A stretch of DNA of 64,000 nucleotides, from IMG/VR virus record IMGVR_UViG_3300025424_000296, positions 49,211 to 113,210 of that record. One strand, given 5' to 3'. Origin of the DNA: a virus. The translations under genes and the position numbers were made by a program. The notes under the pieces are model-generated. The model was not told the DNA's origin, did not search any database, and saw nothing but the letters and a program-made list of their open reading frames with translations. Numbering within the stretch: the first letter of the stretch is position 1; each line of letters opens with the position of its first letter. Shown here piece by piece: positions 1 to 64,000 of this stretch.

Positions 1-1
1 A

Positions 2-2812
2 CCAAGCAATGTTTTAATTACAACAGGTCGAGAAACATTTATAATTGGTGTAAATGGTAGCTTGACATTGCCAGCAGGTGGTGATATCAAAGACAGCAAT
101 AATAACAGTGTATTATTCAAAGCTAATCAAAGTGTTAACACAAACAGTTCAGTAATATTTTCTAATGTTATAGTATCTAGCAATTTAACAGTTCAAGGAA
201 CAACCACAACTGTTAATCAAAGTGTGTTGAATATTGCGGATAACAAAATAACATTGAATAGTGGACAAACAGGTACTCCCACACAAAATGGTACTTTTGA
301 AGTAGATCGTGGATCTAGCCCAAATACCAGCATACGTTGGAATGAGTCTACTGGAAAGTGGGAACAGACTCGTGACGGTAACACATATGTTGTATTACCT
401 ATTAACACATCAGAACTTGCAGAAGGTACAAACCTATACTTTACCAGTGCAAGAGCAAGAAGTGCGATTAGTGTTACAGGTAGCGGTAGCTACAATAGTT
501 CAACTGGTGTTATTACAATATCTGGAGGAGTTACCAGTGTTAATACACAAACCGGTGCAGTTACACTAACCACAACTAACATAAACGAAGGCACTAATTT
601 ATATTTCAGTAACGCAAGAGTAAGAAGTGCATTGGTAGCAGGCACCGGAATTAATTACAATAGCGGTACTGGCAGTATTAGTGTAATCAACGGTGTTTAT
701 ACAACGGACACAGGCACGGTTACAAATACCATGTTAGCTGGTAATATTGCTGTTTCTAAGATAACTGGACTAGCTGTATCAGCAACAACAGATACTACAA
801 ATGCTAGCAACATTACAAGCGGTACATTACCTAATGCAAGATTAAGTAGTATTCCTAATTCAGCTTTAGCTAACGTTGCAGTAACAATTGGTACAACTTC
901 AGTTAACCTAGGCTCTGCTTCAACAACATTAACTGGTTTAACCACAGTTAACATAGGATCAGCAGTTGCTAACTTGTATAATACTGCACCATTAAATATT
1001 GTAGGTAACAGTGCCGGCAATACCATAATTGGAGTCAATCTTATCAACACTGCGGGCGGTGCTGGTAGTGGTTCTGGTATAGACTTCTACACTTATACTG
1101 GATCCTCGAGTCCTCCAGAAGCAAGAATATTTGCTTACGACAACGGTGACTATTCGGCAAGTATTCAGTTTGCTAACAAGATACCTGGTGCCAATACCAA
1201 TGTTCTACAAACAAATATGACCTTGACTACCAGCGGTAACTTGAACGTTGTTGGTTCTGTTAGTGCTCCAAGTTTTGTAATTAACGGTCAGCCAACAAGT
1301 TTTGGTTTAGTAAACAGTTCTTACTTGTTTGCACAAAATAACGCTGATCAAACAGTAGGGCAAAATGTTGCAGTTAACTTCCAAGTTACAAATGCAAGTA
1401 ACGGCAGTCTTATAAACAAGATAAGCAATACACAAGTAACACTAACAGCAGGTAATACTTATAAACTAGAAGCTGTTGTGAGAAGAATGCAATCAAGTTC
1501 AACTTGGGGTGCATTCAGATGGTATGATGTAACCAATTCTACTTATGTTGGCTTAGAAGGATTTAGTGAAGTAGCAAATTCAAGCGGTGCTATTGGTTCA
1601 ACTGATGTAGCTACATACTATGTAACTCCTAGTGTTAATACCACATATGAACTAAGACAAACCACAGTTAATTCTGTTATTGCAAATGGTAATTATGTTT
1701 CAATGGAAATTACGCAAATCAATCCTGCAATAGCAGTTCAAGCAACTGCTACTGGCACATTGAATGCTAACTATGCCAAATATACAAGAACGACATCACA
1801 AAGTGTATCCGCTAATACGGTAGTTGTTTGTAACGTGGTAGAAAACGTATCAGGCAGCGATATATCAGTTAATACTTCAACTGGACAGGTAACATTAGTT
1901 GCAGGCAAAACTTATAGACTTCGAGGAACAGTAGGAACCATGGCAGGTAGCACAGTATCATCATTGCTGGGTTACTGCTGGTATAATGAAACTACCAGTT
2001 CTTGGATCGGTGAAGGTTCTGGGTGGGTAAGTCCAGGTAGCACCAACTGGAACTCGGCTGCTGGGGGCACTGCTGAAGCAATATTTACTGCTGCATCAAC
2101 CACAGTAGTATCATTTAGAATAATATCTGCAAATAATGTATCTAGTATAGGCGGAACGGCTGCAGACTGGGGATCACCATATGGTTATCCTTGGATTGAC
2201 ATAGAAGAGATTGGAACAGCTTTCAGCCTAAACACAATTAATACATTAACCACTACATCCAGTGTAAGTGTTGGTGGTAATTTATCTGTTGCAGGTAATA
2301 TAACTGGCACATTAAATGTTACTGCTCCAACTTTCCATGGTGTTACACCGTCGTGGTCACTGGGAGATTCAGCTTCAGCTGCTTGGTTCTTGTTAGGAAC
2401 ATGGAATACAACAAATGCTGGTACCTCATTATATATGAGATTGATAGCACACTGCGGGTACAATGCTGTAGCACTTCAAAATCAAGTAACCGAATTGATG
2501 TTTGTTACTAGTAATGCAAGTTCATACATTGCAGGTTCTAGTGGTAACTTCTATGCCAACGGATTAGCTAGTGCAAACAGTCGTTTGGGCACAGGTGGAA
2601 CAAGTCCTAGCTATCAAGCACCAAATTATTTTAGAATTGTTCAAGTATCTCTAACTCAGTATCAAATATATGCTTATTTTGGTTCGGCGTATATGAGAAA
2701 TAGTAACTACAGTATTCAAATCAGCTCAGGTGATACTTGGGTAGATGGCGGCGGCGGTGTAGTATCAGCACCTAGCGGCAACTATATAACTATTACTCCA
2801 ACATCATTCTAA
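2..2812 (+). CDS. Tail fibre / virion fibre protein, 5'-truncated by the window edge
   Basis: Frame is open from base 2. T/S/N/G-rich, with repeated EGTNLYFT/S motifs and two internally repeated domains (TQVTLTAGNTYKL / GQVTLVAGKTYRL). Confidence 0.8.
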   Translation, partial: PSNVLITTGRETFIIGVNGSLTLPAGGDIKDSNNNSVLFKANQSVNTNSSVIFSNVIVSSNLTVQGTTTTVNQSVLNIADNKITLNSGQTGTPTQNGTFEVDRGSSPNTSIRWNESTGKWEQTRDGNTYVVLPINTSELAEGTNLYFTSARARSAISVTGSGSYNSSTGVITISGGVTSVNTQTGAVTLTTTNINEGTNLYFSNARVRSALVAGTGINYNSGTGSISVINGVYTTDTGTVTNTMLAGNIAVSKITGLAVSATTDTTNASNITSGTLPNARLSSIPNSALANVAVTIGTTSVNLGSASTTLTGLTTVNIGSAVANLYNTAPLNIVGNSAGNTIIGVNLINTAGGAGSGSGIDFYTYTGSSSPPEARIFAYDNGDYSASIQFANKIPGANTNVLQTNMTLTTSGNLNVVGSVSAPSFVINGQPTSFGLVNSSYLFAQNNADQTVGQNVAVNFQVTNASNGSLINKISNTQVTLTAGNTYKLEAVVRRMQSSSTWGAFRWYDVTNSTYVGLEGFSEVANSSGAIGSTDVATYYVTPSVNTTYELRQTTVNSVIANGNYVSMEITQINPAIAVQATATGTLNANYAKYTRTTSQSVSANTVVVCNVVENVSGSDISVNTSTGQVTLVAGKTYRLRGTVGTMAGSTVSSLLGYCWYNETTSSWIGEGSGWVSPGSTNWNSAAGGTAEAIFTAASTTVVSFRIISANNVSSIGGTAADWGSPYGYPWIDIEEIGTAFSLNTINTLTTTSSVSVGGNLSVAGNITGTLNVTAPTFHGVTPSWSLGDSASAAWFLLGTWNTTNAGTSLYMRLIAHCGYNAVALQNQVTELMFVTSNASSYIAGSSGNFYANGLASANSRLGTGGTSPSYQAPNYFRIVQVSLTQYQIYAYFGSAYMRNSNYSIQISSGDTWVDGGGGVVSAPSGNYITITPTSF

Positions 2813-2927
2813 TATATTAAATTTTAATATAAGGATTTCAATGATATACAACATTGGTTAGTTAATAATAATCAATGTTGTATAAATATATCGTAAGCCA
2901 TTAATAAATTTAAAAATCAAGTGAACT

Positions 2928-3002
2928 ATGATTAGTGTTCAAAACGTAGCAGTGATCCGGGATCACAGCAGTTTAAACATTAATTTAAGATTCACCGGTT
3001 AA
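2928..3002 (+). CDS. Candidate 24-aa leader peptide MISVQNVAVIRDHSSLNINLRFTG
   Basis: Short ORF after TATAAATA (2881) that ends 5 nt before a terminator hairpin. Confidence 0.35.
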   Translation: MISVQNVAVIRDHSSLNINLRFTG

Positions 3003-3007
3003 AAACC

Positions 3008-3046
3008 AAAGAACTCTAGGGTTACAGAATAGTCCTAGAGTTTTTT
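3008..3046. terminator. Intrinsic terminator, probably bidirectional
   Basis: AAAGAACTCTAGGGTTA-CAGAA-TAGTCCTAGAGTTTTTT stem-loop between convergent ORFs. Confidence 0.75.
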
Positions 3047-3061
3047 GTTAGGTAATTGATA

Positions 3062-3184
3062 TTAGGCTGGTTTCTTAAAATAATGAGTATAGCTACAAAC
3101 AGCAACTAGTTCCCAACCCTGTGCACCAAAACTATTAAGTGTATCTAAATCTGGATTGCCACTATAAATCATATATTGCCACAT
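3062..3184 (-). CDS. 40-aa DUF4177-like small protein (below ORF-track cutoff)
   Basis: MWQYMIYSGNPDLDTLNSFGAQGWELVAVCSYTHYFKKPA. GGAGG RBS and an upstream CTAAATA on the minus strand; LNxxGxxGWELV motif. Confidence 0.65.
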   Translation of the reverse strand: MWQYMIYSGNPDLDTLNSFGAQGWELVAVCSYTHYFKKPA

Positions 3185-3265
3185 GGTAATTCCTCCATTT
3201 TTGATATTTAGTTTATTTTGGTTAACTTTTTGGTTAAAATACCATATTATTGTGGTTAATTTTCA

Positions 3266-3294
3266 TTGACATGATTAAATAAACATGATAAACT
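3266..3294 (+). promoter_or_regulatory. sigma70-like promoter
   Basis: TTGACA-17nt-TAAACT. Confidence 0.65.
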
Positions 3295-3490
3295 ATGCAG
3301 ATAACCACAAGGTTATGTTGAGATAGGGGAGTCTCATCACTCCGAAAAGATTAGTTATGAGTTCCGTGTGAGACACACAAGGCAGTGAATTCTTGTGTAC
3401 GTGAAAATAACAAGATCTTCTCAGCATTACCATGTGGTTGACACTTCTAATAAAGATGCTAATATAATCTATAGCAAAGGAAGTGATGTT

Positions 3491-3619
3491 ATGAATCAAA
3501 ATGAATTAAAATCAGTGCCCACATGGGCAGTTATACTTGTAGCAGTTGGTATGATTGCTGCTAGTGTTGTATATGCTTATACAACTGATCCAACCACAAT
3601 CGCCGATGTAATCAAATAA
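3491..3619 (+). CDS. Small membrane protein
   Basis: One hydrophobic helix; ATG at 3491 preferred over GTG at 3395. Confidence 0.55.
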   Translation: MNQNELKSVPTWAVILVAVGMIAASVVYAYTTDPTTIADVIK

Positions 3620-3623
3620 TGAC

Positions 3624-3700
3624 GGTTGTGTAACTTGGCAGGCGGGATGACGTTCTCATATGTCCTCAAGTCGTAGGTTCCAGTTCTGACACCAAAACTA
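3624..3700 (+). pseudogene. Possible decayed tRNA (CAT-type loop)
   Basis: CTCATA loop, GTCGTAGGTTC T-arm remnant and tRNA-like spacing, but the stems are broken. Confidence 0.3.
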
Positions 3701-3709
3701 TTTTAATAC

Positions 3710-3738
3710 TTGACATAAAAATTACTGTAGAGTAACAT
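3710..3738 (+). promoter_or_regulatory. sigma70-like promoter, leaderless mRNA
   Basis: TTGACA-17nt-TAACAT with the ATG at 3744. Confidence 0.6.
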
Positions 3739-3743
3739 AAAGT

Positions 3744-3935
3744 ATGAGCATACATGAAAAAATAATTATGATACTTGTGATATTGGTTATGCTTGTAATC
3801 AGTATACATTCTGATCAATCACACAATAATAAAGATATCGAAGCTTGTAAACAAGCGGGTAGTGTTGTAGTTATTAAAGATATCACCGGCAAAACTGTTT
3901 GTTTACACCCTGGTGCAGCCATTAACACCAATTAA
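3744..3935 (+). CDS. Small membrane-anchored hypothetical protein
   Basis: N-terminal hydrophobic helix and two Cys. Confidence 0.6.
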   Translation: MSIHEKIIMILVILVMLVISIHSDQSHNNKDIEACKQAGSVVVIKDITGKTVCLHPGAAINTN

Positions 3936-3948
3936 CAGGAGCATGGAC

Positions 3949-4146
3949 ATGTCCAAAGATATTAATTTCAAAGACTATGAACTAACTCAGATGGGAATAG
4001 ATGAAATACTAGATAAGGCTGCTCGTCTACAGGTATTTCTCAGTGAAAATTATAATAACATCACACTTCAAATGTGTATCGATCATGTGATCCGTGCATA
4101 TGCATCATATAATCCAGCCGAAGAAACTGTGGGTAAATACGCCTAA
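3949..4146 (+). CDS. Hypothetical protein
   Basis: AGGAG RBS at 3937 before the ATG at 3949. Confidence 0.6.
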   Translation: MSKDINFKDYELTQMGIDEILDKAARLQVFLSENYNNITLQMCIDHVIRAYASYNPAEETVGKYA

Positions 4147-4316
4147 TACAGTCCGGGCTAATCCTCTACTAGGCCAATGCAAATTTGAGCTTAGATATGA
4201 TGTTAAATCTGGGATTTACCAGTGAACTTAGAGGACGCTCTAAGGTACGGATATCCAGGGGTGACAAGCCCCATTAAAATCATTTCTAACTAGGCAATAT
4301 GACTTATAAGTAACAT

Positions 4317-5771
4317 ATGATATATGACCTACTAATTGTCGGCGGCGGAATTAACGGCTGTGCTATAGCAAGAGATGCAGCAGGTCGTGGTTTACGAGTT
4401 CTGTTAGTCGAACAAAACGACCTAGCAAGTGCTACTTCTTCAGCATCAACAAAACTAATACACGGCGGCTTACGCTATCTTGAAACATACGATTTCAGAT
4501 TGGTACACGAAGCACTAGCAGAACGTGAAATATTACTGGCTAACGCACCTCACATCATTTGGCCCTTGAACTTTGTACTACCTCATGCAAAAGGACTGCG
4601 TCCAAAATGGATGATCAAACTTGGTCTTTGGTTATATGATCATCTAGCAACACGTAAAACATTACCCAAGTCTAAAATGGTAATGCTCCAGGGTAACTGG
4701 ATGGGCAAACCTCTTAAGAAAGAATACGAAATAGGGTTTACCTACGCAGATTGCTGGGTAGATGATGCTAGACTAGTTGTGCTTAATGCAGTTAATGCTA
4801 GAGAATATGGAGCGGAAATATGTGTAGGTACTCGTCTATTGAATGCTACGTCTCAAAATGGATCGTGGACTGCAACACTTAGTAATAGACGAGAAGTTCA
4901 ATCACGAGTACTGATTAATGCAGCAGGACCGTGGGTGTCTGAAGTACTTGATAATATAGAAATAAAATCTCATAAACATGTGAAATTAGTCAAGGGATCG
5001 CATATTGTAGTACATAGACAGTATCCGGGTAGTCATGCTTATATACTACAGAACAATGACGGACGTATTGCATTTGCTATTCCCTATGAAGGGGCATATA
5101 CATTAATTGGTACAACTGACTTTGTTCATAATGATGCACCCGGACCTGTTGCTATCAGTGATGTTGAAACTGATTATTTGATTGAGTTAGTTAATCACTT
5201 TTGGGACAAACCGATCGCTCACAGTGATATAGTCTGGAGTTATGCAGGATTGAGACCACTATATGATGACGGTTCGGTAAATGCATCAGTTGTAACTAGA
5301 GATTATGCGTTTGACCTTAATACAGATTCTGCACCGGTATTATCTATATTTGGTGGTAAGATTACAACTGCTCGTAGATTGGCAGAACATGCACTGGACG
5401 AGTTAGGCAAGTTTCTACCCAGTTGCGGAAACAAATGGACCAAGTCAGCAGCATTACCTGGCGGCGGTATAGATTTTGATAGATTTGTTAGACAACTACG
5501 TGAAGATAAACCTCTGATAGATTTTCACTTGTTATACAGACTTGCTCGTGCCTATGGTACACGAGCGTATGACCTATTAGGTGATGCTACAACAAATGAG
5601 GATCTTGGACGAGACTTTGGGCATGGATTGACACAAGCCGAAGTTGATTATTTAATTGCAAATGAGTGGGCAAGATCTGCTGACGATATTCTATGGAGAC
5701 GCAGTAAATTAGGATTGCACATGACTCAAGACGAGCAAGCAGTATTACGTGAATTTGTCAACAAAGAATAG
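4317..5771 (+). CDS. glpD: FAD-dependent glycerol-3-phosphate dehydrogenase
   Basis: GGGINGCAIARDAAGRG, SSASTKLIHGGLRYLE, DDARLV, GGKITT, DDILWRRSKLGL. Confidence 0.95.
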   Translation: MIYDLLIVGGGINGCAIARDAAGRGLRVLLVEQNDLASATSSASTKLIHGGLRYLETYDFRLVHEALAEREILLANAPHIIWPLNFVLPHAKGLRPKWMIKLGLWLYDHLATRKTLPKSKMVMLQGNWMGKPLKKEYEIGFTYADCWVDDARLVVLNAVNAREYGAEICVGTRLLNATSQNGSWTATLSNRREVQSRVLINAAGPWVSEVLDNIEIKSHKHVKLVKGSHIVVHRQYPGSHAYILQNNDGRIAFAIPYEGAYTLIGTTDFVHNDAPGPVAISDVETDYLIELVNHFWDKPIAHSDIVWSYAGLRPLYDDGSVNASVVTRDYAFDLNTDSAPVLSIFGGKITTARRLAEHALDELGKFLPSCGNKWTKSAALPGGGIDFDRFVRQLREDKPLIDFHLLYRLARAYGTRAYDLLGDATTNEDLGRDFGHGLTQAEVDYLIANEWARSADDILWRRSKLGLHMTQDEQAVLREFVNKE

Positions 5772-5826
5772 TTGACATTAAGTTATAAGGCACTATATTA
5801 AACATATAAAAGAAAGGAAACCGACT

Positions 5827-6015
5827 ATGAATAGATTCTTTATTACAACAACTCTAATGGTCGTACTTGCTACAACTTCGATCCCTAACTATCTAGGATC
5901 TCTGATCGATGGAAATAGTGGTGGCTATCGATACGAAGCCAATGCTTCTACAATTAATAGAAAGCTGTCTTGTTTTACTCGTAGCTGGGATGGACACACT
6001 ACAGACTGTCTCTGA
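5827..6015 (+). CDS. Small exported hypothetical protein
   Basis: AAGGA RBS, promoter TTGACA at 5772, signal-like N-terminus. Confidence 0.55.
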   Translation: MNRFFITTTLMVVLATTSIPNYLGSLIDGNSGGYRYEANASTINRKLSCFTRSWDGHTTDCL

Positions 6016-6062
6016 GGTTAACAGAGTTTTAAAAGATGCTAGTATATATGAGTAATAAATGT

Positions 6063-6142
6063 TTCCTTGTAGCTCAGTTGGTAAAGTAGTGACTGTTAAT
6101 CACTTAATCACTTAGTCGTTGGTTCGAGTCCAACCGGGGGAG
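6063..6142 (+). pseudogene. Degenerate tRNA-Asn(GTT) with 8-nt tandem duplication
   Basis: AGTGA-CTGTTAA-TCACT anticodon arm and GTTGG-TTCGAGT-CCAAC T arm. TAATCACT is duplicated, the D-stem has a mismatch and the gene ends ACA rather than CCA. Confidence 0.75.
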
Positions 6143-6196
6143 ACAAAATTAAATAATTTTGTGATTTGACTCAGTTACGTACATCACTTATAATCA

Positions 6197-6871
6197 TTGA
6201 TTATGTTAGAACATTTAGAAGATCAAATCAGGAAATTAAAACCTTTCTTTGCCAAAGGTGCTGTTAAAGATATATTTTCCTGGCAAGAATTAGAGTCTTT
6301 AATAAATCTTAAACCTTTATTAAACCACCAGAGATTTCATATAATATCTGGAAAAAGATATGATCCTGGATTTTTTGCATGGACAACTGATCGTGAATTA
6401 TATAGTATAGAATCATTAGAAAATGATGTACCCAAATATCTATGCTTTTTACAGGATGCGTCGCGTGTAAATTCACAAGTTAACACAGTGTGTTCAGAAT
6501 TAGAGGAATTAACCAAATGTCCAACAGATGCGCATATATATTTTGATTTAAATCCGGTCGCTAAAAATGGGTTTGGAATACATTATGATATGTCACATAA
6601 TTTAATTGTGCAAATTGAAGGAAAAACTCAGTTTGAATGCTGGGACATCAAAGGCGGACCAGAGCCAATGGGTCCTAAACCAGAGTCTTTACCAGAAGAT
6701 CCTATTTTAGATGTAACAATGGAACCAGGTGATGCGATTTTTGTTCCTGTTTATCATTATCACAGAGCAAGATCGATAACTAAAAGACTATCTATTAGTC
6801 TCCCTAGCTGTGCCACTTCTCCATTCACTCCGTGTCAGGAAAGACAATGGATTAAATTAAATATAGATTAG
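6197..6871 (+). CDS. JmjC/cupin 2OG-Fe(II) oxygenase
   Basis: FGIHYD...QIEGK and MEPGDAIFVPVYHYH give the HxD...H triad; promoter TTGACT-17-TATAAT at 6166-6194. Confidence 0.85.
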   Translation: MIMLEHLEDQIRKLKPFFAKGAVKDIFSWQELESLINLKPLLNHQRFHIISGKRYDPGFFAWTTDRELYSIESLENDVPKYLCFLQDASRVNSQVNTVCSELEELTKCPTDAHIYFDLNPVAKNGFGIHYDMSHNLIVQIEGKTQFECWDIKGGPEPMGPKPESLPEDPILDVTMEPGDAIFVPVYHYHRARSITKRLSISLPSCATSPFTPCQERQWIKLNID

Positions 6872-6878
6872 GAAATTA

Positions 6879-7622
6879 ATGTTCACTTTTTTTCATCGCA
6901 AACCTACTATAACAATTGACTGTTTTACCTGTAATGAATTTGCATATGAACACACACCGATAGTAAAGACTTCAAGATCTTTACCAGACTGGTGGCGTAA
7001 ACTGCCGAGAAGTAAACCCACAAATCCAATCTATCCACAGTTACAAAAAACCAATATGAGACACTGTTATGGCTTTATAGAACTTTTCAGACGTGGTCTG
7101 ATTATACCGACATGGTGTGAAGCACATATCAAGTGTTACAGTGATAATGTAGTGTGTGAACCATCTAAATCAAATATTACTGGGTTTGAAAGTCACGAGA
7201 GAGAGTTATTTGCAGGTGGGTTTTCTAGCTATAATCATTTCAAATGGCACCCGCCTTGGTTAATTAAAGAAAAAACAGGATTGCACTTTTTCTTTACTGA
7301 AGCAACTTGGTTAATAGAAAATCAATGTTACACTATTCTACCAGGTGTAGTTGAATATAAACTAAATCATAGTACTGCTATTAATTTCTTTTTTCCAAAG
7401 TCAGACGTACCGTATGATGTTTATCTACAAGCAGGTCAACCTCTGATTCAGATAGTTCCGTTGTTAGATGATAAGAATATTGAACATAAAAATCATCTAA
7501 TAAGTTCTGAAGAATATAACAGGATGCATGGTGCGTGTGCCATGGGATTATTTGGCGGATATAAATCTCTTACTAGATTATCTAAGAAAAATGAAGAACA
7601 ATCTAAATGTCCATTTGACTAA
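6879..7622 (+). CDS. Conserved phage protein (DUF6065/dUTPase-like fold suspected), paralog of 10201..10935
   Basis: MFTFFHR...PDWW...CYGF.EL...LPGVV...AGQPL.Q..P...SKCPF shared with the paralog. Confidence 0.65.
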   Translation: MFTFFHRKPTITIDCFTCNEFAYEHTPIVKTSRSLPDWWRKLPRSKPTNPIYPQLQKTNMRHCYGFIELFRRGLIIPTWCEAHIKCYSDNVVCEPSKSNITGFESHERELFAGGFSSYNHFKWHPPWLIKEKTGLHFFFTEATWLIENQCYTILPGVVEYKLNHSTAINFFFPKSDVPYDVYLQAGQPLIQIVPLLDDKNIEHKNHLISSEEYNRMHGACAMGLFGGYKSLTRLSKKNEEQSKCPFD

Positions 7623-7685
7623 AATCAAATTGAATTTCATATCATTGATAGATTAAACAAATTTTATTTTTAAACGGAGAAAAAT

Positions 7686-8000
7686 ATGAAGAAGCCTTTT
7701 ATTTCACTACTAGCAATACTTGTTATCTCACTATCTAGTATCACTCAGGCCAGTGCATGGCGAGGCGGCGGCTGGGGTGGTCACGGCGGATATGGCTGGG
7801 GTCGCGGTGGCTATTATGGTGGTTATGGTAGGGGCTATGGTTACGGTGGTGGTTGGGGAGGCTACGGCGCTGCTGCTGGTATTGGATTAGGACTAGGTAT
7901 ACTAGGTGGTGCTATTGCTGGTAGCCAGTATTACAACCAAACTTGTATTAACCCTTATAATGGTGTTAGGTACTATTGCAACGGGTATAACGGTTGGTGA
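7686..8000 (+). CDS. Gly/Tyr-rich exported membrane protein
   Basis: Signal peptide ending ASA, GYG repeats, Gly-zipper AAAGIGLGLGILGGAIA. Confidence 0.75.
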   Translation: MKKPFISLLAILVISLSSITQASAWRGGGWGGHGGYGWGRGGYYGGYGRGYGYGGGWGGYGAAAGIGLGLGILGGAIAGSQYYNQTCINPYNGVRYYCNGYNGW

Positions 8001-8007
8001 GTTAAAT

Positions 8008-8049
8008 TAACTCCGCTGTGTTAGAATAAATATCAGCGTAGCGGAGTTA
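8008..8049 (+). promoter_or_regulatory. RBS-sequestering hairpin with late promoter in its loop
   Basis: TAACTCCGCTGTG / CGTAGCGGAGTTA 13-bp stem. The loop contains ATAAATA and the GGAG RBS lies in the 3' arm. Confidence 0.7.
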
Positions 8050-8053
8050 TTAG

Positions 8054-8776
8054 ATGAAAATAAACGAATTAGAACGCAACATTATTAAAAAGAGTGACGC
8101 TAAACTTTGGCCCTATAAGCGAAGCGATTACACAAAAGAATTACCTATTTCTATCGGCGAGTATGATGTTCTTTCTAAAACACACAGTCAACGAGCAGGT
8201 GATAATATATCAACTATTAGCGGTATAATGGTTGGTGTATTTGACGGCGAAACAGGTGTTGCTAATATGTTTATTTCTCCTAGTGATTACCAGGGCATTA
8301 AATGTTATCATGTTGAATATACGTTTCTTAATCCAAAATACCAAGGACAGGCTATAGGCTATGAATTATACAGAGGTTTGATAGTATTAATGGGTATACC
8401 ATTGATAACTGTTGGCAGCCAAAGTCCGGGTGCAAGAAAGACTTGGCTACGATTAGCACAAGATCCTCAGATAACAGCATACGGACTTGATATTGATAGA
8501 GACATTGTGTTCAATTTACAAGCAAATAAAAATCAAACAGAATTAAAAAGTTCAGGTAAAAAGATACAGGTTTATGACAATTATAGCACGGGTATTATTT
8601 TGGTAATTAAGAATGGCCCATATGCTCGTAAGTTAGAAAAGTTAAGAAGAGAAACACAAGATCGTGTTGGATATTATGATCCATTATTTTATGATAAACT
8701 AAGTGTTGATAAAAATATCAAGAAGCCAACCAAGCCAGATATTTTCGGCACTAAGAAATTTGATCCAATAACTTGA
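8054..8776 (+). CDS. GNAT-like acetyltransferase, late gene
   Basis: LNPKYQGQAIGYELY acetyl-CoA motif A and SQSPGARKTW. Confidence 0.65.
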   Translation: MKINELERNIIKKSDAKLWPYKRSDYTKELPISIGEYDVLSKTHSQRAGDNISTISGIMVGVFDGETGVANMFISPSDYQGIKCYHVEYTFLNPKYQGQAIGYELYRGLIVLMGIPLITVGSQSPGARKTWLRLAQDPQITAYGLDIDRDIVFNLQANKNQTELKSSGKKIQVYDNYSTGIILVIKNGPYARKLEKLRRETQDRVGYYDPLFYDKLSVDKNIKKPTKPDIFGTKKFDPIT

Positions 8777-8907
8777 GAGTATTTGTGTAATGATAGATTG
8801 TAAATTAATTATTTGGTTTTTGTGTGGTATTGTTATAATAATATTAATGACAATGTTTGATGACGTATTATTGGGGCCGCCAAACTTTCCCTAAAAGGAG
8901 AACTGCA

Positions 8908-9021
8908 ATGGATGAAAAAAATGCAATTAAGGCTATTACAATTTTAGCTGTTGGATTTGGTTGTACAATACTTCTTGGATTTGTGTTTAGTTCATTAGTA
9001 ATGAAGTACGGTTTTAATTAA
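8908..9021 (+). CDS. 37-aa membrane peptide (below ORF-track cutoff)
   Basis: AAGGAG RBS; MDEKNAIKAITILAVGFGCTILLGFVFSSLVMKYGFN. Confidence 0.6.
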   Translation: MDEKNAIKAITILAVGFGCTILLGFVFSSLVMKYGFN

Positions 9022-9037
9022 AAGGTAGCGCAATCAA

Positions 9038-9328
9038 ATGAAAAAATTATTCACAGTGGTATTGACAATTTTTATAATAAGTACCAACCTTGCTATAGCT
9101 CAAGTTTATTATGCACCATATCCTGTATACGGTGTTCAGGTAGTAGTACCTCCACCTGTTGTAGTAGCACCTGCTCCTGTAATTGTACAGCAACCCATAA
9201 TTGTACAGCAACCCATAATCGTACAGCAACCTGTTACAGTGTATACCCCGACTTGTTGGATGCAACCGGATCCTTACACTTTTCTTGGTGAAATATTCGG
9301 ATATGATTACTATCAAGTTTGCAGGTAA
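9038..9328 (+). CDS. Pro/Val-rich exported protein
   Basis: Signal peptide and VQQP(I/V) x3 encoded by an 18-nt tandem repeat (about 9183-9235). Confidence 0.7.
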   Translation: MKKLFTVVLTIFIISTNLAIAQVYYAPYPVYGVQVVVPPPVVVAPAPVIVQQPIIVQQPIIVQQPVTVYTPTCWMQPDPYTFLGEIFGYDYYQVCR

Positions 9329-9336
9329 TCTTATTA

Positions 9337-10086
9337 TTATTGGTTAGAAAGCATTCTTTTGGATGTTATGGGTATATTTGCATTTATATCCCATTTTACA
9401 CCATTATATTTTAACCAATCTGTATAAATTTTATGCGGATCAAAGGTATATAAATTCAAATCTGCAAATCTATTTAAATTATTATAAATGTCTGCCCAAA
9501 TATCCATACTCTGGCTATTACCACTCACCCATAAATCATGTAAAATCGCATACTTATCTTTGTAAAATCCGTTATATGTCAAAATGTCGGGGTTTAGTAT
9601 GGTAAGATCAATATCTTGTTCAAATAATACATCCCACCTTGTAGCAATTACGTAATCGTATTTTTTCCCAGTGAAAACTTCTTGTTGTTTTTTAAGGGTT
9701 ATTACTGCACTTCTAGAATGCATTAAGCCAAAAACACCAAGAGGTCTATGTTTAGCAAACGGCATACCAAATCTTTTAAATTGTGTGGTTAATTCTTTAA
9801 ATCTATTGATGTGCAAATTAAAATTATCTAGATGTAAACCTACTGGTTTGGTACAGTTAATCATACCCTCGATGACTCCCAGATCTACAGGCGAACTTGA
9901 TAAATGATACCCGGGGTGATAAAGAGAAGACATACATTGCTCTGGCTCTATTTGAAGTCCGATACTATCAGTCCATGTCATAGCAAATATATCAGGATTA
10001 TATGGTTTGATTAACTTCTGGTAAATTCCTTCCCAACACAACTCAAAAGTTCTAAGATGGCCGTATAAACAAAGAGCAATATTCAT
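9337..10086 (-). CDS. Putative glycosyltransferase-like protein
   Basis: N-terminal IALCLYGHLRTF and YDYVIATRWD motifs typical of phage GT-like proteins. Confidence 0.6.
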   Translation of the reverse strand: MNIALCLYGHLRTFELCWEGIYQKLIKPYNPDIFAMTWTDSIGLQIEPEQCMSSLYHPGYHLSSSPVDLGVIEGMINCTKPVGLHLDNFNLHINRFKELTTQFKRFGMPFAKHRPLGVFGLMHSRSAVITLKKQQEVFTGKKYDYVIATRWDVLFEQDIDLTILNPDILTYNGFYKDKYAILHDLWVSGNSQSMDIWADIYNNLNRFADLNLYTFDPHKIYTDWLKYNGVKWDINANIPITSKRMLSNQ

Positions 10087-10120
10087 AATTTATCCTCAGT
10101 TTTCTTTGTAATAAACTTGA

Positions 10121-10149
10121 TTGACAAGGTTTTAATTTACAAATATACT
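10121..10149 (+). promoter_or_regulatory. sigma70-like promoter
   Basis: TTGACA-17nt-TATACT. Confidence 0.7.
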
Positions 10150-10200
10150 TATCTATAATAAAGTGCATATTTAACATTTATAACTAAATTATGAGGATAT

Positions 10201-10935
10201 ATGTTTACATTTTTTCACAGAACAACAAAAATAACTCTAGATTGTTTTACAGCTATGCCCGAAGTTTATAACTGTGTGCCAATAATTAAAACATCGAGAA
10301 CTATACCAGACTGGTGGAAATCTTTACCAAATCCTGGCAAAGGAAATGCATTAGTGAATCCTAACGACAATAACAATATGCGGCGTTGTTACGGATTTGT
10401 TGAGCTGTTGAAAAAAGGTGTAACCTTATGTAATTGGGCAGATATGCATCTCCGTGTGACCGATGCTGGATATAAATTTAAAGTTACTGCCGGAGTAGAA
10501 CCGGGATGCCATCATACTGATCAATATCAAGGAGCATTTTTAGACTGGTTTCACGTTAAGATGCATAGTCCTTGGTACTTCAGAGAAAAAACAGGAGTAC
10601 AATTTTTGTTTATGGGTGCTGAATGGCTGTTAGACAAATACGACTTTAAAGTTTTACCAGGTGTCGTTGAATTTCAAGTTAATGCTGCAACTAATGTTAA
10701 TATTATGGTACAAGCCAGAAGAGATCCGTATGATATATTTTTACCAGCAGGCCAGCCGTTAGTACAGTTAATACCATTAACTGAAAATAAAACAATAGAA
10801 GTAAAATGCCATGTAGTAACAGATGCAGAATACAGTAAAATTGCTCGACATCATATAACTTATAGGGGAATTAAAGAACAATTAAAATTATATAAAAAGG
10901 CGCATACACCTGAATCAAAGTGTCCTTTTCACTGA
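10201..10935 (+). CDS. Conserved phage protein, paralog of 6879..7622
   Basis: Colinear shared motifs along the full length. Confidence 0.65.
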   Translation: MFTFFHRTTKITLDCFTAMPEVYNCVPIIKTSRTIPDWWKSLPNPGKGNALVNPNDNNNMRRCYGFVELLKKGVTLCNWADMHLRVTDAGYKFKVTAGVEPGCHHTDQYQGAFLDWFHVKMHSPWYFREKTGVQFLFMGAEWLLDKYDFKVLPGVVEFQVNAATNVNIMVQARRDPYDIFLPAGQPLVQLIPLTENKTIEVKCHVVTDAEYSKIARHHITYRGIKEQLKLYKKAHTPESKCPFH

Positions 10936-10965
10936 TTTTAAATCTTTAAAACAAGGTAGAGTTAA

Positions 10966-12525
10966 ATGCAAATTAATAGTATAATAATTGTAGGCGGGGG
11001 ATCATCAGGATGGATGACTGCTGCTCTAATTTCAAAATTACTACCTGAAATTAATTTATCACTAGTAGAATCTAAACATATACCTATCATCGGCGTCGGG
11101 GAATCAACTTTATCAAGTATTAACTCATATTTGCGAAGACTTGAAATACATGATGATCAATGGATGAGTAAATGTAATGCTACTTATAAAACATCTATTA
11201 GATTTACTAATTTTTTTGAACAGGGTAAATCATATCATGACGTATTAAAATATCTAGAGGTTCCATTTCCCATACCAGGTAATTTTGGAATTACAATATT
11301 TAATCTATTATGCCTTAGATTTCCTGACGAATTTAGACCAGAAGATTTACCTAAATTTGCAGATGACACTTGGCAAATGATAGAAAATAACAGGTACACC
11401 GATGATCCTGGTCCAATGAGTTGGGATACTAAAAAAGAAAAAGCATATCATTTTGATGCTTATAAATTTGGATTGGTATTAAAAGATTTATTAGCCATTC
11501 CGAATGGAACAACACACATACAAGACGATGTATTAGAAGTACAAACTGATAAATTTGGTGTTAGCGGACTTGTGACTAAAGAACATGGAATATTAACAGC
11601 CGACTTATACATAGACTGTACAGGATTTAAGTCGTTATTGCTAGGTGAAACATTGGATACCCCTTTTAATAGGTTTGATGATACGCTGTTAAATAATAAA
11701 GCTGTAGTTACCAACATACCATATCTTGATAAAGTTAATGAATTAACCAGTTATACTGATTGTACAACCATGCCAAATGGTTGGCTATGGACTATCCCTA
11801 CATGGGATAAACTCGGAACAGGATATGTTTATTCAGATAAATTTGTTGATAATGAAACTGCAAAAAAACAATTTATAGACACTCTGAGATCTCGATATGG
11901 AGACAGAGTTAACGAATGTGAATTCCGTTACATTGAATTCACTCCCGGTGTGAGGGATATACCATGGAATAAAAATGTCGTCGGTATTGGACTAAGTTGT
12001 GGATTTATAGAACCACTTAGATCAACCGGACTTCAGGTTACACATGATATGGCAATAACATTAACTGATATATTAATTAAAAACAGTAGGAAAATAGGTA
12101 GTATTAATAAAGAAATTTATAATTTTAATGTTAAAGTACTCTTGCACAATGCTAGAGATTTTGTATCTTTACATTACGCATTATCTAAAAGATGCGACAC
12201 AGATTATTGGAAACACGCAGTAAATGATGTAAGTTATTTTAAGGATAATGATCTTTTTAAACAATTTGCATATTCTGGAACTAGTAATGTATTGAATAAA
12301 TTTAACAGTAATGATCAAATGTTTAGAACGTATGCTAGTTCTGGATATAATAGAATGACAGAAGCTGATTTTAAAATTTTATTAGACGATAATCCTGATT
12401 TAGATAGAGATTTACAAACTGTTAAAAAGATATGGACAAGACGGCATCAAGAAATCGGAGCATATGTAAAAACGTTGCCTACTACAGCTGAATTTTTAAA
12501 GAAAAATATATATAATACCGATTGA
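10966..12525 (+). CDS. Flavin-dependent tryptophan halogenase family protein
   Basis: GGGSSG, IGVGEST, ATYK, YHFDA, IDCTGF, GWLWTIP, FIEPLRSTG. Confidence 0.9.
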   Translation: MQINSIIIVGGGSSGWMTAALISKLLPEINLSLVESKHIPIIGVGESTLSSINSYLRRLEIHDDQWMSKCNATYKTSIRFTNFFEQGKSYHDVLKYLEVPFPIPGNFGITIFNLLCLRFPDEFRPEDLPKFADDTWQMIENNRYTDDPGPMSWDTKKEKAYHFDAYKFGLVLKDLLAIPNGTTHIQDDVLEVQTDKFGVSGLVTKEHGILTADLYIDCTGFKSLLLGETLDTPFNRFDDTLLNNKAVVTNIPYLDKVNELTSYTDCTTMPNGWLWTIPTWDKLGTGYVYSDKFVDNETAKKQFIDTLRSRYGDRVNECEFRYIEFTPGVRDIPWNKNVVGIGLSCGFIEPLRSTGLQVTHDMAITLTDILIKNSRKIGSINKEIYNFNVKVLLHNARDFVSLHYALSKRCDTDYWKHAVNDVSYFKDNDLFKQFAYSGTSNVLNKFNSNDQMFRTYASSGYNRMTEADFKILLDDNPDLDRDLQTVKKIWTRRHQEIGAYVKTLPTTAEFLKKNIYNTD

Positions 12526-12549
12526 CTTTATCAACAAAGACTATATAGT
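12522..12549 (+). promoter_or_regulatory. sigma70-like promoter of leader/tRNA unit
   Basis: TTGACT-16nt-TATAGT. Confidence 0.6.
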
Positions 12550-12560
12550 ATAAAAACGTT

Positions 12561-12650
12561 ATGAGAAAGAACAAAACAGTGGGCTACTGGCTAAATTTTA
12601 TTTGTTTGCAACTAACCTGGATTGAACCAGGGGAGGGGCCTATCGTATAG
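12561..12650 (+). CDS. 29-aa attenuator leader peptide MRKNKTVGYWLNFICLQLTWIEPGEGPIV
   Basis: Starts just after the promoter; its stop codon lies in the 5' arm of the antiterminator. Confidence 0.65.
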   Translation: MRKNKTVGYWLNFICLQLTWIEPGEGPIV

Positions 12651-12716
12651 TGTGATGTGATGACATTATACGACTTTTAGGCCCTTGGAACAGACGTGTT
12701 TCAAGGGTTTTTGTTT
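12634..12716 (+). promoter_or_regulatory. Transcription attenuator (mutually exclusive antiterminator/terminator)
   Basis: Antiterminator 12634-12653 pairs with 12663-12686. Terminator 12679-12692 pairs with 12697-12710 and is followed by a U tract. The two share 12679-12686. Confidence 0.75.
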
Positions 12717-12734
12717 ATCAAAGGAGAAACTGAA

Positions 12735-12890
12735 ATGAAATGGTCCAAGTTGATTCAACGAACATACAAAGCTATAATCAAGGGCGATGTAGAAAAAGAA
12801 GCCAAACTATGGCATAGAGCTCTTAAGAAAAATATGAAAGCGCATGCCAAAGGTAAAAAGAGAAAACCAGGCGATACTGTTATACGTTAA
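12735..12890 (+). CDS. Small basic hypothetical protein
   Basis: AAGGAG RBS; MKWSKLIQRTYKAI..., Lys-rich. Confidence 0.65.
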   Translation: MKWSKLIQRTYKAIIKGDVEKEAKLWHRALKKNMKAHAKGKKRKPGDTVIR

Positions 12891-12900
12891 AATCCAGTAT

Positions 12901-12977
12901 GCTCCCATAGATTACGTTGGTTAGATCGTTGCCCTTTCACGGCAAAGAACCCGGATCGTCGCCGGGTGGGAGCACCA
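12901..12977 (+). tRNA. tRNA-Glu(TTC)
   Basis: GCTCCCA/TGGGAGC acceptor, TTGCC-CTTTCAC-GGCAA, encoded CCA; atypical T loop ATCGTCG. Confidence 0.92.
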
Positions 12978-12991
12978 TTTAAAAGTTATAA

Positions 12992-13068
12992 TGGCGTGTA
13001 GCTCGGTTGGTCAGAGCATTCGACTGATAATCGAAAGGTCGGTAGTTCAAATCTACCCATGCCAACCA
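12992..13068 (+). tRNA. tRNA-Ile(GAT)
   Basis: Full cloverleaf, TTCGA-CTGATAA-TCGAA, CCA. Confidence 0.95.
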
Positions 13069-13134
13069 TTATAAATAGATTTACTACAATTTATACCATA
13101 AAATATCATATTTATAATACATAAAGGAACATTC

Positions 13135-13902
13135 ATGCTCATCGATTGTGTTTCATTTCTAAATGAATATGAAATGTTAGAGGGTAGATTAAAATATCTT
13201 TATGATATAGTCGACCACTTTATTATAGTAGAATCAGACTTTACATACACAGGTACACCTAAACCATTTAATTTTCAAGAAAATCGTGATAGATACATGC
13301 CATTCATGGATAAAATCATTTATCTTCCTACACATCTTGATTATCAACCAGGAGTTAATCCCTGGCATATAGAAGACCGTCAACGAAATAGATATAATGA
13401 TGCACTACAAGAATTCAGTAATGACACAGTGGTTATGATGAGCGACTGTGACGAAATACCATTGAAAGCTACGATACCTGCAGCAATTGAAGATTTAAAA
13501 CAGAAAGGAACAACAACTGCATTCCAACAGCAATGCTTTTGGTTTAATTTTGATTGTTATGCAACATATCATAGCAATCCATGGCCGGGTACAATCATGT
13601 CAACAGTTGGAATTTTAAGAAATCAAACAACTGGCCCAATGCGCGGACAACGATACCATTATAGACCAACTCAAAATGGTGGCTATCATCTTTCATACTT
13701 TTTTGACAACGAACGAATCAGTTTTAAAATACAAAGCTCGTCGCATAGAGAACAAGACTCTGAGACTGTTAGAAATTTAGACTACATTAGTGATAAAATT
13801 AAAAATCGTATTTGTTTGTTTAACAATGTACCATTTGACACCCCGCCTCCAATTGATCCTGAAATTTATGAAATTTTTCACGGATTACAAAATATGGGAT
13901 AA
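13135..13902 (+). CDS. GT17-like beta-1,4-N-acetylglucosaminyltransferase
   Basis: FLNEYEML, VDHFIIVES..TYTG.PKP, SDCDEIP, GYHLSYF. Confidence 0.85.
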   Translation: MLIDCVSFLNEYEMLEGRLKYLYDIVDHFIIVESDFTYTGTPKPFNFQENRDRYMPFMDKIIYLPTHLDYQPGVNPWHIEDRQRNRYNDALQEFSNDTVVMMSDCDEIPLKATIPAAIEDLKQKGTTTAFQQQCFWFNFDCYATYHSNPWPGTIMSTVGILRNQTTGPMRGQRYHYRPTQNGGYHLSYFFDNERISFKIQSSSHREQDSETVRNLDYISDKIKNRICLFNNVPFDTPPPIDPEIYEIFHGLQNMG

Positions 13903-13966
13903 ATCCTTAATTTATTGACTTTGTAACTTTTATTACAAAATAATAAATGATCAAGGAGGAAAGACC

Positions 13967-14158
13967 ATGAATAAGATTTTAATCACACTAATAGTATCAC
14001 TATTTGCTACATCTGTTGTGGCACTAACCGTCATACCGGCAGCAGTAAAAACTTCAAATGATGTTGCAGTTTCCAAACCAGCTGCTAAATCCCACACAGG
14101 AACTTGGTTGCCACCAAAAGAAATACAAGACAAGGTTGCAAAAGAAAAACAAAAATAA
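13967..14158 (+). CDS. Small exported protein
   Basis: AGGAG RBS and signal peptide. Confidence 0.6.
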   Translation: MNKILITLIVSLFATSVVALTVIPAAVKTSNDVAVSKPAAKSHTGTWLPPKEIQDKVAKEKQK

Positions 14159-14172
14159 TATACTTTAAAGAT

Positions 14173-14248
14173 GCTGGTGTAGCTCAGTTGATAGAGCGCG
14201 GCATTAGTAATGCCGATGTCGGGAGTTTGAACCTCTCCACCAGCACCA
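14173..14248 (+). tRNA. tRNA-Thr(AGT)
   Basis: GCTGGTG/CACCAGC acceptor, CGGCA-TTAGTAA-TGCCG, CCA. Confidence 0.9.
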
Positions 14249-14253
14249 CCTTA

Positions 14254-14380
14254 GCCCTTGTAGCCCAACTGGCAGAGGCAGGAGACTTACGAGAAAGGGT
14301 TAAAGCCCATAACGGTGCGATTCCGGAATCTCGGAGATAAAATCTCCCAAGTATCAGTTCGAATCTGATCAAGGGCACCA
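14254..14380 (+). tRNA. tRNA-Leu(TAA) interrupted by a 50-nt insert in the anticodon
   Basis: Removing 14290-14339 restores a 77-nt cloverleaf: GCCCTTG/CAAGGGC, GGAGA-CTTAAAA-TCTCC, ATCAG-TTCGAAT-CTGAT, CCA. Confidence 0.85.
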
Positions 14381-14450
14381 GAAATTATAAGTCCGACCGC
14401 TGGTATCACAACTTCAATAAGTAGTATTAGTACAACTTGTGAGATTTTTA

Positions 14451-14630
14451 ATGAAAGACCGTGTAATTTTAACAACATTTTTGATTTTAATTCTAGCAAT
14501 GGCATTGGTAGGATGTAATTCAGTTGAGAACATTGATACTAACGGCTATTACACTCATAGCAACAGTATAACTCAACATGTTTGTCCGGTGCAGGTTAGA
14601 CATAACGTCGTTAAATGGTTACCATGCTGA
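14451..14630 (+). CDS. Small putative lipoprotein
   Basis: Hydrophobic stretch ending in the LVGC lipobox. Confidence 0.55.
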   Translation: MKDRVILTTFLILILAMALVGCNSVENIDTNGYYTHSNSITQHVCPVQVRHNVVKWLPC

Positions 14631-14667
14631 TATTGTAATCAGTTGTATGTTAACCTATACTTGATAC

Positions 14668-15024
14668 ATGATTACAACAACTATATTACTATTGGGCACA
14701 GTCGTATGGCTTATTCTAACTATAATTGTTTTTGGTTTAACTGGATTTGATAGAATTTTGGCATGCTTGCAAATGTGGTTTGATAGAAAATATTGGACCG
14801 GTTATAATCTAGTTGAAGCAACAAGTTATGCAGCTAAGGCTATTGTAATTGTCCCTGGATTAATATGGGGCATACAATTTTGGTGGTTTTATATATTAAC
14901 CTTAATAACAAGTTTAAGTTTAATTTGGTCTAGTAATCGAAAGTTATTACCTACTCTTGTTGTATTTAACACAGTCTGGGTGTGGGTTAGTGTAATGGCT
15001 ATTGCAAAATATTTTTTCTCATAA
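14668..15024 (+). CDS. Multi-pass membrane protein
   Basis: About 4 hydrophobic segments; leaderless promoter TTGTAA-17-TATACT at 14633-14661. Confidence 0.75.
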   Translation: MITTTILLLGTVVWLILTIIVFGLTGFDRILACLQMWFDRKYWTGYNLVEATSYAAKAIVIVPGLIWGIQFWWFYILTLITSLSLIWSSNRKLLPTLVVFNTVWVWVSVMAIAKYFFS

Positions 15025-15095
15025 TTATATTTTTATTTTGCATTATTATACCATATTATGGTAAAATTTTCAAGTTATCTAATAAGGAAAAATAA

Positions 15096-16319
15096 ATGGA
15101 AAAGTTATTAGAACTTGGAAATCATTATGTTAGTGATTTTATTAAACCTAACGATCAATTGAGAAATGCCAACAAGTACAGTCTAGACGTATATTTAGAT
15201 GATGCAATTGGTGCAGCTCGTCTTAAAGAGACCCCGCCAGCAGAAAGTATGTGGGGGCAGTATTGGTATCGTTCTGGTATCAATGCCAGTATGACCAAAC
15301 AGTTGGGTCAGATCGTTGATGAAATATCAGGTAGAATTAAACTAAATGACGGCGACATTTGGTTAGATATTGCTTGTAATGACGGAACACTGTTAAAGCA
15401 ACTTCCTGATAATTTAATCAAGTTGGGGATTGATCCAGCTGATGACAGTTACCATGCAGAAAGTAGCAGGGTTGCCACAAAGGTTGTACAGGACTATTTC
15501 AGTGAGTCGGCATATCAACGCACAGGGTACGGTGATCGCAAGGCCAAGGTAATAACATGTATAGCTATGTTTTACGATTTAGATAATCCCCGTCCATTTA
15601 TCAGAGACATACATAAAGTATTAGATGACAATGGTGTTTTTGTTGTTCAAATGAGTTATACACCCTTAATGCTTAAACAGTTGGCATTTGATAATATTTG
15701 TCACGAGCATGTTTATTATTATAGTCTTACCAGTATCAAGAGACTATTTGAGTCTGAAGGATTTGTTGTACGTGATTGTAGTCTAAATGATACTAATGGT
15801 GGTAGTTTCCGAGTATACCTACAGAAGAATACCAGCGACTACACCAAGTTTTCTACTGCACCACAGCGTGATGTGTTTGACTTCCAGGTCGAAAGTATTC
15901 TCAAGTTAGAAGCTACAAAATGGGATATTGGTAATCCTGATCTTTGGATTAGTTTTGGTAATCAAATAAACGCTCTTAAGACTCAAGTATTAGAATTTCT
16001 ACACCAGGCTAAACGTGAAGGCAAGACTGTATATGGATATGGTGCCAGCACCAAGGGCAATACACTACTACAATTGTTTGGAATTGATAATACTTTAGTA
16101 ACTGCTATTGCAGAACGCAGCCCATATAAGTTTGGATTACAAACCGTTGGTACTAACATTCCTATAGTAAGTGAAGAAGAAATGCGAGCTGCAAAGCCAG
16201 ACTATCTCTTAGTTCTACCTTGGCACTTTATTAATGAATTTGTTGCTAGAGAACAAGAGTTTATATCAGGTGGTGGTAAATTAGTAGTACCATGTCCGCG
16301 CTTTGAGATTTTTGGATAA
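15096..16319 (+). CDS. NDP-hexose C-methyltransferase (TcaB9/NovU-like)
   Basis: LDIACNDGTLL, FDNICHEHVYYY, NGGS, YGASTKGNTLL, LVLPWHF. Confidence 0.88.
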   Translation: MEKLLELGNHYVSDFIKPNDQLRNANKYSLDVYLDDAIGAARLKETPPAESMWGQYWYRSGINASMTKQLGQIVDEISGRIKLNDGDIWLDIACNDGTLLKQLPDNLIKLGIDPADDSYHAESSRVATKVVQDYFSESAYQRTGYGDRKAKVITCIAMFYDLDNPRPFIRDIHKVLDDNGVFVVQMSYTPLMLKQLAFDNICHEHVYYYSLTSIKRLFESEGFVVRDCSLNDTNGGSFRVYLQKNTSDYTKFSTAPQRDVFDFQVESILKLEATKWDIGNPDLWISFGNQINALKTQVLEFLHQAKREGKTVYGYGASTKGNTLLQLFGIDNTLVTAIAERSPYKFGLQTVGTNIPIVSEEEMRAAKPDYLLVLPWHFINEFVAREQEFISGGGKLVVPCPRFEIFG

Positions 16320-16329
16320 TCAAGTGTAC

Positions 16330-16383
16330 TAGACAACATCTTCTTTTTCAGTTATAATGAAAAATTATCAACTGAAAAAGAAG
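16330..16383 (+). promoter_or_regulatory. Promoter overlapped by an RBS-occluding inverted repeat
   Basis: TAGACA-17-TATAAT; CTTCTTTTTCAGTTATAAT / ATTATCAACTGAAAAAGAAG. Confidence 0.65.
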
Positions 16384-16391
16384 GAAATGTT

Positions 16392-16883
16392 ATGATTAAA
16401 TTATCTAAATTTGTAGTAGCTGCTATTGTTGTTATTGCAATGTGTGGTCCTGACACAGCATCGGCAGATCCAATTACAGATCTTTTTGACGGAGTTTTTC
16501 ATCAAACTCGCAATCAACCTGTTGCCAATAATGGTCGTCGAGGACATCATTCAGTAACAGCAGAGCCTGCTGATAATAATTGGGTTGCTACTACATCTTC
16601 ACATAGCGGGTCGCGCATGGTTGCTTCATACTACGGACACGGTGAGCGTTTAAGTCGTCATACTGCTAGCGGTCAGCGTTTTAATCCTCATGCCATGACA
16701 GCAGCTCATCGTACATATCCATTTGGAACACGACTACATGTTTGTCACCGCGGGTGTGTCACTGTAGTAGTCAATGACCGCGGGCCGTTTGTTCGAGGAC
16801 GTCATTTAGATTTATCATATGGTGCTGCTCGTGCAATTGGTATGACCAGTACTTCAACAATTACTGTGCAACGATTAGATTGA
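16392..16883 (+). CDS. rlpA: RlpA-family lytic transglycosylase
   Basis: ASYYG, TASG..F, TAAHRTYPFGT, VNDRGPF, DLSYGAA; signal peptide. Confidence 0.92.
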   Translation: MIKLSKFVVAAIVVIAMCGPDTASADPITDLFDGVFHQTRNQPVANNGRRGHHSVTAEPADNNWVATTSSHSGSRMVASYYGHGERLSRHTASGQRFNPHAMTAAHRTYPFGTRLHVCHRGCVTVVVNDRGPFVRGRHLDLSYGAARAIGMTSTSTITVQRLD

Positions 16884-16896
16884 TATAAAATAACCA

Positions 16897-16928
16897 ATAT
16901 GGTGGGACTTGATTTTCCCACCATATTG
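16897..16928 (+). terminator. 12-bp hairpin overlapping the next promoter
   Basis: AATATGGTGGGA / TCCCACCATATT; TTGATT-17-TATAAT at 16909-16937. Confidence 0.55.
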
Positions 16929-16943
16929 CTCTATAATAGCATG

Positions 16944-17378
16944 ATGAGACACTTACATGTTATAATAGATATTAATGATCCATTAACACAGTTAATCAAA
17001 GATGATCCTGTTCGTCCTGAAATACCTGTAGAACAACGTATTAGTAACACCAAAGAAGTACATGTTCTATTAGAAGATGATACCCCATTAGCTGTTGTTT
17101 GTGTAAGTTATCAAGACTTTGTACCAAAAATAACTGAAGAATTATTTGGATCAAACAAACCAACTGTTGCTGTATTTTATACTATTTGGAGTTATGGGTC
17201 AGGTGCTGCTAAAGAACTTTTGTCAAGATCTACTGATTACATTAAGAACAGTAGAACAACTATTTCCAGATTTGTAACCCTCAGTCCAAAAACTCAAATG
17301 GCTGAAAAATTTCATATGGGCAATGGTGCTGTATTACTAGAAAATAATGCTGATACTGTGAATTATGAATATCTATAA
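16944..17378 (+). CDS. Small GNAT-fold protein with malonyl-CoA decarboxylase-like motifs
   Basis: AVFYTIW, FVTLSP, AEKFHMGNGA. Confidence 0.55.
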   Translation: MRHLHVIIDINDPLTQLIKDDPVRPEIPVEQRISNTKEVHVLLEDDTPLAVVCVSYQDFVPKITEELFGSNKPTVAVFYTIWSYGSGAAKELLSRSTDYIKNSRTTISRFVTLSPKTQMAEKFHMGNGAVLLENNADTVNYEYL

Positions 17379-17391
17379 GTTAGTGGTCAAC

Positions 17392-17742
17392 ATGTCTAGA
17401 ATAACACTTATTTGTTTATTGTTTCTTATACTTATTGGAATATTTTCTAAAGATCAAACAGAATCTGACAAACTCAATGTTAGTTGTTATACCAAAAATC
17501 AGTTAGATACTATAATAGATAATAGAAAATTTCAAACTTTTACACAGTCATTCTACGATAATGGTAAAGTACTTGAAATAATGATTACGCCACTATTTAA
17601 TAAAGAAATTATAACAATTGAATATGTTCGTGGTACATCTAACTATTGTATTACATCAATTACTCATGGCACTACAATAAATGAGGAATGGATAGAAATA
17701 TTGTATAATACTTTACAAAAAATAAAAGGTCTCAAAGTTTAA
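17392..17742 (+). CDS. Membrane-anchored hypothetical protein
   Basis: N-terminal TM helix. Confidence 0.6.
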   Translation: MSRITLICLLFLILIGIFSKDQTESDKLNVSCYTKNQLDTIIDNRKFQTFTQSFYDNGKVLEIMITPLFNKEIITIEYVRGTSNYCITSITHGTTINEEWIEILYNTLQKIKGLKV

Positions 17743-17805
17743 GTTTTAAACTCGGTGGATTATAAATATGGTGTGTTTATAATAAACACTGTAAGGAGAA
17801 TTACC

Positions 17806-18051
17806 ATGAATTTAGAGGGATATAAAACATATATAGTTGCGGCCCTCATGGCTGCATTGCCAACTATAACAACCGCTGTTAATCATATTGATTGGGTTAC
17901 AGTACTAACTGGATTGGGTGTTCAAAAGGAGTGGATCGTACCACTTGCAAGTTTCGCAGCAGCAGTGGTTATGGCCATAATGAGAAAAATTACTCAGGCT
18001 ACGACTGTTAAGACTGCATTAGAAACAGAGCCTCCAAAAAAGCAGGGTTGA
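17806..18051 (+). CDS. Putative small holin
   Basis: TATAAATA at 17761, AAGGAG RBS, GYKTY N-terminus, hydrophobic segments, charged tail. Confidence 0.5.
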   Translation: MNLEGYKTYIVAALMAALPTITTAVNHIDWVTVLTGLGVQKEWIVPLASFAAAVVMAIMRKITQATTVKTALETEPPKKQG

Positions 18052-18122
18052 CAAAACGCTAAAAAACACTATATTTAAACTTTAGCATTGGCATGATGAT
18101 GAGTCTGTAAGACCTGTGTTAT

Positions 18123-18197
18123 GTTCCGGTGCCAGAGTAGTTATGGAGCAGACTGCAAATCTGTTTTAGGTGGGTGCAAGTCCCTCCCGGAACTCCA
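18123..18197 (+). tRNA. tRNA-Cys(GCA)
   Basis: GTTCCGG/CCGGAAC, GCAGA-CTGCAAA-TCTGT, U73, CCA; promoter TTGACA at 18048. Confidence 0.88.
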
Positions 18198-18204
18198 AAT
18201 TTAT

Positions 18205-18281
18205 AGCGGGGTAGAGCAGAAGCAGCTCGCTTGGTTCATACCCAAGAGGTCGTGGTAGAGCATTTCCCACCCCCGCTTCCA
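18205..18281 (+). tRNA. tRNA-Met(CAT), initiator-like D stem, aberrant T arm
   Basis: AGCGGGG/CCCCGCT, GAGC/GCTC D stem, CTTGG-TTCATAC-CCAAG, CCA; T loop lacks TTC. Confidence 0.75.
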
Positions 18282-18301
18282 TTTTTAGTAGAGGTGAGTA
18301 A

Positions 18302-18415
18302 ATGAGTTTAGATACTTTCTTTGTTTTTAGTGCAATTACAACTTTAGGAGTTACAATACTTTTAACACTGTGTTGGATCGGACTTGCTGTATATGATCAT
18401 TTGAAAAATACATAA
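18302..18415 (+). CDS. 37-aa membrane peptide (below ORF-track cutoff)
   Basis: GAGGTG RBS; MSLDTFFVFSAITTLGVTILLTLCWIGLAVYDHLKNT. Confidence 0.55.
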   Translation: MSLDTFFVFSAITTLGVTILLTLCWIGLAVYDHLKNT

Positions 18416-18439
18416 TACACGGTGATAATGGAGAGTAAC

Positions 18440-20137
18440 ATGGAATACAAGGCCCCAGTTGATAGTGTTTTATTTCTACTACGAGATGTGTTAAAATTTG
18501 ATAGTGATATTACTGAAGCTATTTTAACTGAGGCTGCTAAATTAGCCGAGGAATCAATTGCTCCTACTAATCAACAGGGCGACGAAGCGGGATGTTTCTT
18601 AGTCAATGGACCAGGATTAGAACGCCCAGAAGTGGTAACACCGGCATCATTTAAAGAACCATGGAAGCAATTTTGCAAGGGTGGTTGGCTGGGATTATCA
18701 GTACCCGAAGAGTATGGCGGACAGGGATTACCATATACCATTGCTTGTGTTATTAATGAGTTTGTATCCAGCGCCAATATGGCTTTAAGTCTTTATCCCG
18801 GTCTGACTCGCGGTGCTATTCAAGCATTGCTAGAGGTAGCAACAGAGGAACAGAAACAACAATTTATTCCCAAAATGGCCACCGGTGAGTGGACAGGTAC
18901 TATGAACCTAACAGAACCGCACTGTGGAACTGATCTGGGATTGCTTAAAACCAAAGCAACAGTTAGTGAGAATGGTACATATAACATAACTGGACAAAAG
19001 ATCTTTATCAGTTGTGGCGAACACGATCTCAGCAAGAATATCATTCACCTTGTGCTGGCAAGAGTAGAAGGTGATCAACCGGGGACAAAAGGTATTAGTT
19101 TATTCATTGTTCCCAAAATGATTGATGATCAGTATAATGCAGTATCGTGTGGCTCTATTGAACATAAGATGGGTATTCACGGGTCAAGTACCTGTGTTAT
19201 GAACTATGACGGGGCCGTTGGGTATCTTGTAGGTGAACGTGGTAAAGGTTTAAATGCCATGTTTATCATGATGAATGAAGCGCGACTAGGAGTTGCAGTA
19301 CAGGGATTATCACAAAGTGAATTGGCTTACCAAAATGCTGTTGCATATGCTAAAGATAGACTCCAGGGGCGTTCGCTTACTGGTGCAAAGTTTCCGGACC
19401 GAGCAGCCGATCCTATTATTGTTCACCCTGATGTGCGTCGTATGCTTATGGATATTAAGGCTGTAAATGAAGCTGGACGTCTTTTGATATTAGAAGCAGC
19501 TTTGCTATGTGAAGATAAGTCAGATGCTGCACAAGACAGATTAGGATTGATGACTCCGATTCTTAAAGGTCTTCTTACAGATTTGGGATTCGAAAATGCT
19601 GTAAAGGCACAGCAGGTATTCGGCGGACATGGTTATATTCGAGAATGGGGTATGGAACAAATTGTTCGTGACGCTCGTATTGCTCAAATATACGAGGGTG
19701 CCAATGGTGTTCAAGCTATGGATTTAATTGGGCGTAAACTTCCAAAGAATATGGGCCGTGCAGTTAAGAACTTTTTTGATGAAAATGAAAAGATTCTCAT
19801 CGACTTCATGCTTGATCCGCTTACAACAGTATCTCCTATAGCGACAGATGTATATGGAGCATTAAACGACCTAAAGGCAGCAACTAAATGGTTGATGCAA
19901 AATGCACTTAAAAATCCCAATAATGCTGGATCTGCTGCTTATGATTACATGTACTTGTTTGGTATTGTGTTGCTGGGACTTGCGCATGTTAAGATAGTTG
20001 CTGCCACTGATGATGCGGATAGACACATAACAGCCAAATATTTCATTGAACGTATTTTACCAGAAACTAAATTACGTCTCTCCCGTATCCAAGCAGGATC
20101 AGGTACAATGATGTCATTGAGTGACACTGGTTTTTGA
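18440..20137 (+). CDS. Acyl-CoA dehydrogenase (FadE5/DmdC-like long form)
   Basis: GTMNLTEPHCGTDL, GQKIFIS, EHKMGIHGS, QVFGGHGYI.EWG.EQ..RDARI..IYEGANG. Confidence 0.95.
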   Translation: MEYKAPVDSVLFLLRDVLKFDSDITEAILTEAAKLAEESIAPTNQQGDEAGCFLVNGPGLERPEVVTPASFKEPWKQFCKGGWLGLSVPEEYGGQGLPYTIACVINEFVSSANMALSLYPGLTRGAIQALLEVATEEQKQQFIPKMATGEWTGTMNLTEPHCGTDLGLLKTKATVSENGTYNITGQKIFISCGEHDLSKNIIHLVLARVEGDQPGTKGISLFIVPKMIDDQYNAVSCGSIEHKMGIHGSSTCVMNYDGAVGYLVGERGKGLNAMFIMMNEARLGVAVQGLSQSELAYQNAVAYAKDRLQGRSLTGAKFPDRAADPIIVHPDVRRMLMDIKAVNEAGRLLILEAALLCEDKSDAAQDRLGLMTPILKGLLTDLGFENAVKAQQVFGGHGYIREWGMEQIVRDARIAQIYEGANGVQAMDLIGRKLPKNMGRAVKNFFDENEKILIDFMLDPLTTVSPIATDVYGALNDLKAATKWLMQNALKNPNNAGSAAYDYMYLFGIVLLGLAHVKIVAATDDADRHITAKYFIERILPETKLRLSRIQAGSGTMMSLSDTGF

Positions 20138-20140
20138 TAC

Positions 20141-20335
20141 ATGGATGAATTAGATCAGATATTATTAGATCAACTTAAATCTTTAAAAAGAAGAGTTGAC
20201 CTGGTATCAAAAAAAACTCTAACAGTTGCTGGTATATCAATACAACTGCCAGACGATTTTGATGAGTTAGACATGGTAAGAGACCAGATTCTTTTAAAAA
20301 TACAATTTTTTGAGAACATGTTAAAGAGTGACTAA
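20141..20335 (+). CDS. Hypothetical protein
   Basis: ORF in operon context. Confidence 0.6.
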   Translation: MDELDQILLDQLKSLKRRVDLVSKKTLTVAGISIQLPDDFDELDMVRDQILLKIQFFENMLKSD

Positions 20336-20355
20336 CGATCATATAATTATTCATT

Positions 20356-20550
20356 TTGATAAGTATGTGGTATGAAATTGGGAGAGCTCTTATGAAAGTA
20401 TTAGTTGTTGCAACTATATTTGTTATGCTTCAAAATGGCATGGGTCATCAACAAACAATCAAAATTGATCCAAGAGCTTGCGCTCATCCGACATATCAAG
20501 CAGAAGTTGAAGGACAGCCTGCTACAGTTGGAATTAGGTGCCATAAATAA
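20356..20550 (+). CDS. Small hypothetical protein
   Basis: Hydrophobic N-terminal segment; true start may be downstream. Confidence 0.5.
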   Translation: MISMWYEIGRALMKVLVVATIFVMLQNGMGHQQTIKIDPRACAHPTYQAEVEGQPATVGIRCHK

Positions 20551-20598
20551 TTTTATTAAACCTTTACATTACTAATGGTAATGTTTATATAATAGTAT

Positions 20599-20793
20599 AT
20601 GAAAACTTTTTATTTCAAATTAGCTCTGGCATTAGATAAGATCAGTAATCTCATGATCGAACATGCTAACAGATGGTATATCAAAAGTAAATTTTCAAAA
20701 TTAATCAAAGAATTTATATTTTTATTTTCAATTTTACCTGCTACATTATTATGTAATCTAGCACAATATTTTGAAAATAAATCTAAAAATTGA
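20599..20793 (+). CDS. Hypothetical protein
   Basis: ORF with TATAAT just upstream. Confidence 0.5.
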   Translation: MKTFYFKLALALDKISNLMIEHANRWYIKSKFSKLIKEFIFLFSILPATLLCNLAQYFENKSKN

Positions 20794-20819
20794 GTCTAAT
20801 GTCTCATAAGGAGGGAAAA

Positions 20820-21518
20820 ATGTACTCGAATTCTGCAAATAAGTCTGTAACTGCTACTCAATATGACGAGGGGTTACGACAGTTCATGCAAAGTGTGTTC
20901 AATAACATGGCCACAGGTCTTGCTATTAGTGCTGTTATATCATTTCTAGTTGGTACCAATCCAGAACTGTTAAAATTATTCTTTGCTGGTCCGCAACGTT
21001 GGGTTGTAATGCTAGCACCTTTGGCTATGGTATTCTTTATCAGCTTCAGAGTGCATACCATGAGACCGGAAACGGCAAGGCTATGGTTTTTTGCCTATGC
21101 AGCCGTAATGGGATTGAGTCTAGCAACTATATTTGTTGTATATAAGATGGGTAGTATTGTCACAGTGTTTTTTGCCAGTTCTGCCATGTTTGGCGGTATG
21201 GCATTATATGGTCACACTACCAAAAGAGATCTTACACAATTGGGATCATTCTTTATTATGGGTGTATGGGGTATAGTTATTGCAGGATTGATTAATTTAT
21301 TTTTCATGAGTTCTGTTGTAACCACTGCAATCAGTATCGTTGCTGTGGTATTATTTGCAGGACTAACTGCATATGATGTGCAAATGCTTAGAGCTATGTA
21401 TGATGGGTTAGATTATGAAGACCGAGAACGGTCTGGAGTTATTGGTGCTCTGAGTCTTTACTTAGACTTTATCAACATGTTTATGAGTTTGTTACAGTTA
21501 TTTGGAGAGCGCAAATAA
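20820..21518 (+). CDS. yccA: Bax inhibitor-1/YccA family membrane protein
   Basis: YDEGLRQFM..V, YGHTTKRDL, LTAYDVQ, GALSLYLDFINMF; about 7 TM segments. Confidence 0.92.
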   Translation: MYSNSANKSVTATQYDEGLRQFMQSVFNNMATGLAISAVISFLVGTNPELLKLFFAGPQRWVVMLAPLAMVFFISFRVHTMRPETARLWFFAYAAVMGLSLATIFVVYKMGSIVTVFFASSAMFGGMALYGHTTKRDLTQLGSFFIMGVWGIVIAGLINLFFMSSVVTTAISIVAVVLFAGLTAYDVQMLRAMYDGLDYEDRERSGVIGALSLYLDFINMFMSLLQLFGERK

Positions 21519-21539
21519 TAAAATATTATTGTAATGTAA

Positions 21540-21574
21540 TATTTCCCAAGGTGCACAATACAGCTTGGGAAATA
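21540..21574. terminator. Bidirectional terminator hairpin
   Basis: TATTTCCCAAG...CTTGGGAAATA between convergent genes. Confidence 0.65.
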
Positions 21575-21637
21575 ACTTTTTATAAATATATTATTTTAAA
21601 TAATTGAATTTATTGAAAATAATTTTTAATTTTTATA

Positions 21638-23554
21638 TTATACTAACCTAATATGCAAAACTCCATTATTTTGATAAATTCCGTTTATCGGCACTCCTGC
21701 TGCTGCTGCTGTTACATCATCTGTTGCTGCAAGAATTCCTGGCATAATTGGATAATTTCCAGTTGGAGCTAGATATATTGTCCAAGCAATTACTTCCACA
21801 GTTTCTCCACCTGTTAATGGTGTATTAAGAATAACTGATGTACCATTTGTTGCAGTATACGAATTGACTAGTAGTTTAGCACCGTTTACATATATGTCTA
21901 CGTAATTTATTGAATAATTTACTGTAAATGTAGTCTGTCCCGCTGAAGCAATGAAGTCTACTGCGGTATAGGATCCCACAGTTGGCGGACCTTCTGGACC
22001 TGTTGGTCCTTGTATACCCGGTATACCTGTAACACCAATTGGACCTTGTGAGCCAGTTGGACCTTGTGAGCCAGTCGGACCTGTTACTGTACTTGCTGCA
22101 CCAGTTGGACCTGTTACTGTACTTGCTGCACCAGTTGGGCCAGTTACACCAAACCCAGTTGGACCAGTTGCACCTTGTATTCCCTGTGGACCTGTCAATC
22201 CAGTTGGACCAGTATTGCCCTGTGGTCCGGTTGGACCTTGTATTCCCTGTGTGCCTATAGGACCTGTTGGTCCTAAGTTCCCGGGAACGCCCTGATTACC
22301 TTGTGTTCCTTGTGGCCCTGTTTGACCTACATTGCCTTGCAAACCAGTTGGACCAGTTGGACCAGTAGTTCCTGCCCCGCCGCCCCCGGCTGTTGTTTGA
22401 ACTGTACCGTCAGAAAATTTGATACCAAATCCCTGAGTTCCGATAACTATGTTACCGCCATATACTGCTAATTTTCCAGATGATATTGAAACTGTACCAA
22501 TACCAACTGCTCCCTGAACTATCAATCCATTTGCAGGTGCTGTTGCTGAACCGGCATATGCACCACCACCTCCGATAACTGCACTGCCACTAACGTCTAA
22601 TGTGTTAACAGGGACGACGCCGTTTAGTCCAATACCACTAGATGTCCAAATTAACATTTGATTGCCACTTGGACTTGGACTTAGATAGCTATAATTACTT
22701 GAAATGTTATAACCAATTGTAGCACCGACAGTGACACTTGTGCCAACTATAATTTGCGGATCAGCACTGTTTAATGTATCGAACAACGCTGGGGCATTAC
22801 CTACAACATTTAGGGTTAATGAACTTGTATCATTTGTACCCACTGCCAACCTGTGGTTAGAATAGTCATAATAAAATTTATTACTATCTCCGGCGAAATT
22901 TGTTCCAGATGCATATTGTACTGCTCCATTACCACCAATAGCCGGACTTTCAAAACCAGCAGGGCCAGTTGCACCTGTGGATCCGGTTGGTCCAGAACCT
23001 TGTGGTCCTGTCCATCCTGTTGGACCTGTTACTATACTTGCCGGGCCTGTTGGACCCTGTGGTCCCGGCGGTCCTTGTAATCCATTATTATTTGAAATAT
23101 ATTGCGGCGCTATAGCAGCAGGACTCACAGCACCGTAATTTAACAGTATTTTAATTACAGATCCAACAAGATTAGCATCCACGGGGGGCGGTATAATATA
23201 TGTACGATCAACCCTGGCACGTATCCATATAAAGTTACCAGAAAAGCTGTAAGCAAAGTTACCGGTATCCCCTACTGCATCTCCATAGGCAGACAAGTCT
23301 CCAACTGGTTTAAATGGATTTTTTGGGAATTGCAAGTACTGTTGATTAGTTACCAGTGGTATTGGCACCCAGTCGCGGTCGGATGGAGTTCTTGCCAAGC
23401 TACCTTCTATATATATTCTACCAACAAAGTTATTCAATCCTATACTAACTGTATGGTTGTTACCTATTGTATTAGAATATCCGGCCCCTTGTTGTGGCTG
23501 ACCAGTTACATTTAATTGGCCACTGGTTGTATCAAGTAGGGTAATACTTTGCAT
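21638..23554 (-). CDS. Collagen-like (GPT/GxQ) virion fibre protein
   Basis: Two Gly-X-Y blocks, fibre beta modules, late TAAATA motif upstream. Confidence 0.8.
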
Positions 23555-23623
23555 CTGACACCTCTGAATTGTCAGATATTTATTAGTTATTTTTGTTTTA
23601 CTGTTTGGTACATTAAATGAAAA

Positions 23624-23806
23624 TTAATTTAGTTCTGCTACTTCAACAATTATTGTATTGTCATTAATTACTTCTTCGACTAGTGCGGGCACTGTTTCTT
23701 CTATTAATTTCTTTTGATCTACTGATACAACAGTAGAAGTTTTACTATCATCTTTAACTATTTTACTGAGTTTAATAACTATGATTTCTTCTAATACCTT
23801 GGCCAT
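23624..23806 (-). CDS. Conserved small phage protein
   Basis: GGAG RBS; MAKVLEEIIVIKLSK. Confidence 0.65.
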   Translation of the reverse strand: MAKVLEEIIVIKLSKIVKDDSKTSTVVSVDQKKLIEETVPALVEEVINDNTIIVEVAELN

Positions 23807-23821
23807 GTTGTTGCTCCGGTT

Positions 23822-24157
23822 TTAAACTGTTTGAGATTTTGGTTTCCTGCCACGTTTTTTACCAATCTTTTTATTACTGCCGTCTTTGTTTATATCATAA
23901 ACATCAGCATACCTTGAAATATCCATGCCATCTATGGCTATGATAGATTCATCATTTATTTTAATTCGTTTTTTTTCAATTATATCTTGCATGGTAAAAT
24001 TTATATTATTTTCAGTTACCTCAAAGCTCACAATACCAAAATTACCAATTTTATTTAAAGTCCTGCCCAATGCATCTCTTATGGTGTACGCAACTGTGAT
24101 AACATTGTCCTCAGTGATCGCGTGTCTGTCAAGTAACGCTGATATTATTTGGTTCAT
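23822..24157 (-). CDS. Hypothetical protein with C-terminal AT-hook-like motif
   Basis: Ends KKRGRKPKS. Confidence 0.65.
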   Translation of the reverse strand: MNQIISALLDRHAITEDNVITVAYTIRDALGRTLNKIGNFGIVSFEVTENNINFTMQDIIEKKRIKINDESIIAIDGMDISRYADVYDINKDGSNKKIGKKRGRKPKSQTV

Positions 24158-26440
24158 TTAAATTTCTCCGTTATTTACTGTATCCAGTAATTCAAACTCT
24201 TCTGTATCTGACAGCTCAGCTGTTTCCATATATTCGAATTCTAATTGATCATCGTTAACATGTACTGTTACAGCACCGCCATTTTTAAGACGTCCAAATA
24301 GCATTTCTTTGGCAAGAGGTTTCTTGATATTTTCCTGTATAACTCTGGCTAGTGGCCTTGCACCCATGTTGCGATCAAAACCTCTTTTGATAAGCCATTC
24401 TTTAGTAACTGAATCTAGTACAATATTAACTCTCTTTTTGCTACTGAGTTCGTTCATTTGATTTATAAATTTGTCAATGATTTTATTCATGTTTTCTTTA
24501 GATAGCTTGTTGAATCTCACAATACCATCCAGTCTGTTACGGAATTCTGGTTTAAAGTAACTGTTGATAGCATTAATGTCTTCGTCTGTGCGCTCTGTAC
24601 TACCAAATCCTATAGCAGATCGTTCCATATCTGCTGCTCCGAGATTACTGGTAAAGATAACGATAGCATGTCTAGCACTTGCAACTTTACCATTTTGGCC
24701 AGTTATGATACCACTGTCCATGACTTGTAAGAAAATGTTATAAACATCCGGATGTGCTTTTTCAATTTCGTCAAATAGTAATACACAGTGCGGATTTGTT
24801 TCTAGTGTATTAATCAATATGCCAGATCCAGCAGACCCGTCACTATAGCCCACGTAGCCCGGAGGAGATCCAATCAGTTTGCTAACAGCATGTCTTTCTT
24901 GGAACTCACTCATATCAAATCGCACAAATTCTACACCCAGACTTTTGGACAGTTGTTTTGCTAATTCTGTTTTACCTACCCCACTAGGACCGCTGAATAA
25001 AAAAGATCCAACAGTTTTATCTGCTTCTCTGAGTCCACTTCTGCTGAGCCAGATCATGCTTGACAGTGTTTCTACTGCGTCATCTTGTCCAAATATGGCA
25101 CCTTTGAGATCTGCATCAAGTTTTGCAAGCTTATCAGCTTCGGAAGTTTTAATTGTAGCCACTGGAATTTTAGCTACTCGACCAACTTCAGCTTCAATTT
25201 CTTTTTTGGTAATATTTTTAATTCTTTCATATTCTGGCCTAATTTTTTGCCAAGCAGCAGAACTATCAATTATATCAATGGCTTTATCTGGTAAGAATTT
25301 ATCATGAATATGCTTAGCTGTTAACTCTACAGCAGCATCAAGTGCTGCGATATCATAGGTCACATCGTGATATTCTTCATAGTATTTGGCAACACCTCTG
25401 AGAATACGTTTAGCATCTTCGATACTGGGTTCATGAATATTTAATTTTTGAAAACGACGTACAAGAGCACGATCTTTTTCAAAATGTTTACGGTATTCAT
25501 CCATTGTTGTTGAGCCAATACAATGAATTTCACCTCTACTCAGAGGCGGCTTCAACATGTTAGCTGCATCAAGTGACCCATTGCCACCGCCGGCATTACC
25601 GGCGCCCATGATCATGTGAATTTCGTCAATGAACATAACAGCGTCTGGTAGACTACAAAATGCCTTAATAATGGCTTTCATACGTTCTTCAAAATCGCCG
25701 CGGAATTTAGTACCAGCTACTAGTGTACTGATATCCACACTCCAAATGGTTTTATTTAATAATGTTTCTGGAACTGATTTTTCTGTAATCCTTTTGGCAA
25801 GACCTTCGATTATCTGAGTCTTACCTACGCCTGCATCGCCAGTCATTACTACATTATGTTTGTTACGACGTGCTAAAATCTGCGTAATCTGTTCAACTTC
25901 TCGTTCACGTCCAATAAGCGGATCAATTTTTCCGTTTTCAGCCTTGCGATTGAGGTTAATGCAGAAGGTTTCTAGTGTTTCTATTGCTTCGGTTAGATCC
26001 ATCTTTTCAGAATCTGCAGCTTGACTTTTATTGATAATATCTATGATAGCTTCTTTACTAGGGCCGTGCTTGTCTAGAAAGTATGCTGCATGACTATCTG
26101 TTGTTCCATATATAGCCAGTAATAAATCCACCGGTCCAACTTCGTTTCGACCACTGAATATGCTCTGAGTTTTGGCTTTCTTAACCACATTCATTAATAA
26201 TTGAGTGTGTCTTGGACTAGAAGAATTATCTTGTACTATCACATGATTATCCGGCTCATCTAAATAATCAAATGTGTCTTTGGCAACTGCTTCTGGATTA
26301 CCATTGGCTTTTTTCATTAATTTAACTAATTCTTGATCATCTAATAATGCAGCCAGTAGATGTTCAAGTGTCACCAATTCATGATGACGAGCAGAAGCTA
26401 ATTGATAACTATGCTGGACAGTCTGCTCAAAGGTTTTCAT
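24158..26440 (-). CDS. clpA: ATP-dependent Clp protease ATPase ClpA
   Basis: Clp N domain, two AAA modules (GDAGVGKT, GPSGVGKT), IGF loop, no M domain. Confidence 0.95.
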   Translation of the reverse strand: MKTFEQTVQHSYQLASARHHELVTLEHLLAALLDDQELVKLMKKANGNPEAVAKDTFDYLDEPDNHVIVQDNSSSPRHTQLLMNVVKKAKTQSIFSGRNEVGPVDLLLAIYGTTDSHAAYFLDKHGPSKEAIIDIINKSQAADSEKMDLTEAIETLETFCINLNRKAENGKIDPLIGREREVEQITQILARRNKHNVVMTGDAGVGKTQIIEGLAKRITEKSVPETLLNKTIWSVDISTLVAGTKFRGDFEERMKAIIKAFCSLPDAVMFIDEIHMIMGAGNAGGGNGSLDAANMLKPPLSRGEIHCIGSTTMDEYRKHFEKDRALVRRFQKLNIHEPSIEDAKRILRGVAKYYEEYHDVTYDIAALDAAVELTAKHIHDKFLPDKAIDIIDSSAAWQKIRPEYERIKNITKKEIEAEVGRVAKIPVATIKTSEADKLAKLDADLKGAIFGQDDAVETLSSMIWLSRSGLREADKTVGSFLFSGPSGVGKTELAKQLSKSLGVEFVRFDMSEFQERHAVSKLIGSPPGYVGYSDGSAGSGILINTLETNPHCVLLFDEIEKAHPDVYNIFLQVMDSGIITGQNGKVASARHAIVIFTSNLGAADMERSAIGFGSTERTDEDINAINSYFKPEFRNRLDGIVRFNKLSKENMNKIIDKFINQMNELSSKKRVNIVLDSVTKEWLIKRGFDRNMGARPLARVIQENIKKPLAKEMLFGRLKNGGAVTVHVNDDQLEFEYMETAELSDTEEFELLDTVNNGEI

Positions 26441-26916
26441 TTTGATCTCCTAGCCCTTTTTCTAGCTAAATGTAGTGTAACTTTACCCACTCGATCTGTA
26501 AAGACAATTCCTTGACAGTGATCCCACTCATGTAGAAAGCATCTTGCTTCTAGCTCCATTAGTGTTTCAGTGTGTTCATATCCTGTTTCATCAATCCAGT
26601 TTGCAACAATGCTAAATGGTCTCGATATTGGCAATTTTAACCTAGGAAAACTAAGACAACCTTCTTCCTCAGTTGACATTTCATCGGTTGTGCTTAATAC
26701 CGTTGGATTAATACAAGTACGTTTCTTACCCATACAATTCATGACAAACATGTTAAGGTCTAATCCAACTTGAGGAGCAGCTAAACCAATGCCATCCCCT
26801 TTGTTCATAACTCTGTGCATTTCTTCGAAAGTTTCTAGTAACGTTGGTATTTGCTCTAGCTCTACCAACTTAGCCGCTGTTCTTAATATGGGATCGTAGC
26901 TGTTTGTGAGTTTCAT
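26437..26916 (-). CDS. def: Peptide deformylase
   Basis: GIGLAAPQVG, EGCLS, HEWDH. Confidence 0.95.
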   Translation of the reverse strand: MKLTNSYDPILRTAAKLVELEQIPTLLETFEEMHRVMNKGDGIGLAAPQVGLDLNMFVMNCMGKKRTCINPTVLSTTDEMSTEEEGCLSFPRLKLPISRPFSIVANWIDETGYEHTETLMELEARCFLHEWDHCQGIVFTDRVGKVTLHLARKRARRSK

Positions 26917-26947
26917 GTTATTACTTTGCGGCTAAAATGCAATCTTG

Positions 26948-27823
26948 TCAAGTGGTTCTTTGATCAACAAGTTCTCTTATTTTTTGTTTGAGAGAGTTGT
27001 CTAATCCAGTTGGCACAGTGATTTTAACTGTAACAATACAATCTCCGCGAGCATGTCCGTTCCCTCTCAAAGGCATTCCGCGCCCGCTAATTTTTAAATT
27101 GGTATCAGGTTGTGTACCCTCTGGTATGGTTAATCTGACTTTTTGACCATCTATACATGTTAAAGTGTGATCACATCCAATAATAGCTGACAATGCATCG
27201 ACAGTTATTTCTGTATGAAGATTTGCTCCGTTCCTGCGGAAAACAGCGTGATTTAAAATCAAAACATTTATGTATAAATCCCCAGGAGGGGCATTTGGTA
27301 TAGATCTATCACCGTGTCCCTGGTAACGTATACGGGTACCATTTTCAATACCAGCTGGTATTTCCACGTTCAAATTGTAATTTTGTCCGTTAACTGTAAA
27401 TTGTATCGGAGTGTGTTTGCCTGTAAATGCTTCTTCCAGTGTTAGATGTAGTTCAAATGTAAAATCTTTGTTACGTGCTTGACGACCGGGATGTCCAAAT
27501 CCGTGTTGATTAAAAAATTGATTAATTATGTCTTCCATACCACCACCGCCAAATTCAAAATTAAAGTTGAATCCGCCGTGTTGGAATGGATTTCCACCTG
27601 GATGCCCGCCGCCGAATTGACGCATTTGGTCATATCTGGCTCTAGCCTCAGGATCGCCTATTTCAGAATAAGCAGTGCTTATTTTTTTAAAGCGTTCTTC
27701 AGCAGCAGCATTACCCTGATTTTTGTCAGGGTGAAACTGCATTGCTAGCTTGCGATAAGCTGATTTTATTTCTTCTTGTGAGGCGTTTTCTGCAACGCCG
27801 AGAGTGCTATAATGATTTTCCAT
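26948..27823 (-). CDS. dnaJ: Class B DnaJ/CbpA-like co-chaperone
   Basis: J domain with HPD, G/F region, no Zn finger, C-terminal substrate-binding domains. Confidence 0.92.
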   Translation of the reverse strand: MENHYSTLGVAENASQEEIKSAYRKLAMQFHPDKNQGNAAAEERFKKISTAYSEIGDPEARARYDQMRQFGGGHPGGNPFQHGGFNFNFEFGGGGMEDIINQFFNQHGFGHPGRQARNKDFTFELHLTLEEAFTGKHTPIQFTVNGQNYNLNVEIPAGIENGTRIRYQGHGDRSIPNAPPGDLYINVLILNHAVFRRNGANLHTEITVDALSAIIGCDHTLTCIDGQKVRLTIPEGTQPDTNLKISGRGMPLRGNGHARGDCIVTVKITVPTGLDNSLKQKIRELVDQRTT

Positions 27824-27910
27824 AGTAAAATAATTATAATATCTTTAACCACACTGTCAATGGTTGATAGATCAAAAGTAAATATTATTACAAAAATTTT
27901 TGAGACTGCT

Positions 27911-28645
27911 ATGACTGATAACACCGATAATACTGATAACGACCTTGATACACAACTAAAAGTTGAAATTAAACCAACTATGTTGCAGATTTTAGTAGAA
28001 TATCTTACTAAAACCAGTCCGGGTTTATTGATATTACACTTATTTTATATCATGATGGTATGTGCATCATTGAGTTTTTCATATGTAATGGCTTTCCATT
28101 GGGCCACAGTTGTTCAAATCTATACAGATGCACACGATGTTAAAGGTTTTAGCAAAAATCTTAAAATGAGTGTGGAAAATGACACTAAGATTGCAGAATT
28201 GTTACACGAAACATTAGACAAAACTGGTGGAATTAGAGCATATGTTTATAGATATCATAATGGTTTAGCTGCTATCAGCAGTGTTCCATTCTTTTTTCAA
28301 ACCAATACACATGAAATTATAGCACCAGGTGGCACCAGACTGTTACCATATGAACAAAGAATTCCAGCTAGTTTTAATATTCTTATCAATAATCAATTTA
28401 TTAAAAATCAATGTGCTATAGTCACTAATACTGATGAGGACAAAGGTAGTAACTATTATTATTTTTGGACCAGTAGAGGAGCAAAATCATTTATACGTTG
28501 TCCAATCTATTTAGATAACGGTGATTTATTCGGATTTGTCGGTGTCGACTATGCAACCAACGGCACTCAACTTAAAAAAGATGCTCAGGACTTGGAAGAA
28601 GTTGCTACACAAATAGGCAATATATTTGAAACTGGTAGAAAATAA
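27911..28645 (+). CDS. TM plus GAF-like protein, possible T4 gp-t-type holin
   Basis: One TM segment followed by RAYVYRYHNG...CPIY...LFGFVGVDY GAF-like pattern; GTAAATA upstream. Confidence 0.55.
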   Translation: MTDNTDNTDNDLDTQLKVEIKPTMLQILVEYLTKTSPGLLILHLFYIMMVCASLSFSYVMAFHWATVVQIYTDAHDVKGFSKNLKMSVENDTKIAELLHETLDKTGGIRAYVYRYHNGLAAISSVPFFFQTNTHEIIAPGGTRLLPYEQRIPASFNILINNQFIKNQCAIVTNTDEDKGSNYYYFWTSRGAKSFIRCPIYLDNGDLFGFVGVDYATNGTQLKKDAQDLEEVATQIGNIFETGRK

Positions 28646-28652
28646 TTTGTTA

Positions 28653-28682
28653 TTGTTAAGCATATTATCATATGCTTAACAA
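28653..28682. promoter_or_regulatory. Perfect 13-bp inverted repeat abutting the operon start codon
   Basis: TTGTTAAGCATAT-TATC-ATATGCTTAACAA, then ATG at 28683. Confidence 0.6.
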
Positions 28683-29732
28683 ATGGATATAATAATACCG
28701 TGTGCTAGTACTGACACAAACTTTCCAAATATGAGACCTAATTACTTGTTAGCTGACTATCTCAGCCGACGAATGTTAGAGTTGGTTGTAGAACCATATC
28801 TATCTAAATATCGTATACATGTTGTAATAACACAACAAGCTCAGGACTCTTATAATGTTGTCAAGGAGTTTGACACTATATTTGGTGATCAAGTTAATGT
28901 AGTAATACTGTCAAAATCTACATCAGGGTCTGCTGAGTCAGCTTATCAAGCATTAATAAAGTTAAATTTAGAATCAACTGCATTTATGATCCGTGAATGT
29001 ACTGGTATGTTTGCACATGATACAGTATTATCTGGTAATATTATTCATGTTGGAAGTCTAAATCACAGCATAAATTTAACAAATATCACCAATAAAGATT
29101 ATGTAAAGGCTAATGGACAGGGTTTCATTAGTTGTATAGCAGAAAAAGAGGTAATTGGTGATTTATTCTGTGCAGGGGGTTATCAATTTGAGTCTGCCAG
29201 AAAATACAAATTAGCTTACACCAATCTTTTAAAATCTAATGTAGATAAAATTTCGATTAAATCAATTGTTGATTACTATAGTGTGTCTTGGGGGGAAGAT
29301 TTTTCAGTAAATAAAGTCAGCGACTTTGTTGATCTAAGTACTATACAAGATTGGGAAGCTTTTAACGATCGTCCTACAATATTTTGTGACATAGATGGAA
29401 CTATTATACACAATCAAACACCTTATGGCGATAATAACTACGGTGCAACGCCCACAGTGTTAGAAAAGAATGTACAAACATTGAGACACTTTTTAATAAG
29501 AGGCAGTCAGATCATATTTACTACGTCAAGAACCACCAAGTGGTATGCTGAGACTAGACAAATGCTAGATAGTTTGGGTTTTCACAACTGCCAGTTGATT
29601 ATGGATTTACATCATGCAAGAAGAATATTAATAAATGATCATGCACTTACTAACCCTTATCCTAGTGCTGTTGCAATTAATATCAGACGCAATGATGACT
29701 CGTTGGATCAAATGATTGGCAAGAGGAACTAA
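28683..29732 (+). CDS. Degenerate nucleotidyltransferase fused to HAD phosphatase
   Basis: IIIPCA N-terminus lacking GxGxR, AEKEVI; C-terminal FCDIDGT, FTTSR, RILIND. Confidence 0.75.
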   Translation: MDIIIPCASTDTNFPNMRPNYLLADYLSRRMLELVVEPYLSKYRIHVVITQQAQDSYNVVKEFDTIFGDQVNVVILSKSTSGSAESAYQALIKLNLESTAFMIRECTGMFAHDTVLSGNIIHVGSLNHSINLTNITNKDYVKANGQGFISCIAEKEVIGDLFCAGGYQFESARKYKLAYTNLLKSNVDKISIKSIVDYYSVSWGEDFSVNKVSDFVDLSTIQDWEAFNDRPTIFCDIDGTIIHNQTPYGDNNYGATPTVLEKNVQTLRHFLIRGSQIIFTTSRTTKWYAETRQMLDSLGFHNCQLIMDLHHARRILINDHALTNPYPSAVAINIRRNDDSLDQMIGKRN

Positions 29733-29734
29733 TT

Positions 29735-30457
29735 ATGCAGATTCTTATCCCAATGGCCGGTGCTGGCAGCAGATTTGCAAAAGTAGGATATTCAAAACCA
29801 AAGCCATTAATAGACGTTGATGGTCTTCCGATGATCTCTAGAGTTATTGATAATCTTGGACCAGACAATGATTATATTTTCATAGTACAAAAATCGGTTC
29901 TAGATGATTATGAAAAAGATTTAATTTCAGCTACTGATTTTGCAAAATCTAGTAAATTTTTAATTGCTAATGGATTAACAGAGGGTGCTGCACAAACCTG
30001 CTTACTAGCCAAAGACTCGTTGGATATGGATTCTCCATTAATGATTGCCAATTGTGATCAAATTATGGATTGGAATTATGATCATTTTTACAAATGGTTT
30101 GACACAACATTTAGTGACGGATCAATAATCACTTTCTCAAGCATAGAACCTAACAATAGTTATGTAACTCTGAGAGAGGACGGATATATATTAGAAGCAC
30201 AAGAAAAAATAGTTATATCAGACATAGCTACCACAGGTGTTTATATATGGCGACAAGCACGAGATTTTATGGTATCAGCTGAGGAAATGATATCAAAAAA
30301 TATCAGATATAATAATGAATTTTATGTATGTCCTGTTTATAATCAAATTGTAGAGAAGGGCAAGTTAATTAACGTTTATCATATTAAAAGTCACTGGCCG
30401 ATCGGAACACCAGAAGATTTAGAAATATATTTGAAGCATAGACATGAAAGAATATAG
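29735..30457 (+). CDS. Sugar-phosphate nucleotidyltransferase-like protein
   Basis: IPMAGAGSRF, PKPLI, TEGAA, NCDQ, EK.VIS, EFYVCPVYN, GTPEDL. Confidence 0.85.
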   Translation: MQILIPMAGAGSRFAKVGYSKPKPLIDVDGLPMISRVIDNLGPDNDYIFIVQKSVLDDYEKDLISATDFAKSSKFLIANGLTEGAAQTCLLAKDSLDMDSPLMIANCDQIMDWNYDHFYKWFDTTFSDGSIITFSSIEPNNSYVTLREDGYILEAQEKIVISDIATTGVYIWRQARDFMVSAEEMISKNIRYNNEFYVCPVYNQIVEKGKLINVYHIKSHWPIGTPEDLEIYLKHRHERI

Positions 30458-30773
30458 TGTAGAACAATTTAAATTAGGATGGTTTATCGGAGACTTCGAA
30501 CCCAGTGTCCTCCGAACATCTGACTTTGAAGTCTGTTATAGAATCCAGAAAAAAGGCGAGATACATAAACCACATGTTCATCCCATTGGCACAGAGTATA
30601 ACTATCTTATTCGAGGCGAAATGACAGTAAATGGTAAAAAGTTTATAGGACCTGTTATATTTGTTATAGAACCCGGGGAAGCTGTTTATCCAACGATGGA
30701 CACAGACTGCGAGTTAATTATAGTTAAGACTCCTAGCTTAGTTACAGATAAGATATTGGTAGAAGACCTATGA
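30444..30773 (+). CDS. Cupin-domain protein
   Basis: GWFIGDF.P, HVH...EYNYLIRG, VKTPS. Confidence 0.75.
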   Translation: MKEYSVEQFKLGWFIGDFEPSVLRTSDFEVCYRIQKKGEIHKPHVHPIGTEYNYLIRGEMTVNGKKFIGPVIFVIEPGEAVYPTMDTDCELIIVKTPSLVTDKILVEDL

Positions 30774-31903
30774 ATATTATAATTAATACAAAAGATCTTA
30801 AAAAGTATTTTTGGGTAAAGTATTGGGTATCATCAAAAACGGATCTCAATACCGCAGCACATGAAATAGCCATTGGACAGAGTATAGGTAACCCAAACAA
30901 ACGTAGTCTCTGGGAAACTGATACAATGATCAACGACTATTGTAATAAGATATTAGATACAGGTAACCTTGACCAGCCACAGGGCTATGTAGAAATAGGT
31001 TTTCCTTATGAACTATTAGATTGGCAAGAAGATGGTATAAGTCAACTGCTTTGTGTAATCATGGGCGGGCAAATGGATATTGACAACATAACCAGTTGTC
31101 GTGCAACTGATATTGAATTTGATGATAGTGTAATTGCTCCCTATTTTCTCGGTCCGCAGTTTGGTATTAGTGGTATAAGAAATCGGGTAAAAGTCCATAA
31201 CAAACCCCTATTTGGCGGTATTATTAAACCAAAAACTGGTATTACACCCAACCAGTTACTAGACATGACCAAAGAGTTAGTAGAGGGCGGTGTAAACTTT
31301 ATTAAGGAAGATGAGATACTGGGAAATCCTAGTGTTTGTAGACTACGGGATCGTGTTCCACTTATATCAAAATATTTACAGGATAAAAATGTAATCTACT
31401 GCTACTGTATAAATAGTGATCCTTTATATGTATTAGACCGAGCTAAATTTGTTGCAGAAAATGGCGGCAACGGTGTTCATGTAAATGTATGGAGCGGTCT
31501 AGGTGTTTATAAAAGTATTAGAGATTTAGATCTACCACTTTTCATACACTATCAAAAAAGTGGTGATAGAACTTTTACAAATAGTTTGCATGACTTTAAC
31601 ATAAGCTGGGATATATTGTGTAAACTTGCAGGCATGTGCGGAGTTGACTTTATACATGCCGGAATGTGGGGAGGATATTTGAGTAATACAGACGACGAGC
31701 TACATCGCACATTAGGCATACTTAGAAGTCTCGGTGTAATGCCTGCATTAAGTTGCGGAATGCATGCGGGATTAATAGCACCTATCACTGAAAGATTTGG
31801 TACAGATTGGATGGCAAACGTAGGCGGTGCAATACATGCAGATCCCGGTGGTACTCGTGCTGGTAGTTTACGAATAAAACATGCCATTGAGAATCTAAAA
31901 TGA
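30770..31903 (+). CDS. RuBisCO-like protein (form IV)
   Basis: GPQFGI.G.R, GGIIKPKTG, GGVNFIKEDE, GVDFIHAG, SCGMH, GGAIH.DP.G..AG. Confidence 0.9.
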   Translation: MNIIINTKDLKKYFWVKYWVSSKTDLNTAAHEIAIGQSIGNPNKRSLWETDTMINDYCNKILDTGNLDQPQGYVEIGFPYELLDWQEDGISQLLCVIMGGQMDIDNITSCRATDIEFDDSVIAPYFLGPQFGISGIRNRVKVHNKPLFGGIIKPKTGITPNQLLDMTKELVEGGVNFIKEDEILGNPSVCRLRDRVPLISKYLQDKNVIYCYCINSDPLYVLDRAKFVAENGGNGVHVNVWSGLGVYKSIRDLDLPLFIHYQKSGDRTFTNSLHDFNISWDILCKLAGMCGVDFIHAGMWGGYLSNTDDELHRTLGILRSLGVMPALSCGMHAGLIAPITERFGTDWMANVGGAIHADPGGTRAGSLRIKHAIENLK

Positions 31904-32370
31904 AATTAATTTCACACCGAGGTTTGATAAATGGGCCAGATTTGCAATTGGAAAATACCGAGGATGCTATAACACAATGTTTGTTAAAAGGTCTTGAAGT
32001 AGAAGTAGATGTGTGGTTCAACGAAGATAGTAGCACTTGGTGGTTAGGTCACGATTTTCCTCAGTATAAAACTTCAAGAGATTTCGTATTCCAACTTGGG
32101 TTATGGATACACGCTAAAAATTTTGCAGCAGCTAAAGAATTAAATTCGTGTTGGAAGTCTGGCAATGTACATCTCAATTATTTTTGGCATGAGAATGACC
32201 ATAGAACATTGACAAGTCTCGGATATTGGTGGACATTTCCGCAACAAGAACTCGGTCCTACTAGTGTAGCAGTAATGCCAGAAAGATATACGCTATTAAC
32301 CGATTTACATTTATGTGTTACATGGAATTGTTATGGTGTATGCAGTGATTATATTAATAAACTGATATAA
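31900..32370 (+). CDS. Short GDPD/PLC-like phosphodiesterase
   Basis: LISHRG, EN, VEVDVW, LGHD, WIHAKN, GVCSD. Confidence 0.75.
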   Translation: MKLISHRGLINGPDLQLENTEDAITQCLLKGLEVEVDVWFNEDSSTWWLGHDFPQYKTSRDFVFQLGLWIHAKNFAAAKELNSCWKSGNVHLNYFWHENDHRTLTSLGYWWTFPQQELGPTSVAVMPERYTLLTDLHLCVTWNCYGVCSDYINKLI

Positions 32371-32449
32371 TAAAATTTATCAATATTATTGATAAAAATT
32401 GAATAATTACCGTATAATTAAAGCATAATTTATTGGAGACTTAAATTCC

Positions 32450-33694
32450 ATGTCAAAAATTGATTTGTCTACATATGAACAAGATCCTAGTAATCCTTCA
32501 GAAATATTGAATATAGCTGGGCACTGTGCTGAGCAGGGACAACATGATTCTGCCATGTTATTTGCTGAATCAGTTTATAGGATGAATAATCTGTCAAATG
32601 AAGTAAAGGTACAAGCATTAGAACGTTTTGCAATATCCGGTTTCTATAGTAAAATACCTTCTAGAAAACTATTAGGTAAACAGGCCTGCGAATTATTAGC
32701 CATGAACAAAGATATTAACTGGAATACCAGATATGTAGCTGGTCAAAATAGCACTTGGTATGCAAGTTCATCTAATGAATTATTTTCCAACACTGTATTG
32801 AAGCATTTAGACTTTACACCGCCAGACGATTATCTTCCATTAAACCCATCTATATACAGGTGGGGTAATCAGTTATGGATGATACAACGTACGGTGAATT
32901 ATGTTATAACTCCAAGCGGTCATTATGACATGCGCGGTGACACCGCCATAAGAACTCGTAATTGGTTGTTGAAATTAAATTCTGATCTAACGGTACATAG
33001 TGCTAGAGAAATATTACCGCCAGTTGATCTTCCAGAACCACTTTATAATTTAGTAATTGGTTTTGAAGACAATAGACTATTTGTGTGGCAAGATCAGCTA
33101 TGGTGTACGTCAACTGTCAGGGAATTAAACCAACCGGGTAATTGCGAAATAGTACTATCAAGAATAGATGATACTGAAGACGGTAAGTGTCGATATAGTA
33201 ACTGGAGAGTTATACATCCAAAGGGTGTGGAATTTCAACATCAAAAAAATTGGATGCCTGTAGTAATAAATCAAGATCTAAGATTTATATATAGCAGTGA
33301 TCCTGTTAGAATCATTGATGACCAAGGTGAAATAGTTATGCAGCACGAAGCTGTTGATGCCACTGATAGTTTCAGAGGCGGGTCACAAGCTATTAGATTT
33401 AATAATGGGTGGTTGGCTATAATACATGAAAGCCATATGATGCCCGATCAACGTCGTAGATACATGCATCGATTTGTATGGTATAATGAAAATTTTGATT
33501 TAGCAGCTTATACGCCGGCATTTTATATAGCCAAACTTGGTATTGAATTTGCAGCAGGAATAGCAGAACATCCACTTACTAACAAAATAATTGTAAGCTT
33601 TGGATTAGCAGACAACGAAAGCTGGTTAGCTGAATTTGAACCAGTTTCGATACTTGCTGCATTAAAATATATCAAAAGAAAAGAATCAAACTGA
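32450..33694 (+). CDS. Helical N-terminus plus GH130-like beta-propeller protein
   Basis: NPSI, GFEDNRLF, QKNWMP, FRGGSQ, YMHRFV, IEFAAG. Confidence 0.7.
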   Translation: MSKIDLSTYEQDPSNPSEILNIAGHCAEQGQHDSAMLFAESVYRMNNLSNEVKVQALERFAISGFYSKIPSRKLLGKQACELLAMNKDINWNTRYVAGQNSTWYASSSNELFSNTVLKHLDFTPPDDYLPLNPSIYRWGNQLWMIQRTVNYVITPSGHYDMRGDTAIRTRNWLLKLNSDLTVHSAREILPPVDLPEPLYNLVIGFEDNRLFVWQDQLWCTSTVRELNQPGNCEIVLSRIDDTEDGKCRYSNWRVIHPKGVEFQHQKNWMPVVINQDLRFIYSSDPVRIIDDQGEIVMQHEAVDATDSFRGGSQAIRFNNGWLAIIHESHMMPDQRRRYMHRFVWYNENFDLAAYTPAFYIAKLGIEFAAGIAEHPLTNKIIVSFGLADNESWLAEFEPVSILAALKYIKRKESN

Positions 33695-33695
33695 T

Positions 33696-35612
33696 ATGAA
33701 TGACATAGAAACAAAGTCTCCATTAGAAGATCCTCAGGTACTATTAGGGATATGTCAATATTTCGATTCAAAAGATAAACACAATGATGTTATGAAAATC
33801 TATGAACAGTCAATGCCTATACCTCAGTTGGATAGCGTAAAAACAGACTTTCTTCGATTAGCAGCGGTCAGTGGATTTTACAGTGATTTAGACTACTATA
33901 AAAAACTAGGTAAAGAAGCTAGCGAACAGTTAATGTCTAGCCGTAAAGTTTCTGCCACTGATAGAGACTTTGCAAGGCGTAACGGTACTTGGTACAATAA
34001 TCTAATCAAAGATCTCATTCCGTCTGCCATTTTAAAAAAGATTGAATTCAATTGTCCAGTTGGATATCGTTCAACTACTCCGAGTATCACATCCCATGGT
34101 GGTAAAATATGGATGTTACAACGGTCAATAAATCTACACGATGAGAATTATAATTTTGTTGATCCGGATGCAATATGGTGGTGTACAAAAAATTACATAC
34201 TACAACTAGATAATGATTTGAATGTTGTATATAGTGAAGAAATTAAACCGCCTGCTGATATGCAATTACCTGTTAGAGGTTTTGAAGATGCAAGACTGTT
34301 TTTTCTAGGCAACGAACTTTGGTGTTCGTGCTCATCATTAGATTTCAACGAAAACGGTGTATCTCAAATGCTTACAACTAGAATAGACGGTATAGGAACA
34401 GGAGATTGCAGATTCACTAACTATCAAGTAATGAAACCCAATTTTGGTTATGGTCAAGTTGAAAAAAATTGGATGCCGTTTGTCGAAAACAATTTACCAT
34501 ATTTCATATACAATTGTGATCCTGTGATCATAGTAGATAATAACGGTCACCTGATTGATTCTCGAGCAACACATATTGCTGCTGAAAGTTATAGGGGCGG
34601 TACTCAATTATTGGAATTCGATGATGGGTATCTGGCATTGATACATGAATCACTGGACATGGATTGGGGTGTTCGTCGTTATATGCATAGATTTGTTTGG
34701 TTTAATAGAAGTTTACAACTGACAAAGTATAGCAATTATTTTTCAATTGATGAAATAACATTAGAAGTTAGTGTTGAATTTGCTGCTGGTATAACTGTTC
34801 ATCCAATAACAGATAAATTACTGATAAGTTTTGGTAAAAATGAGTTAGAGACATGGATTGTAACAGTTGATCCAGATGATGTAAGAAATGTATTGAAGCC
34901 GGCTGGTTTAGCCTGTGAAAGATTGCCATTTGATGCAGAAACATTAAAACTATTGGAATATGAAACCAACAGAGCACTTAAAGATACCGCTACGGTAGAA
35001 AAATTTACTAATTTATTAAAAAAATATAACCTGCCATTACACGTAACACCGCAGAAAAATTGGGATAACTTGATTGCAATATATCATACAGTGCTAACCA
35101 CTGACGTTGATACTCCCATAATGGATATAGCAGGAACAGCTGACTCGGCATATCTTCCAAGCTTGTATAAATTTGGTTACAGAGATTTAACCAGTATTAA
35201 CCTGTCAGAACATGAACCTGTATTAAAAGATGGTGTTGTATATCAATACGGGGACTGTACTAACACAGGTTTCCCTGATGAATACTTTGGATTTATATCT
35301 TGTCTAAGTGTTATCGAACATGGTGTAGATATTGATGGATTCTTCAGAGAATCACATAGAATACTAAAGAAAAAAGGTAGATTGTTTGTTAGTACAGATT
35401 ACTGGCAGCATCCTGTCAATACGTTTGGCAAAATGGCATATTGGAACCCAGTTGTAATATTTGATGCAGCAGGAATAAGTGACATGGTTGCTAAAGCAGA
35501 AGCACACGGATTTGAATTAACTGGACCAGCGGATTTAACTTGTTATGACAAGGCAGTACACTGGGACGAAATGGACTACACATTTATTAATTTGTTGTTC
35601 AGCAAACGGTAA
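33696..35612 (+). CDS. Paralogous beta-propeller fused to a SAM methyltransferase domain
   Basis: GFEDARLF, EKNWMP, YRGGTQ, YMHRFV; C-terminal MDIAG, SCLSVIEHG, RILKKKG. Confidence 0.7.
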   Translation: MNDIETKSPLEDPQVLLGICQYFDSKDKHNDVMKIYEQSMPIPQLDSVKTDFLRLAAVSGFYSDLDYYKKLGKEASEQLMSSRKVSATDRDFARRNGTWYNNLIKDLIPSAILKKIEFNCPVGYRSTTPSITSHGGKIWMLQRSINLHDENYNFVDPDAIWWCTKNYILQLDNDLNVVYSEEIKPPADMQLPVRGFEDARLFFLGNELWCSCSSLDFNENGVSQMLTTRIDGIGTGDCRFTNYQVMKPNFGYGQVEKNWMPFVENNLPYFIYNCDPVIIVDNNGHLIDSRATHIAAESYRGGTQLLEFDDGYLALIHESLDMDWGVRRYMHRFVWFNRSLQLTKYSNYFSIDEITLEVSVEFAAGITVHPITDKLLISFGKNELETWIVTVDPDDVRNVLKPAGLACERLPFDAETLKLLEYETNRALKDTATVEKFTNLLKKYNLPLHVTPQKNWDNLIAIYHTVLTTDVDTPIMDIAGTADSAYLPSLYKFGYRDLTSINLSEHEPVLKDGVVYQYGDCTNTGFPDEYFGFISCLSVIEHGVDIDGFFRESHRILKKKGRLFVSTDYWQHPVNTFGKMAYWNPVVIFDAAGISDMVAKAEAHGFELTGPADLTCYDKAVHWDEMDYTFINLLFSKR

Positions 35613-35628
35613 TTTAATGGAGACTTAG

Positions 35629-36708
35629 ATGAGTACAAAGAAATTAAGAATCGGTGTTTACTGCCCTGCTAAAAATGAATTAAAGCATGTAGAACCCTGG
35701 TATGAAAGTTGCAGGAATGCTGATGTTGTAGTATGTGCTGATACGGGTAGCACAGACGGTACAAAAGAAAAGATGTTGGAACTTGGAGTAAAAGTAACCG
35801 ATTTAAGAATACTACCGTGGCGGTTTGACGACGCATTTAATTTTGCAATGGCATTGTTACCTGACGATATTGATGTTTGCATACGATTAGATTTGGATGA
35901 ACGTCTGCAGCCTGGTTGGCGGGCTGCACTTGAAGCAGCATGGACCCCTGAGACTACTCGTTTACGTTATCCATATGTTTGGAATTGGAACCCAGATGGT
36001 TCTCCCGGACGTCAATGGTACGGAGACCGTATTCATCATAGAAATGGTTTTCGTTGGATGGGAGCAACTCATGAGGGGCTGTGTTCTAGAATACATGAAG
36101 TACAGACATTTACGGACGATGTTAAAATATATCAATATCCAGATGCCAAGGATAAGAAGCATGATCTTCCTCTGTTATTAGAAGCAACTAAAGAGTATCC
36201 AACTGATGCAAGATTGCGGGCATATCTGGGTAGAGAATATTTTTATAGAGGAGAAAATGACAAGGCAGTTGAAACTTATAAAGAGTTTCTTGGCATGAGC
36301 TGGGACAAGATTGAACGAGGTCAGGCTATGATTAACCTATCAAATGCAGATCCAAAAAATAAAGTATTTTGGTTAAAGATGGCTATTATAGAAACACCCG
36401 GTCATAGAGAACCATTAACAAATCTATCTCAGCATTATTATAATAATGAGGATTGGACCAAGTGTTACAAGTATGCTATGGATGCCTTAAAGATCACAAA
36501 ACATCCTATGGATTATACTTGCACACCAGAAGCCTGGGGATACTTGCCGCATGATTTAGCCAGTATTTCTGCTTGGCATCTTGGTTTATATAAAGAAAGT
36601 ATGGAACAGGCAAAATTAGCACTAGAACGTAGTCCAAATGACAAACGATTAGAGAATAATCTTAAGATTGTGGAAGAATTCATGAATGAACGATTAACTA
36701 ACGAGTAA
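35629..36708 (+). CDS. GT2 glycosyltransferase with TPR domain
   Basis: KNE, DTGSTDGT, WRFD, LDLDE, THE; TPR-like C-terminus. Confidence 0.88.
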   Translation: MSTKKLRIGVYCPAKNELKHVEPWYESCRNADVVVCADTGSTDGTKEKMLELGVKVTDLRILPWRFDDAFNFAMALLPDDIDVCIRLDLDERLQPGWRAALEAAWTPETTRLRYPYVWNWNPDGSPGRQWYGDRIHHRNGFRWMGATHEGLCSRIHEVQTFTDDVKIYQYPDAKDKKHDLPLLLEATKEYPTDARLRAYLGREYFYRGENDKAVETYKEFLGMSWDKIERGQAMINLSNADPKNKVFWLKMAIIETPGHREPLTNLSQHYYNNEDWTKCYKYAMDALKITKHPMDYTCTPEAWGYLPHDLASISAWHLGLYKESMEQAKLALERSPNDKRLENNLKIVEEFMNERLTNE

Positions 36709-36738
36709 TAGGTGATTAAACTGTTAATAAATAAAAGT

Positions 36739-36948
36739 ATGAAATTGTTTGAGTTATTCGTTGACTACGATAAACCTATTGTAATTGAAGCAGGTGGTGT
36801 TGGCCGCATAGTACCAGGTATCAACACCACATCTGACGTCGGGCCAAATGAAGTTGCCAAACAAGCAAAGAAGTTTGGTAATAAAGTTACCCGAGATGGC
36901 CGTCCCCCCATTGCCAGACCTGATGGCAAAAATGTTAACAAAAAATGA
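36739..36948 (+). CDS. Small late protein
   Basis: ATAAATA immediately upstream; MKLFEL start. Confidence 0.6.
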   Translation: MKLFELFVDYDKPIVIEAGGVGRIVPGINTTSDVGPNEVAKQAKKFGNKVTRDGRPPIARPDGKNVNKK

Positions 36949-37295
36949 CACATTGGTTAGTACTATGGAAAACATGGTTAGAAGAAGAGATTGAAACACC
37001 ATGGCCTTTTGTAGTAGTTGATCGTACTGCTGATTTCAAAAACAGAGAAACAAGTGTTCGAGTTCCCCAAGAATTGGTAGATTCTATATTTTTATCTTTT
37101 GATGTAGATAAAGTTCATAAATTTCAATCAGAACATGTATATGCACTTGTGTTATCGTGTGTGCTAGAAGCAGCTGATCAACCAGCTGCTGTGCAGTTGG
37201 TACAATCGGTATTTCCGGATGCCGAGGTTACTAACTGTGCCCTAATACCTCTGGAAATGTTATCAACTGTTATGGAAAACTTTTCACAAAAATAG
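36945..37295 (+). CDS. Hypothetical protein
   Basis: ATGA overlap with the upstream gene. Confidence 0.65.
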   Translation: MTHWLVLWKTWLEEEIETPWPFVVVDRTADFKNRETSVRVPQELVDSIFLSFDVDKVHKFQSEHVYALVLSCVLEAADQPAAVQLVQSVFPDAEVTNCALIPLEMLSTVMENFSQK

Positions 37296-37318
37296 GCACT
37301 GAATTTCCTCAGTGCCTA
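37293..37318. terminator. Bidirectional terminator hairpin
   Basis: TAGGCACTGA / TCAGTGCCTA between convergent genes. Confidence 0.65.
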
Positions 37319-37329
37319 GTGTTATTTAA

Positions 37330-37524
37330 TTAGATTCTTGAACGTTTGCTAGCTGATTCTGCTTCATCCTGAGTATTACAAACTGCGATTGGGACCCAAC
37401 GTTGTGGAACTGGAAGTCCGCTACGACGATGATAATCTAAATCCGCATTGGGATCATCTACCTGTGTCCAAACCACCCACTTACCATCACCCTTACGCTG
37501 AGCAATATCGTGATTCTTTTTCAT
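37330..37524 (-). CDS. Small hypothetical protein
   Basis: AGG RBS before MKKNHD. Confidence 0.55.
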   Translation of the reverse strand: MKKNHDIAQRKGDGKWVVWTQVDDPNADLDYHRRSGLPVPQRWVPIAVCNTQDEAESASKRSRI

Positions 37525-37606
37525 ACTTTTACCTATTGTTTTACTTGGTTGCAGGAAATGCAAGCTTTGCTTGCAGTGTTAAGTATAAGTCTGTTTAAAT
37601 CATTGT

Positions 37607-37900
37607 CTAGTGTTTTTTTGGTACTATTACAAGTCCCTCCTCTACTACATCAATATCCCAATTATGAAACACATCTTTTAATTTAGAAACTATGGTTCTT
37701 AAATAAAATCTAGTTTTTTCCCAATTTAGATATGCATTTAATTCAGTTTCGGATGCATTATGACCAACTATACTAAACAATATTTCGTCGTCTATGATTT
37801 TAATGTGTTCGCCTTTTTTTATGTGAAACGGAATATTTAGAATTTCTTTTTCAAGAAATTCTATTATTTGTGCAGCTTCTTTTACTTCGTTTGGCGTCAT
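37607..37900 (-). CDS. Hypothetical protein
   Basis: ATGA overlap with the upstream PRTase stop. Confidence 0.6.
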   Translation of the reverse strand: MTPNEVKEAAQIIEFLEKEILNIPFHIKKGEHIKIIDDEILFSIVGHNASETELNAYLNWEKTRFYLRTIVSKLKDVFHNWDIDVVEEGLVIVPKKH

Positions 37901-38457
37901 CTTAACCACCATTCCTCCCAGGGAAATACTATCCACGAATCATCTTCTTCCTTGTTAATTTCCATACTATAATAGTCTACATCTGATTTGCTTGCTAGAT
38001 TGTTTATAATGGTAGCAAATCTTACGTTTTTCCCCCAAATTTCTGTTTCCCAATTAATATCATCAGGCAGACATGCCGACTGCCAATCATTTTTAATCCA
38101 CTGAATAGTTGCTCCACTATCATTAATATCATCAACAATTAAAATCTTCTTACGTCTTTGTTCAGCATTGGTATTGATGTAATTATCGTTTTCGTCATAT
38201 TGCGCACCCAATGCATCATCTGCCATCCAGCAGTTATGATCGCAGTCGTCTTCTTGACCGTCCCTAAGTGTTACCTTGAGAGTGTACATGGTAACGTTTA
38301 GATAGTGACTTAGCATAACTGCGGGAATTAATCCACCGCGGCTTAGTCCCACAATATAATCTGGTTTCCAACCATCTAGAGTAATTTTTCTACCAATATC
38401 AGCCATCATTGCGCGAATTTGTTCATTATCTATGTGTATTTCTTTAGTCATGTCCAC
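37897..38457 (-). CDS. Purine phosphoribosyltransferase (Gpt-like)
   Basis: GLSRGGLIPA, ILIVDDINDSGAT PRPP motif, WIVFPWE. Confidence 0.88.
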   Translation of the reverse strand: MDMTKEIHIDNEQIRAMMADIGRKITLDGWKPDYIVGLSRGGLIPAVMLSHYLNVTMYTLKVTLRDGQEDDCDHNCWMADDALGAQYDENDNYINTNAEQRRKKILIVDDINDSGATIQWIKNDWQSACLPDDINWETEIWGKNVRFATIINNLASKSDVDYYSMEINKEEDDSWIVFPWEEWWLR

Positions 38458-39236
38458 AAACTCCCTCTGATTCTAATCAATCTCATTAGCATTTCAGTAT
38501 CTTCGTTGAATTGATCTTCTTCTATCGTACGACTAAGATCTAACACTCTACGTTCCTCAATTTTATCTTCCTCACTATACTGGCTTTTGTCAAATAGTCT
38601 ATGACCTTTTTTCTCTCTGTATCTGCACCAGTTGCTCCAGCCGCTTGCATCTATATGGTCTGGACGATTTGGGCGTACTTCTGTCCACCATTTATACAAT
38701 TCCAAAATTTCATATGCTACTTGAGCTTGGCTTTCGCAACGTTCATTTTCATCTAGAGTTGGACTACCTAGTGAACACTCCCAATCCAAATGAGCCAGTC
38801 CTGCTTCTGGACAGCGGAAACTGCGGATGCGTAGCCAACCCAGGCTAAACCGCGGATACTTGTACTTTTTACGTGCATCCTTGTCAAACACTACATGCAT
38901 CCAAGCCTTTTCAACTTCTACAAAGTCTACTAAAAGATTGAACATACCATGCAATAGACGAGTATCACAGTCGGCATAACCAGGCTCTAAACCAGTATTA
39001 ATAACGTGATACCGGTCGAAAACTCTACAGCGAATCCAGTAACGTAAATCATTGAACGGCTTAGTGATAAAATTGTACATATCTGCAAAAAATCTGGGTA
39101 CAGTCTCGTTAAGCCAATAGGCTACCGGACGTTCTGTTCGCATTTTAGCTTCCCACTCGTCCCATTCATGCCACGGTAAGGCAAAGGGTTTTTCGTAGGT
39201 TAAACGATCTTTCAGAATTTTGAAATAATTTTTCAT
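38448..39236 (-). CDS. Conserved Trp-rich phage hypothetical protein
   Basis: Long ORF in operon context. Confidence 0.7.
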   Translation of the reverse strand: MKNYFKILKDRLTYEKPFALPWHEWDEWEAKMRTERPVAYWLNETVPRFFADMYNFITKPFNDLRYWIRCRVFDRYHVINTGLEPGYADCDTRLLHGMFNLLVDFVEVEKAWMHVVFDKDARKKYKYPRFSLGWLRIRSFRCPEAGLAHLDWECSLGSPTLDENERCESQAQVAYEILELYKWWTEVRPNRPDHIDASGWSNWCRYREKKGHRLFDKSQYSEEDKIEERRVLDLSRTIEEDQFNEDTEMLMRLIRIRGSLWT

Positions 39237-39266
39237 ATTGTTACAATACTACCTCTACGTTATTTG

Positions 39267-39635
39267 TCAACCAGAAACCCATACCATTCTAAACAGCATG
39301 ATATCTTTTTGGTCAAGCCTTATTTTGAATTCAGTTGATGTCCTATCTTGTTTATATCCTCGCTTGCGACGATTATCCCAAGCCAGTTTATTATTGCTAT
39401 GACCTCCCGCCAATGCCTCAGTTGTATCTTTAAGAACTATGAAATTTTCAGTACAATTAGTAGCCAACCAATCACACAATGTTTCGGATTCTGGTTTAGA
39501 AAGTGATTGAATTGTTGAAAGTTGGTAATCAAACAGTCCAGCAGGCCAATTGGTTGACCATTTACCGTTTTCGGATTGAAAATCCTTTTTGAAGATTTCC
39601 AATAAGTCTTCTGGATCTAATCTAAATGGTCGCAT
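39267..39635 (-). CDS. Hypothetical protein
   Basis: ORF in operon context. Confidence 0.65.
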   Translation of the reverse strand: MRPFRLDPEDLLEIFKKDFQSENGKWSTNWPAGLFDYQLSTIQSLSKPESETLCDWLATNCTENFIVLKDTTEALAGGHSNNKLAWDNRRKRGYKQDRTSTEFKIRLDQKDIMLFRMVWVSG

Positions 39636-39662
39636 GCACTTATTATGCAGTGCAAGAAAGTG

Positions 39663-40454
39663 TTAGTCAAGTAGCTCCAATATCAAATAACCGTTATCGC
39701 TGCTGACTAGTAGACCATTATCTACTGCCTCAACTGTATAAGCAGAGCCTAATACTTTTGATAATCTAGCACTTTCATTGATTAACGGATTACCAATTTC
39801 AAATCCAATGATCGGAACACTTGGTTCAGTTTTTGATATATGTGCTACACGGTATTTAAGTGTTGACCCTGGACTTGTAAGGAATACTGTGTCACCAAGA
39901 ATTTCAATAGATTCCATTAGACCATTTTTCAGTATGGGGGCAATGTATTCTTTCATTGAATTGGGCTCTTCCTCGGTTTCCTCAGCTTCCTGATCAGCGT
40001 CCTCTATATCATCTTGTATATCATCTTCTGCTGGTGGAACTGATTCTGGGTCTAGGTTAACATGTTCTTTGATGTTATCTTCGGTGAGATCATATATTTC
40101 ATCATCATGTAGTGTCTTGAATTGCCACTGGTCTACATTGGTTAAATTGTCAACACTATCGACCATTTTAACTAGTAGTTCTGGTAAATCAGCATTGCGG
40201 TCCATTTCGATGAATACTACATAGTATCCATCTTCTGTGGGTGCAGGACTGGTTTCTGCATCTAATATAGTAATATCACCTTTTTCTATAAATCTTTCCA
40301 AATCTTTGGCGGGTTCTTGTTCGAATACATAGAATGCAACAACAACAGCTTTGGCATTGTCGATTTTAGATTCGTAAGTATCTAGTTCTACCAATGGTAA
40401 TACGAGATAGTCCAAATCGTTTCGTAATAGTCCTGCTTCATTTAAAGATATCAT
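39663..40454 (-). CDS. Conserved acidic phage protein
   Basis: Overlaps the upstream gene; acidic linker. Confidence 0.7.
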   Translation of the reverse strand: MISLNEAGLLRNDLDYLVLPLVELDTYESKIDNAKAVVVAFYVFEQEPAKDLERFIEKGDITILDAETSPAPTEDGYYVVFIEMDRNADLPELLVKMVDSVDNLTNVDQWQFKTLHDDEIYDLTEDNIKEHVNLDPESVPPAEDDIQDDIEDADQEAEETEEEPNSMKEYIAPILKNGLMESIEILGDTVFLTSPGSTLKYRVAHISKTEPSVPIIGFEIGNPLINESARLSKVLGSAYTVEAVDNGLLVSSDNGYLILELLD

Positions 40455-40984
40455 GTTTGCTCCGCTGGTTGATCTTGAGCTGCTTGATCTGGTGTTGTAC
40501 CCTGCGACACTGCTTCATCTGCTGTGTCTAGATCAACATCTTCGTCATAAAGGTCCATGATTTCTTTACTGATACTTTCAACAAATCTACGAGGTATTAA
40601 TAAATCTATCAACCATATTTTAACTTTTTCCATTTTTGGTTTCTTAGTACCTGGTTGATAGTCGTCAGGGCTTTTAATTTCAATTGGAATTTCTTCAGTT
40701 GAAATATGATAACTTATTTTGGTTCCATGTTTCAATAATCTTAATCCGCCGCTTGGATCTGGCATATCCCTATAGTCATATTTTAATGTAACCTTAACCC
40801 AGTATTTTCTAACATATGGTCCAGAAACTATTTCACCTTTGATCCAATTCTTAAAACTATACATGTCATTGGTATCTAAGTAATCTTCTATAGATATCAT
40901 GATATCTACAAGATCAGTATTATCAGATAATCTGGTGATTACCTGATCAGGTGATGTGGGATCATATTGATTATTGTCTGTCAT
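40451..40984 (-). CDS. Conserved phage protein
   Basis: KNWIKGE...MPDPSGGLRL; CTAAATA late motif upstream. Confidence 0.7.
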   Translation of the reverse strand: MTDNNQYDPTSPDQVITRLSDNTDLVDIMISIEDYLDTNDMYSFKNWIKGEIVSGPYVRKYWVKVTLKYDYRDMPDPSGGLRLLKHGTKISYHISTEEIPIEIKSPDDYQPGTKKPKMEKVKIWLIDLLIPRRFVESISKEIMDLYDEDVDLDTADEAVSQGTTPDQAAQDQPAEQT

Positions 40985-41065
40985 GTGATTATTTAGCTTA
41001 TATTAGAATATAATTTTGTATTATTGGTATTATCAAAATAAATATAAAAAAAATAAAGGTGTAAA

Positions 41066-41980
41066 ATGCCGAACAAAATTACAGATTTAAATTTAATTTC
41101 TAATATTGTAGACGATTTTAAAAACGGCTTATCTAAAGCTGCACTTTGTAAAAAATACAATTTATCATCTCCAACTATTCATAGGTTAATCAAAGAAAAT
41201 TATCAGCAAATTTTCAGTAGAATTCCAGAAGTTACTATTAATAAAGTTATTGAATTGTCTAGTATATTTAATTCTAAAAGTAAAATAGCTGAAACTTTAA
41301 AAATCGATATTAATACTGTTACAAAAATTCTTAAATATTATAATGTTGCAGTTATACCTCGCCCCCCCATGCAAAAAATAAAAAAAGAAACCGAGTATGA
41401 CAAATTAATGAAACTAACGTCACCTAGTTATATAACAAATCAACTTAAAAATCGAAGTGTACATAATCTATCTTTAGAATTTAATGTTTCACATAACACC
41501 CTATTAAGGTATATGAAAGATAATGACATCGAATATAAAAAATTTGTTCTTTTGACAAAAGATATTTCAGAAGACATAAAGAAAAAGATTATTACAGATT
41601 TTTCTAATCAATGCACGAAACGAGAAATTTGTAAAAAATATAATGTGAGTAGTAAACATATCGATTCAATATTACAGAAATATAAATTGCCAACACGTCA
41701 ACTTAAAATTAATAAATTAATAGATTGCGATTATATAAGGTATGTTAAACTAGCGAGAAGATTAACAAATGTAGTGAAAAATACGTATAAATTAAAAACT
41801 CCTGATGGATTTCATTGGGATCATAAATTGTCAATTGTAGACGGTTATAAACAATCTATTCCAGTTTACTTAATTGCATCTAGAGAAAATTTAGAGTTAG
41901 TACCGTCTACTGTTAATTTAAGTAAAGGTACTAACTCTAGCATTACTAAAGATAACTTATATCAATTAATTGGTTTATGA
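41066..41980 (+). mobile_element. Free-standing HNH homing endonuclease-like gene with tandem HTH repeats
   Basis: About four HTH-like repeats and C-terminal HWDH...NL...N.SK. Very AT-rich and oriented opposite to its neighbours. Confidence 0.65.
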
Positions 41981-42763
41981 ATTATAAAGGTTTAGTATAT
42001 CTTCGATAATTGGATGTCTTTCAACATCTTTGTCATTAAACTTAATAAATGATATTTTGTTATTTGGTTTTTCTGAAATACGGTTAATAAAATCTAATAG
42101 TCCATTCTCACAGTAACCTCTATCATGTTGTGTAAGATCACCTGTTACGACCATTTTACTTCCGATACCAATTCTAGTAAGTAGCATTTTCATTTGACTA
42201 GCAGTGGAATTTTGAAATTCATCTGCTATAATAAAACTATTAGCAAAAGTTCTCCCTCTCATATATGCTAAAGGTGCAATTTCTAGTGTTCCGTGCTCGA
42301 TTAAATTTAGTACTTCTTTTTTGCTGTAGTATTGATAAAAGTAATCTAATATTGGTAGAACCCACGGTTGCATTTTATCAACTAATGTACCTGGTAAAAA
42401 TCCATGTTGTTCATCAACACTAATAGCAGGTCTGGTTATAATTATTTTATCAATTTCTCCTTTAGTAAGTTTATCTATTGCTGAGAGTGTTCCTAACATG
42501 GTTTTACCTGTACCTGCGGCACCTACAGCAAAAACAATGTCAACGTTGGGATCTTCGAGCGCATCTATATAATTCTCTTGCGCTAAGTTTTTTGGTAGTA
42601 AAGCTAGTTTCTTTTGTGGTTTTCTGTATTCTGTTATGTTTAATACATTATCCTTTGATTTTCTATTGTTACTGTAACTTGTGTTACGCTCTTCATTAAC
42701 AGCTCGAGCGTTCGAGCGTTTCATGCGTCTACTCAAATGACCCTCCTTTAAAAAAGGTACCAA
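41975..42763 (-). CDS. phoH: PhoH-family ATPase
   Basis: GAAGTGKT, ITRP, GFLPG, AYMRGRTF, DEFQN, LTRIG, GDLTQ.D, RHP; true start may be 42724. Confidence 0.95.
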   Translation of the reverse strand: MVPFLKEGHLSRRMKRSNARAVNEERNTSYSNNRKSKDNVLNITEYRKPQKKLALLPKNLAQENYIDALEDPNVDIVFAVGAAGTGKTMLGTLSAIDKLTKGEIDKIIITRPAISVDEQHGFLPGTLVDKMQPWVLPILDYFYQYYSKKEVLNLIEHGTLEIAPLAYMRGRTFANSFIIADEFQNSTASQMKMLLTRIGIGSKMVVTGDLTQHDRGYCENGLLDFINRISEKPNNKISFIKFNDKDVERHPIIEDILNLYNS

Positions 42764-42834
42764 TAATATTTAGCGGCTATAGATACAAATAATGTGTACA
42801 CATAACCTAAACTTTTGGAAATGCTTGGCATTGA

Positions 42835-56136
<13,302 letters not shown>

Positions 56137-56189
56137 TATCGATGATCAACGCAATAAATATGTAACAGAAACGATAAAGGACAAGTGAG

Positions 56190-56696
56190 ATGGCAGGTAT
56201 TCCATTAAATACGTTTAGAACAGTAGTTAAAAATGTTCAACGCCCAAACCAATTAATGTTTGGTCCTCCTCCCACTTATACTTTTACTGGATTTGATCCA
56301 GTAAATTCATATTTTGATGGTATATATCCACCTGCTCCGGGACAAAATGGCAATAGCAGTTTTCTAGTTTATACTGCTCCATTAGGTGTAACGGCTGTTA
56401 TATTATATGCACAAGTTGCAACTGATAGTACAGATACTCGTACTGTTAGTTTATGGTATTACAGACCAAATCAAAGTGCATATCCTGTTGGATTTAATAC
56501 AATTGTAAATGAAATTGAAATACCATCTAATGATGCATTAGTTGTTATTGGCGGTAAATTAGTGTTAGAAACTGGTGATCAACTTTATATTTCGTCTAAG
56601 ACTGTTGGCATGGTTACAGCAGTTGCCGCAACCCCTGAAAAAAGTATAACTGATACAAAACTCACTCTTAGTATACTGGAAAGTGCTAACCAGTAA
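56190..56696 (+). CDS. Putative virion structural protein
   Basis: ATAAATA upstream; VYTAP...GKLVLETGD...SILE. Confidence 0.7.
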   Translation: MAGIPLNTFRTVVKNVQRPNQLMFGPPPTYTFTGFDPVNSYFDGIYPPAPGQNGNSSFLVYTAPLGVTAVILYAQVATDSTDTRTVSLWYYRPNQSAYPVGFNTIVNEIEIPSNDALVVIGGKLVLETGDQLYISSKTVGMVTAVAATPEKSITDTKLTLSILESANQ

Positions 56697-56726
56697 TTTT
56701 AATTCTGTATTATAAAATACGTATAA

Positions 56727-61649
<4,923 letters not shown>

Positions 61650-61765
61650 TACAGTTTACATAATTATTGATATAAGTGACCATGTAACCAAATATACAGA
61701 TTTGCTAAATATGATAGAAGGTTAATTATAACCTTCTATTACTGTTTTAATGGACAACCTGTGAC

Positions 61766-62452
61766 ATGACAATTAAGTATGTAGATATAGAATATCTTAG
61801 AGTTCAGGATTCTAATGCAGGACAATTATTGCTTGCAGGTTCTGGTAACACTGTAACTTATACACAATTTGTTACAGTAGATAATAGTGGAAATGTTGGT
61901 ATAGGAACTTCTAATCCAACTTATAAATTATCTGTTTTAGGTAATGTAAATATTCAAGGACATTTAACAGGCGATTCAATTTCTACTGCTTTTGGTCAAC
62001 CGGGTACAGTTCAATTTGCTGATGGAAACGGTACATTAAATGGTAATCAAACACATTTATTTTGGGATTCTACTAACTTTCGGTTGGGTATAGGAACAAG
62101 TATACCTGTTAGTACCCTACAAGTTAACTACACTGCATATGAAAGTACCAGTACAAGTTGGAGTACAACTAGTCCAACTGTGCTAGACAGTTTTCCTTGT
62201 ACTCAAGTGAGAAGCGCACATTATTTTGTTCAGGTAACTGATGAAGATAATAGTTGTTATCATACAAGTCAAATTACAGTAGTACAAGATGGTATACAGG
62301 CATATAAAAGTGAATACAATGTTGTTACAAGTGCTGATAAACTTGGCACTTTTGATTGTATTGTATCAAGCGGTAATTTACAACTGACTTTTACTGCATA
62401 TTATGCAACTAATAAAACAGTGAAAATTACGCGAACAAGTATGACAGCATAA
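61766..62452 (+). CDS. Putative tail/fibre-associated structural protein
   Basis: GNVGIGT fibre motifs, RSAHYFVQV C-terminal domain, CTAAATA upstream. Confidence 0.7.
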   Translation: MTIKYVDIEYLRVQDSNAGQLLLAGSGNTVTYTQFVTVDNSGNVGIGTSNPTYKLSVLGNVNIQGHLTGDSISTAFGQPGTVQFADGNGTLNGNQTHLFWDSTNFRLGIGTSIPVSTLQVNYTAYESTSTSWSTTSPTVLDSFPCTQVRSAHYFVQVTDEDNSCYHTSQITVVQDGIQAYKSEYNVVTSADKLGTFDCIVSSGNLQLTFTAYYATNKTVKITRTSMTA

Positions 62453-62554
62453 AATTTTAAAAATTATGTTATTATTTAATACTAAACGTTACAGTGTAAT
62501 AAATAACGACATAATGACTTTGGTAATATTTAACCCAAACTTAGAGAGGTCGAC

Positions 62555-64000
62555 ATGGTAGCCCCAGTTTCTAAAAATATAGATTTTATTGTAAAAGACG
62601 GCTTGCAAGTTGGTGCTAACGTTGCTGTTGGCACATCATTTGCAGGCGTGGTACATGCACCAATTGATGGTATGATTGTAAGTGGATTTGTTGGTATTGG
62701 TTCAGCAGTCCCTACTACACAGCTATCAGTTGCTGGTAATGTAAGTTTATTCAACAATGGCAGTACACTGGGTGGTATCATATTCCCAGATGGTACATGG
62801 CAGTACAGTGCTGCGACTCACGCGGCAGCAGGTGCTTCGGGTAGTATACAATTTAACGACGGAAATGGCAATTTTGCTTATAGTCCGAATTTAGAATGGG
62901 ATATTACTAATAGTAGACTCGGTGTCGGAACAAACACACCTCTTTCAGTATTACACGTAACTGGTAGTAGTCCAGCATTGATTTCTACAGAAAACAGCGG
63001 CGGTGAATATGAAATAAACGTCGGTGTTGATCTATCAACAGGTTCTGCACTTGGTTATAATAGTTCTAGTTCATATGGTTATTTAAAAATTATAGGTCAA
63101 TCAGAAATATTACAATGGAATAATGTTGGTCTTGGACTAAATGGCGTTACTCCCGTTAACACATTAGACGTTAGTGGTGGCGCAGTCATTGGTGGCGGTG
63201 CATTATATGCTGGATCAGCAACAGCACCAACAAACGGATTATTAGTACAAGGTGCAGTCGGTTTAGGTATGACTGGTACTCCGGCTGGTAAACTAGATAT
63301 TCGCCCAGGCAGCGGTCAAGCAGGTTTATTCATTAAGAATCCATCTAGCAGTGCTATTGACTTTGTGAGATTAGTAGACAGTTCTAACAATCCAATGTTT
63401 ACTATCAATAATGCAGGTAATGTTACAGTTGGTACATGGGCTGCTTCTACTATTACTGCTGATCATGGCGGTACCGGACTAAGCAGTTATACACTAGGCG
63501 ACATGCTTTATGCTACCAGTAGCACAACTGCACTCAGTAAACTACCACTTGGTGGTTCTGGTAATATTCTAGTAAGCAACGGATCTGCTCCAACTTGGGG
63601 TACAATAGATTTATCAAATGCTTCTGCTGTTGGATCAAGTATACTAGGTCTTAATAACGGTGGTACTAATGCTGATCTATCAGGTTCTGTAAGCAACGGC
63701 GGTATAGTATGGTCAAATGCATCGCAGATGCAAATACTAGCTGCTAGTGCTACAAGTGGTAACGTACTAATTTCAGGCGGTGCCGGTACTCCAAGTTGGG
63801 GTCAGTACTACACTACTTCAAACGTACCTAACTCAATTGTGTCACGTGACGGCAGCGGTAACTTTATTGCTGGTAAAATAACTGCTAACACTGGTTTCCA
63901 GGGTGGTTATGCATCAGTTAGTGCATTAAATGCAAGCGGTGCTGCAATTGTTAATTCATTAAGCAGCAACGGCACAGTAAGTGGTACTGTAATCACTGCC
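62555..64000 (+). CDS. Tail fibre-like protein, runs off the window end (absent from ORF track)
   Basis: ATAAATA at about 62498, GAGG RBS, MVAPVSKNIDFIVKDGLQVG...; shares a module with 21638..23554. Confidence 0.8.
   Translation, partial: MVAPVSKNIDFIVKDGLQVGANVAVGTSFAGVVHAPIDGMIVSGFVGIGSAVPTTQLSVAGNVSLFNNGSTLGGIIFPDGTWQYSAATHAAAGASGSIQFNDGNGNFAYSPNLEWDITNSRLGVGTNTPLSVLHVTGSSPALISTENSGGEYEINVGVDLSTGSALGYNSSSSYGYLKIIGQSEILQWNNVGLGLNGVTPVNTLDVSGGAVIGGGALYAGSATAPTNGLLVQGAVGLGMTGTPAGKLDIRPGSGQAGLFIKNPSSSAIDFVRLVDSSNNPMFTINNAGNVTVGTWAASTITADHGGTGLSSYTLGDMLYATSSTTALSKLPLGGSGNILVSNGSAPTWGTIDLSNASAVGSSILGLNNGGTNADLSGSVSNGGIVWSNASQMQILAASATSGNVLISGGAGTPSWGQYYTTSNVPNSIVSRDGSGNFIAGKITANTGFQGGYASVSALNASGAAIVNSLSSNGTVSGTVITA

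Follow-up and report, generated by a model that had tools for sequence, protein, structure and literature searches.

The tRNA genes of phages are mostly regarded as constitutive, either aiding codon usage or providing decoys for anticodon nucleases, and to our knowledge little has been described of how their expression is controlled. The locus described here raises the question of whether a phage can make the transcription of its own tRNA genes depend on the state of translation. It lies on the + strand of a window of 64,000 nucleotides taken from a 113-kb viral record (IMGVR_UViG_3300025424_000296), and all positions given for this phage are those of the window. An initial annotation, made from the letters alone, had proposed that the genes for tRNA-Glu and tRNA-Ile stand behind a leader-peptide attenuator, and a promoter, a leader ORF, an antiterminator, a terminator and the downstream genes were each found where it had placed them (Table 1). 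Among the tRNA genes that it listed further downstream, tRNA-Thr was confirmed (at 14173), while the 'tRNA-Leu' (14254-14377) was called by Rfam only, as a tRNA with a long insertion. The regulated unit probably ends at the late-promoter-like motif that precedes the glycosyltransferase gene; the sequence ATAAATA is 13-fold enriched 5' of genes. As our best explanation, which we hold tentatively and on the basis of sequence and modelling, the leader of the 51-codon basic ORF and of the two tRNA genes would be a ribosome-read transcription attenuator controlling a small early unit.

Table 1. Predicted features of the leader and of the downstream genes (positions in the window)
Feature	Position	Strand	Remarks
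Sigma-70-type promoter, TTGACT-16-TATAGT	12522-12549	+	Predicted transcript start at about 12555-12558
Leader ORF, MRKNKTVGYWLNFICLQLTWIEPGEGPIV, 29 sense codons	ATG 12561 to TAG 12648-12650	+	No Shine-Dalgarno sequence (SD)
Small hairpin, CCUGG-AUUGAA-CCAGG	12616-12631	+	
Conserved motif GGGGAGGGGC within the final ORF codons	12630-12639	+	
Antiterminator hairpin	12634-12686	+	9 + 11 bp stacked, -27.6 kcal/mol
Intrinsic terminator: 14-bp stem, GACG loop, U-rich tail	12679-12716	+	
SD (AAGGAG) and lysine-rich ORF of 51 codons, ATG 12735	12722-12890	+	ORF 12735-12890
tRNA-Glu(UUC)	12901-12977	+	45.3 bits
tRNA-Ile(GAU)	12992-13068	+	69.6 bits
Late-promoter-like motif TATAAATA, 5' of the glycosyltransferase gene	13071-13078	+	

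Promoters of a strict class (TTGACN, a spacer of 16 to 18 nt and at least five of the six positions of TATAAT) were found 20 times on the + strand, about six-fold over chance (3.1 +/- 1.6 in dinucleotide shuffles), and six times on the - strand; a promoter PWM built from nine sites was overfitted and uninformative. The putative promoter of the leader is weaker than the clear GGTTGACA-N16-TATTAT family. Strict-class promoters are localised 40-250 nt upstream of the Met, Asn, Thr and Cys tRNA genes of the record, without a terminator. The initial annotation had considered that the tRNA-Glu and tRNA-Ile genes might instead be transcribed from a downstream promoter of their own, and no promoter of the strict class was present from the terminator to these two genes, the next one being found only at 13703. 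The SD of the small ORF begins 12 nt 3' of the terminator stem, so close that there is no room for a promoter belonging to this ORF.

The whole region was more stably folded than 200 of 200 shuffled sequences (z = -4.85). Its antiterminator is made of a 9-bp stem (12634-12642/12678-12686) stacked, around a 4-nt bulge, on an 11-bp stem (12643-12653/12663-12673), and a second register pairs 12627-12633 with 12682-12688; the conserved motif contributes the G-runs, whose partner is the C-run at the terminator base. The terminator (12679-12710, -18.8 kcal/mol, followed by TTGTTT) is the strongest terminator-like site on the + strand of the 113-kb record, tied with one other. Since the antiterminator and the terminator 5' arm have 8 nt in common, the two folds are mutually exclusive, as had been proposed. 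When successive prefixes of the transcript were folded, the antiterminator formed first, with a probability of about 0.87 until position 12703 has been transcribed, and the terminator prevailed only after 12709 had emerged. At equilibrium and without a ribosome the terminator is already favoured (p 0.92; -31.0 kcal/mol for the small hairpin plus the terminator vs -27.6 for the antiterminator), so that read-through would depend on kinetic trapping. In the absence of a ribosome the antiterminator has a competitor in a weak extension of the small hairpin (12608-13 with 12634-39). Within its own sequence the alternative pairing is only moderately unusual (p 0.017-0.064), and no feature, judged from this sequence alone, is more than modestly improbable as a chance event (p about 0.02-0.2). 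How readily the 5' arm of a terminator pairs with the sequence before it proved uninformative, most terminators having a high pairing probability.

The initial annotation had suggested that stalling at almost any codon would switch on the tRNA genes. When the ribosome footprint was masked in silico, this held for the earlier codons: when Ile14, Ile21 or Glu22 occupied the A-site, the lower stem of the antiterminator formed with a probability of 0.66-0.98 before the 3' arm emerged, a stall at or before Glu22 thus keeping the antiterminator. With the A-site at Glu25, at Ile28 or at the stop codon the probability of this stem was 0 and that of the terminator 0.94, so that a stall at Glu25 or beyond gave termination instead. 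According to the attenuator reading, host RNA polymerase would start at about 12556 and the nascent RNA would first fold the hairpin 12634-12686, locking the C-rich base of the terminator 5' arm and permitting read-through. A ribosome at the last four codons or at the TAG would cover the G-rich 5' strand, the terminator 12679-12710 would form and the transcript would end at about 12716; a ribosome lagging or stalled at or before Ile21-Glu22 would leave the antiterminator free, and the small ORF and the tRNAs would be made. We infer that the promoter is active, the leader ORF translated and the ribosome the trigger, as well as the direction of the response.

What stood from the earlier reading of the locus as an attenuator was the anatomy of terminator and antiterminator and the overlap of the ORF with the antiterminator 5' arm; translation of the ORF and the matching of its codons to the tRNAs did not hold up to the same extent. 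The leader ATG lies 12 nt after the -10 box, which places the AUG 4-6 nt from the predicted transcript start, a poor position for initiation in E. coli-like hosts, and the ORF has no SD, vs an SD in 36 of 91 genes (background 6%). The reported diversity of its codons (25 different ones in 29 positions, for 16 amino acids) was counted correctly; as evidence for a general sensor it fails, because any random ORF shows the same. No run of regulatory codons was found. Codons for Ile (AUU/AUC) and Glu, said to match the two nearest tRNAs, make up 5 of 28 vs 8.9% expected, which is marginal (P 0.098), and the relative described below showed no such match; four of the last nine leader codons are for Ile or Glu (window-corrected P for clustering 0.056). 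An ORF of at least 15 codons ending at the same place was present in 22% of shuffles and one of at least 29 codons in 5%. Beyond the TAG at 12648, the next in-frame stop is a TAG at 12678. The position of the leader stop is uninformative by itself because all three frames have stops within 12648-12663, and a codon-usage score of the frame, inflated by the stops in the other frames, was likewise uninformative. Recoding of TAG in this phage was considered and rejected, the coding fraction rising only from 0.90 to 0.918, a smaller rise than for TAA.

The design of the leader recurs in a 518-kb megaphage, G001, which is the closest complete relative (its Clp ATPase is 68% identical). In the tRNA region of G001, a promoter-like TTGACA-16-TATAAA(TA) is followed by a 47-codon ORF, which has a 40-nt leader with only a weak AGG/GGA and encodes an unrelated peptide in an open frame. 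The rare motif GGGGNGGGGC, which has the form GGGGTGGGGC in G001, stands in the same codon phase in both phages, and the TAG comes 18 nt after the start of the motif in both; GGGGNGGGG has one occurrence in the 113-kb record and two in G001. The distance from the motif to the terminator is 51 nt in G001 and 49 nt here. G001 forms a long imperfect hairpin of other sequence; the base of this hairpin (UGGGGUG/CACCCCG) shares 4 nt with a terminator of 10 bp, and footprint masks switched its structures as in the 113-kb record. The terminator pairs were kept in 10 of 10 cases, four of them through changes on both sides, and the core of the second antiterminator register (G-run/C-run) in 5 of 5; the covariation score of the terminator was reached by 37 of 500 shuffles, two homologues being too few for covariation statistics. 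A tRNA-Leu gene lies 248 nt downstream in G001, with a weaker promoter-like site between the terminator and this gene, and codons for Leu and Cys make up 6 of 46 (P 0.3).

With the frame fixed by the motif, at least 15 open codons were found in 7% of shuffles here and in 24% of those of G001, and at least 25 in 2.5% and 13%, respectively. The joint chance of an open frame in both phages is therefore 0.017 for at least 15 codons and 0.003 for at least 25. When the motif, the stop codon and the terminator were searched together, the full pattern was found in only one other IMG/VR contig; the terminator-only pattern gave 30 matches, the CC..GGAA/UUUC..GG type of terminator being generic.

Further homologues of the leader and its neighbours were sought in several collections. 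A blastn search of the region against INPHARED phages returned tRNA genes only, and among 160 loci around halogenase homologues (IMG/VR and JGI metagenomes), all at most 44% identical, nhmmer detected nothing. The GT17 neighbour had no close relative in IMG/VR, and exact or degenerate DNA patterns made from the antiterminator, the tRNA-Glu gene and the back-translated peptide gave 0 matches. A single-sequence covariance model (R1), together with BLAST of the leader, the small ORF, the halogenase and GT17, showed no synteny and no match in five relatives, and with a two-sequence model (R2) 50 related records yielded no additional member. A BLAST match in L242 fell inside a coding region. Only tRNAs scored above the Rfam gathering threshold, and the best match of the leader at E up to 10 was His_leader, with 17.6 bits vs 49. 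A degenerate tRNA or a T-arm remnant was also rejected, neither ARAGORN nor Infernal having made such a call.

Analogous leaders were found in two unrelated jumbo-phage contigs (L260 and L281), 8-12 nt before tRNA arrays. Like the present leader, they have a start codon close to the promoter and a short ORF that supplies the antiterminator strand with its 3' end, followed by a terminator and then by tRNA genes on the same strand. As many as 20 of the 30 leader codons of L260 specify amino acids carried by the tRNAs encoded downstream (P 0.0016), a signal that is weak or absent in the present leader and in G001, and the present locus differs from both contigs in having a protein gene between the terminator and the tRNA genes.

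The same leader could be a very small early gene, or no more than the 3' untranslated region of the halogenase transcript, in front of a structured terminator that is constitutively leaky. The long hairpin would then serve as a 3'-end stabiliser or as a processing site (e.g. for RNase III), and expression of the downstream genes would come from unregulated read-through or a weak internal promoter, as is the case for T4 delayed-early genes. We regard this explanation as rather unlikely, although it agrees with a terminator that is thermodynamically favoured whatever the upstream state, with an ORF that lacks an SD and with a 20-bp, one-bulge stem, a size typical of RNase III substrates. Sites that match a promoter at 10 of 12 positions also occur at chance frequency, and one of them (TTGATT-17-TATAAT at 12750) lies inside the small ORF. 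A leaky terminator leaves unexplained that the G-run/C-run pairing was kept in G001 though the sequence of the hairpin was replaced, and that an ORF for an unrelated peptide is open there in the same frame to the same TAG. Moreover, typical terminators of the phage come 20-60 nt after a stop codon, whereas this one comes 154 nt after that of the halogenase gene and 3' of the promoter.

A terminator/antiterminator switch might also be read by something other than a ribosome, such as an RNA-binding protein of the phage or its host (e.g. feedback by the lysine-rich 51-aa protein), polymerase speed, NTP level or a ligand. The two states are nearly equal in energy, the first downstream product is small and very basic, and ribosomal proteins L4 and L10 are known to act on their own leaders. 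The attenuation of L10(L12)4 is a precedent for a leader read by a protein (PMC4538822). This explanation appears improbable to us: the small ORF was not conserved in G001 or elsewhere (no homologue or family in a set of 5.8 billion proteins, the Atlas, the PDB, Pfam or PHROGs), a T-box or riboswitch was rejected because Rfam gave no match to one at E up to 10, the 5' 60 nt of the leader are AU-rich and little structured, unlike an aptamer, and the conserved open frame would remain unexplained. The least probable alternative is a stand-alone, trans-acting small RNA (12556-12716, about 160 nt), which might have a second function through its 29-aa peptide and would have a terminator only incidentally placed before the tRNA unit; a probable promoter and a strong terminator 160 nt apart, an unstructured AU-rich 5' part, two 3' hairpins, a U tail and the stable small RNAs encoded in the T4 tRNA cluster speak for it, but a strong-SD gene without its own promoter follows 19 nt after the U-tract, then come the two tRNA genes, still without a strict-class promoter (none up to 13703), what G001 conserves is the switch region and not the 5' 'seed', and no Rfam family was matched.

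Should the ribosome-read attenuator be correct, a megaphage may gate some of its own tRNA genes, a delay or stall of translation (through tRNA depletion or cleavage, starvation or inhibitors) switching on tRNAs together with a small basic protein. Such a virus-encoded translation-health sensor, usable as an inducible response to tRNA-targeting defences, is conceivable but doubtful from what folding models and sequence indicate, and on a link to anticodon nucleases or counter-defence we can only speculate. If true, the phage would measure translation and adjust its tRNA supply, and classical attenuation would reach viruses and a class of regulated genes that is new to it. The leader is a compact, testable part of about 160 nt.

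We found no account in the literature of such attenuator control for phage tRNA genes. About 68 nt separate the stop codon from the termination point here, which is as in the trp leader. The trpL, hisL, pheL, thrL and ilv leaders of enterobacteria (Rfam RF00513, RF00514 and relatives) share with the present one a short ORF near the promoter, an antiterminator that forms first and has a strand in common with an intrinsic terminator, a stop codon at a position where the terminating ribosome covers the antiterminator 5' strand, and a frame that is conserved where the peptide sequence is not. Unlike them, the present ORF has neither a run of codons for a single amino acid nor an SD, only a weak protector hairpin of the 1:2 type is found, and the genes downstream are phage tRNA genes and a small ORF instead of genes for biosynthetic enzymes.

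The logic of the initial annotation is that of uORFs that sense translation stress in general, namely toiL of the E. coli topAI-yjhQ operon (PMC12121999) and the leaders of vmlR (PMC9226507) and msrD (10.1101/2021.11.29.470318), in which the short ORF has no special codons and stalls at various positions remodel a downstream structure and turn the gene on. However, toiL uses occlusion of the ribosome-binding site and Rho, whereas an intrinsic terminator is predicted here, and all three control bacterial resistance or toxin genes, whereas the present leader precedes phage tRNA genes. Among published ideas the nearest concerns the trn operon of Anabaena PCC 7120, a silent tRNA array that is induced under translational stress (PMC8421152) and is controlled via the repressor TrcR (PMC10272220). 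There, as in the switch proposed here, auxiliary tRNAs are off and come on when translation is impaired; the Anabaena control is exerted by a DNA-binding RHH repressor on a cellular megaplasmid, whereas the present one would be exerted by an RNA switch in a phage.

The element at 12522-12716 may be a transcription attenuator, placed in the leader of the unit formed by the 51-codon ORF, tRNA-Glu and tRNA-Ile, most likely read by ribosomes on the 29-codon ORF; this is the reading that we favour, on a tentative basis. All the elements listed by the initial annotation were found where it had placed them, and their properties are collected below with those of related loci.

Features of the leader region and of related loci (positions within each named sequence)
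Sequence	Feature	Position	Remarks
Window	Promoter TTGACT-16-TATAGT	12522-12549
Window	Trp halogenase gene end	12525
Window	Leader ORF	ATG 12561 to TAG 12648-12650	29 codons
Window	Antiterminator	12634-12653 with 12663-12686	9 + 11 bp, 4-nt bulge, -27.6 kcal/mol
Window	Terminator	12679-12710	14 bp, -18.8 kcal/mol, then U-rich tail
Window	51-codon lysine-rich orphan ORF	12735-12890	Strong SD AAGGAG
Window	tRNA-Glu	12901-12977
Window	tRNA-Ile	12992-13068
Window	TATAAATA late-type motif, exact	13071-13078	Precedes family-17 glycosyltransferase gene
Window	Family-17 glycosyltransferase gene		After tRNA-Ile and TATAAATA motif
Window	GGTTGACA-N16-TAT(T/A)AT family	5772, 18048, 27860(-)
G000 genome	GGTTGACA-N16-TAT(T/A)AT family	14696, 22335, 38232, 38727, 39044
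L253		G001 110001-126800
L253	Promoter-like TTGACA-16-TATAAATA	10469-10498
L253	Leader ORF	10542-10685	47 codons
L253	Motif GGGGTGGGGC	10665-10674	Counterpart in window: GGGGAGGGGC, 12630-12639
L260	Leader	within 1-270	IMGVR_UViG_3300037418_003161, 236-kb contig
L281	Leader	within 290-560	IMGVR_UViG_3300015214_000024, complete 455-kb genome

The window comprises bases 49211-113210 of its source, a 113 kb IMG/VR virus record (CheckV completeness 28%, GC about 36%) that fits the standard genetic code and carries genes for a tail fibre, a Clp-type ATPase, a 4416-aa protein, a Trp halogenase, glycosyltransferases, methyltransferases and at least eight tRNAs. Comparison of the Clp ATPase indicated jumbo and megaphage contigs as its nearest relatives, the best being G001 (68% amino-acid identity), a complete genome of 518,643 bp with terminal repeats and at least 38 tRNA genes over about 36 kb (loci L253, L246 and L254; G001:110001-146000), interleaved with small ORFs. 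Two tRNA-like genes of the window (14254-14377 and 18205-18278) were recognised by Rfam (44 and 42 bits) and not by ARAGORN; in one, about 50 nt were inserted in the anticodon region, and the other combined a CAU anticodon with an unusual T-arm.

Sigma-70-like promoters of the TTGACA-N16-18-TATAAT type were abundant, with 20 strict sites on the + strand where shuffles gave 3.1 +/- 1.6, and a second, T4-late-like type (ATAAATA) was 13-fold enriched upstream of genes. The GGTTGACA sites form a closely knit family of strong early-type promoters, in three of which the -10 box is preceded by TGC. For tRNA-Met, -Asn, -Thr and -Cys alike, the gene had a strict-class promoter (TTGACN, spacer of 16 to 18, at least five of six positions of TATAAT) 40-250 nt upstream with no intervening terminator, and two of these units had a small ORF ahead of the tRNA. 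These were a 62-aa ORF before tRNA-Asn (5772-6144) and a 63-aa ORF before tRNA-Thr and the insertion-bearing tRNA (13915-14377), neither unit with a terminator and both ORFs with hydrophobic N-termini; this phage seems to co-transcribe small ORFs with tRNAs habitually. tRNA-Glu and tRNA-Ile had no strict-class promoter nearer than the one at 12522. Since the SD of the 51-codon ORF begins 12 nt past the terminator stem, which leaves no room for a -10-like hexamer, the mRNA of this ORF must cross the terminator. The two tRNAs could be transcribed from a weaker promoter-like site inside the ORF (TTGATT-17-TATAAT at 12750), matches this good occurring at chance frequency.

When the leader was folded as growing prefixes, the long hairpin formed once 12686 had emerged (p about 0.87) and was overtaken by the terminator only when 12709 was available. 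Ribosomes were then represented at several positions by a crude footprint mask (-12 to +15 around the P site) in equilibrium calculations. With the A site at Ile14, Ile21 or Glu22, the lower antiterminator stem had p 0.66-0.98 before the terminator 3' arm emerged, and at Ile14 it was still favoured (0.69) at the decision point; with the ribosome at Glu25, Ile28 or the stop, it fell to 0 and the terminator reached 0.94. The initial proposal that a ribosome at the stop gives the terminator and a stalled one the antiterminator was thus reproduced in silico at the tested positions, except that stalls at Glu25 and Ile28 also gave the terminator. In the absence of a ribosome the terminator was favoured at equilibrium (0.92). 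The reason is competition for the G-rich strand from a weak extension of the small hairpin 12616-12631, faintly analogous to the trp 1:2 structure; small hairpin and terminator together gave -31.0 kcal/mol. The calculations show the attenuator model to be physically coherent; they do not show it in operation.

Within its own sequence the leader was only moderately special. Pairing of the terminator 5' arm with upstream sequence gained -10.9 kcal/mol, the largest value among 35 terminator-like sites in the record, and shuffled upstream segments matched this gain in 6.4% of cases, random genomic ones in 2.6%. When random genomic 12-mers were put in place of the 12 nt 5' of the hairpin, 1.7% of trials gave a fold just as stable. 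An ATG-started ORF ending in 12634-12663 was found in 22% (at least 15 codons) and 5% (at least 29 codons) of dinucleotide shuffles, the TAG position alone being uninformative because all three frames stop at 12648-12663. The leader ORF had no SD (a core SD was seen in 36/91 genes vs 6% background), and its AUG lies 4-6 nt from the predicted transcript start. The fold of the 166-nt leader was more stable than 200/200 shuffles (z = -4.85).

The leader ORF and the 51-codon ORF share one frame, parted only by two TAG codons (12648 and 12678), so that TAG read-through would yield a single 109-codon frame and take ribosomes across the terminator. A tRNA with a CUA anticodon is encoded by G001 (L246:2791-2865); TAG recoding was not apparent in the source record, nor did the available 28% of the genome contain such a tRNA.

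Most homologue searches failed; what helped was the only strong terminator in the 36-kb tRNA region of G001, at L253. The motif had the same codon phase in both phages (GGG GNG GGG CNN ATN GNN TAG), with TAG 18 nt past the motif start; the terminator began 51 nt past the motif in L253 vs 49 nt here. In L253 a U6 tract came next, and tRNA-Leu(CAG) 248 nt further on. The L253 hairpin was imperfect, GNRA-capped and unrelated in sequence, its base helix UGGGGUG/CACCCCG having CCCG in common with the 10-bp terminator. Energies were similar (terminator -17.2, long hairpin -20.9 kcal/mol), and so was the behaviour under ribosome masks. In the MAFFT alignment all 10 terminator pairs were kept, 4 via double-sided changes, and a 5-bp alternative-pairing core between the first G-run and the terminator C-run was likewise preserved, one pair having changed on both sides and one on a single side. 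This core corresponds here to a second register, 12627-12633 with 12682-12688; it is the second G-run that takes part in the stronger register of the initial annotation.

The leader peptides had only G-x-G in common, imposed by the RNA motif, and the motif-fixed frame was nevertheless open for 29 and 47 codons, respectively (chance of an open frame in both: 0.07 x 0.24 for at least 15 codons, 0.025 x 0.13 for at least 25). A regulatory leader ORF would be expected to keep its frame open without conserving its peptide; with only two sequences, the agreement is suggestive and not statistical. GGGGNGGGG occurred once in the source record, twice in G001 and in none of three other relatives; motif plus stop occurred once in 50 related records, and motif, stop and terminator jointly in no other IMG/VR contig.

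The terminator type itself was generic, with 30 IMG/VR matches, two of which directly precede tRNA arrays in other jumbo phages (Clp ATPase only 41-46% identical) that leave no room for a promoter of their own. The loci named here are those on which the attenuator idea was tested. In L260, the last codons (UUGUGAGUUCG) of a 31-codon ORF (15-110) are complementary to the 5' arm and loop of the terminator (143-172), and the antiterminator was the best fold until the terminator 3' arm was added; tRNA-Leu starts 8 nt past the U-tract, followed by Leu, Tyr, Leu, Val, Pro, Phe and Lys tRNAs, whose amino acids took up 20/30 leader codons vs 38.5% expected (P 0.0016). L281 had a promoter-like TTGACA-17-TAAAGT, a 34-codon ORF (379-483) ending in GAGGGUGUUCGAGAAUAA, a long hairpin with a CACCC base overlapping the terminator CCCGGG... 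(514-538), and tRNA-Val(GAC), -Phe and -Ile from 556, 12 nt past the U-tract. It matched at full length (36 bits) the covariance model R2, built from the window and G001 leaders, the locus having been chosen through its terminator, and may be a distant homologue. R2 also matched weakly at window 3003-3055 (E 0.24), in a 1.5 kb region without ORFs of at least 90 aa (2813-4316) with a bidirectional-looking terminator near 3010-3041.

In the proposed attenuator, prompt leader translation would lead to termination, and delay or stalling of the ribosome to read-through, a direction of control that follows from the geometry. Among the rival readings, a small early gene or a 3' end, with a structured terminator that leaks constitutively or with a hairpin for processing, is unlikely; control of the same switch by a protein or some other signal is improbable, and a small RNA, stand-alone or dual-function, slightly more so. 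The codon matches to the two nearest tRNAs pointed out initially are present, but their enrichment is marginal (5/28 vs 8.9% expected, P 0.098; Ile or Glu at 4/9 last codons, window-corrected P 0.056), and 25 different codons in 29 is no distinctive trait, as any ORF of this length shows likewise. General sensitivity to ribosome delay would fit better than codon-specific Ile/Glu sensing, and counteraction of anticodon nucleases is speculative. Full-text literature searches found no description of attenuator control of phage tRNA genes, the nearest published concept being the tRNA array of Anabaena, which translational stress induces by way of the repressor TrcR. The behaviour proposed for the leader may be likened to the general ribosome-delay sensing of toiL (PMC12121999).

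Follow-up and report, generated by a model that had tools for sequence, protein, structure and literature searches.

A tRNA-shaped 50-nt insert in the anticodon loop of a phage tRNA-Leu(UAA) gene is a candidate protein-spliced mini-intron

RESULTS

The window contains an interrupted tRNA-Leu gene

The DNA analysed here (the window) is the final 64 kb of a 113-kb virus record of IMG/VR. The completeness of the record is estimated at 28%, which makes it a fragment of a phage genome of ~400 kb, and its G+C content is 37.5%. A search of the whole window with the Rfam tRNA model (RF00005) calls a tRNA at 14254–14377 (44 bits, E = 4.5e-6), and the alignment contains a single insertion of ~53 nt, located in the anticodon loop. 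In its default mode ARAGORN calls no tRNA at 14254–14380, while with introns allowed it reports a 77-nt tRNA-Leu(taa) with a 50-nt intron.

The features of the locus are listed in Table 1. The 5′ exon comprises the 5′ strand of the acceptor stem, a 3-bp D stem with an 11-nt D loop, the anticodon-stem strand GGAGA, and the loop nucleotides C32, U33, U34 and A35. The 3′ exon continues the loop with A36, A37 and A38, followed by the anticodon-stem strand UCUCC, a 5-nt variable loop (CAAGU), the T arm AUCAG-UUCGAAU-CUGAU, the 3′ strand of the acceptor stem, a discriminator A and an encoded CCA. There is no terminator-like site between the upstream tRNA-Thr(AGU) gene and the interrupted gene, and the two are probably carried by the same precursor transcript. 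No other tRNA-Leu gene is found within the 113 kb, so that the interrupted gene is the sole tRNA-Leu gene there. The initial annotation described TTA as common in this phage; in its long ORFs UUA is indeed the commonest Leu codon, with a 40% share.

Elsewhere in the window, a CAU-anticodon tRNA at 18205–18278 (+) has an over-long T loop of 11 nt and is detected by Rfam (42 bits) and missed by ARAGORN, and an 83-nt tRNA-Asn(GUU) at 6062–6144 (+) has an extra short stem in its variable region, which is unusual for Asn. The only sizeable nucleotide match of the region among deposited phage genomes lies at 15541–15815 (+), part of a C-methyltransferase gene, with 73.8% DNA identity to the 735-kb uncultured huge phage LR756501/LR756503. 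Used as a query for relatives, the flanking GT17 protein retrieved none.

Table 1. Features of the interrupted tRNA-Leu locus (window coordinates)
Feature	Position	Strand	Evidence or remark
tRNA-Thr(AGU), neighbouring gene	14173–14248	+	Ends 5 nt before the interrupted tRNA-Leu
tRNA-Leu(UAA), 5′ exon	14254–14289	+	Rfam alignment, ARAGORN cloverleaf
Predicted intron, 50 nt	14290–14339	+	Register 35/36 by homology with the L041 tRNA-Met(CAU); deletion series
Closing stem, 5′ strand CGAGA	14290–14294	+	Pairs with 14329–14333; 5/5 pairs change on both sides, five homologues
Hairpin 1, GGGU-UAAA-GCCC, D-arm-like position	14297–14308	+	100% paired; two pairs with double changes
Hairpin 2, CGG-UGCGAUU-CCG, 3-bp stem and 7-nt T-loop-like loop	14313–14325	+	100% paired; two double-change pairs
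Closing stem, 3′ strand UCUCG, and single-stranded 6-nt tail GAGAUA	14329–14333 and 14334–14339	+	Alignment A4
tRNA-Leu(UAA), 3′ exon	14340–14380	+	Rfam alignment, ARAGORN, family alignment

The short variable arm is shared by a phage tRNA-Leu family

BLAST searches with the 5′ exon (positions 1–36) retrieve annotated short phage tRNA-Leu genes, with up to 100% identity over 29 nt, from many cultured phages, among them Pseudomonas phages PHB09 and 16Q, Synechococcus phage S-CREM1, Felix-O1-like coliphages and Acinetobacter phages, and the 3′ exon also matches some of the same cultured-phage genes. The matched genes are 73–77 nt long with a 5-nt variable loop, and the closest homologues read ...ACU UAAAAUCU... 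The family has a D-arm signature, UAGCCCAAY(N)GGYAGAGRCA, which the window gene shares. We scanned IMG/VR, metagenome contigs and prokaryote contigs for this signature. All uninterrupted carriers have a Leu anticodon (49/49 in viral and metagenome contigs, 45/45 in prokaryote contigs), none has a Val anticodon, and all but one, of 96 nt, are 73–79 nt long.

The long variable arm usual for Leu had been noted as missing from the window gene. The absence is real, but it is not unusual in this setting, being the rule among the 49 and 45 uninterrupted Leu signature carriers; it characterises a large family of phage tRNA-Leu genes rather than being an oddity of the window gene. Short tRNA-Leu genes of 73–79 nt are common in cultured phages and also occur in many Actinomycetota genome contigs (L180–L232 are the prokaryote contigs).

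Homologous inserts occur in tRNA-Leu and tRNA-Met genes of other phages

We searched viral and metagenome contigs with a pattern consisting of a D arm, 46–76 nt of any sequence and a T arm. The pattern retrieved ~25 distinct interrupted short tRNA-Leu genes with several classes of insert. Four inserts of 50–51 nt, in the metagenomic phage contigs L093, L110 (two inserts) and L041, are homologues of the window insert (the window class). They interrupt short tRNA-Leu genes (L093 and L110), a type II tRNA-Leu(CAA) gene (L110, 869–936) and a tRNA-Met(CAU) gene (L041, 5172–5238). Covariance model R1, built from four sequences (the window insert, the L093 insert and both L110 inserts), detects the L041 insert, which was absent from the training set, at 27 bits (E = 2e-4 to 2e-3), and ARAGORN reports the same insert as a 50-nt intron in tRNA-Met(CAU). 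A hand-written descriptor, run on 1.25 Mb of collected DNA, returned the four window-class introns then known and two unrelated matches. The initial annotation held that a genuine intron should have homologues with covarying stems in other phage tRNAs, and four such inserts besides that of the window are now in hand.

In L041, the interrupted tRNA-Met(CAU) occupies 5145–5271 (+) and is split after A35; the same 6-kb locus also contains a short tRNA-Leu with a plain 29-nt hairpin insert (3631–3733), so that two insert types occur in one phage. The window-class introns of the 97-kb contig L110 lie in the type II tRNA-Leu(CAA) at 823–963 (−), with the tail ACCAAA, and in the short tRNA-Leu at 3279–3405 (−). 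Under the homologous register the latter would have the anticodon UCA, which reads UGA, and not UAA; the gene packing of L093 and L110 looks normal under code 11 in a check for TGA recoding. A tblastx comparison of L093 and L110 with the window record found no shared genes, and, to judge from this comparison, their phages are not close kin of the window phage.

The tRNA-Met homologue sets the splice register

The initial annotation proposed that removal of 14290–14339 leaves a perfect 77-nt tRNA, with boundaries ambiguous by 2 nt, and a deletion series upholds both points. Specifically, deletion of 14288–14337, 14289–14338 or 14290–14339 gives the identical 77-nt product with the loop CUUAAAA, while deletion of 14291–14340 or 14292–14341 gives the loops CUUACAA and CUUACGA, respectively, both of which read Val (UAC). 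In the tRNA-Met(CAU) of L041 the junction of the homologous 50-nt intron is unambiguous, between A35 and U36, and model R1 aligns the window and L041 introns end to end. We assign the window intron to 14290–14339 because the homologous tRNA-Met intron fixes the junction at 35/36 (the slash marks the splice site). The predicted spliced product has the exon–exon junction GGAGACUUAAAAUCUCC and the junction 17-mer GGAGACTTAAAATCTCC.

A register one or two bases further 3′ would yield tRNA-Val(UAC) instead of tRNA-Leu(UAA). CUUACAA is a normal tRNA-Val(UAC) loop, and the short variable arm and A73 of the window tRNA are as in Val tRNAs, E. coli tRNA-Val being an example of both. However, Leu anticodons in all uninterrupted carriers of the D-arm signature, the Leu reading of the closest homologues and the 35/36 junction of the tRNA-Met intron, equivalent to 14289/14290 here, lead us to reject this register as very improbable, and the Leu register is strongly preferred on the sequences compared.

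The insert folds as a three-way junction with covarying helices

The fold given in the initial annotation, in which a closing stem CGAGA/UCUCG encloses the two hairpins of Table 1, is reproduced exactly by the minimum-free-energy (MFE) structure of the core (14290–14333) and is supported by covariation. An invariant AA (14295–14296) directly follows the 5′ strand of the closing stem, and the loop of hairpin 1 is closed by an invariant U·G pair (5/5 sequences). Hairpin 2 is flanked by AUAA (14309–14312) and GAA (14326–14328), and its loop has the family consensus U-K-C-R-A-W-U. The GAGAUA tail sits where L110b has ACCAAA and where the relatives with a 7-bp stem, described below, have ACCA.

Across the window class, the fold is a three-way junction that consists of a 5-bp closing stem, AA, a 4-bp hairpin, a 3–4-nt linker (AWWA in 4/5), a 3-bp hairpin (4 bp in L041), RAA (UA in L041), the 3′ strand of the closing stem and a non-conserved tail of 5–6 nt; only a handful of the unpaired bases are invariant. 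The likeness to a tRNA elbow without its anticodon arm, drawn initially from the window copy, is supported by the closing stem together with the D-arm-like and T-loop-like hairpins. In the precursor, the anticodon stem is followed by an asymmetric internal loop, with 4 nt on the 5′ side and 9 nt on the 3′ side, and then by the 5-bp closing helix. Both splice sites are located on the same side of this helix, in the 4/9-nt internal loop.

In alignment A4 (five sequences from four lineages, the alignment being fitted to the model), 98.8% of cells are paired, and changes on both sides occur in 13 of 17 pairs, including 9 of the 12 pairs within the intron's own helices. None of 500 shuffles scores as high, and slid registers are at most 53% paired. 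A MAFFT alignment made before any model is 95.6% paired, with eight pairs changed on both sides. The MFE structures of the individual intron cores have the window-class shape in all cases except L110b. The thermodynamic stability of the window fold is unexceptional (z = −1.31; 18 of 200 shuffles fold as well), and the case for the fold rests on covariation with homologues and not on thermodynamics. Selection on the structured insert, suggested earlier on the ground of the intact flanks, gains support from the conserved, covarying fold and the intact exons, and the idea of an intron remnant is contradicted by the covariation.

The 3′ end of the insert had also been described as an alternative partner (GGAGAT) for the 3′ strand of the anticodon stem. 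The resulting hairpin, GGAGAU-AAA-AUCUCC, does exist and is part of the MFE structure of the whole precursor (−39.0 versus −34.5 kcal/mol), but the pairing is not conserved among the homologues. We therefore give little weight to the associated proposal of a conditional switch.

Other insert classes share the anticodon loop as their site

Besides the window class, the interrupted tRNA genes contain a class of inserts with a 7-bp stem (L038/L136/L146, L043, L044/L046/L186 and L057/L098). The layout is a 7-bp stem, a linker of 12–15 nt, a 5-bp hairpin (7-nt loop) set directly against the 3′ strand of the stem, and an ACCA tail. These inserts extend exactly from the first base of the stem to the end of ACCA, and they are placed after C32 or after U34 (32/33 or 34/35). 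The closing stems vary yet stay paired (ACAGGAT, GTAGAAT, ATAGGAT, GTCTGAT, CGTAAAT, GTGGAGT and GCGAAAT). In size this class corresponds exactly to a minihelix substrate of RNase P (7 + 5 bp + ACCA): the 5′ splice site falls at the RNase P site and the 3′ splice site at the end of the CCA, as processing by tRNA end-maturation enzymes would predict. A 7-bp stem on a 5-bp T arm with an NCCA tail is fully present only in the class of L038, L043, L044, L057 and L186. The window copy departs from that geometry: its closing stem has 5 bp and its T-like stem 3 bp, 3 nt separate the two, and its tail is GAGAUA.

A further class consists of plain hairpins of 27–34 nt with no tRNA-like features (L041, L051, L081, L103 and L132). 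Short tRNA-Leu-like genes in L036/L047/L122, L053, L061 and L058/L063/L158/L071 carry either long insertions of a different organisation or abnormal anticodon arms and fit none of the described insert classes.

A scan of prokaryotes, with one genome for each of 185,579 species, found a single interrupted tRNA-Leu, in L186 (JAEDGC010000001.1, 124,720 bp, 'Bacilli bacterium MAG100'). L186 is probably a phage genome binned into a metagenome-assembled genome, its size and tRNA being as in the phages of L044/L046, and it may hint at the host. Such inserts in the anticodon loop appear to be a phage feature.

The loop nucleotides that flank every insert sum to the canonical 7-nt loop of the isotype: CUUAAAA, CUCAAAA or CUCAUAA. 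This restoration occurs in three tRNA bodies and holds across the insertion points 32/33 and 34/35 too. We would expect such a pattern at several insertion points only where the exons are ligated into a working tRNA, and we regard it as the strongest argument that the sequences offer for splicing.

The insert matches no known intron, ribozyme or repeat

Our results confirm the initial reading that the insert is neither a group I intron nor an archaeal-type bulge-helix-bulge (BHB) intron. A length of 50 nt leaves no room for P3–P8 of a group I intron, whose usual length exceeds 200 nt. In the three allowed registers the last intron base is A, U or A, and never G; two of these registers allow U at −1. 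There is no bulge-helix-bulge; instead, the precursor has the 4/9-nt internal loop and 5-bp helix, with no 4-bp helix between the splice sites. EndA (PF01974) is absent from the window record and from four other intron-bearing phage contigs, and archaeal controls are positive. Rfam cmscan of 14100–14500 at E ≤ 10 returned the tRNA and two chance snoRNA matches, with no intron or ribozyme family, which rejects the known self-cleaving ribozymes (hammerhead, twister, pistol, hatchet and hairpin). For the hammerhead, furthermore, the junction strands AA, AUAA and GAA lack the CUGAUGA core.

The 113-kb record holds no second copy of the insert. In IMG/VR, exact scanning for the insert core gave 0 matches, and a class-specific 5′-junction pattern and a T-like-hairpin pattern gave 0 matches each. 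The same anticodon stem with any 35–60-nt insert gave 30 matches, none in a tRNA and all attributable to chance. A dispersed MITE or REP repeat is rejected on the single copy in 113 kb and the absence of the core patterns from IMG/VR, only the TA flanks and the 5-nt inverted ends being similar. An assembly artefact is excluded by the independent homologues in unrelated contigs.

An RNA ligase is found in five of six near-complete phage contigs with interrupted tRNA-Leu genes

The initial annotation raised the possibility of an rtcB or RNA ligase gene in this phage, and none was found in the available 28% of the genome. In particular, profile searches of the record gave no Rnl1, Rnl2/Rnl5, RtcB, EndA or AAA_33 kinase above cut-off, and neither a kinase-phosphatase nor a splicing endonuclease was found in that 28%. 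In a set of five intron-bearing phage contigs, RtcB, Rnl1 and EndA were not found. A DraRnl/Rnl5-type RNA ligase (PF21189 plus PF09414) is present in five of six near-complete contigs with an interrupted tRNA-Leu and in one of six comparable contigs with uninterrupted tRNA-Leu genes; this association is suggestive but is confounded by relatedness, since a single intron class and a single anticodon stem are common to most of the ligase-bearing contigs. Rnl5 enzymes are known for the sealing of nicked duplexes, not of nicked loops. In L169, which belongs to the phage of L044, an Rnl5-type RNA ligase gene (PHA02142 OB domain plus RNA_ligase) at 889–2079 (+) is followed by a LAGLIDADG-like homing-endonuclease ORF at 2347–2961 (+).

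DISCUSSION

Proposed route of intron removal

We hold, with moderate confidence, that 14290–14339 is a genuine, selected intron of a tRNA-shaped mini-intron family and is removed by proteins, most likely by an RNase P-type cut and an RNA ligase. We infer both the splicing of the insert and the enzymes involved. An intron of 50 nt has no room for a self-splicing core, and proteins must therefore remove it after transcription.

In the proposed route, the precursor would fold as a normal short tRNA-Leu whose anticodon stem continues into the three-way junction of the intron. The first cut, exactly at the 5′ end of the closing helix, would come from a nuclease that recognises a helix and elbow of tRNA-like shape, for which RNase P is the leading candidate; a second cut would be made at the end of the single-stranded tail; and an RNA ligase would seal the resulting nick in the anticodon loop. 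The product would be a 77-nt tRNA-Leu(UAA) that reads UUA, the favoured Leu codon of the phage. Excision by tRNA-processing nucleases and a ligase, one of several ideas put forward initially, remains the most economical, and it agrees well with those relatives that combine a 7-bp stem with a 5-bp T arm and ACCA. For the window intron itself, we rate the RNase P step at clearly below an even chance: its short closing and T-like stems, its 3-nt spacer and its lack of ACCA make it a poor match to the canonical RNase P minihelix. We know of no enzyme for the precise 3′ cut.

Alternative explanations

The insert may instead be spliced by a dedicated phage or host endonuclease other than RNase P, with subsequent healing and sealing. 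Candidates are an anticodon-nuclease-like enzyme, which would leave cyclic-phosphate and 5′-OH ends, and RNase III or RNase E, whose targets would be the two stacked helices together with the A/U-rich tail. The window class has a closing stem of only 5 bp and a tail without CCA, and the sequence around its 3′ splice site (GAGAUA/AAAU) is single-stranded and rich in A and U, all of which would suit such an enzyme. Plain 27–34-nt hairpins interrupt the same tRNA family, which suggests that several excision signals may exist. There is also a precedent for resealing, as T4 Pnkp and Rnl1 are an established system for the repair of anticodon-loop breaks. However, the five intron-bearing phage contigs lack RtcB, Rnl1 and EndA, and a dedicated endonuclease leaves the 12-bp minihelix and ACCA geometry of the 7-bp-stem class unexplained. 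We consider this explanation unlikely, though it fares best among the alternatives.

It is more doubtful still that the insert is retained, and that the transcript serves as a stable, non-decoding, tRNA-scaffolded small RNA, for example as a decoy for a host defence protein that binds or cleaves tRNA. This explanation would account for the conservation of the fold and of several loop and junction bases, and the T-loop-like module is of a kind that commonly serves as a docking surface for protein or RNA. Selection for a scaffold, however, would not require the isotype-correct 7-nt loop to be rebuilt in every case, across three tRNA bodies and several points of insertion. The same insert, moreover, lies in otherwise functional-looking Leu(UAA), Leu(CAA) and Met(CAU) genes, and it interrupts the only tRNA-Leu in the 113 kb of the window record, although UUA is the top Leu codon. 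A tRNase decoy was also among the initial proposals, and we have no support for it.

That the insert is a small mobile or selfish element of the MITE or REP type, flanked by TA, which has inactivated the gene and left a decaying pseudogene, has only a slim chance of being correct. TA at both ends, the short inverted termini CGAGA/TCTCG and the occurrence of one insert family in different tRNA genes, which implies mobility, speak for it. Against it, a second copy is found neither in the 113 kb nor in IMG/VR outside the anticodon loops of tRNA genes, the exons are intact and agree with the consensus of their family, and the stems covary rather than decay. Furthermore, the inserts occur only in anticodon loops, where precise restoration of the loop is always possible.

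A degenerate or miniature self-splicing intron (group I-like or another ribozyme) is compatible in position with U34/A35, where the group I intron of cyanobacterial tRNA-Leu(UAA) is inserted, but the size, the terminal A or U in place of G, the negative Rfam search and the mere handful of invariant unpaired bases, like the homologues in unrelated contigs that speak against an assembly artefact, leave either reading with a negligible probability.

Returning to the preferred reading of a protein-removed intron, it is conceivable, and we advance it tentatively, that elbow-shaped mobile introns of ~50 nt have spread between the anticodon loops of different tRNA genes and are cut out by RNase P plus a 3′ nuclease, both of them tRNA end-processing enzymes of the cell itself, with an RNA ligase to join the exons, a pathway undescribed in bacteria. 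If this is true, the maturation of key phage tRNAs depends on RNA repair, and the intron possibly shields these tRNAs from host anticodon nucleases until they are spliced.

Comparison with known systems

The group I intron of cyanobacterial and plastid tRNA-Leu(UAA) is found in the same isotype and the same loop, and one of the allowed registers of the window insert (U34/A35) corresponds to the same site. It exceeds 200 nt, however, whereas the window insert has 50 nt, no catalytic core and no terminal G. The host genes also differ, the tRNA with the cyanobacterial intron being a type II cellular Leu and that of the window a short, type-I-like Leu.

Archaeal and eukaryal BHB introns, which are cut by EndA or TSEN and joined by RtcB or Trl1, are likewise small, lie in the anticodon loop and leave exons that are held by the tRNA body. 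They are defined by a 3-nt bulge, a 4-bp helix and a 3-nt bulge at 37/38, whereas the window insert has no such motif and is located at 35/36.

In MALAT1 mascRNA and the t-elements of plant mitochondria, which are processed by RNase P and RNase Z, a mini tRNA-shaped module within a longer RNA defines the cleavage sites, and our 7-bp-stem relatives match the 12-bp minihelix and ACCA. mascRNA and t-elements mark the ends of transcripts; their cleavage is not known to be followed by ligation, and neither kind is known from the inside of another tRNA. The T4 system of PrrC cleavage, Pnkp healing and Rnl1 sealing demonstrates the resealing of a broken anticodon loop by a phage ligase, but it repairs damage and does not remove an encoded insert; where related phages here have a ligase, it is of the DraRnl/Rnl5 type.

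To our knowledge, bacteria and their viruses are thought to have no tRNA introns, self-splicing group I introns aside, and no enzymes for their removal. A 50-nt insert that is not self-splicing, with a structure conserved across unrelated phage contigs and in three tRNAs, therefore implies protein-based cutting and rejoining of tRNA in bacterial cells, by a route not yet characterised. Furthermore, since ARAGORN in its default mode misses interrupted genes, the tRNA complements of large phages are under-counted.

The sole precedent that we found in the literature is the report on Lak megaphages (Devoto et al. 2019, Nat Microbiol, PMC6784885), and we found no paper on the mechanism. That report described 'enigmatic' tRNA introns, stated that introns in phage tRNAs were then unreported, and noted that one intron possibly itself encodes a tRNA; it reported no self-splicing core and identical copies across phage genomes (PMC6784885, Fig. 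4 and Table S6). The term 'new intron class' in the initial annotation was therefore an overstatement, these introns having been published in 2019 (PMC6784885). The Lak introns and the window intron are both anticodon-loop inserts in tRNA genes of very large phages. The 93-nt tRNA-Tyr intron of Lak (Table S6, PMC6784885) ends in a 7-bp stem that directly abuts a canonical T arm, and the window intron shares with the Lak type its place in the anticodon loop of a phage tRNA, the rebuilt canonical 7-nt loop, a closing helix that starts at the 5′ splice site and a 7-nt T-loop-like hairpin. The Lak introns differ in being longer (93 nt in Tyr) and in interrupting Tyr, Thr, Phe and Gly tRNAs of Prevotella phages with an alternative code, whereas the window intron packs a three-way junction into 50 nt, has a closing stem of 5 bp and lacks a CCA-like tail. 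The Lak paper (PMC6784885) reported neither a covariation analysis nor a family across environments. Our analysis adds this compact variant, places it in three kinds of tRNA gene, for Leu(UAA), Leu(CAA) and Met(CAU), in phages that are unrelated, and supports its fold by covariation.

What the first reader, a model, noticed from the sequence alone, without database searches (positions are those of the whole stretch)
28653..32370. Phage RuBisCO-like protein inside a nucleotide-sugar operon
SEEN: a tightly coupled operon of NTase-HAD fusion, nucleotidyltransferase, cupin, RLP and GDPD-like genes, followed by glycan enzymes. The RLP keeps KPK.G and the carbamylated-Lys motif as KEDE (KDDE in RuBisCO), but has HYQKSG where RuBisCO has H.HRA. 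KNOWN: form IV RLPs do not fix CO2; characterised ones act in methionine salvage or in catabolism of branched sugars such as apiose/apionate. INFERENCE: here an RLP appears to be used biosynthetically, to rearrange a sugar phosphate into an unusual, possibly branched, sugar that is activated and transferred to virion, DNA or host surface.
Basis: partly seen in the sequence, partly recalled or inferred. Interest (0 to 1): 0.7.

Follow-up and report, generated by a model that had tools for sequence, protein, structure and literature searches.

The report
Phage RuBisCO-like sugar-activation gene cassette
A very large uncultured phage carries an intact relative of the CO2-fixing enzyme RuBisCO that cannot fix CO2. 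From phages to SAR11, Legionella and tiny archaea this gene is always paired with (occasionally fused to) a sugar-activating enzyme, so it probably builds an unusual activated sugar unit for a surface glycan, a job never tested for this enzyme family.

Summary
Window 28683-32370 holds five translationally coupled genes: NTase-like/HAD fusion, nucleotidyltransferase (NTase), small cupin, RuBisCO-like protein (RLP) and a miniature GDPD phosphodiesterase, inside an 11-gene co-directional array.

The RLP belongs to the divergent phage 'form IV-like' clade that Jaffe et al. reported in 2019 with function unknown. On my tree the clade is monophyletic (SH-aLRT 99), apart from MtnW, OiaX and true RuBisCO. 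Its active-site signature is nearly invariant: Mg/carbamate and enolisation residues are kept, carboxylation residues are lost.

In 80 viral loci the NTase, cupin and mini-GDPD accompany the RLP in 78, 69 and 69, despite shuffled gene order. In 48 cellular loci (SAR11, CPR, DPANN, Legionella, Nonomuraea) RLP+NTase is the obligatory pair (44/48). Fused forms exist: RLP-NTase, NTase-cupin and NTase-HAD.

Neighbours are glycan enzymes. DUF7796 folds as a GT-A glycosyltransferase, and Legionellaceae carry a LicD.

The HAD fusion and the downstream genes are not conserved. 'Branched sugar' and the target of the glycan are unsupported.

Most likely the RLP isomerises a keto-sugar phosphate that the NTase activates for glycan decoration. 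The substrate is unknown.

This scan found the same cassette before on other DNA (91 notes, at least 57 genomes).

The parts
27812..28645 (+). 277-aa protein of unknown function, first gene of the co-directional array
   Evidence: Only a weak sub-threshold GAF hit. Homologues sit directly upstream of the NTase in the 4 closest viral loci.
28683..29732 (+). 349-aa fusion of a degenerate NTase-like domain (1-225) and a HAD phosphatase-type domain (228-349)
   Evidence: HAD IIIB/PNKP-type hits at 228-307, all below cut-off; DxDxT motif present. The N-terminal half is 24% identical to the adjacent NTase (E 3e-8) with GxGxR replaced. Found in 2 of 80 viral loci.
29735..30457 (+). 240-aa nucleotidyltransferase, the obligatory partner of the RLP
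   Evidence: PF00483 above cut-off. The family profile matches PDB 4EVW at 2e-34 over its full length. Next to the RLP in 78/80 viral and 44/48 cellular loci. Fused to the RLP in P0127.
30444..30773 (+). 109-aa single-domain cupin, an accessory member
   Evidence: Family alignment keeps H44-x-H46...E51...G58. The profile hits cupins (quercetinase 3e-6, small Cupin_2 proteins). Present in 69/80 viral loci, fused to the NTase in GVMAG-type loci, and absent genome-wide from Legionella and a complete Pelagibacter genome.
30770..31903 (+). 377-aa RuBisCO-like protein of the phage/CPR/DPANN/SAR11 'IV-like' clade
   Evidence: Pfam 7.8e-29. Best PDB hits are form III RuBisCO at 1e-31. Clade signature and tree placement. 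143 IMG/VR contigs and 48 species genomes carry relatives.
31900..32370 (+). 156-aa miniature GDPD-type phosphodiesterase, an accessory member
   Evidence: Present in 69/80 viral loci. A full-length GDPD (PF03009) sits nearby in 9 cellular loci that lack the mini form. Absent from Legionella and a verrucomicrobial chromosome.
32450..33694 (+). 414-aa virus-only protein, possibly a glycosyltransferase-type/TPR protein
   Evidence: No Pfam hit. The Atlas structure search gives TM 0.82 to viral GT2/TPR families, a lead only. Not conserved next to the cassette (0/80).
33696..35612 (+). 638-aa protein with a C-terminal SAM-dependent methyltransferase domain
   Evidence: Methyltransf_11 2.1e-8 at 501-565. 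Not conserved (0/80).
35629..36708 (+). 359-aa GT2-like/TPR protein
   Evidence: Weak GT2 (3.9e-4, below cut-off) and TPR hits. Conserved in the 4 closest loci.
36712..37295 (+). Two small ORFs (78 and 116 aa) that end the array
   Evidence: ORF list. The 116-aa ORF has no family hit; the 78-aa ORF was not scanned. The 78-aa ORF is conserved in 4 loci.
37293..37318 (.). GC-rich hairpin at the end of the array, terminator-like on both strands
   Evidence: No terminator-like site on the + strand inside 27812-37295.
9337..10086 (-). Remote DUF7796 homologue, a GT-A-fold glycosyltransferase-like protein
   Evidence: This family flanks the cassette directly in about 27 viral loci. AF2 model pLDDT 79. 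Foldseek gives GT6-type retaining glycosyltransferases at probability 1.0, E 3e-7. In this window it lies about 21 kb from the cassette.

Best explanation
The RLP and the adjacent 4EVW-type nucleotidyltransferase form a two-enzyme core that makes a nucleotide-activated, unusual sugar unit for glycan decoration.

The RLP keeps the carbamylated-Lys/Mg2+ site and the enolising lysines of RuBisCO but lacks the residues needed for CO2 addition and C-C cleavage. I infer that it enolises a keto-sugar phosphate from central metabolism and re-protonates it, acting as an isomerase or epimerase. The NTase then couples the product's phosphate to an NMP.

The cupin (an extra isomerisation or epimerisation step), the mini-GDPD (a phosphodiester-cleaving step) and the HAD domain (removal or shift of a phosphate) are lineage-dependent accessories. 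GT-A/GT2 glycosyltransferases install the unit in phages, LicD does so in Legionellaceae, and FkbM-type methyltransferases often modify it.

Shown: gene content, conservation, fusions, folds and the active-site pattern.

Inferred: the direction of the pathway, the reaction type, the substrate, whether the unit is transferred as a glycosyl or as a phospho-sugar group, and the acceptor.
For: - RLP+NTase are adjacent in 78/80 viral loci and 44/48 cellular loci despite shuffled order and strand.
- They form a single polypeptide in P0127, which is 52% identical to the window RLP.
- NTase-cupin fusions and NTase-HAD fusions occur in three independent forms.
- The clade-wide signature is invariant from phages to Legionella (36% identity): K175, K177, K201, E202, D203, E204, Q294, K295, D298, H327, Y334, S379, C380, G381, G403, G404.
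- Recurrent neighbours are SDR epimerase/dehydratase (27 loci), FkbM and TylF methyltransferases, DegT aminotransferase, GT2, GT10, UDP-Glc dehydrogenase, UDP-GlcNAc 2-epimerase, PMM and carbamoyltransferase.
- DUF7796 directly flanks the cassette in about 27 loci and folds as a GT-A glycosyltransferase.
- Cellular contexts match: GT2 follows the NTase in Nonomuraea, SDR and GT2 appear in SAR11, CPR and DPANN loci, and LicD sits next to the RLP in 4 Legionellaceae.
- Genome-wide absence of the cupin and the mini-GDPD from Legionella shows that RLP+NTase suffices as a core.
- No conserved kinase was seen among the recurrent neighbour families, which fits a phosphorylated central metabolite as the input.
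Against: - No biochemical data exist for any clade member.
- RLP chemistry normally yields ketose phosphates with a primary phosphate, not the anomeric phosphate that classical PF00483 enzymes use, and no mutase is conserved.
- The role of a phosphodiesterase in an NDP-sugar route is unexplained.
- The glycan genes nearby could serve other sugars of the same cluster.
- In Legionella the wider surroundings are not an obvious LPS locus (FAD monooxygenase, CMD, antiporter).
- The order of the steps could be reversed, with the NTase acting first and the RLP acting on an NDP-keto-sugar.
Confidence: 0.6

Rival explanations
1. This is a variant of the core idea with different transfer chemistry. The NTase activates a primary phosphate of the RLP product, giving a CDP-ketopentose- or CDP-pentitol-like donor, as is known for xylulose-5-P, ribitol-5-P or choline-P cytidylyltransferases. 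The unit is then installed as a phosphodiester-linked substituent, and the GDPD acts on that kind of bond.
For: - A LicD-family phospho-alcohol transferase (3e-43) lies divergently next to the RLP in all 4 Legionellaceae loci.
- GDPD-type phosphodiesterases, mini or full-length, accompany the RLP in 69/80 viral and about 31/48 cellular loci.
- The minimal RLP+NTase pair has no mutase to make an anomeric phosphate.
- Weak IspD and NTP_transf_3 hits appear on cassette NTases.
Against: - No LicD or TagF-type transferase is present in the window's genome fragment or in any of the 80 viral loci.
- The gene that most often flanks the viral cassette is a GT6-like GT-A glycosyltransferase fold, typical of Leloir glycosyl transfer.
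- After 4EVW, the NTase profile scores best against GDP-Man, heptose, dTDP-Glc and GlmU enzymes. LicC, IspD and inositol-P cytidylyltransferases score at 1e-3 to 1e-4.
Confidence: 0.22
2. The RLP and the cupin work as in the Rhodospirillum rubrum MTA-isoprenoid shunt: an RLP 1,3-isomerase followed by a cupin methylsulfurylase. Alternatively they work in another 5-deoxy- or methylthio-pentose salvage route, and the link to glycan genes is incidental.
For: An RLP followed by a cupin is a known enzyme pair (PMC6302742). HAD, cupin and RLP also recall MtnX, MtnD and MtnW. Nonomuraea has an AdoHcy-hydrolase-like protein and a nucleoside-kinase-like gene beside the cassette.
Against: - The clade is separated with high support from MtnW and from all other RLP representatives. 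It misses the MtnW and OiaX model cut-offs by a wide margin.
- The cupin is dispensable and absent genome-wide in Legionella and Pelagibacter, whereas the NTase, which has no role in salvage, is nearly universal and sometimes fused.
- No MtnA, MtnK, MtnP or MtnB appears among the recurrent neighbours.
Confidence: 0.07
3. The RLP is catabolic, like OiaX and the other acid-sugar RLPs. It would let the infected cell break down an unusual sugar acid or pentose.
For: OiaX is among the better-scoring curated models (NF042437, 110.7 bits). Plasmid RLPs of that type sit next to four-carbon acid-sugar kinases.
Against: That score is far below the cut-off of 700. The clade is separate on the tree. No DUF1537-type kinase, transporter or dehydrogenase set is conserved around it. 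The conserved partners are an NTase and glycosyltransferases.
Confidence: 0.04
4. It is a working carboxylase (a true RuBisCO) that boosts host carbon fixation.
For: K175, K177, K201, D203, E204 and H327 are kept, and the best structural relatives by sequence are form III enzymes.
Against: H294 is Q, K334 is Y, R295 is K and H298 is D, and the N-terminal E60, T65 and W66 are replaced. These changes are invariant across the clade. There is no PRK or small subunit nearby. Carriers include non-autotrophs such as Legionella and SAR11.
Confidence: 0.01

Closest known systems
'Form IV-like' RuBisCO-related proteins of phages and Beckwithbacteria (Jaffe, Castelle, Dupont and Banfield 2019, Mol Biol Evol; PMC6389311)
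   Same: A divergent RLP on large myovirus-type phage contigs from many environments, related to Beckwithbacteria sequences and lacking several catalytic residues. My searches recover the same distribution: 143 IMG/VR contigs and a Beckwithbacteria MAG at 49% identity.
   Different: That paper left the function unclear, and the passages I read report no conserved partners. Here the clade is shown to be locked to an NTase (sometimes fused), usually with a cupin and a GDPD, in glycan gene clusters. It also extends to SAR11, DPANN archaea, Legionella, Nonomuraea, Azospirillum and others.
Rhodospirillum rubrum RLP (5-methylthio-D-ribulose-1-P 1,3-isomerase) with its cupin partner (MTXu-5-P methylsulfurylase)
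   Same: A non-carboxylating RLP that isomerises a ketose phosphate by enolisation and hands it to a small cupin (PMC6302742). This is the best mechanistic analogy for the RLP and cupin steps.
   Different: It lies on a different branch of the superfamily (no R. rubrum reference sequence was available to me). That pathway has no NTase, GDPD or glycosyltransferase, and it serves sulfur salvage and isoprenoid supply rather than glycan synthesis.
MtnW/YkrW 2,3-diketo-5-methylthiopentyl-1-phosphate enolase
   Same: Same fold, with K175, K201, D203 and E204 kept. A HAD (MtnX) and a cupin (MtnD) occur in that pathway too.
   Different: MtnW has Lys at the N123 position, Val or Gly at K177, Pro at R295 and Leu at H327. 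The window clade has K177, Q294, K295, H327 and Y334. TIGR03332 scores 92.6 bits against a cut-off of 513.6.
PDB 4EVW, 'nucleoside-diphosphate-sugar pyrophosphorylase' (structural-genomics entry)
   Same: Closest solved relative of the cassette NTase: E 2e-34, aligned end to end over about 240 residues.
   Different: No function or substrate for it is published in the searchable library. Whether its source organism has an RLP was not tested.
Bifunctional GDP-mannose pyrophosphorylase/phosphomannose isomerase (ManC/AlgA type) and the NDP-heptose route (GmhA, kinase, GmhB HAD phosphatase, HddC NTase)
   Same: The NTase-then-cupin order and the NTase-cupin fusions mirror ManC architecture. The HAD-NTase fusions recall GmhB plus HddC acting on a sugar bisphosphate. 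These are analogies from established pathway knowledge.
   Different: Pfam does not assign the cassette cupin to the PMI family. No isomerase of the SIS type and no kinase is conserved. An RLP takes part here, which is unknown in those routes.

Membership tests
RuBisCO large-subunit superfamily (PF00016 + PF02788) | Both Pfam domains score above their gathering cut-offs | tested here: met
   PF00016 101.3 bits (cut-off 30.1); PF02788 23.0 bits (cut-off 20.7).
Bona fide RuBisCO (forms I-III) | Complete catalytic and RuBP-binding set (N123, K175, K177, K201, D203, E204, H294, R295, H298, H327, K334, S379, G381, G403, G404) | tested here: not met
   H294 is Q, R295 is K, H298 is D, K334 is Y and G380 is C. 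N123, E60, T65 and W66 are not kept. The pattern is invariant in 80 viral sequences and in 21 of 22 cellular sequences; the exception is a mis-picked ORF. TIGR03326 scores 160.6 bits against 497.
MtnW/YkrW enolase | Groups with MtnW on a tree and reaches the TIGR03332/NF007095 cut-offs | tested here: not met
   The clades are separate with SH-aLRT 99/95. Scores are 92.6 against 513.6 and 123.7 against 409.
MtnW/YkrW enolase | Lys at the position of RuBisCO N123 (the general base, from the literature as I recall it) | tested here: not met
   In the tree alignment the MtnW group has K at that column and the window clade has G. The local alignment in this region is uncertain.
OiaX / acid-sugar RLPs | Reaches the NF042437 cut-off and is adjacent to a four-carbon acid-sugar kinase | tested here: not met
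   110.7 bits against 700. No such kinase appears among the recurrent neighbours. The clade is separate on the tree.
Phage/Beckwithbacteria 'form IV-like' RLP clade (Jaffe 2019) | A divergent RLP on large phage contigs that clusters with Beckwithbacteria sequences, outside the classical form IV groups | tested here: met
   143 IMG/VR contigs at 51-62% identity. A Beckwithbacteria MAG at 49%. The clade is monophyletic and apart from the other RLPs. The paper's own sequences were not compared directly.
DeepYkr RLP (R. rubrum type) | Groups with the R. rubrum MTRu-1-P isomerase | not testable with these tools
   No R. rubrum reference sequence was available by reference. The clade is separate from all non-clade RLP representatives.
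GDPD (PF03009), for the 156-aa protein | Catalytic motifs HRG, E.D and HD, and the TIM-barrel phosphodiesterase fold | tested here: met
   Invariant H6, R7, E35, D37, H51 and D52. PDB GDPD at 3.7e-4. Foldseek hits to GDPDs at probability 0.97-1.0.
GDPD (PF03009), for the 156-aa protein | Full-length domain (about 240 aa) that reaches the Pfam cut-off | tested here: not met
   No Pfam hit at E 0.01. At 156 aa it is about 60% of a GDPD, and TM normalised by target is only 0.22-0.38. It is a truncated variant.
Sugar-phosphate nucleotidyltransferase (PF00483), for the 240-aa protein | Pfam cut-off reached and an N-terminal GxGxR(x)nK signature | tested here: met
   28.3 bits against 21.2. The MAGAGSRF...KPKPL signature is visible. 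The profile hits 4EVW at 2e-34. Substrate specificity was not tested.
GT-A glycosyltransferase, for DUF7796 | GT-A fold with an acidic nucleotide-binding motif | tested here: inconclusive
   The fold match to GT6 enzymes has probability 1.0 and TM about 0.48. D144, R150 and D152 are invariant. There is no sequence-level match to any GT family.

The most novel reading that the evidence does not exclude
A whole deep branch of the RuBisCO superfamily, spread by large phages and found in SAR11, CPR bacteria, DPANN archaea, Legionella and actinomycetes, is a biosynthetic enzyme. It converts a central keto-sugar (bis)phosphate into the precursor of a so far undescribed nucleotide-activated sugar or phospho-sugar, in an obligatory couple with a dedicated NTase. 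This would be a new route to a glycan building block and the first anabolic, glycan-directed function for the RuBisCO fold.
Probability: 0.5. Interest if true: 0.8.

Novelty: new variant of a known kind. Interest (0 to 1): 0.66.

Why it matters
All characterised RuBisCO-like proteins work in sulfur salvage or sugar-acid catabolism. An RLP that feeds a nucleotidyltransferase in glycan clusters would add a new reaction class and a new activated sugar to glycobiology.

It would also assign a role to a gene that is common in large aquatic phages and in some of the most abundant or most reduced cells on Earth (SAR11, CPR, DPANN). In those cells surface glycans decide phage adsorption and grazing resistance.

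The question is directly testable, because cultured carriers exist (Legionella drozanskii, L. maceachernii, L. nautarum, Nonomuraea rosea, Azospirillum oleiclasticum) and the core is only two proteins.

Tried and rejected
- GenBank phage collection: megablast of the operon and tblastn of the RLP both gave no match. No deposited phage in that collection carries it.
- Plasmids: only other RLP/RuBisCO types at 33% identity or less. I used these as tree references.
- LicD or TagF as the phage transferase: absent from the window genome and from all viral loci. LicD is specific to Legionellaceae.
- A GlpO-like glycerophosphate oxidase in the window (4317-5771) as a link GDPD -> G3P -> DHAP -> RLP: no co-occurrence in 128 other loci, so I dropped it.
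- L044 'GDPD-DUF7796 fusion': it is 97% identical to two separate overlapping genes in L043, so it may be a frameshift or assembly error. I did not use it as evidence.
- Mini-GDPD against the full-length DPANN GDPD: only the N-terminal motif block aligns (hhalign E 5.6e-5). That shows family membership, not orthology.
- Promoter scan: no enrichment over shuffles (54 against 50.4), so I make no promoter claims.
- Cupin specificity: only generic Cupin_2 matches.
- Checking whether the 7 GVMAG-named contigs are true giant viruses: the records are not held.
- Gp23 search in the genome: uninformative, because the control did not ring.
- One cellular sequence (L120) in the residue table is a mis-picked ORF and should be ignored.

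Full report
WHAT IS THERE

The window is the last 64 kb of a 113-kb linear IMG/VR virus record that CheckV rates about 28% complete, so it is a fragment of a very large phage. It carries:
- collagen-like tail fibres with a T4 gp34 trimerisation domain and an S74 chaperone;
- an ATP-dependent protease (phrog_4871);
- five scattered tRNAs and a 4416-aa ORF.

Between 27812 and 37295 eleven ORFs run on the + strand. They are flanked by minus-strand genes and end at a GC-rich hairpin at 37293-37318. The five genes of the finding (28683-32370) are joined by a 2-nt gap and by 14-, 4- and 4-nt overlaps.

IDENTITY OF THE PARTS

| Coordinates | Size | Identity | Evidence |
|---|---|---|---|
| 30770-31903 | 377 aa | RuBisCO large-subunit homologue (RLP) | PF00016 7.8e-29, PF02788 above cut-off; far below every curated subfamily cut-off (form III 160.6/497, MtnW 92.6/513.6, OiaX 110.7/700); best solved relatives are form III enzymes at about 1e-31 |
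| 29735-30457 | 240 aa | PF00483 nucleotidyltransferase |; the family profile matches the uncharacterised structural-genomics entry 4EVW end to end at 2e-34, while GDP-Man, heptose, dTDP-Glc and GlmU enzymes follow at 1e-13 or worse; no paper discusses 4EVW's function |
| 30444-30773 | 109 aa | Minimal cupin | Conserved HxH...E...G; only generic Cupin_2 relatives |
| 31900-32370 | 156 aa | Miniature GDPD | HRG, EN, E.D, GHD, H.KN and C(S/T)D invariant; profile hit to Pyrococcus GDPD at 3.7e-4; AF2 pLDDT 95.9; GDPDs top Foldseek at probability 0.97-1.0 with low target coverage, so the barrel is truncated |
| 28683-29732 | 349 aa | NTase-like/HAD fusion | HAD C-terminus with DxDxT; N-terminal half is a diverged paralogue of the neighbouring NTase (24% identity, 3e-8) with the GxGxR signature replaced |

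THE RLP CLADE

A word-indexed search lists over a hundred proteins of about 378 aa at 58-75% identity, almost all metagenomic. An exhaustive search of 1.84 billion cluster representatives gives roughly 24 full-length 50%-identity clusters above 200 bits, followed by a tail of other RLP/RuBisCO types.

I built a maximum-likelihood tree of 113 sequences. It included named MtnW, OiaX, form I and acid-sugar-kinase-linked RLP references fetched from plasmids. The window falls in a monophyletic group with SH-aLRT 99. That group is separate from the MtnW group, from the OiaX/acid-sugar group and from the group that holds the bona fide RuBisCO signatures.

Across 80 viral sequences and 21 correctly extracted cellular sequences the canonical positions read K175, K177, K201, E202, D203, E204, Q294, K295, D298, H327, Y334, S379, C380, G381, G403, G404, with almost no variation. 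Reading this pattern:
- The Mg2+/carbamate site, the enolisation lysines and the P1 phosphate cradle are kept.
- The residues needed for carboxylation and cleavage (H294, K334) and part of the distal phosphate site (R295, H298) are changed in one fixed way.
- I take this to mean one conserved, non-carboxylating, enolisation-based reaction for the whole clade. This is an inference from established RuBisCO and RLP enzymology.

The clade matches the 'form IV-like' phage and Beckwithbacteria group of Jaffe et al. 2019, who stated that its function was unclear (PMC6389311). The existence of phage RLPs is therefore known.

CONSERVED NEIGHBOURHOOD

Of 143 IMG/VR contigs with a relative, 80 were fetched with 8-kb flanks. 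Homologues of the window's genes occur in the following numbers of those 80 loci.

| Window gene | Viral loci with a homologue (of 80) |
|---|---|
| NTase | 78 |
| Cupin | 69 |
| Mini-GDPD | 69 |
| NTase-like/HAD fusion | 2 |
| 277-aa gene | 4 |
| GT2/TPR gene | 4 |
| 414-aa gene | 0 |
| 638-aa gene | 0 |

The four core genes appear in at least 20 different orders and orientations. That argues for selection on linkage rather than shared ancestry of one block.

De novo clustering of all ORFs in the loci found further recurrent neighbours:
- a DUF7796 protein (30 loci);
- SDR epimerase/dehydratase (27 loci);
- FkbM methyltransferase (17 loci);
- Methyltransf_24 and TylF methyltransferases, DegT aminotransferase, GT2, GT10, UDP-Glc dehydrogenase, UDP-GlcNAc 2-epimerase, eukaryote-type PMM and carbamoyltransferase.

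DUF7796 directly abuts the cassette in about 27 loci. Its AF2 model (pLDDT 79) matches GT6-type retaining GT-A glycosyltransferases at probability 1.0. The window's own copy lies 21 kb away at 9337-10086.

FUSIONS

- P0127 (52% identical to the window RLP) is one polypeptide of RLP plus PF00483 NTase.
- About ten loci, mostly GVMAG-named contigs, encode NTase-cupin proteins of about 353 aa.
- NTase-HAD fusions occur in L023, in the window (in degenerate form) and, as HAD_2-NTase, in a complete Pelagibacter genome.
- An apparent GDPD-DUF7796 fusion (L044) is probably a frameshift, because a 97%-identical relative has two separate genes.

CELLULAR CARRIERS

A scan of one genome per prokaryotic species found 48 loci. 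They come from:
- many SAR11 genomes, including a complete chromosome;
- Patescibacteria and Beckwithbacteria;
- Woese-, Pace-, Micr- and Nanoarchaeota;
- Verrucomicrobia, Planctomycetes, Elusimicrobia, Turneriella and Francisellaceae;
- Tatlockia, Legionella drozanskii, L. maceachernii and L. nautarum;
- Nonomuraea rosea and Azospirillum oleiclasticum.

The NTase lies next to the RLP in 44 of the 48 loci, the mini-GDPD in 22 and the cupin in 15. Nine loci without the mini-GDPD have a full-length PF03009 GDPD nearby.

Whole-genome searches show two genuine absences. The cupin is absent from three Legionella genomes and from the complete Pelagibacter genome. The mini-GDPD is absent from Legionella and from a complete verrucomicrobial chromosome. 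RLP+NTase is therefore the obligatory core, and the other two genes are accessories.

The contexts are again glycan-type:
- SDR and GT2 genes recur.
- FkbM follows the NTase in a Woesearchaeote.
- A GT2 follows the NTase in Nonomuraea, where the island sits beside a phage-type integrase.
- In all four Legionellaceae a LicD-family phospho-alcohol transferase lies divergently next to the RLP.

MECHANISM

Shown:
- an intact, conserved enolisation-type active site without carboxylation residues;
- obligatory pairing and occasional fusion with an NTase;
- frequent cupin, GDPD and HAD accessories;
- glycosyltransferase and sugar-tailoring neighbours.

Inferred: the RLP converts a phosphorylated keto-sugar from central metabolism (no conserved kinase was found) into an isomer. 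The NTase activates that isomer, and the activated unit is installed on a glycan and often O-methylated. I give this general reading a probability of 0.6.

Two versions remain open.
- Classical glycosyl transfer is favoured in phages by the GT-A/GT2 neighbours and by the NTase's affinities.
- Transfer of a phospho-sugar or polyol from a CDP-type donor is favoured by LicD in Legionella, by the GDPD association and by the lack of any mutase. I list this as the main rival (0.22).

The role of the mini-GDPD is unexplained in either version.

Lesser rivals:
- Methionine/MTA-type salvage (0.07). It is contradicted by the tree, by the dispensable cupin and by the indispensable NTase.
- Acid-sugar catabolism (0.04).
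- True carboxylation (0.01).

NOVELTY AND STANDING

The RLP clade in phages is published. In six searches I found no paper in the searchable library that links it to an NTase/cupin/GDPD/glycosyltransferase cassette or proposes a function.

This scan has noted the same cassette on other DNA many times (91 notes in at least 57 genomes). Those notes are unverified AI readings. I re-tested their main claims here and they held:
- the fusion to the NTase;
- the mini phosphodiesterase;
- the SAR11, Legionella, CPR and DPANN carriers.

One earlier statement was not borne out. It said that the nearest cousins sit in sugar-breakdown operons. By score the nearest outsiders are form III-type enzymes, and the acid-sugar group is a separate branch.

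- DUF7796 has a GT-A fold and acts as a fifth cassette member.
- Full-length GDPDs are present in 9 cellular loci that lack the mini form.
- LicD is linked to the RLP in Legionellaceae.
- 4EVW is the NTase's structural relative.
- Genome-wide absence tests define RLP+NTase as the minimal unit.

VERDICT

It is a new member of a published but functionally unassigned RLP clade. It sits in a conserved cassette whose most likely role, making an unusual nucleotide-activated glycan unit, would be a new kind of job for the RuBisCO fold. The substrate, the product and the acceptor are unknown and need biochemistry.

Noticed in passing
protein P0226 (from; not in the window): A 583-aa protein fuses an N-terminal TIR domain to a RuBisCO-like protein whose K201 position is Phe. 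This could be a defence- or signalling-type use of the fold.
   Followed up: no
proteins P0166 and P0169 (from; not in the window): These are single polypeptides that fuse an IF-2B-family domain (the ribose-1,5-bisphosphate isomerase type) to a RuBisCO with the full catalytic signature. Two steps of the AMP pathway are joined in one protein.
   Followed up: partly
window 4317-5771 (+): The phage encodes an FAD-dependent alpha-glycerophosphate oxidase/dehydrogenase (DAO 3.9e-54 plus DAO_C). It would oxidise the product of a GDPD to DHAP, but it does not co-occur with the cassette in 128 other loci.
   Followed up: yes
window 15096-16319 (+): A TylC3-type NDP-sugar C-methyltransferase (PF08484, 3.8e-44) is the conventional route to a branched-chain sugar. 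Homologues lie within 8 kb of the cassette in L072, L032, L095 and L117.
   Followed up: partly
window 10966-12525 (+) and 18422-20137 (+): Two unusual auxiliary genes: an FAD-dependent halogenase (phrog_2928 'tryptophan halogenase', 2.8e-126) and a four-domain acyl-CoA dehydrogenase.
   Followed up: no
window 42886-56136 (+) and 56766-61649 (+): A 4416-aa ORF has only one collagen stretch recognised. It is followed by a 1627-aa collagen-rich tail fibre (gp34 trimerisation domain, S74 chaperone) whose GC content is 0.46-0.53 against about 0.36 for the rest of the window.
   Followed up: no
window 6062-18197: Five tRNA genes (Asn, Glu, Ile, Thr, Cys) are scattered among metabolic genes rather than clustered.
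   Followed up: no
L119 (Nonomuraea rosea) 5069-12893: The cassette sits beside a phage-type integrase. It is followed by a GT2, an AdoHcy-hydrolase-like NAD-binding protein and a deoxynucleoside-kinase-like protein, which looks like an integrated island.
   Followed up: no
L089 / G004:C1:126106-126492 (Pelagibacter sp. Uisw_094): The mini-GDPD match contains an internal TAA and its open frame is short, so the gene may be decaying in this strain.
   Followed up: no
L097 12162-13772 (-) and 6019-7821 (-) (Woesearchaeota MAG): A B12-binding radical SAM protein and a GHMP-kinase/NTase fusion flank the RLP-NTase-FkbM-GDPD group, so a second sugar-activation route sits in the same cluster.
   Followed up: no
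window 27812-27823: The first gene of the array (start 27812, +) and the divergent 291-aa gene (start 27823, -) overlap head to head by 12 nt, so each promoter must lie inside the other gene.
   Followed up: no
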